From Macrostomum lignano (lineage: Eukaryota): 64,000 bases of DNA. The first letter of the stretch is position 1. Every line of letters starts with the position of its first letter. Made by a program: the position numbers and the translations under genes. Shown one piece after another: positions 1 through 64,000 of the stretch. The notes under the pieces are model-generated. The model did no database searches, had not been told where the DNA came from, and saw only the letters and a list, made by a program, of their open reading frames with translations. The stretch is from NCBI GenBank assembly GCA_002269645.1, contig NIVC01001941.1, positions 25,910 to 89,909 of the forward strand, given 5' to 3'.

Positions 1-485
1 TCTCCTCTCTCCTCTCTCCTCTCTCCTCTCATCTCCTCTCCTCCTCTCCTCTCCTCCTCTCCTCTCCTCCTCTCCTCCTCTCTCCTCTCTCCTCTCTCCT
101 CTCTCCTCTCTCCTCTCTTCTCTCTCCTCTCATCTCCTCTCCTCCTCTCCTCATCTCCTCTCTCCTCTCTCCTCTCTCCTCTCTCCTCTCATCTCCTCTC
201 CTCCTCTCCTCTCCTCCTCTCCTCCTCTCTTCTCTCTCCTCTCATCTCCTCTCCTCCTCTCTTCTCTCTCCTCTCATCTCCTCTCCTCCTCTCCTCATCT
301 CCTCTCTCCTCCTCTCCTCTCCTCCTCTCCTCCTCTCTTCTCTCTCCTCTATTCTCACTCATTTTCTCTCCTCCTGTCCTCTCTTTTCTCCCTCCTTTCT
401 CCACTCCTCTCTTCTCCTTTATTATCTCACCTCTCCTTTCTCTTACCTCCCTTCTCTCTTCTTTATTTCCTCTCCTCTCTCCCCT
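1..485. repeat. CT-rich low-complexity microsatellite
   Basis: Almost pure ctctc/ctcctct runs; the ORF over it (EERRRG...) is an artefact. Confidence 0.95.
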
Positions 486-2120
486 CCTCTGGGCCCACAG
501 TCAGTCTCTAGGTTCTCTATCTGGCTCGTCAAATATTTAAATTTCCTATTTGTCACATTATTCATTAAGTTTTCAGTAGAAAATCATCCAACAGTAGTTC
601 AGCTTCTGCCCACTTGTTAAGCTTGGTGGCTCTGATGTTTGCAACATGTGATCTGGCCCTGTAGTCTGTGGGCGTGTGTTTGAAAACTGCTGCATGTTTG
701 ACCAGTAGGTTTGCTTTGGCGCAGTCTGCTATGGATGAGGCTGACTGTTGACCAGCACATTCAATAATTGGCATATGGTAAATGGATTAAAAATTACGAG
801 CGCTATGCTTGGACCTTAGCAACAGAATCCAGTGGAAATAGATGTACAAGCCGTAAGAGCCGTAAGAGTTTTTGCTGCGTCAAAAGTCAAGACCATCGGC
901 TAACTTTTTCTTGCGCACCTTCGCAAACGATAATCAAGTCACCAACCCTCCGGACCATCGAGATATTCATAAGCGCCAGTGCATTCAATACAGCCCTGTG
1001 CGCCAACCAGCGCTGCGCCTCAGCGCAGCCTTGCCAAGCCTCCAAATTTCACCAGCACATCTCTGCATCAGCTCTGACTTCTTTGGTCACTGGTCTTTAC
1101 TCAGGCGGATCCTTCCAGGGTGGCACCCGGTGACTATGGACACCCTGTGCAAGTTTCTCTGAGTTCGCTGATCAAGCCTCGGCAGTAGGCAAGCCTCAAC
1201 TGCTGGACATCCTCAGCTAGTCTCTCCAGAATTCCGTCATCACCCCGACGCTGTCGGTACCTTCAACAGGTGGCACTGTGGGCAATAGAGCAATACCTTT
1301 AATGAGTAATACGATCAATTACAGTGTATAGCAATCTTTATATTTTACCTATTCGGGCGACGTAAATAATTAATCAGGTTTGAAAAAAGCTATAGAAAAG
1401 CGAAGACGCACTGCATGATGACTGGGTTCATATGAGCGGCACTTGCTCTGAATTTTAAATCCATACTACTCACCAAATGAGTAGAAAGCTTTAAAAAATC
1501 GGCCACTTTGAGTGTACACGTTTTGGCTTGGGAACACGTCTTTTCAGTTGATACTTTTAAGTTTATATCGGCAAAAGTAGGAAAGTAGATGATGAGTTGT
1601 AATGCAGGTGATCCCGTAAAAGCTAGTGGAAATTGCGTAGAAGATAAGTATGCATTGAGTTCAGTGAGTGAACAGAAAAGTACTCCTTTCAACAAGTAAT
1701 TCTTTATAGTTGTCAATAGTCTTTGCTTGAAGAACTTTAACCAGACCTGACAAGACATCTCCATTCAAACGGAGCATTTCTTTTGATCGGATGGCTGCCG
1801 CAACACAGCTGTTATTTGGACATAACCAAACTTGGCAAATAGACTCGTCCTAAGAACACTGTGACAGTAGCATTTAGTGTCTTGAGAGCAGAACCCGATG
1901 CCAGTGCAAATATTGCTAAGACACTGGGATCATATATGACGAGAGAATGAGCTCTGCGCCATCCTGAGCAGATCTTCATCGTTAAGCCCGGAACTCTTTT
2001 CTGTCGCCGTTCATAATTCATATCTCGTGTCATTTATACTAACATAACATGAACATACACCAGCCCCGCCTGTCCCCAAAGGGAAGACTCAGTTCAATCC
2101 ACTATCCACTATTGGGAACA

Positions 2121-2466
2121 TTTTTATTAGAGGCAGGCGCTGTGTGCACCTAAGTGACATTGTCACACAACCGGCGAGAGGCATTGCTGCCCATTCCGCC
2201 GACTCCCCTGAGCAGGCACACAAGCGCGGATACGTACACAGTCATACGCGCAGGCACACACTCACACAGGAGTGTACAGCGGCCCTAACTTTATTTATCG
2301 TTAGGCATGTACACTTCACTGTGCCTTGGGGTCGGCCCTCAAGGCCGTTAATTGCACGAGCAGAGCCAAGCCGCGATTCCAATTTAGCCCCAAATTAATG
2401 TGACTGCACTTGGAATCGAACCTGGACCGCTGACACGGGCCAGGCTACGGCCCACTGACTATCGGG
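2121..2466 (-). mobile_element. tRNA-derived SINE, near full length, head type I
   Basis: On the minus strand: A box TAGTCAGTGG (2452-2461) and B box GGTTCGATTCC (2412-2422), a body shared with six other copies in the window, and a 3' end ...TGCCTCTAATAAAAA. Confidence 0.8.
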
Positions 2467-3023
2467 AATTAACAGAATTTGATCCAATGTAATCATATTC
2501 TCCATATATTTGGACAATTGGGCAAAACTGGTTTGCAACTGCGAAAAAAAGGCTATTCCATAGAGAATCGTCCTTTAATGTTCATGGAGATAGATGTACT
2601 CAGCAGACTAAAAAATACTGCGAAAACTAAGGACTCATTATTTGCCAATAGAAATGTCATTAATTGATGGGTGAAACAAGCCGTGACGAGCTGAGTGCCC
2701 CCCCCCCCCCTAGTCTAGAACAACCAGCATGCAGATAATTATTTACCTTGACAACGAGAGCGAGATCTGCAGCTCTGAAATGGAAATGCGGAAATGTTTT
2801 ACCAAGCCAAACCTCTCGAGGAAGCTTGTGGAGATGAAAATGCAGCAAATAAAAGTTTAGAACCAACGCGTTAATCCCTCATCTCTATCCATATATAGCA
2901 CTGAGAGCAGAGCAGTTTAGCATGAATTAACTCGGGAAAGCAAAAAACTCTCACAAGACGCAAGATAAAAGCTCGACAAACGCAAATATTTGAGTTCAAT
3001 ACTTATCTACCGTTAATAAGCAT

Positions 3024-4178
3024 ATGAACCATCCCGGTGGCAACAAAATGTCTTCAACAGCAACATTACTGCTGCCTGTGCTGCTCTTGCTTGCGACTGT
3101 TTCAGAGTCAAACTCAGCAGCCAGCACTGATGCGGCCACTGCTGCGTGTCAAGCGCTGTCGGAGTCCATCGGTCCGCAGTCGCTGGCGCAGTGCCACACG
3201 TTGATGTACCCCAGCCAGTTCGGCTACCAAACGAACGTCAGCGTGCACATCTTGCTGAAAACTATCTACGGCCTGGACGAGAAGGAGCTGCTGGAGTTCT
3301 CCGCTTGGTTCCAGATTTCATGGACTGACCCTCGGCTGGCCTGGAATTCTTCAGCACCAGGCAGCCCACAGTACTTGCGAGTCGACCGGGGCAGCGTGTG
3401 GCTACCAGACGTTGGCTTCCTTAATTCGAAGGGCGAGATGTTTGACCTCCGAAACACCAAGTTCACTGACGCAGTAATTTTTCCTACTGGGGAAGTCGGC
3501 ATTTACACATTCGCAGTTGTTCAGTTTGCCTGCGCCATCGATGTGAGATACTTCCCATTCGACACTCAGCTGTGCGCCACCCAACTCGGCACCATATCGT
3601 CAGACACTTCCGGGTTCAAATTGTCGGTGTCTATCAGCTACAACAAATCAGAGAACCTGGGCCTGGATTTGTACCAGGTCGGCGAGTGGGAGCTGATAAG
3701 CGTTACTCATGAGCTTTCCCGATATGTGGCCGCTGGTGACAGCCTTTATGTCGCCAACATCAAGTTCCACCTGAAGCGCAAGTGGATGTACTACGCTGTG
3801 CTGGTGATTGTCCCGTTCGAGCTGCTGTCGCTGCTCGCAAGCATCATGTTCCTGGCTGGTGACAAGAGCGACCCGGTGAACCTGTCCATCGCCATCATCA
3901 TGTCCATGACTCTGTACGTGCTGATCGCGTCCCAGTCGGCTCCGAAGTCCATGAACACGATCCCGCTAGTCGGCCTGTTCCTCATGGCTCAGATGCTCAT
4001 CCTCATCGCGTTCACCTTCATCGCTGCTCTAAAAGTCACTTATTCGTCTGCGACCTCGGAGGCGCCATCTAAACTGAAGAAACTGATTTTGTTTCTGTCA
4101 AAGCACAAAAATGTTGTCTGCTTTATAAGCTACATCAGCCTTACTATCATTAATATTATTGTGTTTGTATACATCTGA
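3024..4178 (+). CDS. Intronless divergent nicotinic acetylcholine receptor-like Cys-loop channel subunit (copy 1, 384 aa)
   Basis: Signal peptide; WTDPRLAW and WLPDV motifs; Cys loop C-x13-C (CAIDVRYFPFDTQLC); four hydrophobic helices M1-M4; no vicinal Cys in loop C. Confidence 0.92.
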   Translation: MNHPGGNKMSSTATLLLPVLLLLATVSESNSAASTDAATAACQALSESIGPQSLAQCHTLMYPSQFGYQTNVSVHILLKTIYGLDEKELLEFSAWFQISWTDPRLAWNSSAPGSPQYLRVDRGSVWLPDVGFLNSKGEMFDLRNTKFTDAVIFPTGEVGIYTFAVVQFACAIDVRYFPFDTQLCATQLGTISSDTSGFKLSVSISYNKSENLGLDLYQVGEWELISVTHELSRYVAAGDSLYVANIKFHLKRKWMYYAVLVIVPFELLSLLASIMFLAGDKSDPVNLSIAIIMSMTLYVLIASQSAPKSMNTIPLVGLFLMAQMLILIAFTFIAALKVTYSSATSEAPSKLKKLILFLSKHKNVVCFISYISLTIINIIVFVYI

Positions 4179-4572
4179 CTTCAATTCATTTCTTTGCGCG
4201 CAAGAACCAACTGGTTTTATTGTTCTATGGTTTGGCTGTGAATCAGACGCTGCAACATCTCTTGACTTTGAAATTAAGAGAAAAACATCTCATCCCTTCA
4301 GCCAAGATTCACTATGCGCTGGATTACTATGCCATGGGTTCTTTTCACAACGCTATTTTCCTCAATGCTTCCTCATTTATTTCGTAGAACGTGATATAAT
4401 TAATTTTTTTTATTTTCATAAAGATTCATCATGTGTACATTTATGTAGAGATTCCACATTACTACGATTGTGCTTCAAGGCAATAGTGCAGCCTCATTAA
4501 AGCAGCTATTATCGCTAATGCGTATGTTGAGAAGATAAGTCAACTGACCCTGGGTCTAAAAGATGTGCCTAA

Positions 4573-5044
4573 GGGAACACGAGAATTTCCCGCCGGAAGT
4601 TTTCCCGCCGAGGCTTGCCCGCCGATATTTCCCCGCTGGAGGTTTCCCCGCTGGAGGTTTTCCCGCTGGAGGTTTCCCCGCTGGAGGTTTCCCCGCTGGA
4701 GGTTTCCCCGCTGGAGGTTTCCCCGCTGGAGGTTTCCGCGCTGAAGGTTTCCCGCTGGAGGTTTCCCCGCTGGAGGTTTCCGCGCTGGAGGTTTCCCGCT
4801 GGAGGTTTCCCCGCTGGAGGTTTCCCCGCTGGAGGTTTCCCCGCTGGAGGTTTCCCCGCTGGAGGTTTCCCCGCCGAGATTTCCCCGCAGGGTTTTTCCT
4901 GTCGGAATCTCAAGTCAAATCCAGTCTATAGACAATGCTGGACTAGATTAGAACTAGCCTAAGACTAGATTTCAAATCCAATTGGAAAAACCCTGCGGGA
5001 AAACCTCCGCGGAAAAACTTCCTGCAGGAAACTCTCATAGACCC
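4573..5044. mobile_element. Non-autonomous DNA transposon (MITE, Merlin-like termini) with internal 15-bp tandem array
   Basis: 8-bp direct repeat GTGCCTAA at 4565-4572 and 5045-5052; termini GGG...CCC; imperfect ~30-bp TIR whose core matches 19/22 (4581-4602 vs 5015-5036); internal gtttccccgctggag array at ~4630-4880. Confidence 0.8.
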
Positions 5045-6128
5045 GTGCCTAATAGCCTTCAAAAAACACAGAAATAGTAGCCAGGAGAGCAAACTGCCTA
5101 TTTTAAGGCTAACCATAGCTAGAAATTGCCCTTCATTCGCAGCCTCATCGTTTTTTGCTTAACTGGGTGTCACAGATGCCGTTCTGGAAAATTCCATCAA
5201 CTAGAACCTCTAGTTTTTGAGGTAATTTGTATTTAAGCATGCACCATCCTAGGTTGGGCGCAGTTTACGTAACAATAGCATCATCATTAACATTCTTATT
5301 ATTAATCTAAATATACTAATATTATTACTATTTCTACGATTATTATTGAAAACACGCTGAGGGTACTGGTATTTAATGATATTACTCGAGGCAAAAATTC
5401 AAAAAGCTAGTGAATAAAAATACTTTTCGACCTAACGGGAGTGAAATCTCGTGTTATTCATGCTTGTTTTCTTCTGTAACAATCTGAAGCCTCATGAAGT
5501 TGCTTTCTAGCTTGTGTCATGTCTTTGATGCAGTTTTCTAGGTAGCATTTCCATCATGTCTTCTTGAGTCATTAGGTAAAATATTTAATCTTCTGCAGTA
5601 AGGTTTTTTTAATTCGGAACTTTATCTGGGATTTCCTGTTCAAGTTTATCACGGAGAAGCACGATACAGTAAAAGTTCCAACTGCACTTAAAAAGTAACT
5701 GAACTTCACTTTCTACTCCCCACATGGCACTTTGAGCAGGTCAGCTGTTCTCCTAAGGGATCTTTGGTCTCGCAGTTCTCATTGTGTCGCAACCCAGTTC
5801 ATGGTTCGAACTCTTCTATCGGTAGAGATGTAGAACGTCCTCAATTTTCGGGACCAGAAAACTCTGCATTTGCTATCCGAGTGTTCAGATAATAAGAAGC
5901 TGTCAATTACATTGCTTAATGACAGGAAAGTGTCATTTATTTTAATGTTGTATGGATGTTGTCTTTAGGCTTACTATGAGTAGTAACTATGAAATAAACT
6001 GCAATTGTACCAAGCAATATTATTATTAATCTGAGTAAGTGTAAAAAACGCTAGTCGAACTCTGTTGGCGGCTGAAGGCCTCAAATTTCTAAATTTTTAT
6101 TGCATACTGCGAGACGAGCGCCAGCAAG

Positions 6129-7268
6129 ATGCGAACCTGTAAATGTATTCTGCCTCTGCTTCTACTAGTTCACAGTATCATGCGCTCAAGCGCCATCGAC
6201 CCGGCAACAAACGCTGACGTGCCTGCGTGCCGCGCACTGGCGGAGTCCATCAGACCGCAGGCGCTGCCGCAGTGCCACGTCTTGCTGTCTCCGAGCTACT
6301 TCGGCTACCAAACAGACGTCAGGGTGTTGATTTATCTGAATACCATCTACGGCCTGGACGAAAAGGAGCTGCTGGAGTTCTCTGGCTGGATTTGGATTTC
6401 CTGGACTGACCCTCGACTCGCCTGGAACTCGTCATCGCCGGGCAGCCCGCACCAGCTGCGTCTCCACAGAAACAGCCTCTGGCTACCGGACGTCGAGTTC
6501 CTCAACTCCAAGGGCGAAATGTTCGCCGATGCTCTATTGTTTCCAACCGGAGAAGCTAGCATTTACACATTCGCAGTGGTGCAGTTCGCATGCGCCATCG
6601 ATGGGAGATACTTCCCCTTCGACAGTCAGCTGTGCGCTATTCAAGTCAGCACAGGAACGTCCGACGTCACGCATTTTAACCTATCGGTGTCTGTTTACTA
6701 CAACAGCTCCACGTACGATGGGCTGGAACTTTCCCTGGTTGGCGAGTGGGATCTGGAGAAAGTGACTGGTGAACAGTCCAGAGAAAAGTCACTTGACTTC
6801 AACTTTTATATGGTGGATTTACAATTCCACCTGAAGCGCAGGTGGATGTACTACGCTGTGCTGGTGATTGTCCCGTTCCAGCTGCTGTCGCTGCTCGCAA
6901 GCATCATGTTCCTGGCTGGTGACAAGAGCGACCCGGTGAACCTGTCCATCGCCATCATCATGTCCATGACTCTGTACGTGCTGATCGCGTCCCAGTCGGC
7001 TCCGAAGTCCATGAACACGATCCTGTTCGGTCTGTTCCTCATGATACAAATGCTCATCCTCATCGCGTTCACCTTCATTTCCGCTCTGAAAGCACACCCC
7101 TCATCTGCGCCCTCGGATGCGCCCTCAACGATCAGAAGACTTGGAAGGTTTTTAGCGAGTCACAAGAATGCAATCTGCTTCATCAGCTACATCCTGCTCA
7201 CGGCTGCAAACATAATCGCGCTTGGTTGGAACGCTGGAGCAGGATTTCCGAGTCAACAGAGGCTTTAA
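6129..7268 (+). CDS. Intronless divergent nicotinic acetylcholine receptor-like Cys-loop channel subunit (copy 2, 379 aa)
   Basis: Paralog of 3024-4178: signal peptide, WTDPRLAW, WLPDV, Cys loop CAIDGRYFPFDSQLC, M1-M4; two small in-frame deletions relative to copy 1. Confidence 0.9.
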   Translation: MRTCKCILPLLLLVHSIMRSSAIDPATNADVPACRALAESIRPQALPQCHVLLSPSYFGYQTDVRVLIYLNTIYGLDEKELLEFSGWIWISWTDPRLAWNSSSPGSPHQLRLHRNSLWLPDVEFLNSKGEMFADALLFPTGEASIYTFAVVQFACAIDGRYFPFDSQLCAIQVSTGTSDVTHFNLSVSVYYNSSTYDGLELSLVGEWDLEKVTGEQSREKSLDFNFYMVDLQFHLKRRWMYYAVLVIVPFQLLSLLASIMFLAGDKSDPVNLSIAIIMSMTLYVLIASQSAPKSMNTILFGLFLMIQMLILIAFTFISALKAHPSSAPSDAPSTIRRLGRFLASHKNAICFISYILLTAANIIALGWNAGAGFPSQQRL

Positions 7269-7804
7269 AAATATTTGAGTTTGATATCTTTATATGCTTT
7301 TACTAAAATTCCACATGGTTGCTGAAGCATGATTAGAATGCATGTATATGCATTATTTTTGCACTCAACTCACTCTTTTCGTTGGAGTTGGAGCTAATTT
7401 GGTAAAATGTCCGTAAATTGACTTCTCATGCACTCCCTATTCAGAACATTTCTTTATTAGCTTCTATAATCCATTAACAGCGATGGCTAAGAGCAATGCA
7501 CAAAAGACCACTTTCGTTGATAAGCACCGCGGCTGCATGCAATCTCCTAATTAACACTTTGAAAAAAATTTTCGACACTGGCTAGCAAGAAAAACTGACA
7601 CTTATCGCTGGGATTGCTACATTTTTAAAACGCGCGTCTCGCGTAAAATATCAATGGTTCCCTATATTAGGGCAGTTATTCGTTCAAATCGATTCATGAA
7701 TTCGAAGACAATAAATGTGTCATTTTGCTTGTTTCCTGGCCTCCAATAATCACGGATAATGTATTAATATATATAATAGTTTATACAGCATATGCATATA
7801 CGGT

Positions 7805-8582
7805 ATGGTCTGTAGATTGTCCATAGTTTTGGAGGCAGACAATGGTAGACTGTGCCTATGGTTTTGGAGGCAGACAATGGTCGATTGTGTCTATGGTTTT
7901 GGAGGCAGACAATGGTCGATTGTGTCTATGGTTTTGGAGGCAGACAATGGTAGATTGTGTCTATGGTTTTGGAGGCAGACAATGGTCGATTGTGTCTATG
8001 GTTTTGGAGCCAGACAATGGTCGATTGTGTCTATGGTTTTGGAGGCAGACAATGGTCGATTGTGTCTATGGTTTTGGAGGCAGACAATGGTAGATTGTGT
8101 CTATGGTTTTGGAGGCAGACAATGGTCGATTGTGTCAATGGTTTTGGAGGCAGACAATGGTAGATTGTGTCTATGGTTTTGGAGGCAGACAATGGTCGAT
8201 TGTGTCTATGGTTTTGGAGGCAGACAATGGTCGATTGTGTCTATGGTTTTGGAGGCAGACAATGGTCGATTGTGTCTATGGTTTTGGAGGCAGACAATGG
8301 TCGATTGTGTCTATGGTTTTGGAGGCAGACAATGGTCGATTGTGTCTATGGTTTTGGAGGCAGACAATGGTAGATTGTGTCTATGGTTTTGGAGGCAGAC
8401 AATGGTAGATTGTGTCTATGGTTTTGGAGGCAGACAATGGTCGATTGTGTCTATGGTTTTGGAGGCAGACAATGGTAGATTGTGTCTATGGTTTTGGAGG
8501 CAGACAATGGTAGATTGTGTCTATGGTTTTGGAGGCAGACAATGGTAGATTGTGTCTATGGTTTTGGAGGCAGACAATGGTA
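7805..8582. repeat. 35-bp minisatellite (gtctatggttttggaggcagacaatggtcgattgt)
   Basis: About 21 near-identical tandem units; all ORFs over it are periodic artefacts. Confidence 0.95.
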
Positions 8583-8761
8583 TTCGCACATAGCATGCTA
8601 TTCGCACATTGACTTTTAATTTAGTAACTCTGAAATCCGCGTGCTCCGCACTTTTAGGATGACACGCTAAGCTAGGAATGTAACCAGTTGTTTTTAATTT
8701 GACTCCATTGGCAATACTTTCCAGCTTTCACGCAGAAGAAAAGCACACGTATCGTTAGCTA

Positions 8762-8925
8762 TTTTTATTAGAGGCAGGGGCTCCGTGTACCTTGGTGCAC
8801 CTTCAGCGACATTGTCAACAACCGGCAAGAGGCATTACTGCCCATTCCGCCGACTCCCCTGAGCAGGCATACAAGCGCGCGGATACGTACGAAGTCATAC
8901 GCACAGGCACACACTCACACGCTGA
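8762..8925 (-). mobile_element. Truncated SINE copy (3' part)
   Basis: Matches 2121-2280 (ttttattagaggcagg...gactcccctgagcaggca...cacacactcacac). Confidence 0.75.
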
Positions 8926-9399
8926 TGTCTACAGTGCTGATATCTATGGCGCTGGCGCTATAATACACTATTATTTCATAATCCCTTCATCATCATCAAC
9001 CTTCAGTTATTTGGTTTGAAATAACGATAATGACTCTGTATAATCTCTATCCTTAATTCCCCATGTACCGGTATATTATCTGGAGGATATCACCAGATAC
9101 TAGAAACAACAGTGAAGAGCGTTATCGATTTTTTATTCACAATAGTTGACAAAGCATGTGTTTACTAGTTTTTTTTTATTTTTTTTCGACCAAATAAAAG
9201 TACAACAATATAAATAATACGAAGTATACACATGTGATATGTTGTGCACTGAGAGGCAGATTCTAATTTTGATTGAATAATTGATGAGAAAAATTGAAGA
9301 AAAAAGTAAAAACCAGAAAAATCTGAGTACAAAGTTTTTTTAAAGATCTTTCATCCCTTCAAAACTCGCCACTACATCCGCCCATGATTCATAATCCTT

Positions 9400-9800
9400 A
9401 TATAGTTGTCTTTTCTTCATCCCTTCATCATTCCTCCATGATCCCTTCATCAAACCTTTCATCATCTCTTTAGCATCCCTTCATTCTCCTTTTATCGTCC
9501 TTTCATCATCCATGCATCATCCCTTCATCATCCTTTCATCCTCCTTTCATCACCTCTTCATCATCCTTTTATCGTTTTTTCATCATCCATGCATCATCCC
9601 TTCATCATCCTTTCATCCTCCTTTCATCATCTCTTCATCGTCCCTTCATCATCCCTTCATCATCCTTTCATCATCTTTTCTTCATCCTTTCGTCCTTTCA
9701 TCATCCATGCATCATCCCTTCATCGTCCCTTCATCATCCATTCATCATCCATGAACCATCCTTTCATCATCCCTTCATCGTCCCTTCATCATCCCTTCAT
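9400..9800. repeat. Degenerate catcatccctt low-complexity repeat
   Basis: Short degenerate period visible directly in the sequence. Confidence 0.85.
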
Positions 9801-12800
9801 CAGCCCTTCATCGTCCCTTCCTCAGCCGCAGCTTTCCTCAGCCGATACCAGCGCGGCTCGCGGGGTCTTGTGCAGTAGAAAATGGCGAATCCCAACGTCA
9901 GCAGGACAATCAGACTGCAAGCTAGGGACACGGCCAGGTTCACGTGATAGTAGGTGACAACTGCGGGCAGGTCAAGAGCGCAAGTTATTACTGCTGCAGA
10001 AATTCCTTCTATGTGTATGTTCTAGATTTTGCGTTGCTGAGCTGCCATGGCTCAATGGGGAGTTGCTGAGATGCCATGGCTCAATGGGGAGTTGCTGAGA
10101 TACCATGGCTCAATGAGGAGTTGCTGAGATACCATGGCTCAATGGTGAGTTGCTGAGATGCCATGGCTCAATGGGGAGTTGCTGAGATACCATGGCTCAA
10201 TGGGGAGTTGCTGAGATACCATGGCTCAATGGGGAGTTGCTGAGATACCATGGCTCAATGGGGAGTTGCTGAGATACCATGGCTCAATGGTGAGTTGCTG
10301 AGATGCCATGGCTCAATGGGGAGTTGCTGAGATACCATGGCTCAATGGTGAGTTGCTGAGATACCATGGCTCAATGGTGAGTTGCTGAGATACCATGGCT
10401 CAATGGGGAGTTGCTGAGATGCCATGGCTCAATGGGGAGTTGCTGAGATACCATGGCTCAATGGTGAGTTGCTGAGATGCCATGGCTCAATGGGGAGTTG
10501 CTGAGATGCTATGGCTCAATGGGGAGTTATCATATTGCCCATATCTTTACAAGACTTCTTAGAATTTCTTACAAAATTTATCAATGACTCACTCTGGCAC
10601 TGTCTCAGCTCGTGATTCTCGTCGCTATAATCTCCGCAGTTGTTGTGCCGATCGCACACCAGGCTCTTGCCTACGCACAGGCGCTTGTTCTTGCATTTGA
10701 ACATGTCCGGCTTGCACTTCGAGGCTGCAGTGGACGGTGGGGGAGCGACTGAATCTATTGAATCTGTCACACTCTCTAACCCTCATTGAATCTGTCACAC
10801 TCTCTAACCCTCATTGAATCTGTCACACTCTCTAACCCTCATTGAATCTGTCACACTCTCTAACCCTCATTGAATCTGTCACACTCTCTGACCCTCATTG
10901 AATCTGTCACACTCTCTGACCCTCATTGAATCTGTCACACTCTCTGACCCTCATTGAATCTGTCACACTCTAACCCTCATTGAATCTGTCACACTCTCTG
11001 ACCCTCATTGAATCTGTCACACTCTCTGACCCTCATTGAATCTGTCACACTCTCTGACCCTCATTGAATCTGTCACACTCTCTGACCCTCATTAAATCTG
11101 TCACACTCTAACCCTCATTAAATCTGTCACACTCTAACCCTCATTAAATCTGTCACACTCTAACCCTCATTAAATCTGTCACACACTCTGACCCTCATTG
11201 AATCTGTCACACTCTCTGACCCTCATTGAATCTGTCACACTCTCTGACCTTCATTAAATCTGTCACACTCTCTAACCCTCATTGAATCTGTCACACTCTC
11301 TGACCCTCATTAAATCTGTCACACTCTCTAACCCTCATTGAATCTGTCACACTCTCTGACCCTCATTGAATCTGTCACACTCTCTGACCCTCATTAAATC
11401 TGTCACACGCTAACCCTCATTAAATCTGTCACACACTCTGACCCTCATTGAATCTGTCACACTCTCTGACCCTCATTGAATCTGTCACACTCTCTGACCT
11501 TCATTAAATCTGTCACACTCTCTAACCCTCATTAAATCTGTCACACACTCTGACCCTCATTAAATCTGTCACACTCTCTGACCCTCATTGAATCTGTCAC
11601 ACTCTCTAACCCTCATTGAATCTGTCACACTCTCTAACCCTCATTGAATCTGTCACACTCTCTGACCCTCATTGAATCTGTCACACTCTCTGACCCTCAT
11701 TGAATCTGTCACACTCTCTGACCCGCTTTGAATCAGCCACTCTAACTCTCCATAAGTCTGTCACTCTAACTCTCCATAAGGTTGTCACTCTAACTCTACA
11801 TAAGTCTGTCACTCTAACTCTCCATAAGTCTCTCTAATGAATCACGGAATTCTGGCACCCACCCGGGAGAGCGTTGGTGTACACCAACCGGAAGTGCACA
11901 TATCGAGGCCCGGTTGTGTGCAGCTGAATCCGGACGAATTTCTCGGACACGATGAACACTTGCTGGTCGCGCACGTGCGAGCAGATCTTGCGGCTCAGGG
12001 CTTTGGTGGTGCTGTTGGACCGCTGGCCTGTCAGTGGCGCCAGTCACTTTAAATAGCTAGGGTGCTGCTTGTACTCATTCTGTTGCAATATCAGATACTT
12101 CTTAGAGGAATAAAAGTTAGTCAAGAACGCGAGAAGAGAGAAAGAAATCGAAAGGAGAGAGAGAAATGAATATTGGAGAAGAATGTGGGAGAGAGGAAAG
12201 AGATAAGAAACAAATTGATTTGGTGTATTAGTGAGCAGAGCATGAAGCAAAGGAAGGAGGGGGGAGGGGAGGAGAGGAAGAGAGAGGGGAGGAAGAGAGA
12301 GGGGAGGAGGAGAGGGGGAGGTGGAGAGAGGGGAGGTGGAGAGAGGGGAGGAGGAGAGAGGGGAGGTGGAGAGAGGGGAGGTGGAGAGAGGGGAGGTGGA
12401 GAGAGGGGAGGTGGAGAGAGGGGAGGAGGAGAGAGGGGAGGTGGAGAGAGGGGGAGGAGGAGAGAGGGAAGGAGGAGAGAGGGAAGGAGGAGAGAGGGAA
12501 GGAGGAGAGAGGGAAGGAGGAGAGAGGGGGAGGAGGAGAGAGGGAAGGAGGAGAGAGGGGGAGGAGGAGAGAGGGAAGGAGGAGAGAGGGGGAGGAGGAG
12601 AGAGGGAAGGAGGAGAGAGGGAAGGAGGAGAGAGGGAAGGAGGAGAGAGGGGGAGGAGGAGAGAGGGAAGGAGGAGAGAGGGGGAGGAGGAGAGAGGGAA
12701 GGAGGAGAGAGGGAAGGAGGAGAGAGGGGGAGGAGGAGAGAGGGGGAGGAGGAGAGAGGGAAGGAGGAGAGAGGGAAGGAGGAGAGAGGGAAGGAGGAGA

Positions 12801-15800
12801 GAGGGAAGGAGGAGAGAGGGAAGGAGAGAGGAAAGGAGAGAAGGGAGGGAGGAGAGAGGGAAGGAGGAGAGAGGGAAGGAGGAGAGAGGGGAGGAGGAGA
12901 GAGGGAAGGAGGAGAGAGGGAAGGAGAGAGGTAAGGAGAGAAGGGAGGGTGGAGAGAGGGGAGGAGGAGAGGGGGGAGAGAGGTCTATGAGAATCAGCAG
13001 ACAGGATTTGAGGCAATAGGAAAAGAATAAGGGAAAGATAGCAAGGATAAAATTAACAAGAGAGAGGAACAAGTGAACAGTGATACACAGGTCCGTGTGA
13101 ACTAACCTGCCAGAATCTGTATGTAGTTGTCGCAGCGCCTGTGGAACAGGTGCACATTTCGCACCTGCAGATTCTCTATGGAGAGCACCAGCTGCCTGCC
13201 AGGCATGGACTCTAACAGCAGGTGGCAATCCGCCAGGTGGCCCTCCGTGTATCCCTGCGCGCTGACGATTCCCGTCTCCGTGGGCGCCGGTACGCCGCTG
13301 CACGAGTTGAGAAGATCGGCTTCAAGGAACAACGAAAGAAAAATCAGTTAAGGGCTCAGCTGAACGATTTTATGTTATTAGAGGCAGCACGACTTTGTCA
13401 CACAACCGGCGAGAGGCATTACTGCCCTGAGCAGGCACACAAGCGCGCGGATACGTACGCAGTCATACGCACAGGCACGCACTCACACAGGAGTGTACTA
13501 TCTAACTGACTATCTAACCATGTTAAGCATGCACACTCTCTGCGCCTTGGCGGTTGGTTCTCATGGCTGTGAATTGCCCCGAATTGATGAAGCTGCGCAC
13601 AGATTCGAACCAGGGGTCGCGGCGCGAGAGTCGGACGCGTTCACCGCTGAGCTGCCCTGCCCCATTATGTTTCTAGAGTTTACGTTTTAGAAATATTTGA
13701 TTCATGCACCATTGCAAAGATAGCATGCACAGTGTTTCATCTCTCGAAAAACTTATAATTTCAACAAACAGCTGGTAGCTTGTGTTTTTGTAACCCCCCC
13801 CCCAAACGGCTCTTTGGGTGCTGAATTTGACCTCGATTACGTAATCTCAACTGTGTAGCGATGTGACCTCGCTACTTTAGCATTGCTCTCGGCTAAAAAA
13901 TTCGAATAATATAAACGCTTGTAGAGGCGCAACCTCTCCCGCGGTGCATCAAGTGCAGCTGGGACAGCTCAAGCTCCTCCGCTGCCAAAATCTAGTATTT
14001 ATCAGTAGTGCGACTGTTTCCCGTCTCTCAGCATCTTCAGCTTCATCCTGGCCAGCTCAGCCGGAGCCAACAGGCAGGACGGGGCGATGCAGCGTCAGCT
14101 GGAAGAATTGCAGCTGATTGACACTTTCGGTGAGCGCCGCTTGGAGTCTTTGTTTCAGTCCGATCGAGTCCTGAGACATCGTGTGACATGGATTGGTTAT
14201 ACTCTAATGCTTTTATTAAGATTTGAGTCTTTGTTTCAGTCCGATCGAGTCCTGAGACATCGTGTGACATGGATTGGTTATACTCTAATGCTTTTATTAA
14301 GATTTGAGTCTTTGTTTCAGTCCGATCGAGTCCTGAGACATCGTGTGACATGGATTGGTTATACTCTAATGCTTTTGTTAACATTTGAGTCTTTGTTTCA
14401 GTCCGATCGAGTCCTGAGACATCGTGTGACATGGATTGGTTATACTCTAATGCTTTTGTGAAGATTTGAGTCTTTGTGCGGTAAAAATTACAATCTTTTC
14501 TGTCGCTGACTCCTGAGCACATGGAATCGCGCCAATGCTGTACGCAGGCACGCACTCGTGCACACGCTAACATAGGGTGTACAGCGGCCCTGACTTTCTA
14601 ATCGTCTGGCATGTACACTCTCTGAACACTGATATCAAAATTCAATGAAGTTTTGCTAACTGCATGAGCAGAGCCAGAGAATGACAACCGCAACAGATTC
14701 TCAAGCTTTGCCGCTCCGTACAGGCGAGGACGCGGGGCTCGGCAAGCTGCTGCTCAGCTTTCACTACTCAAAGCCGCAGCGGAAGCTCACGGTGAAGCTG
14801 CTCAGGGCAGTCGGACTGCAGCCAAACGACGGCCAGCTCTGCCCCTACGTGACTCTCCGGTTCCTGCCGGTCCAGGCCGAGACCAACCAGCTGCGTACCC
14901 GGGCTCGAATCCTCACCAACCGGCCGGTCTGGCTGGAGGCCTTCGAGTTCAACAAATTCGACGAGTCGCTGCTCACTGCTGATCAGCGGCATCTGGCACT
15001 GCTGCTGGAGGTGCGCGACGAATGCAACAGCGCTGGCGCCGAGCCTCGGCGCCGCCTACTCGGCCGGATTGTCGTGCCGCTGCGCCGCCTGCCGCCCGGC
15101 AGCCTCCGCGGCGACGGCGTCATGTTCTGGCGCCACTTGGAGGCGCCGGCGGAGGCGGACAGCGAGGCCGACGAAGCAGCCGGCCTGGACCTCCTGCGCC
15201 TGGCGCTGCGCATCGGGCGTCGGTCTGGCCGGCTGTCGGTCGGGCAGCTGCGCTTCTGGCGCCGAAACGGCGGCGAAGCCGCGCAGCGAGTGCAGCTCCG
15301 CCTGCAGCTGGTGCTGCGCGCCACTGGCGAGCTGCTGGCGGACTGGTGGAGCCGGCCGGCGCTTCTGCGGCAGCGGCGCCAACAGCGCCTGCGTTGGAAA
15401 CCGGCGCCAGCCTCCAGTCTGCCGACGCCAGTGGCTTCGTGGCGCGACATCGCCCGGCTGGCCATGCCGCATGGCGCGGCGCACACTTGCGCGCTCAAAC
15501 TGCGCGCCTACCGGCTGACCGGCACCGCCGGCGACGACGCCAGCGCTGAAGAAGGAAAATCGACGGCCTCAGAGCTGGAGCTGGGCTGGGCGGAGCTCAG
15601 CTGCTCGGCCGGCCGATTGGAATCCTGGCGGTGCGTCTGGAGTCGCCTGGTGGACGGCGGCGACGGCGGCGGCTGGCTGGTGGCTTCTCTGCCGCTGCTG
15701 ACCGCCGAGTATCCAAGAGCTTCGTCTTCCTTGAAGTCGTCAATTTAACGTTTAAATGCCCCACTGATTGAGTCGCTCACTGATTGAGTCGCTCACTGAT

Positions 15801-16826
15801 TGAGTCGCTCACTAATTGAGTCGCTCACTAATTGAGTCGCTCACTAATTGAGTCGCTCACTGATTGAGTCGCTCATTGATTGAGTCGCTCACTGATTGAG
15901 TCGCTCACTGATTGAGTCGCTCACTGATTGAGTCGCTCACTGATTGAGTCGCTCACTGATTGAGTCGCTCACTGATTGAGTCGCTCACTGATTGAGTCGC
16001 TCACTGATTGAGTCGCTCACTGATTGAGTCGCTCACTGATTGAGTCGCTCACTGATTGAGTCGCTCACTGATTGAGTCGCTCACTGATTGAGTCGCTCAC
16101 TGATTGAGTCGCTCACTGATTGAGTCGCTCACTGATTGAGTCGCTCACCGATTGAGTCGCTCACTGATTGAGTCGCTCACTGATTGAGTCGCTCACTGAT
16201 TGAGTCGCTCACTGATTGAGTCGCTCACTGATTGAGTCGCTCACTGATTGAGTCGCTCACTGATTGAGTCGCTCACTGATTGAGTCGCTCACTGATTGAG
16301 TCGCTCACTGATTGAGTCGCTCACTGATTGAGTCGCTCACTGATTGAGTCGCTCACTGATTGAGTCGCTCACTGATTGAGTCGCTCACTGATTGAGTCGC
16401 TCACTGATTGAGTCGCTCACTGATTGAGTCGCTCACTGATTGAGTCGCTCACTGATTGAGTCGCTCACTGATTGAGTCGCTCACTGATTGAGTCGCTCAC
16501 TGATTGAGTCGCTCACTGATTGAGTCGCTCACTGATTGAGTCGCTCACTAATTGAGTCGCTCACTGATTGAGTCGCTCACTGATTGAGTCGCTCCCTAAT
16601 CTTAATGACAGTTAAAATTTTTCCTTTAGAATTATGATTAATTAAACTAGCGAAATTTTATTTTGAAGCATAAAAATATAATTCAAATTCATAATTAATC
16701 AATAATGACAGCAGCACAAAGATACTCACTTAGCTGATACCAGCCTTGAACTCCATCAGTACAGAGTAGCAAAGTCAGAGCAATGAGGATCGCTGCAGCT
16801 CGCAGTGGATCTCCCCTGCCAGGCAT
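9800..16826 (-). CDS. Type I membrane protein: signal peptide-CUB-LDLa-TM-short tail (~263 aa; MIG-13/LDLRAD2/NETO/LEV-10-type architecture)
   Basis: Five exons, all introns phase 1 with GT/AG: 16826-16730 (MPGRGDPLRAAAILIALTLLLCTDGVQGWYQL), 13319-13107 (CUB N-half, C...GIVSAQGY...DCHLLLES...CDNYIQI), 12027-11863 (CUB C-half, KICS...FVRIQLHT...FRLVYT), 10748-10593 (LDLa, CKPDMFKCKNKRLCVGKSLVCDRHNNCGDYSDE), 9960-9800 (TM VNLAVSLACSLIVLLTLGFAIFYC then RPREPRWYRLRK, TGA). Total 792 nt, in frame. Confidence 0.85.
10030..10530. repeat. 29-bp intronic minisatellite (gttgctgagataccatggctcaatgggga)
   Basis: About 17 tandem units. Confidence 0.95.
10752..11830. repeat. 28-bp intronic minisatellite (attgaatctgtcacactctctaaccctc)
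   Basis: About 35 units, starting immediately at the LDLa-exon acceptor and degenerating at the far end. Confidence 0.95.
12240..12985. repeat. GA-rich low-complexity array (gaggagagagggaag-like)
   Basis: Purine-only short-period repeat inside an intron. Confidence 0.95.
13375..13663 (-). mobile_element. tRNA-derived SINE, head type II
   Basis: Minus-strand head GGGGCAGGGCAGCTCAGCGGTGAACGCGTCCGACTCTCGCGCCGCGACCCCTGGTTCGAATC; body and 3' end shared with 2121-2466. Confidence 0.8.
14087..15748 (+). CDS. Synaptotagmin-like tandem C2-domain protein (probably Ca2+-independent), nested in the CUB-LDLa gene intron
   Basis: Exon 14087-14129 (donor GTGAGC, phase 1) joins exon 14724-15748. C2A motifs GKLLLSFHYSKPQRKLTVKLLRAVGL, CPYVTLRFLP, TRARILTNRPVWLEAFEF, LLGRIVVPL; a degenerate second C2 follows (LRLALRIGRRSGRLSV). 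The true start may be further upstream (frame open back to 14009). Confidence 0.75.
14145..14475. repeat. 69-bp tandem repeat (~4.7 copies)
   Basis: gagtctttgtttcagtccgatcgagtcctgagacatcgtgtgacatgg... repeated, inside the intron of the C2 gene. Confidence 0.95.
14503..14625 (-). mobile_element. SINE internal fragment
   Basis: Contains the shared core gtgtacagcggccctgactttctaatcgtc..gcatgtacactctctg. Confidence 0.7.
15762..16595. repeat. 16-bp minisatellite (ctcactgattgagtcg)
   Basis: About 52 nearly perfect units directly after the C2 gene stop codon. Confidence 0.97.
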
Positions 16827-18209
16827 TTCTTGACCTTCAATTATCCTGTCGGCTGTCCAGTTTCGAAACTTCTTTTAATCAAGCTCGCAAACTTCTTTCT
16901 CGAAGCTTCTTATTTGAATAAGTTGCAGAAATTCATAGCACTGAGCAGACGAGATCGGCGCTCCTGTGTTGCCAATAAAAAATGCGTGGGAAGTTCAGCG
17001 CGGAGGTGGGGGATCTTTTCAGCCGGCAGCCGCCCCCTGACCAGAGTGCTGGCAGGAATCGATTTATTCAACTCAAAAGGCTTTCCACTTGCCGGGTTGG
17101 CTTAAACACTGTTTGAGCGGAAACTGAGACGCTTGGGTCCGCAATTTTGGCTACCAATGGCTACTGTGCACAAAGTTTCTGTTTGCGCTGAAATGTAGCT
17201 CAGCGTGGATATGAGATCTACAGAGTGCAGTGAGTGTAGGACTCAACTGCTGTTATTTTCGATTATTCTGTGTGAATGTTTGAGAAGACCTTTATGTAAA
17301 ATAAGCAAAAACTCCCTGTTTCTATTCAAACGAACTTTCTAGCAAGTAGCTACTGCATACACTACACTGCATATGTGTACACCAGGTATTCTGTGCATGT
17401 ACATGTATAGTTCATCGATCAATTCACAAATTACATGTAAAAGTTTTCTACTCCTTTTATTATCATTGTCATTGAAGATTTTGAAACTAGCTTGTATCTG
17501 ATCAAACAAAATAAACCAATCCATACTCTACGACCGACTGATATCGAGAAAGGAACAACATATAAAAATAACTGTGCATACTGCATATTCATGCTATTGT
17601 TATTGATATTTTGAAATACGAGCCCGTAACAAGACTGACAATTATTACTTTGTCAGTTATTGTTTATAAGTTGCGACTAGACGGCACATTGTCATATATT
17701 TTATACTGCAACCTTTTTAAAATCATTAAGATCAAAATTAAGATAAAAAATTGTGTGATGACGCATTAGAGTTTTAAACGATCTACTCTTTTTATGTTGT
17801 TTGTTTGTCTTCGTCTTGACTTGGTCGTCCTGATCGCTTAACCGAATGTGTCGAATTTTCACGTCGTGCCTTATCTTGAGTGGTTTTAGAAATTCATATC
17901 GAACAGGAAATTAGACAATTAGAATTAGGTGAGTGGATTTGCGACTGCACGTGTATTTATGATCGAACCCGTCGAATTTGTTTTTGCCTAAATAAACAAA
18001 ATTCACATTTTCGAAGTCTTAAAAATGCTACACATATGCTTTAGCTCTTATTTGGATCTACTATTTAATAAAAATACTGGATTTATATCTCCAAACTTAT
18101 TTTTGTTTGGCAAAGTCCCATGACTCCATTGTTGTTTAACAATGGTAACTTGTTAAAATATTCCTGATAAACCAACTATAACCAAATATTTCAAGGTTAT
18201 TAAGGAATC

Positions 18210-19391
18210 ATGACTAGTGCAAAAGAATTGGTGAGTAAATACTTGTATTTTTTATCAATTTCGTTACCCTCTAAGATATACGTTGATCGTTATTCTAATC
18301 TGACAAACTCATATGATTCTGTTGGCTAAAAAGAAACTTTTCCCTGCAATGACTAATAAAAAGGCAGATATTAAAATATACTTAAGTAGATTTTAAAATA
18401 ATGTTTTCTTTAAATTAATAGAAGATGATATCATTTTATCATTTTATTGTCATAAAAATGCTTTAATTCTGTACTTTTCTTGATTGCTTTTTTAACTTTA
18501 TTAACTAGCTTTTATTCACCTTTCATCAGCAACTCAGTAGAAGACAATTTTTTATATTTAAATGTTAGAAGTTAAATAGTTCTAAGCTCGTATAGTTATA
18601 CTTTACGAATGTTTTACTTTAAAAAGCGATTTGATTTTAGACAATTTCAGGCTGTTATTATCGAACTTGTAAAAACAAAGTGCATTGTTAGGTACACAAG
18701 TTTAAAAGATCATTGTCTAATTCATTTTGCGAATGAATTCATCAGCATTCTTAATTGAGAATTTAATTTATGCTCATTTTTTAGCATTCTGCCTGTGTAA
18801 TGAATTTTTAGCTTTAGTACATGTTTAAAGCTTAGGAATAGCTATAAGCGATGTCTTTTTATAAAAATCAACCAATTAAATTTCAGAGCTCAAGTGGAAG
18901 CGTTATCCTAACGAAGGGCCAGTGGTACTGGAAAGAGGATGATAACACCTTGGACTTTCGACCCAGGTAATTTTGTAACTAGGGAAAGTCGCTAAGCAGC
19001 TTGGTTCAGCATGTTTCACCTTGAAGAGAGTGCCTGAGAATGCAATTAAGCTTGTTTTTACCGTAGAAATCAAAGTGCCACCCTACTCATTTCTGTCAGC
19101 GCTGGCTCCAGCCAGCTGCCAACCCTCGACAAATCGGCTGCGGCAAGGAAACGAGGCGGCGGCGCCGGCAAGGCAGGCGGCAGAAGCGACAGACGGACGC
19201 CGAGCGCCGGCGGGCGCGGCGGAGGCGGCAAGCAGCAGCAGCGGGCGAAGGGCGGCTCAGGCAAGGCGGCTGATGGAGAGGAAGACGATCGGGAGATCAC
19301 CCTGGCTGATGTGAAGCGTAAGGAGACTGGATTTTGTCACGCTGCTTTCGCGGGAAAATTGTGAACTATACTACTACTGCTGCTGCTGCTG

Positions 19392-19466
<75 letters not shown>

Positions 19467-19467
19467 T

Positions 19468-19523
<56 letters not shown>

Positions 19524-19524
19524 T

Positions 19525-19586
<62 letters not shown>

Positions 19587-19587
19587 T

Positions 19588-19669
<82 letters not shown>

Positions 19670-19677
19670 GCTGCTAC

Positions 19678-19713
<36 letters not shown>

Positions 19714-22700
19714 TACGCGCTACTTTCACTTCCTACCTGTATAGGCGTTGCGCTGGCCATGATGCAGGAGGCAAATCAGAAAGTGAACTCGCCGTGGTTT
19801 CAAGAAATTCGCCTGTAAGTCAGAGAATTCGAATATTTCAAATCTGATCGAATCCGCACTCTAACTGAGCCTTGATCAATGGCACTCCACTTCAGCACGA
19901 AGGCATTCGACGACTTCCTCATGACGCTGCTGCTGCACTTCCACTGGTTCTTCGAGAAGCGCACCCTGGACTGCAAGGTCTACCCCGCCAACGTGCACAA
20001 GAGCCGGCACGAGATCCAGGAATACGAGGACATCTGCGTGAAGGTCAGCAGCACCGAGAAGGTGATCGGCCGGTCCTACTGCGCGCTCATCCTGGGCCAG
20101 GGCGTGGCGGACACGCACCACATGGCCGCCGGCGACTCGCGAGTGTCCGCCACCAAGAACGACAGGGAAATGTTCGAGACGCTCTACTCCTTCTGCAGCT
20201 ATGTGGTTTGGCTCACCTTCAAGCGAAGGGAGTTTGACAAGATTGAGAAGGAGATGGGCAGGTGAGTCATTGTGCCGGCTGAGGCCGGTAGCTGGATTAG
20301 CAATCCATTCTATTCTTTCATTGATGTTGGCTAGATTAGCAATCCATTCTATTCTTTCATTGATGTTGGCTAGATTAGCAATCCATTCTATTTTGTTATT
20401 GATGTTGGCTAGATTAGCAATCCATTCTATTCTTTCATTGATGTTGGCTAGATTAGCAATCCATTCTATTTTGTTATTGATGTTGGCTAGATTAGCAATC
20501 CATTCTATTCTGTTATTCATGTTGGCTAGATTAGCAATTCATTCTATTCTGTTATTGATGTTGGCTAGATTAACCTTCCATTACATATGAAGGAGGCGAC
20601 AGTCATAAAATTTTACTAGCATATTTTACCATAAAAGTTTTACTATCGGCAGGATATTCCGGTCGGACACGTTCAACCTGGCCATGCGAGAGAAGAACTA
20701 CCAGACAGACGAGAACGGAAACGAGAAAAACAGAAAATTAACGCCAGCTGAGTATCGGCGAATGCACCCGTGAGCTGCTAAGGCCAGTCACCATGCTCTT
20801 CGCGTACGTTTCATAACTTTTATTGTGCAATGATGTTGCCGATTCCTCTCTGCTTATTTCAGAAAACGACCTGCCATTAACGACATTGTAAAGTAAGTGG
20901 CAATTGGGACTGCATTGCATGGGGAAGTGGGAGCGGAGCTGACAGACTGGGGAAGTGGGAGCGGAGCTGACGGACTGGGGAAGTGGGAGCGGAGCTGACA
21001 GACTGGGGAAGTGGGAGCGGAGCTGACAGACTGGGGAAGTGGGAGCGGAGCTGACAGACTGGGGAAGTGGGAGCGGAGCTGACAGACTGGGGAAGTGGGA
21101 GCGGAGCTGACAGACTGGGGAAGTGGGAGCGGAGCTGACAGACTGGGGAAGTGGGAGCGGAGCTGACGGACTGGGGAAGTGGGAGCGGAGCTGACAGACT
21201 GGGGAAGTGGGAGCGGGGCTGACAGACTGGGGAAGTGGGAGCGGAGCTGACAGACTGGGGAAGTGGGAGCGGAGCTGACAGACTGGGGAAGTGGGAGCGG
21301 AGCTGACAGACTGGGGAAGTGGGAGCGGAGCTGACAGACGAAACCAGTTAAGTTTGGTCATGTAAAGTTGCAAATAAGATTCTCAAAGAGCAAAGCGCAA
21401 TGTCTAACCGCAGTCAAAGGTCGCCGGCTCTCGCTTCAATTTTGCCTCGGCCTAAGGAGGGCGCCTCGTGGCTCTACACGGCCAAAAAGGATTTCGAAAA
21501 GTGAGTTAAAAATATAATTTAAAACGTCTCTTGCGTCTACTTTGAGTAGTAAAACTAGACAATCATTTTTTATCCAGATTTTCCCAGGAAGCGTCCGGAC
21601 CCAAGGAGGCAGAGCTGCGGCCGGACCCGGTGAAGTGAGTCGAACTTCCTCTGTGTACTTTTACATGGCCCGCTAGCCAACTAAACATGACCTTGGAAAA
21701 CATCCGCCAGGTTTGGGATTCTGGGCGACATGATGTCGCTTTACAACCCGGATACCCTGACACCTGAAGGCGCAGACGAGGAGGCCGAGAAGCAGGCGGC
21801 CGGCGAGGGCGACGCTGCGGCGACAGGCGGGGGTGAGATTTCTGAGAATGTGGGATTGTCAAGGGGGAGATTTCTGAGAATGTGGGATTGTCAAGGGGGA
21901 TATTTCTGAGAATGTGGGATTGTCAAGGGGGAGATTTCTGAGAATTTAGGATTGTCAAGAGTGAGATTTGGAAGGGATTAGCAAGAGTGAGATTTGGAAA
22001 GGATTAGCAAGAGTGAGATTTGGAAAGGATTAGCAAGAGTGAGATTTGGAAAGGATTAGCAAGAGTGAGATTTGGAAAGGATTAGCAAGAGTGAGATTTG
22101 GAAAGGATTAGCAAGGGTGAGATTTGGAAAGGATTAGCAAGAGTGAGATTTGGAAAGGATTAGCAAGGGTGAGATTTGGAAGGGATTAGCAAGAGTGAGA
22201 TTTGGAAAGGATTAGCAAGAGTGAGATTTGGAAAGGATTAGCAAGAGTGAGATTTGGAAAGGATTAGCAAGAGTGAGATTTGGAAAGGATTAGCAAGAGT
22301 GAGATTTGGAAAGGATTAGCAAGAGTGAGATTTGGAAAGGATTAGCAAGAGTGAGATTTGGAAAGGATTAGCAAGAGTGAGATTTGGAAAGGATTAGCAA
22401 GAGTGAGATTTGGAAAGGATTAGCAAGAGTGAGATTTGGAAGGGAGGGGAAGAAGGGAAGGGAAGGGAGAAGAGTGGAAACCCGAAGTTAAGCCATCTTC
22501 AGTTTGTCCTGAGCAGTTCCGCTTTCATATCTCACACGGTTTCCCAAATTTCCCAACCGTCCAGGCGCAGACGGAGAGTCGGGCGCGGCCGCTGAAGACG
22601 ACGAAGATGCCGGCGGTGCAGCGGCAGAGTCGGCGGCGGCGGTGGGCGGCGCGGGCGCAGCAGGCGGTCCGATGGAGTCGGACGCGGCGGCGGATGGTGG

Positions 22701-22746
22701 AGCTGAGGATTCTGGAGCAGCTGCAGATGATGGAGCGGCGATGTAG
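18210..22746 (+). CDS. PPP1R36: Protein phosphatase 1 regulatory subunit 36-like (~449 aa)
   Basis: Eleven exons with consistent phases: 18210-18230, 18887-18966, 19100-19317, 19745-19814, 19896-20261, 20653-20769, 20863-20892, 21414-21500, 21578-21634, 21711-21832, 22565-22746 (1350 nt). Recalled family motifs: YCALILGQG..DTHHMAAG..R.S.T..DR.MFETLYSFCSYVVWLTFKR..F..IEKEMGRIFRSDTFN, KRPAI..IVNQRSP, FGILG. Confidence 0.85.
19368..19718. repeat. (CTA)n microsatellite
   Basis: About 115 trinucleotide units in an intron. Confidence 0.98.
20290..20575. repeat. 39-bp intronic minisatellite
   Basis: ggctagattagcaatccattctattctttcattgatgtt, about 7 units. Confidence 0.95.
20918..21338. repeat. 28-bp intronic minisatellite (gacagactggggaagtgggagcggagct)
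   Basis: About 15 units. Confidence 0.95.
21833..22440. repeat. 26-bp intronic minisatellite (gagtgagatttggaaaggattagcaa)
   Basis: Starts at the exon-10 donor; the first ~4 units are a longer variant, followed by ~18 regular units. Confidence 0.95.
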
Positions 22747-23024
22747 AGAGAGAGAGGCTCGACTGACTGCGATCTGGGGCATGCTGTACTGTACACTCGC
22801 ATGCGTGTAAATTGCATGTTTGTTATGAGTACTGAATGACACTCATGCAGTACTCTTATTTTATGCGCTGTTTACGGCATCGCCAGATTCTATAAATATT
22901 TTTCCATGAAAATTTTTGTTTCCTAAAATTACTGCATGAACAGTTCGTTTTTCTGTTTACATTCTTCTGTAATCATCGCTATTTGAGTTTGAATGAGTTT
23001 GATTTTGATTATGAGTTTGATTAT

Positions 23025-23495
23025 GAGTTTGAGTGAGTGAGTGAGTGAGTGAGTGAGTGAGTGAGTGAGTGAGTGAGTGAGTGAGTGAGTGAGTGAGTGA
23101 GTGAGTGAGTGAGTGAGTGAGTAAGTGAGTAAGTGATTGAGTGAGTGAGTGGGTGAGTGAGTGAGTGAGTGAGTGAGTGAGTGAGTGAGTGAGTGAGTGA
23201 GTGAGTGAGTGAGTGAGTGAGTGAGTGAGTGAGTGAGTGAGTGATTGATTGAGTGAATGAGGGAGGGAGTGAGTGAGTGAATGAGTGAGTGAGTGAGTGA
23301 GTGAGTGAGTGAGTGAGTGAGTGAGTGAGTGAGTGAGTGAGTGAGTGAGTGAGTGAGTGAGTGATTGATTGAGTGAATGAGGGAGTGAGTGAGTGAGTGA
23401 GTGAGTGAGTGAATGAATGAGTGATTGAGTGAGTGAGTGAATGAGTGAGTGAGCAAGTGGGTGAGTGAGTGGGTGAGTGAATGGGTGAGTGAGCA
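23025..23495. repeat. (GAGT)n microsatellite
   Basis: Tetranucleotide run between the convergent PPP1R36 and P450 genes. Confidence 0.97.
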
Positions 23496-23906
23496 TATAT
23501 TTAATGCAAAATATGTTGATACATAGCTACGAATTTCTTAAGTTTCTTAGAAAGCGCTGCTGTGATGATCCAATGGTTAAATATGCGAGCAGAGTGCTGT
23601 GACAAGCAGATTTTATATGTTTCCATTGTTAAAATCGTTTTAAATAAATCAGATATTATAGCGTAACGTTTGCTATTCGACAGCCGCTTCGGCAAAGCAC
23701 GGATATGACCTTTCTTGTACTTTTGTACAAAAGTTTTATTTTAGATGCGAAATGCGCGCGAACTGTACATGCTGAAGGAATTCGAGGCAAGGCATGGTGA
23801 TGGTGGGAGGAAAATCCCGCTACTGCAATGGGCAAAACACTGATGCAAAAATAGAACCAGCTGGCGGGTGGGGATCTCCCGGGTTCAGTCAAGGACAAAC
23901 TCTGGC

Positions 23907-25498
23907 TCAGTCCCTGGGCAGCTCGGTGAACAGAATCCGGTGCTGCTTCGGCTGGTGCACCGCGCCATCCTCGCCGATGAAGATCTCGCTGAACCTCGGT
24001 CGCTCCTTCTCCGGCAGCTCCAGCTGGAAGTTCTGTACCAGGCTGGCCAGGAAGACCAGCATCTCCATGCGGGCGAGGCTCTCGCCCATGCAGCCCCGCT
24101 TGCCGGCGCCGAACACGAGGCCGTCCATGCCCGGGCTGCGGCAGTAGCAGCCCTCGGCGTCCAGGAACCGCGCCGGCCGGAACGTCTCCGGCTCGGGGAA
24201 CAGCTCGGCGTTGCGCGACACCGCGTAGGCGTTGGCGCCGACCACCGTGTCGGCCGGGATACGGTAGCCGCCGACGCTGGTCTCTCGGACTGAGTGGCGC
24301 ATGTTGAGGGGCACCAGCATGCAGAAGCGCAGCACCTCGTCCCAGAAGGCGCGGGTGTAGTGCAGGCCGGCCTGCTTCTCCAGGATGGTGTCGCCGAGGT
24401 AGAAGAGCTCGGCGCGGACTTTGTCCTGCACGTCCTGGTGCTTGGCCAGTAGCAGGGCGGCCCAGGTGAGCGCCACGGCCGTGGTGTCGGTGCCGGCCAC
24501 GAAGAAGTCGGCCACAATGTCGCACAGATCGTCATCAGTGAAGTAGTGCTCCGAGTCGGGGTCCTGGCGCACCTGCTCGCGGAGGAAGGCGGTGATGAAG
24601 TCCTCGGGCTGGTCGGCCTCGTTATTGTTGAAGTCCAGCTTCTCCTTGTGCCAGGCGATCTCGCGCTTGCAGAAGGCCTTGATGAAGGCGTAGCCCTCGG
24701 CGAAGCTGGCGGAGCCCGGCAGGGCCTTCATGACGTCCGGGTGGCCCTCCAGCCAGGGGAACATCATGGGGAAGAACACGAGAGTCAGGCTGATGTTGGT
24801 GACCATGCGGGCGCTGTCCAGCTGCCTGGCGAACTCCGGCTCGCTGTAGTCGAACCGCTTGCCGAACACCAGCTGGTTGATGACGTTGGACACGGCGCAG
24901 GACATGGCAGCGCGCGTCTCCACCGGCTCCGAGCATCGCGACCGGAGATCGTCCACCAGGTGAGTTGCCTCACGGAGGATGTTGTCCTGATTGGGGAGAG
25001 TGGAGTAACAGGGCTTGATTTGGAATGCCTGAATGATTGGATGGGCTGTACCTGAACTCAACCATGATCAGCTGCGTCTCTCACCTGCATCTGGATCTTG
25101 CCGAAGCCCAGGTCTCGCAGGATGCGATGGCTGAACCGGCGGTGCACCTTCCAGCGCTCGTAGTCGGCCATGAAGATTCCTTTGCGGGCGCCGAAGGTCT
25201 TGAGGAATGGCAGGTTGATGTGCTCCTGAAAGTCCTCGTGAGTGAGCACCTGGCGGAACATGGCCGGGTCGCCGACGATCACGAAGGTGGCCGAGCCGAC
25301 GCCGAAAGAGTAGACCGGGCCGAACTGGCCGTGCAGCTCCAGGGTGCGGTGCATCGGCAGCTTGCCCGGGTTCGCCAGCGTCCACTTGGTGGCGGTCGGC
25401 AGGTCGCCCAGAATCGCCACTCCGGGTCCCGGGATCTTCTTCTTGAGCTTCTCCGGCTCGTCCGGCCGGCCGAAGATCGAATCCTTGATGAAGTTCAT
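23907..25498 (-). CDS. Cytochrome P450, CYP2 clan-like (~497 aa, 2 coding exons)
   Basis: Exons 25498-25085 and 24986-23907 (98-nt phase-0 GT-AG intron). PGP hinge, WKVHRRF (C-helix), AGTDTT (I-helix), EVLR (ExxR), FRPARF (PERF variant), heme motif FGAGKRGCMG. Confidence 0.92.
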
Positions 25499-26159
25499 GC
25501 TGGACTGTCTGAGATTGCTTGGCTTGGACTGTAAAGTTTTCTATCGCTGAATGAGCTCCTTGGAGATTTGATGTCGAACGGGACTCCGGCGAGGCCATTT
25601 TTATAGACTTGGCGGTATTTTTCGAACTCTTCGATCTGTTTTGCACCTTAGCAGCTTCGGTTCGATCTAAGAGTTCGGAATTCTGTTGACAACGCATTCC
25701 GGTGCGTGTTTTGACTGCCAAGGCGCGCAGGAGTGCAGAGAATCCCGACCGGCGAATCAGGAACTGGTTGGATCCATTCCTGCAGCTTTCAGATGGGGAA
25801 TCCAGCCTCCGGCAGCTGGGATGCACCGCAGGGTGAACTCCAGTTTGACTTCCAGTAAACATGTTTGTCCGCTTAGACCAGCTGAAGGGTTCGTTCCGGA
25901 AAACTTTAGGGCGCACCGATGCGTTACCTGACGGCCTGTTTTTCGTTCTCTAAGGCCGCACCGGTGCAGTCCGGCAGCCCCAGCGCCTCCCGCCCGCCCG
26001 GAACGGATCGAGGGAGGCAAGAAAACAAAAACAAATTTTTCCGAACCAACAGTTGAAGTTCAATTCCACTTGTTTTTGTTGCCGCAAAAATAGGGGTCAA
26101 TGGCAATTGAAAATGTCCGAAAAAATGTTAACATAATTTTAGCAGTTCCTCTAACGCTG

Positions 26160-26635
26160 CTGGCGCCCCTAAGATGGTGTTCCCAAAAGAGCGCCCCCAG
26201 GTGGCGCACCCAAGACGGCGCTCCCCGAGGTAGCGCCCCCACGACGGCGCCCCTACGACGGCGCCCCTAAGATGGTGTTCCCAAAACGGCGCCCCTAAGA
26301 TGGTGTTCCCAAAACGGCGCCCCTAAGATGGTGTTCCCAAAACGGCGCCTCTAAGATGGTGTTCCCAAAACGGCGCCTCTAAGATGGTGTTCCCAAAACG
26401 GCGCCTCTAAGATGGTGGTCCCAAAACGGCGCCTCTAAGATTGTGTTCCCAAAACGGCGCCTCTAAGATGGTGTTCCCAAAACGGCGCCTCTAAGATGGT
26501 GTTCCCAAAACGGCGCCTCTAAGATGGTGGTCCCAAAAAAGCGCCCCCCAGATGGCGCCCTCACGACGGCGCCCCTAAGATCTAAGAGGTGTTCCCAAAA
26601 CGGCGCCCCCGCCGAGGTGGCGCCCCACGACGGAA
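26160..26635. repeat. 28-bp GC-rich minisatellite (cccaaaacggcgcctctaagatggtgtt) with degenerate ggcgcccc flanks
   Basis: About 10 regular units plus degenerate units on both sides. Confidence 0.9.
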
Positions 26636-28075
26636 AAAATGAGACTTCAAAAACTTCCTAAGAAACCAATTTTTTCATCCTTATTCTGATAACATCGCAG
26701 TTTTTTTCTATTGTAGAAACTTCTCATCTCGGCAATGCGTTCCTAGAAAATGCAAGCCTTTTTATAAGGTTTTCTAAGAAAACCAGTCCCAGTGCGTCAA
26801 GAGCACCTTGAAATCTGTACGCATCAGCGCAGATGATATGGCTGCCATAGACAGTCGTTGATTTGAAAATAGCCTAATGATGTGTTCCTTATTACCCGAC
26901 TTTCGATAATCAAGGAACAATCACTTCTAGCTCAACAGCTAGGCAACCCAGTAAGTCAAACGAAGGTATTCAATTACCTTTAATCCGGATTTGAATTTCT
27001 TGAGTAGTTCTCGCTAGGAACTTGTCAGTAGATCTCGTAGATCAGGCGCCTTGATTCTTCAGTTGCTCTGGTCCTGGTTCCTCTTGTACTTCCGATAAGT
27101 TCTTCCGGCCGGTATCTTCCGTCAGGACCAATCAGAGGCCTCGTAGCAACAATGGGTACCCTGCGCCAAACTGCGGTCTAAATTAAGCCTCCTTCTTCTA
27201 GCAGTGCCTCTATGCACTCTAGGTATAGCTCCGGAAACCACTGATAGTCCTCTAAGATCTATCAGGGGCAGTCCTTCTGGAGACTGCAACCAATGGAGTC
27301 TAAACAGACTCAAGAGTCTCAACAGACTCAATTAGACTCAAGTCTCAATAGACTTGAGCGAGACGTCTCTAACACAACGGGCGCAAATAAGGAAGGCTTA
27401 CCGCAACAACTCGACCGAGTCTCGATTGACTTGGTAGATCAGGAAGTCCTCCTAAGGCTTCCTCTTCGGAGCGCTCCTCTTCCGTGGGGAGAATGGCTCC
27501 GGTACCGCTTCAGATCGCTTGTATTTATAGACAAGTTTTTGATCCAAAATAGTATCATGACAATTCACGTGTTGCGCTAAAAGGGGAAAATGGCTCATGG
27601 CGTATTATTCTGGTAACATCTTTTTCTGGTAGCGTGATTCATTCAAAGCTTAGGCGCACATGCGTGTACTTACTTACTTATAGTAGTATTATACGATTAT
27701 CTTCTTTTTTCCTTTTTTAACGGGAGGTAGAACACTCTACACTAAGGTTTAGGTGCTGTTTCTCAGTTACCCTAGACATGCTAAGGGTCGCTTATGGAAC
27801 TTCTGTATTTGTTTACAAACAGAATAATGGAAAGAACTTTGGTCTGCTGGCTTCCTTCAGGCGCTACGAGTGTAATCCCACAGCTGAGGCTATTTTTAGC
27901 TACTGGCTTGCGTCACCAGCGATGGCGCACTTTTGAACAAGGTGAAGGATGAAGATGGACAGAGGTTCAAGGCAGCTGCCGCCACCCACTGCCTGCCCCT
28001 CCCCCCTGCAACAGCCCGGGAAATCACCTGACTGACGAATCTGTGCTGTTCGAGTTAGAATGTTTTCTCGGTTGC

Positions 28076-28111
<36 letters not shown>

Positions 28112-28359
28112 GTCAATCATCAAACTAGCCTACTGACGTCAGAGCTAATTGTTGCCGAGGAGCCAACTTCAAAACAGCTTTGCCTCTGAGAATCAGTTTA
28201 GGAGAATCTTGCCTGGAGAACATGTCGCTTTCACAAGCTCCAAATTTCGGAGTTTCAGATAGTCGAAAATTCCGGCTAGAATTTCGACCGTTATTTGAGT
28301 CCCATGAAACTTCGAGCTTGGTGAAATTCTGCGTGACGAGGCCAAGCTTAAATGAGGGG

Positions 28360-29150
28360 GGGAGATCTCTAAGGATGGAATTAATCGGGGAATTGCGCTG
28401 GGGAAATTTCGGGGAGAATTCTCTGCGGTGGGTATCCTTGAGGGTAATTTTATGCGTAGGGTAATTTTGAGGGACATTCTCTGGGGTGGGGTATCTTTGA
28501 GGGGAATTCTCTGGGGTGGGGTATCTTTGAGGGGAATTCTCTGGGGTGGGGTATCTTTGAGGGGAATTCTCTGGGGTGGGGTAATTTTGAGGGAACTTCT
28601 CTGGGGTGGGGTATCTTTGAGGGGAATTCTCTGGGGTGGGGTATCTTTGAGGGGAATTCTCTGGGGTGGGGTAATTTTGAGGGAACTTCTCTGGGGTGGG
28701 GTATCTTTGAGGGGAATTCTCTGGGGTGGGGTATCTTTGAGGGGAATTCTCTGGGCTGGGGTATCTTTGAGGGGAATTCTCTGGGGTGGGGTAATTTTGA
28801 GGGAATTTCTCTGGGGTGGGGTATCTTTGAGGGGAATTCTCTGGGGTGGGGTATCTTTGAGGGGAATTCTCTGGGGTGGGGTAATTTTGAGAGAACTTCT
28901 CTGGGGTAGGGTATCTTTGATGGGAATTCGCTGGGATGGGTATCCTTGAGGGTAATTCTATGGGTAGGGGTAGGGGTATAAAAAATAAAAAATAAAAATT
29001 GGTAGGGTAATACTGAGGGGCATTCTCTGACATTGGGGTAATTTTGAGGGGAATTCACTGGGATGGGGATTTTGGGGGGGAATTCTTCGGGTGGGGTCAT
29101 TTCAGAGAGAATTCCCTGGGTTGGGGGAATTTCCGGTAGAATTCGGTCGA
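28360..29150. repeat. 30-bp G-rich minisatellite (gggtggggtatctttgaggggaattctctg)
   Basis: About 16 regular units with degenerate flanks; probably the interior of a non-autonomous DNA element whose ends I could not define. Confidence 0.9.
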
Positions 29151-29714
29151 CGCATAATTTCTTCATAGTTTCAGACAACTCACAAACAAAAGTTTTTGAA
29201 TTTTAAATTTTGGAAGTGAAAATGATTTTTGAAGTTGCAAATATTCAGTTTGTCTACTTCAAGTAGCAATACGCAGGTAATCAGGCAGTGACAAGAACTG
29301 TGTTTTTGTCAAAATAGGCAGAATCGGCCGCTTCAATCAACCAGCGATTTTATTTATAAAGCTTGATTGAACGGAAACAAAAGCTAGGATTAACACCAGC
29401 AGCCCGATTCAAATATAGCTGGCATATTTGGGAACCAGTCAATCAATTAAAGTCAGTACAATAGGAGTGTACAAAGATATCAAGATATGTTCATAGGCAA
29501 TAAATGCAATTTTGCTGTCAAACACAGAAAGAAGAAGCGATTGTGTGCCAGAAGAACAGGTGCCAGACAGTTCAGCATTGAAGCTTATCAACGAGAGCAA
29601 GCACTATTGTGAAATAGGTGTTTGAATCTAAAACTGACTTGACAAGAAATTTAGTAATATTTTCTGCGGAGCATCAATTGGATTTGGGAAAGCGTTTCCT
29701 TAGAATAGGGCCAC

Positions 29715-31568
29715 TAACAGTGTCACAAACAGTGTCACAAACAGTGCCACAAATAGTGCCACAAACAGCGCCACAAACAGTGTCACAAACAGTGCCACAA
29801 ATAGTGCCACAAACAGTTCCTCAAACAGTGCCTCAAACAGTGCCACGAACAGTGTCACAAACAGTGCCACAAACAGTGCCACGAACAGTGCCACAAACAG
29901 TGCCACAAACAGTGCCACAAACAGTTCCTCAAACAGTGCCACAAACAGTGCCTCAAACAGTGTCACAAACAGTGCCACAAACAGTTCCTCAAACAGTGCC
30001 ACAAACAGTGCCTCAAACAGTGCCACAAACAGTGCCACAAACAGTGCCTCAAACAGTGCCACGAACAGTGTCACAAACAGTGCCACAAACAGTTCCTCAA
30101 ACAGTGCCACGAACAGTGTCACAAACAGTGCCTCAAACAGTGCCTCAAACAGTGTCACAAACAGTGCCACAAACAGTTCCTCAAACAGTGCCACAAACAG
30201 TGCCTCAAACAGTGCCACGAACAGTGTCACAAACAGTGTCACAAACAGTGCCACAAACAGTGCCACGAACAGTGTCACAAACAGTGTCACAAACAGTGCC
30301 ACAAACAGTGCCACAAACAGTGCCACAAACAGTGCCACAAACAGCGCCACAAACAGTGTCACAAACAGTGCCACAAACAGTACCACAAACAGTTCCTCAA
30401 ACAGTGCCACAAACAGTGCCTCAAACAGTGCCACGAACAGTGTCACAAACAGTGCCACAAACAGTTCCTCAAACAGTGCCACAAACAGTGCCACGAACAG
30501 TGTCACAAACAGTGCCACAAACAGTGCCACAAACAGTGCCACGAACAGTGTCACAAACAGTGTCACAAACAGTGCCACAAACAGTGCCACAAACAGTGCC
30601 ACAAACAGCGCCACAAACAGTGTCACAAACAGTGCCACAAACAGTACCACAAACAGTTCCTCAAACAGTGCCACAAACAGTGCCTCAAACAGTGTCACAA
30701 ACAGTGCCACAAACAGTTCCTCAAACAGTGCCACAAACAGTGCCTCAAACAGTGCCACGAACAGTGTCACAAACAGTGCCACAAACAGTGCCACAAACAG
30801 TGCCACGAACAGTGTCACAAACAGTGTCACAAACAGTGCCACAAACAGTGCCACAAACAGTGCCACAAACAGCGCCACAAACAGTGTCACAAACAGTGCC
30901 ACAAACAGTGCCACAAACAGTGCCACAAACAGTGCCACAAACAGCGCCACAAACAGTGTCACAAACAGTGCCACAAACAGTACCACAAACAGTTCCTCAA
31001 ACAGTGCCACAAACAGTGCCTCAAACAGTGCCACGAACAGTGTCACAAACAGTGCCACAAACAGTTCCTCAAACAGTGCCACAAACAGTGCCACGAACAG
31101 TGTCACAAACAGTGCCACAAACAGTGCCACAAACAGTGCCACGAACAGTGTCACAAACAGTGTCACAAACAGTGCCACAAACAGTGCCACAAACAGTGCC
31201 ACAAACAGCGCCACAAACAGTGTCACAAACAGTGCCACAAACAGTACCACAAACAGTTCCTCAAACAGTGCCACAAACAGTGCCTCAAACAGTGTCACAA
31301 ACAGTGCCACAAACAGTTCCTCAAACAGTGCCACAAACAGTGCCTCAAACAGTGCCACGAACAGTGTCACAAACAGTGCCACAAACAGTGCCACAAACAG
31401 TGCCACGAACAGTGTCACAAACAGTGTCACAAACAGTGCCACAAACAGTGCCACAAACAGTGCCACAAACAGCGCCACAAACAGTGTCACAAACAGTGCC
31501 ACAAACAGTGCCACAAACAGTGCCACAAACAGTGCCACAAACAGCGCCACAAACAGTGTCACAAACAG
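29715..31568. repeat. 12-bp minisatellite (acaaacagtgcc) with 600-bp higher-order duplication
   Basis: About 155 units; 30301-30960 is repeated at 30901-31560. Confidence 0.97.
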
Positions 31569-31733
31569 CATTCTGTCGGTTTACTTCCCAAATCTCACAG
31601 CACCTTTAACTGCCATCAGAATCCTCACTCGAGTCCTTTCATCTTCATCTCCCCCTCCGAACAGGAAACACCGCACGTATGAACTGGAGCTCTAACTGGC
31701 TGCTGAGCTCATGCTTAGCCAGACAGGATATCC

Positions 31734-34700
31734 TCAGCCGGCGGAGTACCGACCAGAATTGGGCGTCTTCGGCGCGCTCATGTTGGCGTACAGGCTGATG
31801 TCCGGCAGCACCAGCCTCTCGCCTCCGTCCTCATCGTCGCAGGCCTCATCGTCGCTGCTTGAGTCGAGACCGACGCCGTTTCTCAAACTACTGGAGCCTC
31901 TGACTGTCTGCGCGTCCGCCTCGCCTTCCTCCTCCTCCTCTTCTGTGATTGGCTCCGGCCTGGCCCAGTTCTGGCCAATCCCGGCAGCCCTGGCGTCGGC
32001 TAACAAGCGGTCGAGAACTGCGCGATCCAGGGGCGGAACCTGGAATGCAATATGTTGCGGTTTATACTACTAATGTTGACAGTAGACAGAATGCGCATCC
32101 TAGCACGGATAATTAAAATGCAGGAGTAGAACGGATTGCTAATCTAGCCAATAGCAGAAAACTATTGATACTAATAGAGTAAACAGACTCTGATAATAAT
32201 TATTAGATAGTTACTCCCGCTGTTTATTAAAAACAATTGCCAACAGGAAGATCACGGGCGCACCTGAATAGCCAGTTCTCGGCTCGCCTCATCGTCTGGC
32301 AGCCTGGCGGAGGACAGCGAATCGACGTCACCGCCGGTCTCGCTGGCGGCGCTCGTCGGCCCAGCGGCAGATGCCGTCGACTGCAGGCTGCGGTGGCTGC
32401 CCAGCTGGGAATTCGCGTCCCGGACACTGTGGCTGGCAGCGATAGAGCGGGAGCAGTCGGACAGCAGGGCGGACATGGCCTCGGCCGAGAGTGGACCCTG
32501 GGACGACTGCCGGTGTGAGGGGATGGGGTGTTAATTAAAGTTCATACAGTCCTTAGAGTGTGTTCAACTTGCAGCTACAGTCTGAGATCGAAGTCCATAT
32601 GCTAAAACTTTATTTAAATTCTCAAATCCAACATATCAAATCCAACATATCAAATCCAACATATCAAATCCAACATATCAAATCCAGCATATCAAATCTA
32701 ACATATCAAAGCTAACATATCAAATCCAAAATCTCAAATTCGACGTCTCAAATCCAACATCTCAAATCCAACATCTCAAATCCGACATCTCAAATCCAGC
32801 ATCTCAAATCCGACATCTCAAATCCAACGTCTCAAATCCAACATCTCAAATCCAACAGCTTAAATCCAACATCTCAAATCCAACATCTCAAATCCAACAT
32901 CTCAAATCCAACATCTCAAATCCGACATCTCAAATCCAACATCTCAAATCCAACATCTCAAATCCAACAGCTCAAATCCAACATCTCAAATCCGACATCT
33001 CAAATCCAACATCTCAAATCCAACATCTCAAATCCGACATCTCAAATCCAACAAATCCACAAAGCCAGAAATCACCTCATTGCTAATCAAAGAAAGCCGG
33101 CTGTTCAGCTCCTCCAGCCGGTGACTCATCAGTCGCTCCTCTTTGACTTCGGCGAGCGCCTTCTCGCCGAGCCTGTCCAGATCCCAGTCCTGGCCGGCCG
33201 TAGCCCGCTGCAGCGCGGTGGCTCTGTACGCGTCGCTCAGCTCCGACTGTCGCCTTGCCGACGACGGCGACTCCTCCGACCAGGCGGTCAGCGCCGGCGG
33301 CGGCACGGAGCCGAGGCGGGCCAGGCCAGCTTCGATTTCGCGTAGTCGACGCGAATCGGCGTCGGAGACTCGGTAGCCCTCGCCCGGGCTGAGCTCGGCC
33401 AGCTGGTAGCCCGAGCTCGAATCCTGCCGTAGTAGCGGCGGTGGGAGGCGCGAGTGAAATTTTCCGGTGTTGTTTAGTTTTTTACGATGAAAACACGCCA
33501 CAGGCGGTGTGCACAGCCAACGAAACCCATGGCAAGTTGATTCAATTCATATAAAGCATAAAGCATGATAAACATGAAATGCAACTTGATAGACACGCTG
33601 ATTTAACTCAATAAGCACAATGGCTCGACTCGATAAACACATGATTCGATTTGATAAACAGACGAATCCAATTTATTAACTAACAAATCAAATCCATAAA
33701 CTTACAAGCCAAATCGATAAACACACGAATTAAACCGATAAACAGACGAGCCAAATCGATAAACACACAAATCAATTGATAAACACACACGCCAAATCGA
33801 TAAACACACGAATAAAATTCATAAACACACAAGCCAAATCGATAAACACACGAATCAAATCGATAAAAACAAGACTCAAATCGATCAACAAACATCAAAT
33901 TGATAAACACATGAAACAAATCGATAAACACACGAATAAAATCGATAAACATGACATCAAATTCAATAAAGACGCGCAGCATTCTGACACATTTGCTTTT
34001 CAAACACCAAAAATGAATGAGAAGCACAGCCAATATAAAAAAATGAACAATGGAACTGTCTTACATGGCTTCTGTTGGACTTAATTAAATAATTATTTTG
34101 TTAAAATGATATTCAACCGTATTTTTGTGCTCCATAGCAATGTTTAAATTAACAGTGTGAACTATTTTTTATTAGAAATTTGTGCCAATTAAATCTTTAC
34201 ATAATTGCAAACAGCTGTGAAACAATTTTCAGTGACAGCCACTTGTCGGCCTTCATAACTCATGTTAGCAATATGAATGTGTTTCATCTGTGTAAAATGC
34301 GAGAGAGCGCTGTGACAAGCCAAGACCGCTCTCAGCTCCCCAGACACCAAACCAAACAATAAAGAATAAAAAGCCATCAAACTAAATGAAAAAATACAAA
34401 GCAAAATTGGCAACAAACTATTCCAATGCTGAGAACAGTCGATGGTGTTGGTGGTAAGCTGAGCATCTCAGGGTCCAGCTGAAAGCAACAACAGGTGAGC
34501 GAGTCTGTGTGTCCTCGACGCCCAATATTAGATAGGGGCCTAATTCGAGTTCTAGAAACTAATTCTAGCTACTAATTAGTAGTATTATCACTAAATCATT
34601 AATTTTTCCTTCATATTCAATACTTGCTATTTTTAAGTAGGCGCAAGACACATGTGTCAATATTTTATCCACTAACTGGTGTTGCTTGGAAGCATTGAGC

Positions 34701-37700
34701 TCTGAAAATGGCAAGTACTTTTTTAGGCGAATAAATTTCTGATTAAAAGCGATTCCGCATCTGCCTACTTATGTAAGTAGGCTAACTTGCGCACTCAGTA
34801 CGCACCGTAAACTCCTCGGGCAGTTCCGGAATGCTGTCCAAATCGCGCAGCAACGAGTCAAGCCGCTCTCTCTCCTCGGGCGTCATGGCAACGACGTCGT
34901 TTGAAGCTGCTGCCAGCTGTGAAATTTAGATTGAGGAATTGTGAAGCTTTTGGCCATGATTTTATTTATTTTAATCTGTCAACCTTATTGTTGATAAGGA
35001 CGAATGCAAAAAAGCTGATTCGGTCCGACTACTCATCTTCTGTTGCTAAGGAAGCATCTGACTACTCATCTTCCTGTTGCTAAGGAAGCATCCAACTACT
35101 CATCTCCCTGTTGCTAAGGAAGCATCCGACTACTCATCTTCCTGTTGCTAAGGAAGCATCTGACTACTCATCTTCCTGTTGCTAAGGAAGCATCCGACTA
35201 CTCATCTCCCTGTTGCTAAGGAAGCATCTGACTACTCATCTTCCTGTTGCTAAGGAAGCATCCGACTACTCATCTTCCTGTTGCTAAGGCAGCGTCCGAC
35301 TACTCATGTCTCTGTTGCTAAGGAAGTATCTGACTACTCTTCTGTTGCTAACCTCAATGTTTCGCTTTATAAAATCCTTCGACGAGTCGCCGCTCGCTGC
35401 CGCGCCCGAACCGGCCGCCTGCTTCTTCCGGCCGTCTTTTTGCTGCTGCTGCTTCCGGCTCGTCGTTCCGGACCGGGCGGTTCCGCCACCGACTTCGGTG
35501 CCTTCCTCGTTGGCCCCAGCCGACTCCTGTGCCTCGTCGAACAGGTACTCGGTGGGGAACACCGGCTCGTGCGGCAGCTCATCGCTGTACTCATCCTGCA
35601 GGGCCGAATCCCCGTCCCGTCTGGTGCCGCCGTCGCTGGGCGTCAGCGCCAGGAACTTCATGGTGTTGCTCATCTCGTCATTTGTCCGCCTGGAGGTTGC
35701 CTCGGCGCGCAGCTGCTCCAGCTCCTCCTTGATCCTGGGAGTGCGGGCGAGGCAGAGGCGACGGTTGGCGGGTGATTTGGGGTGGATTGAGGGCAGAATA
35801 GGGGGAGATGGAGAGCGGATTGAGGGCGGAATATTGGGGATGGAGAGCGGATTGAGGGCGGAATAGGGGGATGGAGAGGGGATTGAGGGCGGAATATTGG
35901 GGATGGAGAGCGGATTGAGGGCGGAATATTGGGGATGGAGAGCGGATTGAGGGCGGAATATTGGGGATGGAGAGCGGATTGAGGGCGGAATATTGGGGAT
36001 GGAGAGGGGATTGAGGGCGGAATAGGGGGATGGAGAGCGGATTGAGGGCAGAATAGGGGGAGATGGAGAGCGGATTAAGGGCGGAATAGGGGGATGGAGA
36101 GCGGATTGAGGGCGGAATAGTGGGGATGGAGAGCGGATTGAGGGCAGAATAGGGGGAGATGGAGAGCGGATTGAGGGCGGAATATTGGGGATGGAGAGGG
36201 GATTGAGGGCGGAATAGGGGGATGGAGAGCGGATTGAGGGCAGAATAGGGGGAGATGGAGAGCGGATTAAGGGCGGAATAGGGGGATGGAGAGCGGATTG
36301 AGGGCGGAATAGTGGGGATGGAGAGCGGATTGAGGGCAGAATAGGGGGAGATGGAGAGCGGATTGTGGGCGGAATAGTGGGGATGGAGAGGGGATTGAGG
36401 GCAGAATAGGGGATGGAGAGCGGATTGAGGGCGGAATAGGGGGATGGAGAGCGGATTATGGGTGGAACAGGGGGGAAAAGGGCGGATTGAGGGCGGATTC
36501 GGAGAGTTGTACAGAGCGGACTAAGAATGGAATCGGAGGGGACTTTAGGCCGCATTAGAGATGAAATCTAAGAAGAGCGGATTGGGAGCAGCATTAGAGG
36601 GATGGAGTGCGGAATCGAAGAGGGACTGCACCAATGCGAGTCTCCAACCTTTTCTCCAGCATAGTTCTCTGACGCTTGACCTCGCGCTCTTTGGCCATCC
36701 GTTTCCGCAGAATCTTGTCAAGCTTCAGCATCCGCTGGTAGGCCTCGGTGTACTTGGCGTCCCGCTCCGGCAGCAGGCCGTTGGGGTCTGACTGGTCGCG
36801 GGCGCTGGAGGCCGCGGATTCAGTCCGGCTGGACAGATTCTTCAGATCGTACCTGGCCAGCTCATCCTGCGGGTGTTCGATTTGATAATGATAATTGCCC
36901 TGGTCTGACGCAATCCTGCCCATTCCGCTGACTCCTGAGCACACACAAGTGCGCCAATACTGTACGCAGGCACGCGCGCTCACACAGGGTGTACAGCGGC
37001 CCTGACTTTCTGATCGTCAGGCATGTACACTCTCTGTGCCTTGGGGGCTGATCCTCATGGATGTGAATCGCACGAAAGCCTCCCATGCCAAGTTTAGCGC
37101 CAGGCCTTCAAAATAATGTGTTTGCACACGGAATCGAACCAAGGGTTCGTGGCGCGAGATTCGGACGCGTTTACGGCTGAGCTGCTCTGCCCCTTTGGGT
37201 GGTCAGTTCAGGTCACAGCTCATTCGGCCAGGTCAGTTATTACATGTGAACAACAAACATAAGCAAATTTATGCATCAGTTTAAGTGCTTCAAATACGAA
37301 CAACAGGATTTTTCAATATCTAGCTATAGCCAGCAGCTGACAATTAAAAAGTTGTGCGATTGGATTACTGACTGCACTAATAGTACACAAGAAACAGGAA
37401 GACTTTTACAGACTAGAGTGATCGCCATTAATTTCATTGTGTTAAAATACGAAGTTAAAGCTTGATTAGAGTACCTACGTAAGCATACTTTATTGGATGC
37501 CACACTTTACGTAGATTTTACCTTGATATCCTCTCGAACTTTGCGCTTAATTTCTTCCTTCAGCTCCTGGATGATTTCGTTCTCCTCATCGCTGGTGACA
37601 TCAGCGGTGGCAGAATCGGGCGCAGTTCCGTTCGGCTTCGCCTGCTGCCTCGGCGTCGCTGACTGAAGCTCCAGCGTCCTGTCGGTCGATGCCTCGCTAA

Positions 37701-39445
37701 CGTCCGTGTCTTCTCGCTGCATTTTTCCTATTAGTCAACAAATGAACGACTCTGCAAAGTATATTTCTGCTTTAAATAGAGCATAAAAATCATAAATAAC
37801 TAAGTTCGAAGACACTTGATTCAAATTAACAAATGAATCCCTTTAAAGAATAAAAGATCTAGATGATATTTAGATACAGGCCAAATATACTCAGTTAATG
37901 CTACTTATTGGTATTCTTAAACTAATGTGTTAGCAGTATGCAGTGGATGAGAATTCAGATCTTTGTAAATTAAATTGTATAAATAGTCATTTTTTAAAAA
38001 ATTTAATCCACTGTCAATACAGTTTATTTGTACAATGATGGATAATTTTCACTTTAAAACAAACAGAAATTAGTATTCTGCTCATTTATAGTTTAGAAAG
38101 CTTATTATATAAATAAATAACTAATATTAAGATTTTGATATTCAATTCTATAAAATTCTACACAAATTCCCTTCTGTTCTACCCACAATTTTTAAAAGTA
38201 GATAGAGTATAAGCTTATAAAGCATATAGTAATCTTTAAAATTCAATACAAATACTATATACACATATTGATCTACACAAATAATTAGATCGACCAAACT
38301 GGCACTGACACGATACTAACATAAACCATTCCAATGTCTGCTGCGTATTCATTGTCTTAAAAATGAGTGGATTTAAAGTAGTTAGCAAATAATTCGATTC
38401 TTTCAAAAGTTAGTTGGTTTATAAAATTCTATTTCTTAGACTAAACGACTAAACCATAGATAAATATAAATATATAAATAAATATAAATATAAATATAGA
38501 TAAATTATTTCTCTATAATAAGATAAATAAGATAAAATAGCTTTATCTTATTAAATCTAAGACTAACAGAACTGATTCGATTTAAATCAATATAGTTCGT
38601 CGAACTATAATCGAATTTTTTAGTTAAAAAAAATTTACACTAGATATTCTGTGGTTTTGTTTTTTATGATGCATTAAAATGGTATCAAAAAGGTAGTTAG
38701 TTTAGTTCTGAATAATATTTAAAAAATTAGCCGCGCTTAAAAAGCATATACTTATATATTTGTTTATCCATCTCTTAGCCAAAAAATCCGGCAGACTTGT
38801 AAGATATTTTTAAGATGTGTTTAGACTCGAGAAAGCTCCATTTTCTTTTAAACTAAAATCTCTAATCGAATTTTACACAAAACACGTCTACAATGTTTCG
38901 AAAAGAGGTTGAATAAAGTTTCATCTGAATATACGGCTTCAACTGGCTCTATCCGAAAGTGACATCACATAAAATACAATTAGCTACTGTTTTATAGTGA
39001 CTGAAAATGTTTTTCAATTGAATTAATTCATCAACTTAAAATTTTGCTTTTAGTTTTAATTTAAAATTTTTGTTTAAAGTTTAATTTATGAATTTTCATT
39101 TTGCTCTTCGATTACGATTTGTTTGTTTTACCTATTGAAATTCTGAACACTGCTAATGTAAACATATTTAAGTTCGTTTCTATGACACATTTCGATAACG
39201 CTGACTAATAAAACATACACGCTTGCGTCGATCCATCTTTTTGAACGAAGTATTGTAGTGTAGGTTTTTGTGATTATCATAAAAAAATAGTCTTAACGAA
39301 TATTTTTTTTTTAAAAAGCTGAACTTTAAAAAATCTACTGCCTCGATATAGGCGTAGAGAGTTCGGCCATTTGTTCAGAATGACTTCCTTCCGAGGAATA
39401 TTTCGGAGCATGCAGTTGCATGCTCTTCTTTCGTAGCTTTGGCAT
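31734..39445 (-). CDS. FSIP1: Fibrous sheath-interacting protein 1-like
   Basis: Phase-consistent exons 37727-37522, 36866-36649, 35734-35353, 34916-34806, 33423-33076, 32506-32264, 32039-31734; probable first exon from ATG 39445 (link to 37727 unresolved). Recalled family motifs: AYQRMLKLDKIL..R..KEREVKRQ, NTMKFLAL, KDFIKRNIELA, E.ERLDSLLRDLD, GY.V...D.RRL.EIE..L..L, GEKAL.E.KEER....RL.E....L. Confidence 0.85.
32625..33055. repeat. 14-bp intronic minisatellite (caaatccaacatct)
   Basis: About 30 units. Confidence 0.95.
33600..33965. repeat. Degenerate aaatcgataaacacac tandem repeat
   Basis: Recurrent tcgataaacac motif. Confidence 0.8.
35020..35345. repeat. 34-bp intronic minisatellite (gactactcatcttcctgttgctaaggaagcatct)
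   Basis: About 9 units ending at the FSIP1 exon donor. Confidence 0.95.
35770..36610. repeat. ~32-bp G-rich intronic minisatellite (gagggcggaatattggggatggagagcggatt)
   Basis: Fills the intron between FSIP1 exons. Confidence 0.93.
36910..37193 (-). mobile_element. tRNA-derived SINE, head type II
   Basis: Head GGGGCAGAGCAGCTCAGCCGTAAACGCGTCCGAATCTCGCGCCACGAACCCTTGGTTCGATTCC plus the shared core. Confidence 0.8.
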
Positions 39446-39809
39446 GCATGCTGAAAAATTCATGTTTGTATATTTTATGTACATATTTTTTCTGAAAAGT
39501 TTTATTATTATGCGCCGGCTTCTATCCAGTTATAGAAAAATCTTTGTGGCTAATGTATGAAAGCATGAAAGTATAGAAAAAGTAATTTTTCTAAGCCGTA
39601 ATTTAAAGAAAAATTATATTATTTGCATCTTCATATTTTTTCAGTTATCGTATCGTAAAACCAGCAGTAGATTGTTTTTTTAATGAATAACTAAGAAATT
39701 TTGCGAATTACGAGCGTAATTTTACAAGATTTTTATCAAACAGCTAAATGCCAAATAACTTAAACATTCTTCCAGATTACCTGCAGCAATTTGCATCGCA
39801 ACTTTTACC

Positions 39810-42800
39810 ATGGGTTCTTCAGCAAGTGCTCAAAAAAGCAGAGGATCTGTCACCGCTTATCCAAAGCATCCGTCAGGCATGGACGTTCAAGATTCCAGTA
39901 ACTTTCCTAGCGCAAGCCGCCAAAATGATCAACAGGTATTTTCATTGAACCGCGTGGTGTTTTAACTGGTTAAAATATGACCTTTACTAAGGCAGTAGTA
40001 GTCATTTCAAGTTAAAGACATAAGCAAAACAATGTACAAAAACAAATTCTAGTTCCAGCAACAACCAGCGCCCCAGCCTGAAAGCAGATCGGCCTTCAAT
40101 TTTGAGCAGCAACAGCAGATGACGAACAATAATGGCCATGCCAACGGCTCGGCTCCGTCGGCGCCGCCACAAGACGAGGCTGTAAGTTGAAACCATTGAG
40201 TTTCCGAGTTTGTTTAATGGATTTCATTGTGTTTTTAATGGGTTTTCATTGTGTTTAACGGATTTTATTGTGTTTAGCGGAGTTTCTAGAGTTTTTAATG
40301 GGTTTCATCGTTTGTTTAATAGGTTTTCATAGTGTATCCAACGGATTTCATGGTGTGTTTAGAGTTTCTTAGTGTGTTTAATGAAGTTTCATCGTGTGTT
40401 TAATGAAGTTTCATAGTGTGTTTTGTGTAGTTTAATCACAATATACTAAATCTCTAAGGTCTGACTGTTAGAGAGTCGGGGAGTCAGGGCCGCCGTAAAC
40501 CCTGTATGAGCGCGTATGTGTGCACATATCCTTGTTGATCAATGGGACGGCATGGCTGCCTGCCTCCCCAGCGTGTGTGCGCGCATATCCTTGTTGATCA
40601 ATGGGACGGCATGGCTGCCTGCCTCCCCAGCGTGTGTGCGCACATATCCTTGTTGATCAATGGGACGGCATGGCTGCCTGCCTCCCCACGGGTTGCAGGC
40701 CAACTGCCGTCTTGAACTGCGGGAGTCTTAATAACCATAAATAAATTTGCACCTGACTGCAGGTGACGCAGACCACAATGGACGCTGACACGCTTCTTCG
40801 ATATGTTGAGATTGAAAAAGAGATCAACAGACTTGAGGCGATGAACTCAGTGGAGCACCTGCAGATTAAATGGGACGAGCTCAAAGCCCTTGATGAAGAA
40901 ATCCAGCGACTGACGGCCGTGTTTGAGTCGCGCAAGGAGCAAACGTAAGAACTCAGTTCTTATCTAATCAGCGAGTAAGCTCTCGGATCATAGCTGGCTC
41001 CTTTGGTTAGCTGATAACTGCAATGATATTTACACAGCGATGCAAATGGAAAATTAATTTCAAACTCTGAATCTGTAGCTTTCTGTGCAGCTCGCTACTC
41101 TGAGTAGCTTACACTTGAGTATCACAGTTTGAGCAGTTGTTGGACTTGAGTATCACAGTTTGAGCAGCTGTCAGATCTGAGTATCACAGTTTGAGCAGCT
41201 GTTGGACTTAAGTATCACAGTTTGGGCAGCTGTTGGACTTGAGTATCACAGTTCGAGCAGCTGTTGGACTTGAGTATCACAGTTCGAGCAGCTGTCAGAT
41301 TTGAGTATCACAGTTTGAGCAGCTGTCAGATTTGAGTATCACAGTTTGAGCAGCTGTCAGATTTGAGTATCACAGTTTGAGCAGCTGTTGGACTTGAGTA
41401 TCACAGTTTGAGCAGTTGTTGGACTTGAGTATCACAGTTTGGGCAGCTGTTGGACTTGAGTATCACAGTTCGAGCAGCTGTCAGATTTGAGTGTCACAGT
41501 TTGAGCAGCTGTTGGACTTGAGTGTCACAGTTTGAGCAGCTGTTGGACTTGAGTGTCACAGTTTGGGCAGCTGTCAGATTTGAGTATCACAGTTTGAGCA
41601 GCTGTTGGACTTGAGTATCACAGTTTGAGCAGTTGTTGGACTTGAGTATCACAGTTTGAGCAGCTGTTGGACTTGAGTATCACAGTTTGAGCAGCTGTTG
41701 GACTTGAGTATCACAGTTTGAGCAGCTGTTGGACTTGAGTATCACAGTTTGAGCAGCTGTTACCTGAGTATCACAGTTTGAGAAGTATTGACAGCAAGCC
41801 TTCGGCCTCACTTTCCCATTCAGCCGCAAGGAGAAGCAGGACGTTGACGAAATGCAGCAGATAAGCGTGAACTCCTTCATCGCGGACAAGGCCGCATTCG
41901 ACGAGCGCATGTCTCGCGAGCAGGAGGAGTTCGTGACCGCCCTCAACAAGCAGGAGGTCGCCCAGCGCGAGCTTGAGTCCGCCGTGCGGATCAGGGAGAG
42001 CGCCCGACAGGCCGTCAAGGAGCTTCACGAGCACGCCAACCGGCTGCAGGGCCTCTACCGGGATCAGGATGTGATGCTCGGTGAGCTGTTTGAAAAGTTC
42101 TTTTTGATTTCTTTTTAGAGACTGCTTAAGCTTTGATTTCTCCCTGGGATAACTCAGACAACGACAATTGTCAGCTAAAAGACGCAACTTAATTCTCTCA
42201 TCTTCTATGCTTCAATCCGAGGACGATTCGAAGTGAGCATGGGTTTCACAAGTTTATCAAGCTGCTTTCTGAGCTCTATATCTGTGTCCAGATGTGACAG
42301 TAAACGATCCCTTTCTGAGTCCTTAACTTGGTCCTAACTGCTGAGCCAGAGCCTCACCTGTGGATAACTACTCTTCAATAGACGATTTTTTATAAACTTT
42401 GTACTGTGTATTTCTCGTATACGAGTGGATATGAAATAAATATTCGCAGGTTTGTGGGCACCTGCACTGAAGCAATTCTGCCCACTCGTACACACGCTCA
42501 CACAGGGTGTACATCGGCCCTGACTTTCTAATCGTCAGGCATGTACACTCTCTGTGCCTTGGGGGGTCGGCCCTCATGGCTGTGGATCGCACGACAGCCT
42601 CCCCTGCCAATTTCGCCCTGCCCCCGTTAGTGAGCAGTGGAAACCGTTTTCTCTAGATAAGAAACGAAATCACTCCAAACCTGCAGCTGCCATTTTCGAC
42701 GGCAAGTACGGCAGCGAGCTGGAGTTCCGGCTGGAACGGGAGCACGACGCCACCAGCGACAGGCAGCAGAGAATCGCGGCGGCCAAGACCCGCTGGCAGG

Positions 42801-45800
42801 CCGGCCGTCTGTTGATTCACCACGCCTGCGCCCAGCTTGGCCACGGCGTCAAGCAGTGGGAGACCTGCGGCTCCATGCCGCCTCAGTGAGTCAGATTCAG
42901 TTGTCATACTTCCTTTAATTTGCATATACACATCGGTGTCATAAATTTCCAACTCAGAAACCAGCTGTCAAGATTTCTCATCCTAAGCCTAATGAGGGGA
43001 TTGTAGCCTAGTGGTTAGAGCGTCGGGGGTTCGATTCCCGATCCCACTCGGAACAATTTGTGTCCTTGAGCAAGACACAACTCTGTATTACTTCAGTTCA
43101 CCCAGCTGTAAAATGGGTGCCAGCATTAGCTGGGGTAATTGAGGCTGTGTGTGGCGACCCCCCAGTCCTTGGACTGAACAGCCGTACGCAGCCTTCAGAT
43201 GCGCCGCGCAATAGCTGCGGCTGAGCTGTCGGTTGCACATCTGGCCACTAGGGCAGGTGTAATCAATTAATTAATTAACTAATCAATCAGATCCCTTTAC
43301 AAAAAGTAAGGAACCTTAACGCAAAATATTAATTCTTCTTCGACAATACTTATATGTACTTTTTCTAGTACTACTTACATACAATTACCGATTAGTTCTT
43401 TGCTCAATGAGTCAATCAGCCGCCCCGCGCGCCTCGCACAGGGATATGCAGCGGCGTTACGCGGTTGCCACGGAGACGCGCAATTACCTGGTGGCAGCCT
43501 GCGCGAATTTGCGCAACAGCCAGAACTATTTGAAGGGCATCGATTTTCCTTATTGCAAGCTTGATGAGGTGAGCTGATATTTGACAATTAAATTTTACTA
43601 TATAGAATAAATGCGTTTACAAGCTCGGAAATTAGTTCATAAAAGGTAATATCTGGTGAGCAATATAGCGACAAAATCTAAGATAAAATATTTATCAAGG
43701 TTATGAAAAAATGCTGGATTTTAATTTAACTAAATCGGTTTCTAAGAAACCTTATAGTCTCATAATTTTGAAAAGAACAATAAAGGTTACACGGAACGAT
43801 ATCGCAATGGAGCAATCGCTACGGAATTTCGATCTCTAAAAAAGGACAGAAAATTATAACAAATCAAGAACGACCCGCCAATCCGGAAATTCGGCTTCAA
43901 GCAAAACTATCCATAATTGACCAAAGTTTCTAAAAATTGAAAATTAAAATTATTTTAAAAAATCAATAACGAATTGTCAATCCGGAAATCCGGTTTATTG
44001 AAGTACACGTATCTTTTTAAATATGATTATAACAAACCAACAACAACTAACAATTTCCGACGCTTCAGGTGGTCACGCTGGAGCGAGCGACCAGTAATAT
44101 CTTCACGGACGTGGCCACGCTGGACCGGCACATGCACGCCATGTCTGTCTACCGGGCCATGTTCCAGCGGGCTGGCGCCCTGCTGCAGTGGTTCGACACG
44201 GTCTGTAACACAGCTTGTCACGCCTTCTCAGGAATCACCCCAACACGGAAATCACCCCCTCCGGGAATCACCCCTCTCCGGGAATCACCCCTCTCCGGGA
44301 ATCACCCCTCTCTGGGAATCACCCTCTCCAGGAATCACTTCTCTTCGGGAATCACCCCTCTCCAAGAATCACCCCTCTCCAAGAATCTCCCCTCTCCAAG
44401 AATCTCCCCTCTCCAAGAATCTCCCCTCTCCAAGAATCTCCCCTCTCCAAGAATCTCCCCTCTCCAAGAATCACCCCTCTCCAAGAATCTCCCCTCTCCA
44501 AGAATCACCCTCTCCAAGAACCACCCCTCTCCAAGAATCACCCCTCTCCAAGAATCTCCCCTCTCCAAGAATCACCCCTCTCCAAGAATCTCCCCTCTCC
44601 AAGAATCTCCCCTCTCCAAGAATCTCCCCTCTCCAAGAATCACCCCTCTCCAAGAATCACCCCTCTCCAAGAATCACCCCTCTCCAAGAATCTCCCCTCT
44701 CCAAGAATCTCCCCTCTCCAAGAATCACCCCTCTCCGGGAATCACCCCTCCCTGGGAATCACCCCCTCCCTGGGAATCACCTCTCCCTGGGAATCACCCC
44801 TCCCTGGGAATCACCCCTCCCTGGGAATCACCTCTCCCTGGGAATCACCCCTCCCTGGGAATCACCCCTCCCTGGGAATCACCCCTCCCTGGGAATCACC
44901 CCCTCCCTGGGAATCACCTCTCCCTGGGAATCACCCCTCCCTGGGAATCACCCCTCCCTGGGAATCACCCCTCCCTGGGAATCACCCCTCCCTGGGAATC
45001 ACCCCTCCCTGGGAATCACCCCTCCCTGGGAATCACCCCTCCCTGGGAATCACCCCTCCCTGGGAATCACCTCTCCCTGGGAATCACCCCTCCCTGGGAA
45101 TCACCCCTCCCTGGGAATCACCCCTCCCTGGGAATCACCCCTCCCTGTGAATCACCCCCTCCCTGGGAATCACCCCTCCCTGGGAATCACCCCTCCCTGG
45201 GAATCACCCCTCCCTGGGAATCACCCCCTCCCTGGGAATCACCCCTCTCCAGGAATCACCCCTACACGAGAATGGCCTTCCTCGCCCCCTGAGTCTCATC
45301 TCGACGCAGTCCACTCAGCATCACCAGTGGCATTATTTCTCCAAATTAAGGTGATCAACAAGACCATCGACCGGGACCTGCTGTCAGCCACCGAGGAGCT
45401 CTTTGAGAAAAAGCGGCTGCTGCGAACCGAACGAGTTCGGCTGATTAAACAGAAACTGGAGGAGCTGCTGGGACCGCAGGCTGCAGCAGAGGCTGGGCTA
45501 GATGAAGGTTTGGGAATTCAGCATCTTTTCATATGTTGGGGTTTTTATCAGCTGGTCATAGGTCACTCTCACATGTACGGTCCTTCAATTATTGGGTTAC
45601 TCCCTGCGATTGAATGAGCAACCGGTCTCTTTACATGGGATTAGATGAGCAACCGGCCTCTCTATATGGGATTAGATAGACAACAGGCCTCTCTATATGG
45701 GATTAGATGGGCAACTGGCCTCTCTATATGGGATTAGATGAGCAACCGGCCTCTCCATATGGGATAAGATAGACAACAGGCCTCTCTATATGGGATTAGA

Positions 45801-47281
45801 TGGACAACAGGCCTCTCCATATGGGATTAGATGGACAACCGGCCTCTCTATATGGGATTAGATGCACAACAGGCCTCTTTATATGGGATTAGATGAGCAA
45901 CCGGCCTCTATAAGGGATTAAATGAGTCACTTCTTCCAGACTCTTCAAGCTGTCATTTTGCCATTTTCTCATAGTCCTCCTTAGAAACTCTTTGTTAGAA
46001 TTTGCAATAGAAAGCTAAGCTTCTTCGCAAAACAATTAAAGGCTAAATAATGGGAATTTTTTCAGACGCCAATTTAACCGACGCCAGGCGTCTGCAAGAG
46101 CAGCTGGAGACTCTGAACCAGGACGAGATGCAGAAGCTGATGACGAATGTCCAGGTAGTGCAGCCGGAGGGAGTCCAGCCCAGCCCGATGGGCATCGAAG
46201 CGACACCGGAGATCGCAGGCTCAAAGAAAAGATCGAAGAAGAGCAGAAAGGGCAAGGAGAAATCGAACGATGAGGCTGCGGCTGAAGGCGAGGGCAGCGC
46301 GGAGACGCCGCAGGCATCAGCAACGGAGTCCATGCCAAAGATTGACGCGGTGTCTCTGAAGGATCTGGCACCGCCGCCCAGCCAGGACCAGCTGTTCGGT
46401 CAGTACAATGCAATAAAATTTGCAAGTTTCTGTCTATTGCAAACCGAGTGGGCCTGCCAGCGCTGCAAGTTAAGCTGAATTGGCCCGGGTTAGGGGGCGG
46501 AGCAGCTCAGTGGTAAATGCGTCTGAGTCTTCTCGCGCCACGACCCCTAGTTCGATTCCGTGCGCAAAAGTGTTCATTTGGGGCTTCTGCTCGAAAATTT
46601 TCCAGGGGGCTGTCGTGCGCTTCACACCCATGGGAGCCAACCCCCAAGGCACAGAGTGGGGCGATTGTGGGGCGATGTCGCCGAATGGGTTACACCGGGG
46701 TGTCCACAACACCCTCTTGTGGACACAATTTTTGGCAGCGGTTAGTTCCATAGTTCACCCTGCTGTGATAGGGTGTCCAGCAGCTCTCACCCACAATGCG
46801 CCCACAGTGTGTCCTTAGAAAGCAGAAATCTTTCAGCCTGTTAAACTGGATTCTCTCGTCCGACAATTTCATTTCAATAGGCGACATCGACTCGATCAAG
46901 AAGCAATACGAGATCGACATGGAGGAGTACCAGCGAGCTCAGGAGCTGAACAGGACTCGAGTGGAGCGTGGACTGCAGGTGAGTTTTTACCGATAGTGTT
47001 TATAATTCCCGGAAATCGTAGTTTTCATTGTTATTAAGATTATGCTATTTACAACCCAGATTTGCATACGTGAACTGGTTAGTGTAATATGCATCTGGGC
47101 AATGTGCATTGGGTAATGAGCATTGGGGTTATGTGCAAATTGTGAGAATGTGACTAAGTATGAAAAAACCGCGGCAAAACTCCGCCAGGAGAAGCTGGCG
47201 GCTCGGAAGACGCGCAAGGCCCGCAGGATGGCTCAGGAGCAGGAGACCGAGAAGCTGCTTAACGACAGCGTCACAGCCTGA
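39810..47281 (+). CDS. Uncharacterised coiled-coil protein with N-terminal myristoylation motif (~610 aa)
   Basis: Eleven phase-consistent GT-AG exons: 39810-39935, 40053-40181, 40763-40944, 41824-42080, 42687-42885, 43442-43568, 44069-44200, 45351-45507, 46066-46398, 46881-46978, 47189-47281 (1833 nt, open). Starts MGSSAS; heptad-rich; no catalytic motif recognised. Confidence 0.85.
40515..40690. repeat. 59-bp tandem repeat (3 copies)
   Basis: catatccttgttgatcaatgggacggcatggctgcctgcctcccca... occurs three times. Confidence 0.9.
41110..41785. repeat. 31-bp intronic minisatellite (tgagtatcacagtttgagcagctgttggact)
   Basis: About 21 units. Confidence 0.95.
42480..42620 (-). mobile_element. SINE internal fragment
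   Basis: Shared core cacagggtgtacatcggccctgactttctaatcgtcaggcatgtacactctctgtgccttgggg. Confidence 0.72.
42995..43262 (+). mobile_element. tRNA-derived CORE-type SINE
   Basis: A box TAGCCTAGTGG, B box GGTTCGATTCCC, then TGTGTCCTTGAGCAAGACAC...CACCCAGCTGTAAAATGGG, which resembles the MIR/CORE domain (TGTGACCTTGGGCAAGTCAC...CATCTGTAAAATGGG). Confidence 0.72.
44232..45265. repeat. 17-bp C-rich intronic minisatellite (gggaatcacccctccct / caagaatctcccctctc variants)
   Basis: Two subtype blocks within one array. Confidence 0.95.
45615..45925. repeat. 31-bp intronic minisatellite (gagcaaccggcctctctatatgggattagat)
   Basis: About 10 units. Confidence 0.93.
46493..46805 (+). mobile_element. tRNA-derived SINE, head type II with a different 3' body
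   Basis: Head GGGGCGGAGCAGCTCAGTGGTAAATGCGTCTGAG...CTAGTTCGATTCCG; carries cccccaaggcacagag (start of the shared core), then diverges; includes agttcaccctgctgtgatagggtgtccagca, similar to 43065-43105. Confidence 0.7.
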
Positions 47282-49045
47282 TCGGCCTCGTCTGCTGCTC
47301 TCCAGATGGTTTTAAAATTTTTACACATGATAGAGACTTGCACTATACACAAATATCTGTAAGCCTTCCACGTTGGATTTTTTTATTTGGTTGTTTATTA
47401 TTTTTTTACTCCCTCTTCCCCGAGCTTGATCGTGACAACAGCTTAGCTCGTAAAAAAACAAAAATCCATCTCTTTTCATTTGAAAATCTCTCGCGGTTTT
47501 TTTTCTACTTTTATTACAGCTTCACTTCTTTGTTTTGTTTTTTCTGCATTTTTCGTCAGGGCTGTGTTAAACTATATTAAATATAATACATATTAATATT
47601 ATTATTATTAATTTCATATTAAAAATTGTCAATAATATAATTATTTTTTATAATAACAATGTCAAAAACTGAATAATATTTGACACTATAATCATTGTTA
47701 TGATTATTATTATCGTTGAAAAAATATCTTGCATCGATAAATTCAAACAATGTATATTTTGTTATATTTTATTATTTTCATTTTTTAAGACTATTGCTTT
47801 TTATTTATCGATGTTAATTTTTTGGTGTTATGCACATTTTTTCGAAAACTTTCTTACTTTACGTTAAGATACTCAAAGAATTCAATTATGAAGAAATTTA
47901 TGTGATTTTTTCGTTCTATTCTCAGCTAAATCGAACAGCTATTTCAAACAACTCTGCTAATTTTTACTCCCCCAAATCGCTTCCGCTTCCGCTTTTCTTG
48001 CTCACTCCATTTTTTGTAAGAATATTTTTATAGCCAGCCGATCTCTGTGTTTTACAAGCTTATTTGCGTTATTACGATTGTCCTTGGCTTTAGCTGAAAC
48101 ACGGCTCTTTATTTTTGGTATTCAAACATGTTGACACCAGAGAAAACGTTTGCAGTTGGAGTTTGGAGTTTTAAAACCGGAAATTTCAAAGTGGCTTGAT
48201 TTCAAGCAATAATTAAGTTGGCTTTGAAAATTTAAGAGAGGCAAACTCTATAAGCCAACTTAGGCGTACAATAAATTAATCTTTATTTTTATATTGCTTC
48301 CCTTTAAAAACTATTATCCTTTGTTTTAATGTTAACATTTTATTGTTAGTCTGAAAATACAGACACGGGCCGCGTACTCTCAATAGTAGTGAGACACTTT
48401 CACTTCACTGGATGCTGTAGCTACTTTTTAAATCCGATAATAATACAATGTACTTCTTTTTCCCTCTAAGAACAAAAAATAAGATTTTGTATTCTTTTTT
48501 TATAACCATTTTTCAATTCTCTGATTGAATAAAATTACAAAAGACGTTGCCAGACCTTACACTTTGTGCAGCAAACATTTCTGCAGGCTGCAACTGTCGT
48601 AGAAAATTGTGTCAAAAAATTTAGCTAAAGGAATAAACGTTAAGAAAGCTTGGAGACTGCAGCAGTTCTTTTTAATTTTGCAAATAGAATGGGTCACACA
48701 GGTCTAATAGTAGTAATGTATTTGTATTTGACTCCTAGGGAACGCAATGCAATGCACAGGAATTTTACTCGTACTTTTAAGTGTGTGGAAATAAAAAATC
48801 TGTCTGGGTGATGGTTATTTTCCTTATTTGCACAGCTACGAGGCAAGATTGTCGCTTTTTAATTTTATGCTACAGTTTCTCCTTGACTAATGCAAGTACG
48901 ATTCTGAGCTTAAAATTACAATATTATATATTCGGACAATAAAAATCAAAACAATGCAATCGGACTTAAAAAGTTGTTGGGACAATATTCTACAGGCTAT
49001 GGGCGGTTGGTCCAAAACAGTTTTTTTCGAGTTTTCCGGTCAGAG

Positions 49046-52000
49046 TTACCAAAGCGCCTCAGCAGTGCTAGAGGGCTCGTCCTCGGCTCGCTCGATGGCG
49101 CTGAGCAGGCGGCTGTAGCGGACAATCTCGGCTTCGCTGAGCATTGAGGAGAGACCGCGGGCGCGGACGGTGGCGCGCATCGCGCCAACAAGGACGGCGC
49201 GTGGGTTGGCGTGGTGCTCGCGAACCTCCGCCAGCTGGTTCGCCTGGCAGAGACCAACTCCGGCGTAGCTCGGATGAGCGGACGACCGCACGATGGTGAT
49301 CTCCGGCTTGCCAGCCTGCGGCTCAATGTCCAGCTGGTACAGGCGGCTCTTGTGCGCCAGACTGATGCGCTGCTCACTGACAGACAGGCGGAAGTCGCTG
49401 TCGATGTCCTCCTCGGCAGAGCTGTCCGCGGTGCGTTCGGCTCCGTCGCGGCGGTAGGTTACTCTGACGCGGGCGGCAGAGCTGCTGCCCAGTTGAGCTG
49501 GAATGCTGATTTTGGCGAGGGTGTCGCGGTCCTTCTTCAGCAGGATGTGTCGGATCAGCTGGTCGTTGTCTGCACTGCCGGCTGGGCGCTCGTGCACCAT
49601 CTGGACGCTGTAGACGGCGAAGCCTTCAGCAATCTGGTCGGCGCTGAGGATCAGCGGAGTCTGGGTCTGAGCCAGGCGGTTCAGCAGTTGGGCGTCCATG
49701 TACCGCGGCTGCCACCAGTCGGACTCACCCCGGACGTGGAACGGCTGGACGCGGGCGGGTGACACGCGGCACTGGTTGAGGCGGCGCCTCAGCTGCTCGC
49801 GGCAGACAGGGCTCTCCTCTGCGTCGGTGAAAGTCTTCAGGCTGTCAAAGACGCTCTCACTGCTCCGGTCAGCCTGGGACATCTGGGATGGATGGGACAG
49901 CTCGCAGATGGCGTCCTCACGGTCGTCCACCTCGCTGGCCTTGATGACAACTCGCTGATCCCGGGTGACCTTGATCGTGACTTTGTTGTCGTCTTTCATC
50001 AGCCTCAGAGCGGCTTGCGAAGCCCGCTTCTCGAGGTGGGCAGTCACACCAGACGGAGCTGGGGAGCTGGTCTGCTCTGTGGAACCCGGACGAGACATTG
50101 ATAGCCGCTGCTCGTATTCGCTGCCGACCTTCACCAAAACCTCTCTGCGGCTGGAGTGCAGGAAGACGCGGACGCGTTGGTCACCGATCTTGGCCACGGC
50201 CAGCTTGGCAGCGCACTCGGTGTCCTGAACGATCTGCTTCAGCGCTGGGGACATCAGCTCTAGCTCGGCGTGCTTGAAGGTCTTCACCTTTTTGCCGGCG
50301 ACGATTTGGCAGCTGGATCGCCTCCTGGGCATGTCGGAGGACCAGTGAGAACGGTAGTTCGGCTGGCCCAGCTCGATGCTCTGAGCCTGCTCGAAGCTGT
50401 CAGACTGGTCCATGCGGCAGCTGTCGGAAACAGGCAGGACATACTGCTCGATCATTTTCTTTTCGGTGGCGGCCACTTGGTGGTAGTTGGGACCTTTGAA
50501 CTCGCGGAATTTCTCGCTGTCGTAGTCGCCACAGAGGCCACACATTCGATTGCGATAGAAGGGCGAGACCCGGATCTCAACAGTGCGCAGCTTCTTGCCG
50601 CCAACCAGCAGACTGACCTGCTGCTGCTTGCTGCTGATCCTGTACATGACGGTGCCTGCGTAGCGGTACTTGCTGATCTCAACAGTCACCGGGCTCTTCT
50701 CAGCACGGACAGTGTGCTTATAGATCTGAACCTCCTCTCGCGGCTCGTCACTGTGCTCCACCTCGACTCCGTTCACTTTCACGGTGGACTTGGCCTGGTC
50801 GCTGTCGATTGGTTTGCTCACCTCGATGACAAACGGGCGGCTTGAGTCGGTGTTAAGGTGCATGGTGATGTACTTCTTGCCGTCCTTAATGTGCGCCAGG
50901 ACTTGGAATTCCTTGGCTTTCGAGCAGTCTTTGGCTAGCAGCATTGGGCATTGATTCTCGGCGATCCGGCTGAACAGGCTCTTGGGGATGCTGTAGGCGA
51001 CATCGTCGAAGGTCTTAATGTGCGAGTGCAGCAGGCTGCACTTGGTCCTGCCGCCCTTGGCGTAGTCCATAGCTGAGGTGGCGATGGGCACGACACCAGC
51101 CCAGGTGAACTGAACGGCAGGCAGCTGAATGGAGCGCCAGACGTTCCTGCGGTGAGGGCAGGTGACGTTCAGGTGCTGCACGCGGAAGTCAACCGGGGAC
51201 GGACGAGAAACGATGGTGATCTTGTTAGCATCATGGCTCCTCTGGGCCTCGCTGAGAGTCAAATAAGGCTTCAGGTAGTCCTGGATCTTTTGGATAGCAG
51301 CGAGAAGCAGTGGGCTGGCTTGCGGGTTCATAAACCAATCGGCCGACTGGGTGATCTCAATCTCGACCTGGCTGAGCTTGTTGAACTTCTTGAACTGGCG
51401 GATGCAGCTTGGCGTGAAGAGCGGATTGGCCTTCAGCGGCTCTTCCCGGACGCTTTGGCGGGACTCGTTCAGGCAGGCAGCGATGCGCGGGAACATCTTC
51501 TTCATCTGGGACTCGGACAGTCCGGAATCGACCAACAGCTTCTTCAGCTCGGGGTTGGAAGAGAACTGAACCTCGATTTTGCCTACTTGTGACTCCTCAT
51601 CGTTGACGCGAAGCTCCATGCGCAGGCGCCTGTCATTGAACCATTCGTCGGATCGCAGAGGGAGACTCCTGGGCGACATAGGCAGGTCCTCAGGAAGGTC
51701 AATCTGGCCGTTGACAGTCATCTGGTAGCCGCTGGCCTGCTGGCTAGACGGCAGGCCGAGATGGTAGCGGAGGCTGCAGCGGAACGTCCTCCGAGAGGCC
51801 GACCAGTCGCGCGGCTCAAAGACGGCGCTGACGAGACGCTGCTTGATTGTCTCGCTGCTGTCGCTCTGGATGCGGACATTGTCCACCTCCAGACGCACCT
51901 GGGGTGGCTTGGCGCTCTCCTCGTCTTCGATAACCTTCAGCTTGCTGCTGATGAACACGGTGCGTCGGGTCTCCTCCTCGGTCGTGGGCTCCAGGAACAC

Positions 52001-55000
52001 AGTAAACTCGGACGGGCCGGACAGCAGGCTGCATGGAGCCTTGTACAGATCGGCGGTGAAGTGTTGCTTGCCCTGCACCTGCAGCTTGTAGCCGAATGGG
52101 GCCAACAGGTTGCTCAGTACCGGACTGAAGTCCAACCGCTTCTGCTTCTGGATCTGCCTGTGTACGACTGTGACATTTTTGTTGGACACTCTGATCCTGC
52201 CCGACTGGATGTTGGACTCGGTGAAAGTAGAGTAGGCAGCATTCTTAAATTGCACGATCGGCGACTTGGAGCCGGGCACGGCCATCAAGAGTTTCAAGCC
52301 TGGCTGCTTCGCGTCGCTAGCGTCCATCTGAATGACGAATTCTTGACTTGACTGCTTGAGAACCTTCAGTGTGGTCAGCCACTGATGATAGTGGTTAAGG
52401 ATGTGCATATTGCTACCGAACCGTTTGAAGCCCTTGATAACGATTGGCAGCGAGGCCTTCACTTGGTAGCCGGATTTTTTGCTTGCGCTAATGCCCTTGG
52501 GCTCAATGGTGACCGCGGGCTTAAAGTCAAGCGTCATGAAGCAGTTGAGGTCCAGGATGGACCCGGCGGGAGTCGGGAGCTCGTAGTTAGCGCTGATGGA
52601 GAACAGCCTGCCAAATGACTTGAGAATGTTGCCCATGCTCGCCAGCGATTTCACGATGGCTTCGGCTTTGCCAGATTTCCTGAGCTCATCGGAGGATGAG
52701 GAGGAAAGCTTGCGGACGCTCTTCACGTCGATAACGTCGTATCCCATGAATGCCAAGGTCAGATCCAATTGCGGCACCTCAGCCAGCATTCTGGGCAGAA
52801 TATCGAGAAGCTCGGAGTCCACGGAGGCGTCGAGGCTGCGAGCAGAACGCCTGAGCAGCTTGGCCACGCTGTCAGCATATAGGGCGCTGCGGGGGCCAAC
52901 CAACTTGGCAAGCACGCTCTGCAAACCCTCAGTACGCATGCTGATCTCCAGGGCTGGAACGTTCTTGCCCATAGATTGGTGCTCGATCTTGATGTGGCTC
53001 CAGCGCGGCACGAATGACTTGTCAGAGACGATCATGTCGGTCTCAACTGTCAGACCCAGTTTGTGCAGCTCGTCCCACAGCTGGCCGTGGAAGACTCGGC
53101 TGTAGACTTGCTCCATTGGCTCCCGGCGCTGCAGCATCGACAAAACAGACTGGACGGTCGGGCGGACGCGGTCATAGCGAGGCAGAGAGCTGCTGGCAAT
53201 CTGAGCCATGTGGCTGACACAATAGGCGTAAACCTGCTGAGTCGGCTCGCTCAGAATGGCCTGCACCAGCATGTTCAGCACAGTTTGCTTGACGTTGGGG
53301 CATTGCATCAGCACGCGGTAGCAAGCGATTCTCAGCTCCGGATCTTCGCGGGCGTTGCGGAAGCAGGCAATCAGGTCGGCGTGAATTCGGCTGCTGACCG
53401 CCTCGAAGTGGCGCCTGTACTCGCTGTCCTCTCGGATGTACTTCTCCTCTTGAGCGACACTCCTGGCGTCTTCGGCGGTGACGCGGGTCAGACTGTTGCG
53501 ACGGAGCATGTTCTGCGTGGCATAGACGGCCTGCACGCGCTCGGAAACTTTCCTGGCATCACGGCTTCGGATGATGGGGCCAAGCTGGTCGTACAGTTCG
53601 AACAGGCCGCAGTTCTTGGCTACCTTCAAGGCCAGGTCGCGTCCAGCATCGGTGCGTCTTAGACCGCGGTCACTTCGGCGATGAACTCGCGGCGGAACTC
53701 TTCCGAGCTAGCGGCGTGGATCCGTCGGGCTTCCCAGGGGGCGGCAGCGTCGCTCAGCGGCTGCAGGTAGGGCTCGATACCGGCCTGCCGGCCATAGTAC
53801 ACGTTCACCATGGCGCCGAGGCTTAGCCAGGCAGCGGAGTAGATCGGCATCCGCTCGGCGGTCATCAGCTTGGAGCGGAATTCACTGTCGTTCACCGTGT
53901 CGAGCACAACTCGTAGAGTGCGCAGCTGCCACTTGCTGGTCATGCTGAGCTTGGCAAAGATTGCCGGGATGTGTTCGATGGACACGCCAGCCATCTGGGC
54001 GATGTTAGTTGCGCTGGGCTGGCTGCTGGTCTTCACCAGAGCCCTCACGATGCGCATCAGGAATTCGGTTGAGCCATGGTTGGCCAACTGCGGGCAGATA
54101 TCCATGATGAAGTCGCGCAGGACAGGAGCTCCCTGAGAGCTGATTTGCTGGGCAACGGCTTCAATGTCTTCAACGCGCTTGAGGTGCAACCGCAGGATTC
54201 GAACGATTTGCTCCAGTGAGGGCATGTCAACCTCGCTACGGCGGTCGGTCATCCACAGTTTGCGGAACTGGCGAACGACCTGGTTGAGCATGGCCTCTCG
54301 GTCGATGTTCCTGGCCTCCTGGGGGTAGATAAGACGTAGTCCCTCGGGCTGTTCTGTCAGGGCCTCCAGGGCTTCAACGTCAGAGGCGGAGATATCGTCG
54401 CTGCCGATGAGTTTCAGCTTCTGCCTGCAAGGTGGGACGTGACGGCGAGTTTAGGGCGTGTCAAATGCTCGTCCGGTTGCATTCATAAACTTCCTGGCAT
54501 CATATGAAATTCAATCTTCAGGCGTATATTTACAGTAGCAGAGTGCACATTACAGTACTTACACGGAGAAGATCTTCTCAGTGCCGTGCTGGGAGTCGCT
54601 GCTCGGAGACAGGGTGTGCACGGTGCGGGCCCAGCCCTTCCTAATCAGCGGGCTGGCTCGGTCGCCGCCCATTTCAACCAGGTACTGAGCCAGGTTGCTG
54701 ACGCTAACTAAGTCGGAGCTGCGGCCCTCCTGGCTAGCTGACCGGAGGCTCTCGTGGTGCCGCAGGCCGTTCCACATGGCGGCCAGGCCGCGGCTGCCGT
54801 CCATGGGGTTGCGGCAGTTGTTGAAGTCGATGGACTTGGCGACACGGTAGACTGGCGAGTCGGACTCGTGGTATTCGATCTGGTCGGCGGTGTAGAATGT
54901 CCGGCAGACTGCGGCGGTTGTCATCTGAAATTTCGGATTGTCGATTGATTTATCAAAAGCTTAAGATTGACTTCGTCTATATTTATCTGTATCTCTTCCT

Positions 55001-56190
55001 AGTATTATCCAATCAGTACCCATTTTAACTATAGAACTGTTCCTCCATAGCTAGAAGCTAATTATGAGTAACATTGTACTTGAATTTTCTCTTCACTAAA
55101 CCAAGTTACGGTTGCTAAACTACTGCGACTATCTAAACTACTTCGAGTCATTGACAACAAGCGAGCTTCTTTACCTCGTCCTGCTCCTTCGTCCACTGGC
55201 CGTTCTCCATTTTTTTCGGGATTTTCGGGACGAAGTCTACCTGCAGCATGCTCAGGAAGCCCTTCTTGATGTTGACGCTCCAGAATGGCTCGGCCTCGTT
55301 GAACAGCACCTTGGCAACCTTCTGCTCCCGAGAGCGCAGCAGGACAGCGAACGGCTGCTTGAGAGCCCGCTCCACCTGCGCCCACATCAGGGGGTCCTCC
55401 AGGTTGCGGAATTCGGCCATTGGAAGCATCGTCTTCGGCAGCTGCTCCGTGGCGTTGATCCTCTGTCGGAGGTTCACCTCGGTGAAGGTCACCGTCCATT
55501 TCTCGGCGCCGGCGACTGCGGAAGCCGCACCGTCAGTGCGCATCTGGACGCGGAAGCGCATGCGGACAGTGCTGAACTGGCCGCTGATCTCCTCGATGCC
55601 GCTGCCAATCTGAGCATCGTACTGGTACTCCAGCTGCCTGGGCGTGCCGGCCCGCAGCTGCCGGCTGGCCGGAGACTTGCCGAGGCTGTAAAAGTAAAAA
55701 ACCAACTAATAGAATTTTTCCTGCCTTACACTTGCTTTTCTACTTGCAGTAAGCTATTCGGACAGGACGGATAGGACTTATGTTAAACAAAAAGCAACGG
55801 TTTTTTCTTAAAAGCAAGGGGCTGTATACACCTTGGCGCACTTCAAGCGACAATTTTACAACCGGCGAGAGGCATTGCTGCCCATTCCGCCGACTCCCCT
55901 GAGCAGGCACACAAGCTCGCGGATACGTACGCAGTCAAACGCACAGGCACACACTCACACAGGAGTGTACAGCGGCCCTAACTGCACTATGCCTTGGGGG
56001 TTGGCCATCAAAGGCGTTAATTGCACGAGCAGAGCCAAGCCGAGATTCCAATTCAGCCCCAAATTAATGTGACTGCACTTGGAATCGAGCCTGGGCCGCT
56101 GGCACATCAGAGCGCCGCGCTAGACCACTCGCAGAAGCAACAAAACTTACCGGCAAGGCCTACGCAGGCCAATAGAAACAGCAGCTTCAT
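49046..56190 (-). CDS. Vitellogenin / large lipid transfer protein (LLT N-domain, DUF1943-like region, VWD), ~2100 aa, with one frameshift near 53660-53710
   Basis: Signal exon 56190-56151 (MKLLFLLACVGLA), exons 55685-55175 and 54924-54563, and a ~5.4-kb last exon 54424-49046. Motifs: YQYDAQIGSGI, WSVNIKKGFLSMLQV, E.DE...VCRTFY, LSLGAMV, LALKVAKNCG (LKALGNAG-like), LRIACY..LM.CP, RSAR furin-type site, VWD (C....IKTFDDVAY, CPMLLAKDCS, MCGLCGDYD). Confidence 0.88.
55818..56135 (-). mobile_element. tRNA-derived SINE, head type I (intron 1 of the vitellogenin-like gene)
   Basis: Colinear with 2130-2460 including the head region (gactgcacttggaatcgagcctgg). Confidence 0.8.
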
Positions 56191-56737
56191 GGCTGAGTTG
56201 TTGTCAAGCAGAGTTATATTTGTCGTCCTGTCTTCAGTTAACCAACTGGTTTATATTGATTGCCACCAATCTGGGGCTTTGTTGAGTCTGATAGCTGAAA
56301 ATCTGGCTCACTTTTATAGACTTCAACCTGCAGTCATATCTTGGGGGGTGGCTTTGGGTTCGAAATTTTCGATTGGTTTTTTCAATTACAAAATCTTGTC
56401 AGCACTTTTTGAGCGAAAATCAGCAACCGGGCTTGGCCTGAAGTGTGCTGCATCAGCAGAAATGATTCAGCCCCCTCCCCCCTGGTATCATGATCTTTCA
56501 GCATTAGCCAGTCAAAGTTCACAATCTTTCTTGACTGTATTGCGCCAAAACAGTGCATTTGAACTCTTTCTCTGGCAGACGTTAGATAAGCTGCTTTGCT
56601 AACTGCTCATAGTTCACGTGTACGAACTGCTCTCCTGCTGAAACTTTCTGTCTAACAAAATACAGACTTAAGTGTTTCCCAACTGCCTAAAATTCCACTT
56701 TCGTTTGCATTGGTAAAAACATGACAGGAAAATGGGC

Positions 56738-57325
56738 TCTCCTTCCGTGCTTCCCTCTCTCCTTCCGTGCTTCCTCTCTCCTTTCGTGCTTCCCTCTCTC
56801 CTTCCGTGCTTCCCTCTCTCCTTCCGTGCTTCCCTCTCTCCTTCCGTGCTTCCCTCTCTCCTTCCGTGCTTCCCTCTCTCCTTCCGTGCTTCCCTCTCTC
56901 CTTCCGTGCTTCCCTCTCTCCTCCCCTGCTTCCCTATCTCCTTCCGTGCTTCCCTCTCTCCTCCTCTGCTTCCCTATCTGCTCCCTGCTTCTCTCTCTCC
57001 TCCCCTGCTTCCCTCTCTCCCCTGCTTCCCTCTCTCCTCCCTGCTTCTCTCTCTCTCCTCTGCTTCCCTCTCTCCTCCCTGCTTCCCTCTCTCCTCCCCT
57101 GCTTCCCTCTCTCCTCCCCTGCTTCCCTCTCTCCTCCCTGCTTCCCTCTCTCCTCCCCTGCTTCCCTCTCTCCTCTGCTTCCCTCTCTCCTCCCCTGCTT
57201 CCTCTCTCCTCCCCTGCTTCCCTCTCTCCTCCCCTGCTTCCCTCTCTCCTCCCCTGCTTCCCTCTCTCCTCCCTGCTTCCCTCTCTCCTCCTGCTTCCTC
57301 TCTCCTCCCTGCTTCTCTCTTCTTT
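56738..57325. repeat. CT-rich ~19-bp minisatellite (ccttccgtgcttccctctct variants)
   Basis: Pyrimidine-rich tandem array. Confidence 0.93.
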
Positions 57326-57434
57326 TAGCTACCATTATTATCGTTGTTCTTTCATTTTTTCTTCTCTTCCCGATCCTCTTTCCTCTGCTCTCCCCTGCTC
57401 TTCTTATTCTTCTCTCTGCCCTCCTCTTCCCCTT

Positions 57435-57740
57435 CTCTCACCTGATCCCCTGCTCCTCTTCCCCTTCTCTCACCTGATCCCCTGCTCCTCTTCCCCTTCT
57501 CTCACCTGATCCCCTGCTCCTCTTCCCCTTCTCTCACCTGATCCCCTGCTCCTCTTCCCCTTCTCTCACCTGATCCCCTGCTCCTCTTCCCCTTCTCTCA
57601 TCTGATCCCCTGCTCCTCTTCCCTTCTCTCACCTGATCCCCTGCTCCTCTTCCCCTTCTCTCACCTGATCCCTGCTCCTCTTCCCCTTCTCTCACCTGAT
57701 CCCCTGCTCCTCTTCCCCTTCTCTCACCTGATCCCCTGAT
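57435..57740. repeat. 32-bp minisatellite (ctcacctgatcccctgctcctcttccccttct)
   Basis: About 9 units. Confidence 0.93.
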
Positions 57741-58479
57741 CCTCTTCTCCTTCTCTTCCTTCCTTTCCCGCACTATTCCCCTTCTCCTCATCTTGAGCTC
57801 CATCTGGCAAGAAAAGCGCAGAGTCAATTAAGAAGTTATTAAAAGTTGAAATTCGTTGAAGTGCATGGACTTCAACGCGCGGACTAAATAGTGCATCCTA
57901 TATACTAAAAATGAGTTGTCTGTATATGGGTATGCGATTGATTTCAGAAAATTGGCTCAACCGATTTTCTTCAAACTTGCAGCATTCGATCAGAAATTTT
58001 CCTGGGACGGTACATGCATCTTGGCTAAGAAATTGCTCATGTTAAAGGATTAAATATTCGAAAAACATGCTTTTTTGCAAAGGTCAAGCCAAATTTTTGA
58101 CTTGAATTGCATTGTAAGAATGCTAGAGAAAAAACTGACTGACTGAATTCCGATTGTGATAAAGATTGCATCACAACAAGGTGAAAACAGTGCCACAGAA
58201 ACGCACACAAGACTTGATTGAAATTGCGTAACCATATTGCTAACTTAAATTGAGACTGATACTGGCTGACTGAGAAATTGATTATGTCATAAATTTTTAC
58301 TCTAACCGACTTGCTATAAGTATTGAATTATAAGGGCCACAGTTCATGTGCTCCAATTGAAAAGAGATAGCCGGATGCAAACAGACTGGAATGCTAATGT
58401 AGCGACCTTGGTTCGAATCTTAGTAGTGAAAAATGTTTTTTTTATTAAAACACCTTGAAAACACAAAAATGCTAAACAT

Positions 58480-61400
58480 TAAAGAGCCACCATGTCAAAC
58501 ATAAAACAGCCACCATGTCAAACATTAAAGAGCCACAATGTCAAACATAAAACAGCCACAATGTCAAACATTAAAGAGCCACCATTTCAAACCTAAAAGC
58601 GCCACCATGTCGAACATTAAAGAGCCACCATGTCGAACTTTAAGAGAGCCACCATGTCAAACATTAAAGAGCCACCATGTCAAACATTAAAGAGCCACCA
58701 TGTCAAACATTAAAGAGCCACCATGTCAAACATAAAACAGCCAACATTTCGAAAATTAAAGAGCCACCATGTCAAACATTAAAGAGCCACCATGTCGAAC
58801 ATTAAAGAGCTACCATGTCAAACATAAAACAGACACCATTAAGAACATTAAAGAGCCACCATGTCGAACATTAAAGAGCCACCATGTCAAACATAAAACA
58901 GAGCCACAATTTCGACAATTAAAGAGCCACCATGTCAAACATTAAAGAGCCACCATGTCGAACATTAAAGAGCCACCATGTCAAACATAAAACAGCCACC
59001 ATTTCAAAAATTAAAGAGCCACCATTTCAAACATTAAAGAGCCACCATGTCAAACATTAAAGAGCCACCATGTCGAACATTAAAGAGCCACCATGTCAAA
59101 CATTAAAGAGCCACCTTATCAAACATTAAAGAGCCACCATGTCAAACATTAAAGAGCCACCATGTCGAACATAAAAGAGGTACCATGTCAAACATTAAAG
59201 ACCCACCAGGTAAAACTTGAAAGTGCCACCATATCAAATATTAAAAAGCCACCATGTCAAGCAATAAAGAGCCACCAGGTAAAACATAAAAGGGCCACCA
59301 TGTCAAATATTAAAGAGCCACCATGTCAAACATTAAAGAGCCAACAGGTCAAACAAGAAAGTGCCACCATGTAAAACATTAAAGAGCCACCATGTCGAAC
59401 ATTTAAGAACCACCATGTCAAACATAAAATAGCCACCATGTGAAACAATATGTGACTCCATGTAAACATTAAAGAGCTACCATATCAGACATATACATGA
59501 CTCCATGTCAAACATATACGTGACTCCATGTTAGACATTAAAGAGTCACCATGTCGAACATTAAAGAGCCAACATGTTAAAAATACAAGAGCCACCATGT
59601 CAAACATATACATGACTCCATGTCAAACATTGAAGAGACACCATGTCGAACATAAAAGAGCCACTATGCAAAACATAAAAGAGCCACCATGTCTAACACT
59701 AAAGAGCCACCATGTCAAAAATAAAAGAGCCACCATGTCAAATATTAAAGAGCCACCATGTCAAACATTAAAGAGCCACCATGTCAAACATATACATGAC
59801 TCCATGTCAAACATTGAAGAGACACCATGTCGAACATAAAAGAGCCACTATGCAAAACATAAAAGAGCCACCATGTCTAACACTAAAGAGCCACCATGTC
59901 AAAAATAAAAGAGCCACCATGTCAAATATTAAAGAGCCACCATGTCAAACATTAAAGAGCCATTAGGTCAAACATGAAAGTGCCACCATGTAAAACATTA
60001 AAGAGCCACCATGTCAAACATATACGTAACTCCATGTCAAACATTGAAGAGACCCATGTCAAACATTAAAGAGCCACAATGTCGAACATAAAAGAGCCAC
60101 CATGTAAAACATATACGTAACTTCATGTCAAACATTGAAATGACACCATGTCGAACATAAAAGAGCCACCATGTCGAACATAAAAGAGTTACCATGTCAA
60201 ACATTAAAGAGCCACCATGTCAAACATTAGAGAGCCACCATGTCAAACATTAAACAGCCAACATTTCGAAAATTAAAGAGCCACCATGTCAAACATTAAA
60301 GAGCCACCATGTCGAACATTAAAGAGCCACCATGTCAAACATAAAACAGCCACCATTTCAAAAATTAAAGAGCCACCATTTCAAACATTAAAGAGCCACC
60401 ATGTCAAAAAATTAAAGAGCCACCATGTCGAACATTAAAGAGCCACCATGTCAAACATTAAAGAGCCACCTTATCAAACATTAAAGAGCCACCATGTAAA
60501 ACATTAAAGAGCCACCATGTCGAACATAAAAGAGGTACCATGTCAAACATTAAAGACCCACCAGGTAAAATATGAAAGTGCCACCATATCAAATATTAAA
60601 AAGCCACCATGTCAAGCATTAAAGACCACCAGGTAAAACATGAAAGTGCCACCATGTAAAACATTAAAGAGCCACCATGTCAAAAATTAAAGAGCCACCA
60701 GGTCAAACATATACATGACTCCATGTCAAACATTGAAGAGCCACAATGTCGAACATAAAAGGGCCACCATGTCAAATATTAAAGAGCCAACAGGTCAAAC
60801 ATGAAAGTGCCACCATGTAAAACATTAAAGAGCCACCATGTCGAACATTTAAGAACCACCATGTCAAACATAAAATAGCCACCATGTGAAACATATATGT
60901 GACTCCATGTAAAACATTAAAGACCTACCATATCAGACATATACATGACTCCATGTCAAACATATACGTGACTCCATGTTAGACATTAAAGAGTCACCAT
61001 GTCGAACATTAAAGAGCCAACATGTTAAAAATACAAGAGCCACCATGTCAAACATATACATGACTCCATGTCAAACATTGAAGAGACACCATGTCGAACA
61101 TAAAAGAGCCACTATGCAAAACATAAAAGATCCACCATGTCTAACACTAAAGAGCCACCATGTCAAAAATAAAAGAGCCACCATGTCAAATATTAAAGAG
61201 CCACCATGTCAAACATTAAAGAGCCACCAGGTCAAACATGAAAGTGCCACCATGTAAAACATTAAAGAGCCACCATGTCAAACATATACGTAACTCCATG
61301 TCAAACATTGAAGAGAACCTATGTCAAACATTAAAAGCCACAATGTCGAACATAAAAGAGCCACCATGTAAAACATATACGTAACTTCATGTCAAACATT

Positions 61401-62105
61401 GAAGCGACACCATGTCGAACATAAAAGAGCCACCATGTCGAACATTAAAGAGCCACCATGTCGAACATAAAAGAGCTACCATGTCAAACATTAAAGAGCC
61501 ACCATGTCAAACATAGAAGAGCCACCATGTCAGACATTAAAAAGCCACCGTATCAAACATAAAAGAGTTACCGTGTAGAACAAAAAACAGCCACCATGTC
61601 GAACATAAAAGAGCCACCATGTAGAATATTAAAGAGCCACCATGTCAAACATTTAAGAGCCACCATGTCAAACATTAAAAAGCCACCAGGTCAAACATGA
61701 AAGTGCCACCATGTAAAACATTAAAGAGCCACCATGTCAAACATATACGTAACTCCATGTCAAACATTGAAGAGACCCCATGTCAAACATTAAAGAGCCA
61801 CTATGTCGAACATAAAGAGCCACTATGTAGAATATTAAAGAGCCACCATGAAGAACATTAAAGAGCCACCATGTCAAACATTTAAGAGCCACCATGTCAG
61901 ACATTAAAAAGCCACCGTATCAAACATAAAAGAGTTACCATGTAGAACATTAAAGAGCCACCATTTCAAACAGTAAAGAGCCACCATGTCAAACAGTAAA
62001 GAGCCACCATGTCAAATAAAAGAGCCACCATGTCAACATAAAGAGCCACCATGTCAAAAATTAAAGAGCCACCATGTCAAACATAAAAGATACACAATTT
62101 CAAAC
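58480..62105. repeat. 23-bp satellite (aaacattaaagagccaccatgtc) with higher-order structure
   Basis: About 155 diverged units; exact 184-bp (8-unit) duplication at 59597/59781; block ~59340-59780 recurs ~1448 bp downstream. Confidence 0.95.
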
Positions 62106-62174
62106 GTAAAAGTGCGAATTTTAAAGGAGCCACTATATGCTAAGGAAATTGTCGCACTAGCTACTTATTGTCTG

Positions 62175-62415
62175 GTGGATGCTTGCTATTTGGGGATGCT
62201 ATCTATGTGGGGGGATGCTTGCTCTCTGGAAGATGCTTGCTATCTGGGGGAAGCTTGCTATCTTGGGATGCTTGCTATCTGGGGGATCCTTGCTATCTGG
62301 GGGTGCTTGCTATCTGGGGATGCTATCCTTCTGGGGGATGCGTGCTATGTGGGGGATGCTTGCTATCTTTGGGATGCTTGCAATCTGGGGATGCTTGCTA
62401 TCTGGGGGATGCTTG
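62175..62415. repeat. ~17-bp ggggatgcttgctatct tandem repeat
   Basis: Degenerate tandem units. Confidence 0.85.
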
Positions 62416-63234
62416 CTGTCTTGGATGATTTCTTTTTGCATTGCACTTCATTTAAGTATTTTGTCTGTTTTCTTTTTCTTTTTGTTACTTGTAGAGAGCG
62501 GAGATTATTCGTATACAGATGTCCCCAACGGGGGCGAAGATTGCTAGTCTGAACTAACAATTAATCTCTTAAGTTTTCAGTGCAAGCAAACAACTAGCTG
62601 ACAGATAGCAGAGAAGTTGTTTTTTTTCCAAGAGTCTCTGCTGTCTTAGCAGAGCCAGAGCACTGTCTCACATGAGCTGAGCACAGTGCTCCGGCGACCC
62701 CGCCACAGATCGAAGCCTTGACCCATGGCTACACGAACAGACACGGAAAGACATGGCTGATAACATCCAGGCTGCTAAGGTCCGTTGGGAGCTGATCTGC
62801 CGCGTGGAAGAGAAAACATGCGATGGAACTTGAAGCCAAAAAGAGGATCTATAAGTGCTTCGTTTGCCAATGCCAGGAGGCCAGCAGCGCTGCTGGGACA
62901 AAAAGTGCTCGGCTTGGGTTGGGCATCAATTATGAATGCGCGCTTTTTTATCGGAGCTTGAGCTCCAATTTAGGATTTGGACTCAAAAAGTCTGCTCCCT
63001 TAATTCAATGATGCATAGTGAAAGTTTCAATTTCAATTCAATTTTGGTTGATTAGTAGGAAAAGCTTTTGTAGCAAATAAGGCATTTTTAAATAATCGCT
63101 GAAAATGAAAAATTCATGAAATTCATGTCAATATTTAAGCAATTTTGTCTGGAAATGTCTGCCTAAATTTATCGGGGCATTAAATCCGCTATAATTGATG
63201 GACACGGAGGAGCCAGAGAAAGGAAAACTGAGGG

Positions 63235-64000
63235 GAGATTGAGGGGGGAAACAGAGAGGAGGAGACAGAGAGGGGGAGACAGAGAGGGGGGAAACAGAGA
63301 GGAGGAGACAGAGAGGGGGAGACAGAGAGGGGGAGACAGAGGGGGAGACAGAGGGGGCAGACAGAGGGGGAGACAGAGAGGGGGAGACAGAGGGGAAGAC
63401 AGAGAGGGGGAGACAGAGGGGAGACAGAGAGGGGGAAACAGAGAGGGGGAGACAGAGAGGGGGAGACAGAGGGGGAGACAGAGAGGGGAGACAGAAGGGG
63501 CAGACAGAGAGGGGAGACAGAGAGGGGGAGACAGAGAGGGGAGACAGAGAGGGGGAGACAGAGAGGGAGACAGAGAGGGGGGACAGAGGGGGAGACAGAG
63601 AGGGGGAGACAGAGAGGGGGAGACAGAGAGGGGGAGACCGAGAGGGGAGACAGAGAGGGGGAGACAGAGAGGGAGACAGAGAGGGGAGACAGAGAGGGAG
63701 ACAGAGAGGGGGGGACAGAGAGAGGAAACAGAGGGGGAGACAGAGAGGGGAGACAGAGAGGGGAGACAGAGGGGACAGAGAGGGGGAACAGAGAGGGGGA
63801 GACAGAGGGGGACAGAGAGGGGGAACAGAGAGGGAACAGAGAGGGGGAGACAGAGAGGGAGACAGAGAGGGGGAGACAGAGAGGGGGAGACAGAGGGGGA
63901 GACAGAGAGGAGGAGACAGAGGGGGGAAACAGAAAGGGAGGAACTGGGAACTGAGAGGGGGAGACAGGAAGAGGAAGAGGCAAAAGCAGATGGGGAGAGA
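63235..64000. repeat. GA-rich minisatellite (gagacagagaggggg)
   Basis: Purine-rich short-period array running to the window end. Confidence 0.95.

Follow-up and report, generated by a model that had tools for sequence, protein, structure and literature searches.

Two intron-free Cys-loop receptor genes in tandem in Macrostomum lignano: candidate non-alpha partner subunits of cation channels

Results

Two intact genes lie in tandem

The window, by which we mean the whole 64,000-nucleotide stretch of Macrostomum lignano DNA that was analysed, contains two genes whose products, p1 and p2, are 67% identical in protein sequence (Table 1). Each open reading frame (ORF) runs from an ATG and a hydrophobic signal peptide through a ligand-binding domain (LBD), the Cys-loop, M1 to M3 and a C-terminal M4 to a stop codon. 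Since the full architecture is contained in one ORF, the coding sequence of p1 and p2 requires no intron. A sequence-only reading had described a tandem pair of single-exon Cys-loop receptor genes at exactly these positions, and this was borne out. So was its remark that other genes here have introns, which holds for three of them: the P450 gene has an intron of about 98 nt (GTGAGA...AATCAG) with its exons in different frames, the FSIP1 gene is divided between 35284-36555 and 33028-33501, and a vitellogenin-like gene is divided between 49046-53629 and 54559-54924.

Table 1. Features of the two receptor genes and of the DNA between them
Feature	Position in window	Strand	Remarks
Gene 1 (p1), complete single-ORF pLGIC subunit	3024..4178	+	384 aa; stop codon within span
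p1 signal peptide region	3024..3119	+	residues about 1-32; hydrophobic stretch TATLLLPVLLLLATV in translation
p1 N-terminal helix with Cys pair C42, C57	3141..3197	+	model helix 36-54
p1 ligand-binding domain	3207..3782	+	residues 62-253; Pfam envelope
p1 Cys-loop CAIDVRYFPFDTQLC	3531..3575	+	columns invariant across family
Gene-conversion tract, p1 side	3740..4035	+	partner 6800-7092
p1 M1-M2-M3	3783..4037	+	model helices 254-281, 284-305, 315-342
p1 M3-M4 linker	4038..4112	+	about 25-26 residues
p1 M4 helix	4113..4175	+	model helix 362-383; stop codon directly after; aligns with family M4
Intergenic spacer	4179..6128	.	15-bp minisatellite at 4589-4888, about 20 copies
Gene 2 (p2), complete single-ORF pLGIC subunit	6129..7268	+	379 aa; stop codon within span
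p2 ligand-binding domain	6306..6842	+	residues 60-238
p2 M1-M3	6843..7094	+	M2 identical to p1
p2 M4 helix	7170..7229	+	then 12-residue C-terminal tail; based on alignment

The identity of both proteins as Cys-loop receptors is far above chance level, with Pfam Neur_chan_LBD matches at E=3.4e-32 (p1) and 2.5e-26 (p2). All 60 of the PDB sequence matches listed are acetylcholine-receptor subunits (E=7e-34 to 9e-25), and p1 aligns with alpha7 and beta4 at about E-33 in an alignment reaching through M3. An AlphaFold2 model of p1 (pLDDT 78.5) consists of a beta-sandwich and four helices. The predicted fold is nAChR-like and the subunit architecture of p1 and p2 is complete; the pair derives from the nAChR branch. 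The p1 Cys-loop is C170-x13-C184, with FPFD. The p1 signal-peptide cleavage site was placed by reading the translation, not by a prediction tool, and translation might instead begin at a second Met, residue 9. Alignment also found the N-terminal Cys pair in p2 and in P0066, a further M. lignano protein described below. Compared with p1 and P0066, the LBD of p2 is missing 7 residues after loop A. The spacer showed no similarity to the DNA upstream of p1.

Both copies are constrained, and gene conversion has homogenised M1-M2

With a dS of about 0.7-0.9, the two genes have a dN/dS of 0.33 across the whole sequence and of 0.27 for the LBD, which shows long-term purifying selection on both. Relative to P0066, p2 has 22 unique changes and p1 has 21, giving equal rates. 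We therefore regard it as very improbable that p1 and p2 are functionless retrocopies or duplicates in decay. Such an origin would suit their intronless state, the two in-frame deletions in p2 and the lack of both proteins from the public protein collection, but both ORFs are intact across about 380 codons with every structural motif in place, and selection and equal rates of change likewise argue against decay.

Divergence is not uniform along the pair. In a tract also seen as direct repeats D4 (94%) and D6 (86%), dS falls to 0.11, versus 0.89 in the LBD, and third-position identity is 1.00 (Fisher p=1.9e-8). Its core, codons about 257-301, spans M1-M2 and is 99-100% identical in DNA. Recent gene conversion thus homogenises M1-M2 of the two genes. 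The relatives P0075, P0089 and P0236 are uninterrupted ORFs too, and P0075 is genomic because its contig is long-read metagenomic. The intron-free state therefore seems older than the duplication of p1 and p2, and the tandem pair would have arisen by DNA-level duplication of an already intronless gene.

The pore is unusual and the intracellular domain is nearly absent

In an ungapped alignment to alpha7 M2, p1 has Asp at −4′, Asp at −1′, Pro at 0′, Met at 9′ and Gln at 20′. This is an unusual pore, with Pro where Lys or Arg is expected at 0′ and Met where Leu is expected at 9′, in addition to the 20′ Gln. Given the acidic −1′ residue and the lack of a Pro-Ala-Arg anion motif, the pore is predicted to be cation selective. 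The M2-M3 loop of p1 is SAPKSMNTIP; in p2, one residue is deleted (NTI-LFG) and the conserved Pro is gone. Beyond M3, p1 continues for 47 aa, whereas across 182 nAChR-like proteins the median is 185 aa, and with an M3-M4 linker of about 26 residues p1 and p2 are essentially without an intracellular domain. The short linker, the gene-conversion tract and the 0′ Pro and 9′ Met of the pore were all absent from the sequence-only reading.

We think it rather unlikely that no ligand gates p1 and p2 at the orthosteric site and that they serve instead as modulatory, dominant-negative or leak-type subunits, or as sensors of protons, ions or lipids like the zinc-activated channel and some orphan pLGICs. 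The 0′, 9′ and 20′ substitutions would agree with such a role, as would the missing gating Pro of p2 and the loss of key (+) face aromatics; nevertheless, the elements of signal transduction (Cys-loop FPFD, pre-M1 Arg, WxPD motif, loop D Trp) are conserved and constrained, and nothing points to any particular alternative stimulus.

The binding-site residues match those of non-alpha subunits

The loop A and loop B motifs quoted in the sequence-only reading, and its statement that the loop D Trp is retained, were confirmed by alignment. Loop A is WLPDVGFLN in p1 and WLPDVEFLN in p2, with Leu replacing Tyr (L132 in p1). In loop B (LGTISS in p1 and VSTGTS in p2), the Trp has become Ile (I191 of p1) or Gly (p2), while the loop D Trp (W94 in p1) is kept in both copies. 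The loop C motif YxCC..Y had been called absent, which is correct for the Cys-Cys but not for the tyrosines: p1 loop C, Y234-V-A-A-G-D-S-L-Y242, has Ala-Ala at the Cys-Cys position and keeps both, and p2 keeps the second alone. With these residues, p1 and p2 cannot build a canonical principal (alpha-type) acetylcholine (ACh) face.

It does not follow that the acetylcholine site has been lost, as had been claimed. In the same alignment, the gamma, delta, epsilon and beta1 subunits of vertebrates likewise have other residues at the positions of the loop A Tyr and loop B Trp and lack the Cys-Cys; gamma, delta and epsilon retain the loop D Trp, which is Phe in beta1. A profile alignment places frog gamma PDVGL[E]N and FQS[Q]TYS opposite PDVGF[L]N and LGT[I]SSD of the window. 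These vertebrate subunits are components of ACh-gated receptors, so the pattern that they have in common with p1 and p2 does not imply loss of the site, and the step to a chemoreceptor is weak.

Identity between p1 and p2 reaches 78-79% in loops D and E of the (−) face, versus 47% in loop B and 39% in loop C of the (+) face, although a comparison of two sequences has little power. The p1 loop C (Y-x-A-A-G...Y) is also conserved with P0066 despite an overall identity of 47%, which hints that loop C of the (+) face is still in use.

The nearest relatives are flatworm proteins

Among 1.84 billion representatives, the best match of p1 and p2 was M. lignano A0A1I8I4U5 (E=8e-66), which is 48% identical to p1 and 44% identical to p2. 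It belongs to cluster P0066 (A0A1I8I4U5, A0A1I8HUS3 and A0A1I8HYE3, annotated "Neur_chan_LBD domain-containing protein"), which forms a clade with p1 and p2 in an LBD tree (82% bootstrap). P0066 shares with the pair loop A PDVGF-x-N, a loop B without Trp (G-G-I-S-S-D), loop C K-Y-N-A-A-G...Y and the N-terminal Cys pair, and a 15-residue block, DPATNADVPACRALA, is identical to p2. Its gene model is truncated at 273 aa and ends in M1, so the comparison excludes the pore, linker and M4. Being identical to neither p1 nor p2, P0066 is either another paralogue or the orthologue of a sister species.

The nearest named relatives outside Macrostomum are neodermatan "AChR-related" subunits of the Smp_012000 (GDR) and SDR types (31-37% identity). 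We compared members from Fasciola (THD26242), Paragonimus (KAA3676803), Clonorchis/Opisthorchis, Dicrocoelium, Heterobilharzia, S. turkestanicum (CAH8572864) and the monogenean Cichlidogyrus. They group with p1 and p2 with moderate support (52-65% bootstrap), and this clade was not recovered from the LBD alone. Like the pair, they lack the loop A Tyr (PDVG[LV]MN) and the Cys-Cys and have −1′ Asp and an AP(K/R)SM M2-M3 loop in place of the canonical xPxTS. Their Cys-loop, CPLDVSFFPFDYQTC, agrees with the published Smp_012000 sequence (PMC6151654). Unlike p1 and p2, they carry intracellular domains hundreds of residues long, the Fasciola gene is interrupted by introns and covers 13.3 kb, and the GDR type retains the loop B Trp. 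These subunits are functionally uncharacterised.

A lineage-specific expansion had also been proposed, but none is visible. No third copy was found by tblastn in the 64-kb window, P0066 was the sole 50%-identity cluster to exceed 40% identity in an exhaustive protein search, and a further search starting from the P0066 protein recovered only its own three members. The loop A Tyr is missing from the neodermatan relatives as well, so this loss, at least, is probably ancient rather than a recent event within the lineage.

Discussion

Vertebrate muscle non-alpha subunits offer a proposed working mode for p1 and p2, as complementary-face or structural partners of alpha. The replacements themselves differ (loop A Tyr to Glu/Asp there and Leu here; loop B Trp to Gln/Leu/Gly there and Ile/Gly here). 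The two groups are not orthologous, being about 24-28% identical and separate in trees, and the vertebrate subunits differ from p1 and p2 in their long intracellular domains and in having canonical sequences for M2 and the M2-M3 loop. The vertebrate genes are multi-exon.

The cephalopod chemotactile receptors (CRT1, PDB 8EIS; CRB1) are nAChR derived, intronless, duplicated and without ACh-binding residues (PMC11526382, PMC10338036). Their gene structure and the type of loss recall p1 and p2, but they form a separate lineage. None was found among the 60 PDB sequence matches or the 50 fold matches listed, and with flatworm proteins as the nearest relatives of the pair, the independence from cephalopods that had been suggested stands. 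Of the two, it is the chemotactile receptors for which 6-26 copies, diversifying pocket selection, ligands and sensory expression are documented. In molluscs, intron-free tandem nAChR arrays are likewise lophotrochozoan, and some members are short too (Mytilus coruscus CHRNN, 359 aa, short linker), but the families run to tens to hundreds of copies versus two here (Jiao et al. 2019, PMC6896357; flatworms lay outside its scope). Our trees revealed no phylogenetic link to them. The molluscan background given in the sequence-only reading agrees with the literature. Up to 26 chemotactile receptors occur in Octopus, and the nAChR genes of bivalves total 99-217, with 11-120 intronless genes per mollusc genome (PMC11526382, PMC6896357). 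Alpo4 of Alvinella pompejana (PDB 8BX5), which the PDB search matched at E=1e-26, is another lophotrochozoan nAChR-like subunit without a loop C Cys-Cys and has no known agonist; unlike p1 and p2, it keeps the aromatic box (F103, W159, Y199, Y205, W65), and its intracellular domain comprises about 105 residues (PMC10338036).

The pair may represent a new family of chemoreceptors. In that case, p1 and p2 would form homomers or heteromers that are unresponsive to ACh and gated by another, possibly environmental ligand, as an independent flatworm analogue of the chemotactile receptors. We hold this to be a lesser but serious possibility, with evidence on both sides. The pair has lost the cation-pi Trp of loop B and the Tyr of loop A; the genes are intron free and in tandem, like those of the chemotactile receptors and of numerous other chemoreceptor families (PMC11526382, PMC6896357); divergence is greatest in binding loops B, C and F, loops D and E being conserved in this two-sequence comparison, and the pore is held identical by gene conversion; p1 shares its loop C with P0066; the near lack of an intracellular domain leaves no obvious synaptic scaffold-binding region; and other invertebrate nAChR-like orphans such as Alpo4 do not respond to ACh (PMC10338036). 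Set against this, the residue pattern does not discriminate, since ordinary subunits (gamma, delta, epsilon and beta1) have it too; the window contains two copies and M. lignano one related cluster; diversifying selection is not detected at the resolution of an overall dN/dS; and parasite orthologues without the loop A Tyr occur in one or two copies per genome.

Our preferred reading, held tentatively, is that p1 and p2 are functional tandem intron-free genes for divergent non-alpha partner subunits of cation channels. They would enter the pentamer without a classical agonist (+) face, providing a (−) face or a structural position beside alpha-type subunits, like vertebrate gamma, delta, epsilon and beta1, and ACh or a related quaternary amine, bound where alpha and non-alpha subunits meet, would still open the channel. 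As p1 and p2 lack an intracellular domain, any scaffold or cytoplasmic regulation would presumably be supplied by the partner subunits, although the near absence of this domain is unusual among synaptic nAChR subunits. Other observations also speak against partner subunits: the APKSM M2-M3 loop, 0′ Pro, 9′ Met and 20′ Gln might hinder co-assembly with an ordinary alpha, the shared loop C may mean that the (+) face is used, and cephalopod nAChR derivatives without ACh residues can be ACh-insensitive receptors themselves (PMC11526382). On the side of the partner-subunit reading are the receptor architecture, the purifying selection and equal rates of the two copies, the residue pattern shared with gamma, delta, epsilon and beta1, the stronger conservation of (−) face loops D and E than of (+) face loops B and C, the ungapped M2 alignment with its −1′ and −4′ Asp, the older intron-free state and, finally, family size. 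With one M. lignano cluster and two paralog types in schistosomes, Smp_012000 (GDR) and SDR (PMC9874803), a neuronal housekeeping subunit would fit better than a fast-turnover chemoreceptor family.

Two intact nicotinic-type subunit genes in tandem

Both Cys-loop receptor ORFs lie exactly where a sequence-only reading of this DNA had placed them, and their proteins are 67% identical to each other. A tblastn search of the 64-kb window found no third copy or fragment. Each protein opens with a methionine and a hydrophobic signal sequence; M4 closes it, and the stop codon comes right after. Since each ORF spans the whole distance from signal sequence to M4, the coding sequence needs no intron; introns limited to the untranslated regions may still exist in either gene. 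The contrast that had been drawn between an intronless pair and intron-bearing neighbors was borne out, the three other genes for a cytochrome P450, an FSIP1-family protein, and a vitellogenin-like protein being split. An exact look-up in a public protein collection returned no record for gene 1, gene 2, or two other ORFs of the window.

Both genes exceeded the gathering score of the Pfam ligand-binding domain (LBD) model, the beta-sandwich PF02931 (E = 3.4e-32 and 2.5e-26), and both fell below the 28.1-bit threshold of PF02932 (21.1 and 12.8 bits). The Cys-x13-Cys loop with its F/YPxD motif is present in each (CAIDVRYFPFDTQLC in gene 1 and CAIDGRYFPFDSQLC in gene 2), its columns being invariant. 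All of M1 to M4 are present: PDB alignments extend from the first beta strands to M3, and the AlphaFold2 model of gene 1 (mean pLDDT, 78.5; pTM, 0.68), which consists of an N-terminal helix, a beta-sandwich, and four long helices, supplies the four (residues 254-281, 284-305, 315-342, and 362-383). The N-terminal helix bears a pair of cysteines that the sequence-only reading had not mentioned and that is kept in the M. lignano protein cluster P0066.

All 60 PDB sequence matches listed were acetylcholine receptor subunits (E = 7e-34 to 9e-25), in the order alpha7, alpha3, beta4, and beta2, followed by muscle beta, delta, alpha, gamma, and epsilon, Alpo4, and DES-2. Likewise, 49 of the 50 fold matches listed for the gene 1 model were nicotinic acetylcholine receptors (nAChRs), headed by alpha7 and muscle nAChR chains (E about 1e-23; TM about 0.7). 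The pair thus belongs to the nicotinic branch of the Cys-loop superfamily rather than to the 5-HT3, GABA, Gly, or GluCl receptors.

Coordinates of genes and repeats in the window
Feature	Position	Strand	Details
Gene 1	3024-4178	+	complete ORF, 384 aa
Gene 2	6129-7268	+	complete ORF, 379 aa
C2-domain ORF	14681-15748	+	355 aa
Cytochrome P450 gene	23907-25916	-	Pfam E = 4.5e-72 (3' exon)
FSIP1-family (fibrous sheath interacting protein) gene	33028-33501 + 35284-36555	-	family matches in two ORFs
Vitellogenin-like large lipid-transfer protein gene	49046-53629 + 54559-54924	-	Vitellogenin_N, open beta-sheet, and VWD matches
Dispersed repeat	2120-2436, 8761-8920, 13390-13577, 36907-37140, 42491-42594, 55802-56105		about 150-300 bp, 73-86% identity between copies
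Minisatellite	4589-4888		15 bp x 20
Minisatellite	7818-8581		35 bp x 22
Minisatellite	10757-11734		28 bp x 35
Minisatellite	15762-16594		16 bp x 52
Minisatellite	29710-31568		12 bp x 155
Minisatellite	58474-62112		23 bp x 158

The binding-site pattern is that of non-alpha subunits

We read the binding-site columns from the alignment to alpha7 and from a profile alignment of 244 nAChR-like domains, and both confirmed the motifs quoted in the sequence-only reading for loops A, B, and D. The loop D tryptophan is present in both genes. Leucine replaces the loop A tyrosine in both (PDVGF[L]N and PDVEF[L]N), and the loop B tryptophan is replaced by isoleucine in gene 1 and by glycine in gene 2. The YxCC..Y motif of loop C had been called absent, which holds for the vicinal cysteines at the loop tip, missing from both genes, and goes too far for the tyrosines. 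Loop C of gene 1, Y234-V-A-A-G-D-S-L-Y242, is alpha-like, with both tyrosines in place and Ala-Ala where Cys-Cys would be; that of gene 2 has no cysteine and keeps the second tyrosine only.

Neither gene therefore has the alpha-type features (Cys-Cys, and a loop A tyrosine with a loop B tryptophan), and both have the non-alpha pattern (no Cys-Cys, loop D tryptophan kept), non-alpha being a functional class and not a clade. On sequence grounds, these residues show that the window proteins cannot serve as alpha-type, principal-face subunits.

To conclude from the same residues that the acetylcholine site has been lost, as had been done, is an over-reading. The pattern recurs in the vertebrate gamma, delta, epsilon, and beta1 subunits: in the same profile alignment, gamma (Xenopus and Discoglossus) has PDVGL[E]N and FQS[Q]TYS, epsilon has PDIVL[E]N and FRS[Q]TYS, a delta-like subunit has PEIVL[E]N and FSS[L]TYN, and a beta1-like subunit has PDVGL[D]N and FRS[G]SYG. 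Cys-Cys is found in none of the vertebrate non-alpha subunits aligned, and the loop D tryptophan is found in gamma, delta, and epsilon. In the muscle nAChR, gamma, delta, and epsilon give the complementary face and beta1 holds a structural position, and all are integral parts of receptors gated by acetylcholine. Because these subunits share it, the residue pattern of the window proteins is no proof that their receptors ignore acetylcholine.

It is quite conceivable, if a little short of an even prospect, that the window genes encode non-alpha partner subunits of cation-selective pentamers whose channel is still opened by acetylcholine or a similar amine. Such subunits would adjoin alpha-type subunits in the pentamer and contribute a complementary or structural face, and the amine would bind at the alpha interface to open the channel. 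Identity between the two genes is 78 to 79% in loops D and E, 47% in loop B, and 39% in loop C. Stronger conservation of D and E than of B and C would be expected of a partner subunit; with two sequences compared, it would also be compatible with binding loops that diversify. The main rival is the idea of the sequence-only reading, that these are acetylcholine-insensitive receptors for another ligand. We consider it doubtful, and it draws on the loss of the cation-pi tryptophan and on the conservation of loop C between gene 1 and the related M. lignano protein.

A near-absent intracellular domain and an atypical pore

The M3-M4 linker, overlooked in the sequence-only reading, is only about 26 residues long. 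The tail after M3 measures 47 amino acids in gene 1 and 58 in gene 2, compared with a median of 185 among 182 nAChR-like proteins; both rank within the four shortest of the 182, and the two that fall between them are truncated models. The subunits are practically without an intracellular domain. We rejected the short linker as a unique trait, since a few mollusc and unnamed proteins have one as well, though several short models are merely truncated; a near-absent intracellular domain is rare but not unique.

M2 reads G-D-K-S-D(-1')-P(0')-V and aligns to the alpha7 M2 without gaps. Because aspartate stands at both -4' and -1' and the Pro-Ala-Arg anion motif is lacking, the pore is predicted to be cation selective. 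Three of its positions are atypical, with proline at 0', methionine at 9', and glutamine at 20' in place of the usual Lys/Arg, leucine, and glutamate. The missing intracellular domain speaks for an acetylcholine-insensitive receptor, as do the atypical pore and gating loop, which would perhaps mix poorly with canonical alpha subunits. For subunits built in this way, a modulatory role or some other mode of gating would be a further reading, though a distinctly improbable one.

The closest relatives come from flatworms

Among 1.84 billion representatives searched exhaustively with HMMER, a single close relative emerged, P0066 (A0A1I8I4U5 and two near-identical entries), a truncated 273-residue model with E = 8e-66 and identities of 48% and 44% to genes 1 and 2. 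Its loops A, B, and C have the same pattern as those of the window pair. Word-indexed searches with gene 1, the family alignment, and P0066 mainly retrieved subunits of vertebrate muscle; the true nearest relatives came up in the exhaustive search alone.

A block of 15 residues, DPATNADVPACRALA, just past the signal peptide of gene 2 (residues 24-38, about 6198-6242), is identical in P0066. It sits in a poorly conserved region of an otherwise 44%-identical pair, and its identity suggests exchange between paralogues within one genome, the same as or very close to that of M. lignano.

Many database models of 800 to 1,200 amino acids, among them P0067 to P0074, P0076, P0078, and P0080, join two to eight tandem nAChR-like genes into one protein. 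Fused models came from Mactra, Mesorhabditis, Owenia, Trichinella, and others, and fusion inflates whole-protein search scores. The high-scoring, multi-stretch matches from the four named genera were therefore rejected as closer relatives.

The next relatives, at 31 to 38% identity, fall into two sets. One comprises three single-ORF genes from read assemblies: P0075, from a Logan contig of ERR14224704 (gene at 210-1373), is a genomic, uninterrupted ORF of 387 amino acids with 38% identity, and two more came from other read sets. ERR14224704 is a Tara Pacific coral-holobiont long-read metagenome (PMC13083261). We dropped the claim that the short-linker subgroup is confined to flatworms, given this source of P0075 and the origin of the other two in read sets; its range may be wider. 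The second set is neodermatan, with members from Fasciola, Paragonimus, Clonorchis/Opisthorchis, Dicrocoelium, Heterobilharzia, Schistosoma, and the monogenean Cichlidogyrus. In the schistosome-type matches, both the Cys-loop, CPLDVSFFPFDYQTC, and the pre-M2 motif, GDR, agree with those published for Smp_012000, a gene whose annotation goes no further than "AChR-related" (PMC6151654, PMC9874803). The description of Smp_337330 is in keeping with another schistosome type, which has SDR instead.

The window pair and these two sets have in common a loop A without tyrosine (PD[VIL]G-x-x-N), the -1' aspartate, and the M2-M3 loop AP(K/R)SM. They differ in that the GDR type keeps the loop B tryptophan, whereas it is gone from the Macrostomum and short-linker sequences. 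Trematode members also have a long intracellular domain and an intron-containing gene (that of Fasciola covers 13.3 kb in three coding blocks), in contrast to the reduced linker and uninterrupted coding sequences of the window genes. The intron-free state is a trait of the short-linker relatives and probably older than the tandem duplication.

Neighbor joining on the profile alignment grouped the window pair with these relatives at 65% bootstrap, and on a MAFFT alignment it did so at 52%, with an intruding anion-channel long branch. An LBD-only tree supported just the window pair with the M. lignano protein (82%) and did not recover the wider clade. The link to the Smp_012000 group thus has moderate support and appears to come mainly from the transmembrane part. 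The pair is best classed with the divergent or orphan nAChR-like subunits already known from lophotrochozoans, as new, unannotated members whose intracellular loop is unusually reduced.

Both copies are constrained, and gene conversion has homogenized the pore

By the Nei-Gojobori method, dS between the genes is 0.71 and dN is 0.23, giving dN/dS of 0.33 overall and 0.27 in the LBD. Relative to P0066 as the outgroup, 22 changes are unique to one copy and 21 to the other. Because dN/dS is low and the unique changes are nearly equal, both copies are under similar purifying selection. On these grounds we rejected decay of one copy, and the selection data contradict a dead duplicate, which we regard as highly improbable. 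Two in-frame deletions are derived in gene 2: seven residues are gone after loop A, and a single residue in the M2-M3 loop, with which the conserved proline is lost.

Within a tract at 3740-4035 in gene 1 and 6800-7092 in gene 2, the DNA of M1-M2 (codons about 257-301) is 99 to 100% identical, third positions included. Elsewhere, third-position identity is 0.47 to 0.70 in the LBD and 0.33 in the linker and M4, and dS outside the tract is about 0.9. For synonymous differences, the contrast is 6 of 60 sites versus 66 of 128 (Fisher P = 1.9e-8). The M1-M2 identity is the result of recent gene conversion that homogenized the pore.

Two marks of a retrogene origin, shared flanks and a poly-A remnant after either stop codon, were looked for and not seen, which at a dS of about 0.9 is uninformative. 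Direct repeats at 2167-2267 and 8818-8920 were rejected as boundaries of a duplication or transposon, as the element occurs in at least six places in the window; its presence on both sides of the gene pair is chance. The element is possibly of the SINE or MITE kind. A stretch of it at about 2415-2430 resembles a tRNA T-arm in reverse, and neither ARAGORN, for tRNAs, nor Rfam gave a match in the window.

The surrounding sequence

In the P450 gene, the reading frame changes across an intron of about 98 nt (GTGAGA...AATCAG), and the upstream exon carries the WKxxRRF motif of helix C. The two FSIP1 ORFs are about 1.8 kb apart, the upstream one overlapping a 32-bp minisatellite (35784-36497). The vitellogenin-like gene includes an uninterrupted exon of about 1,527 codons.

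The density of minisatellites is extraordinary, with more than 25 arrays of unrelated units in 64 kb. They yield long spurious ORFs on both strands, for example, 29618-31609 (+) and 29700-31571 (-). The Macrostomum genome is repeat rich, and the minisatellite load of the window agrees with this.

Comparison with cephalopod chemotactile receptors

The sequence-only reading had proposed a lineage-specific expansion, of which the window and the library show no sign: the 64 kb hold two copies, and the one related cluster of M. lignano is also the only 50%-identity cluster in the whole library above 40% identity to the window genes in the exhaustive search. A search seeded with P0066, made on an insensitive index, returned only its own three-member cluster. 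In schistosomes, the members number one or two. Chemotactile receptors (CRs) number as many as 26 in octopus (PMC11526382), and bivalves have 99 to 217 nAChR genes in total, with 11 to 120 intronless copies per mollusc genome (PMC6896357).

The window pair resembles the CRs in being intronless, duplicated, and without acetylcholine-binding residues, a likeness that is resemblance only. The CRs number 6 to 26 copies with diversifying selection in the pocket; the 64 kb of the window hold two copies, with dN/dS of 0.27 in the LBD. The CRs are known as acetylcholine-insensitive receptors of hydrophobic contact cues expressed in sensory epithelium. No CR structure appears among the 60 PDB sequence matches and 50 fold matches listed. 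Because of this and because their nearest relatives are flatworm proteins, the window genes are placed, provisionally and from search results rather than from trees, outside the cephalopod CR clade.

A broader version of the non-cholinergic reading is that free-living flatworms have a small nAChR-derived lineage, without introns or an intracellular domain, that has abandoned acetylcholine and forms homo- or heteropentamers for a non-cholinergic, possibly environmental ligand. We think this rather unlikely. Gene conversion would then hold the pore constant as the binding loops diverge, and the lineage would be a second independent transition from neurotransmitter to sensory receptor, after the cephalopod CRs.

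If the genes encode ordinary partner subunits, the value of the finding is modest: two unannotated flatworm channel genes would gain an annotation, together with a moderately supported tie to the uncharacterized Smp_012000-type subunits of schistosomes, whose possible use as anthelmintic targets has been discussed. Structural work, and the question of what the intracellular domain is for, would profit from a natural eukaryotic Cys-loop subunit that has hardly any of it. If the receptors are instead insensitive to acetylcholine, the cephalopod CR case would have an independent parallel, and one directly testable, since Macrostomum is a laboratory model.
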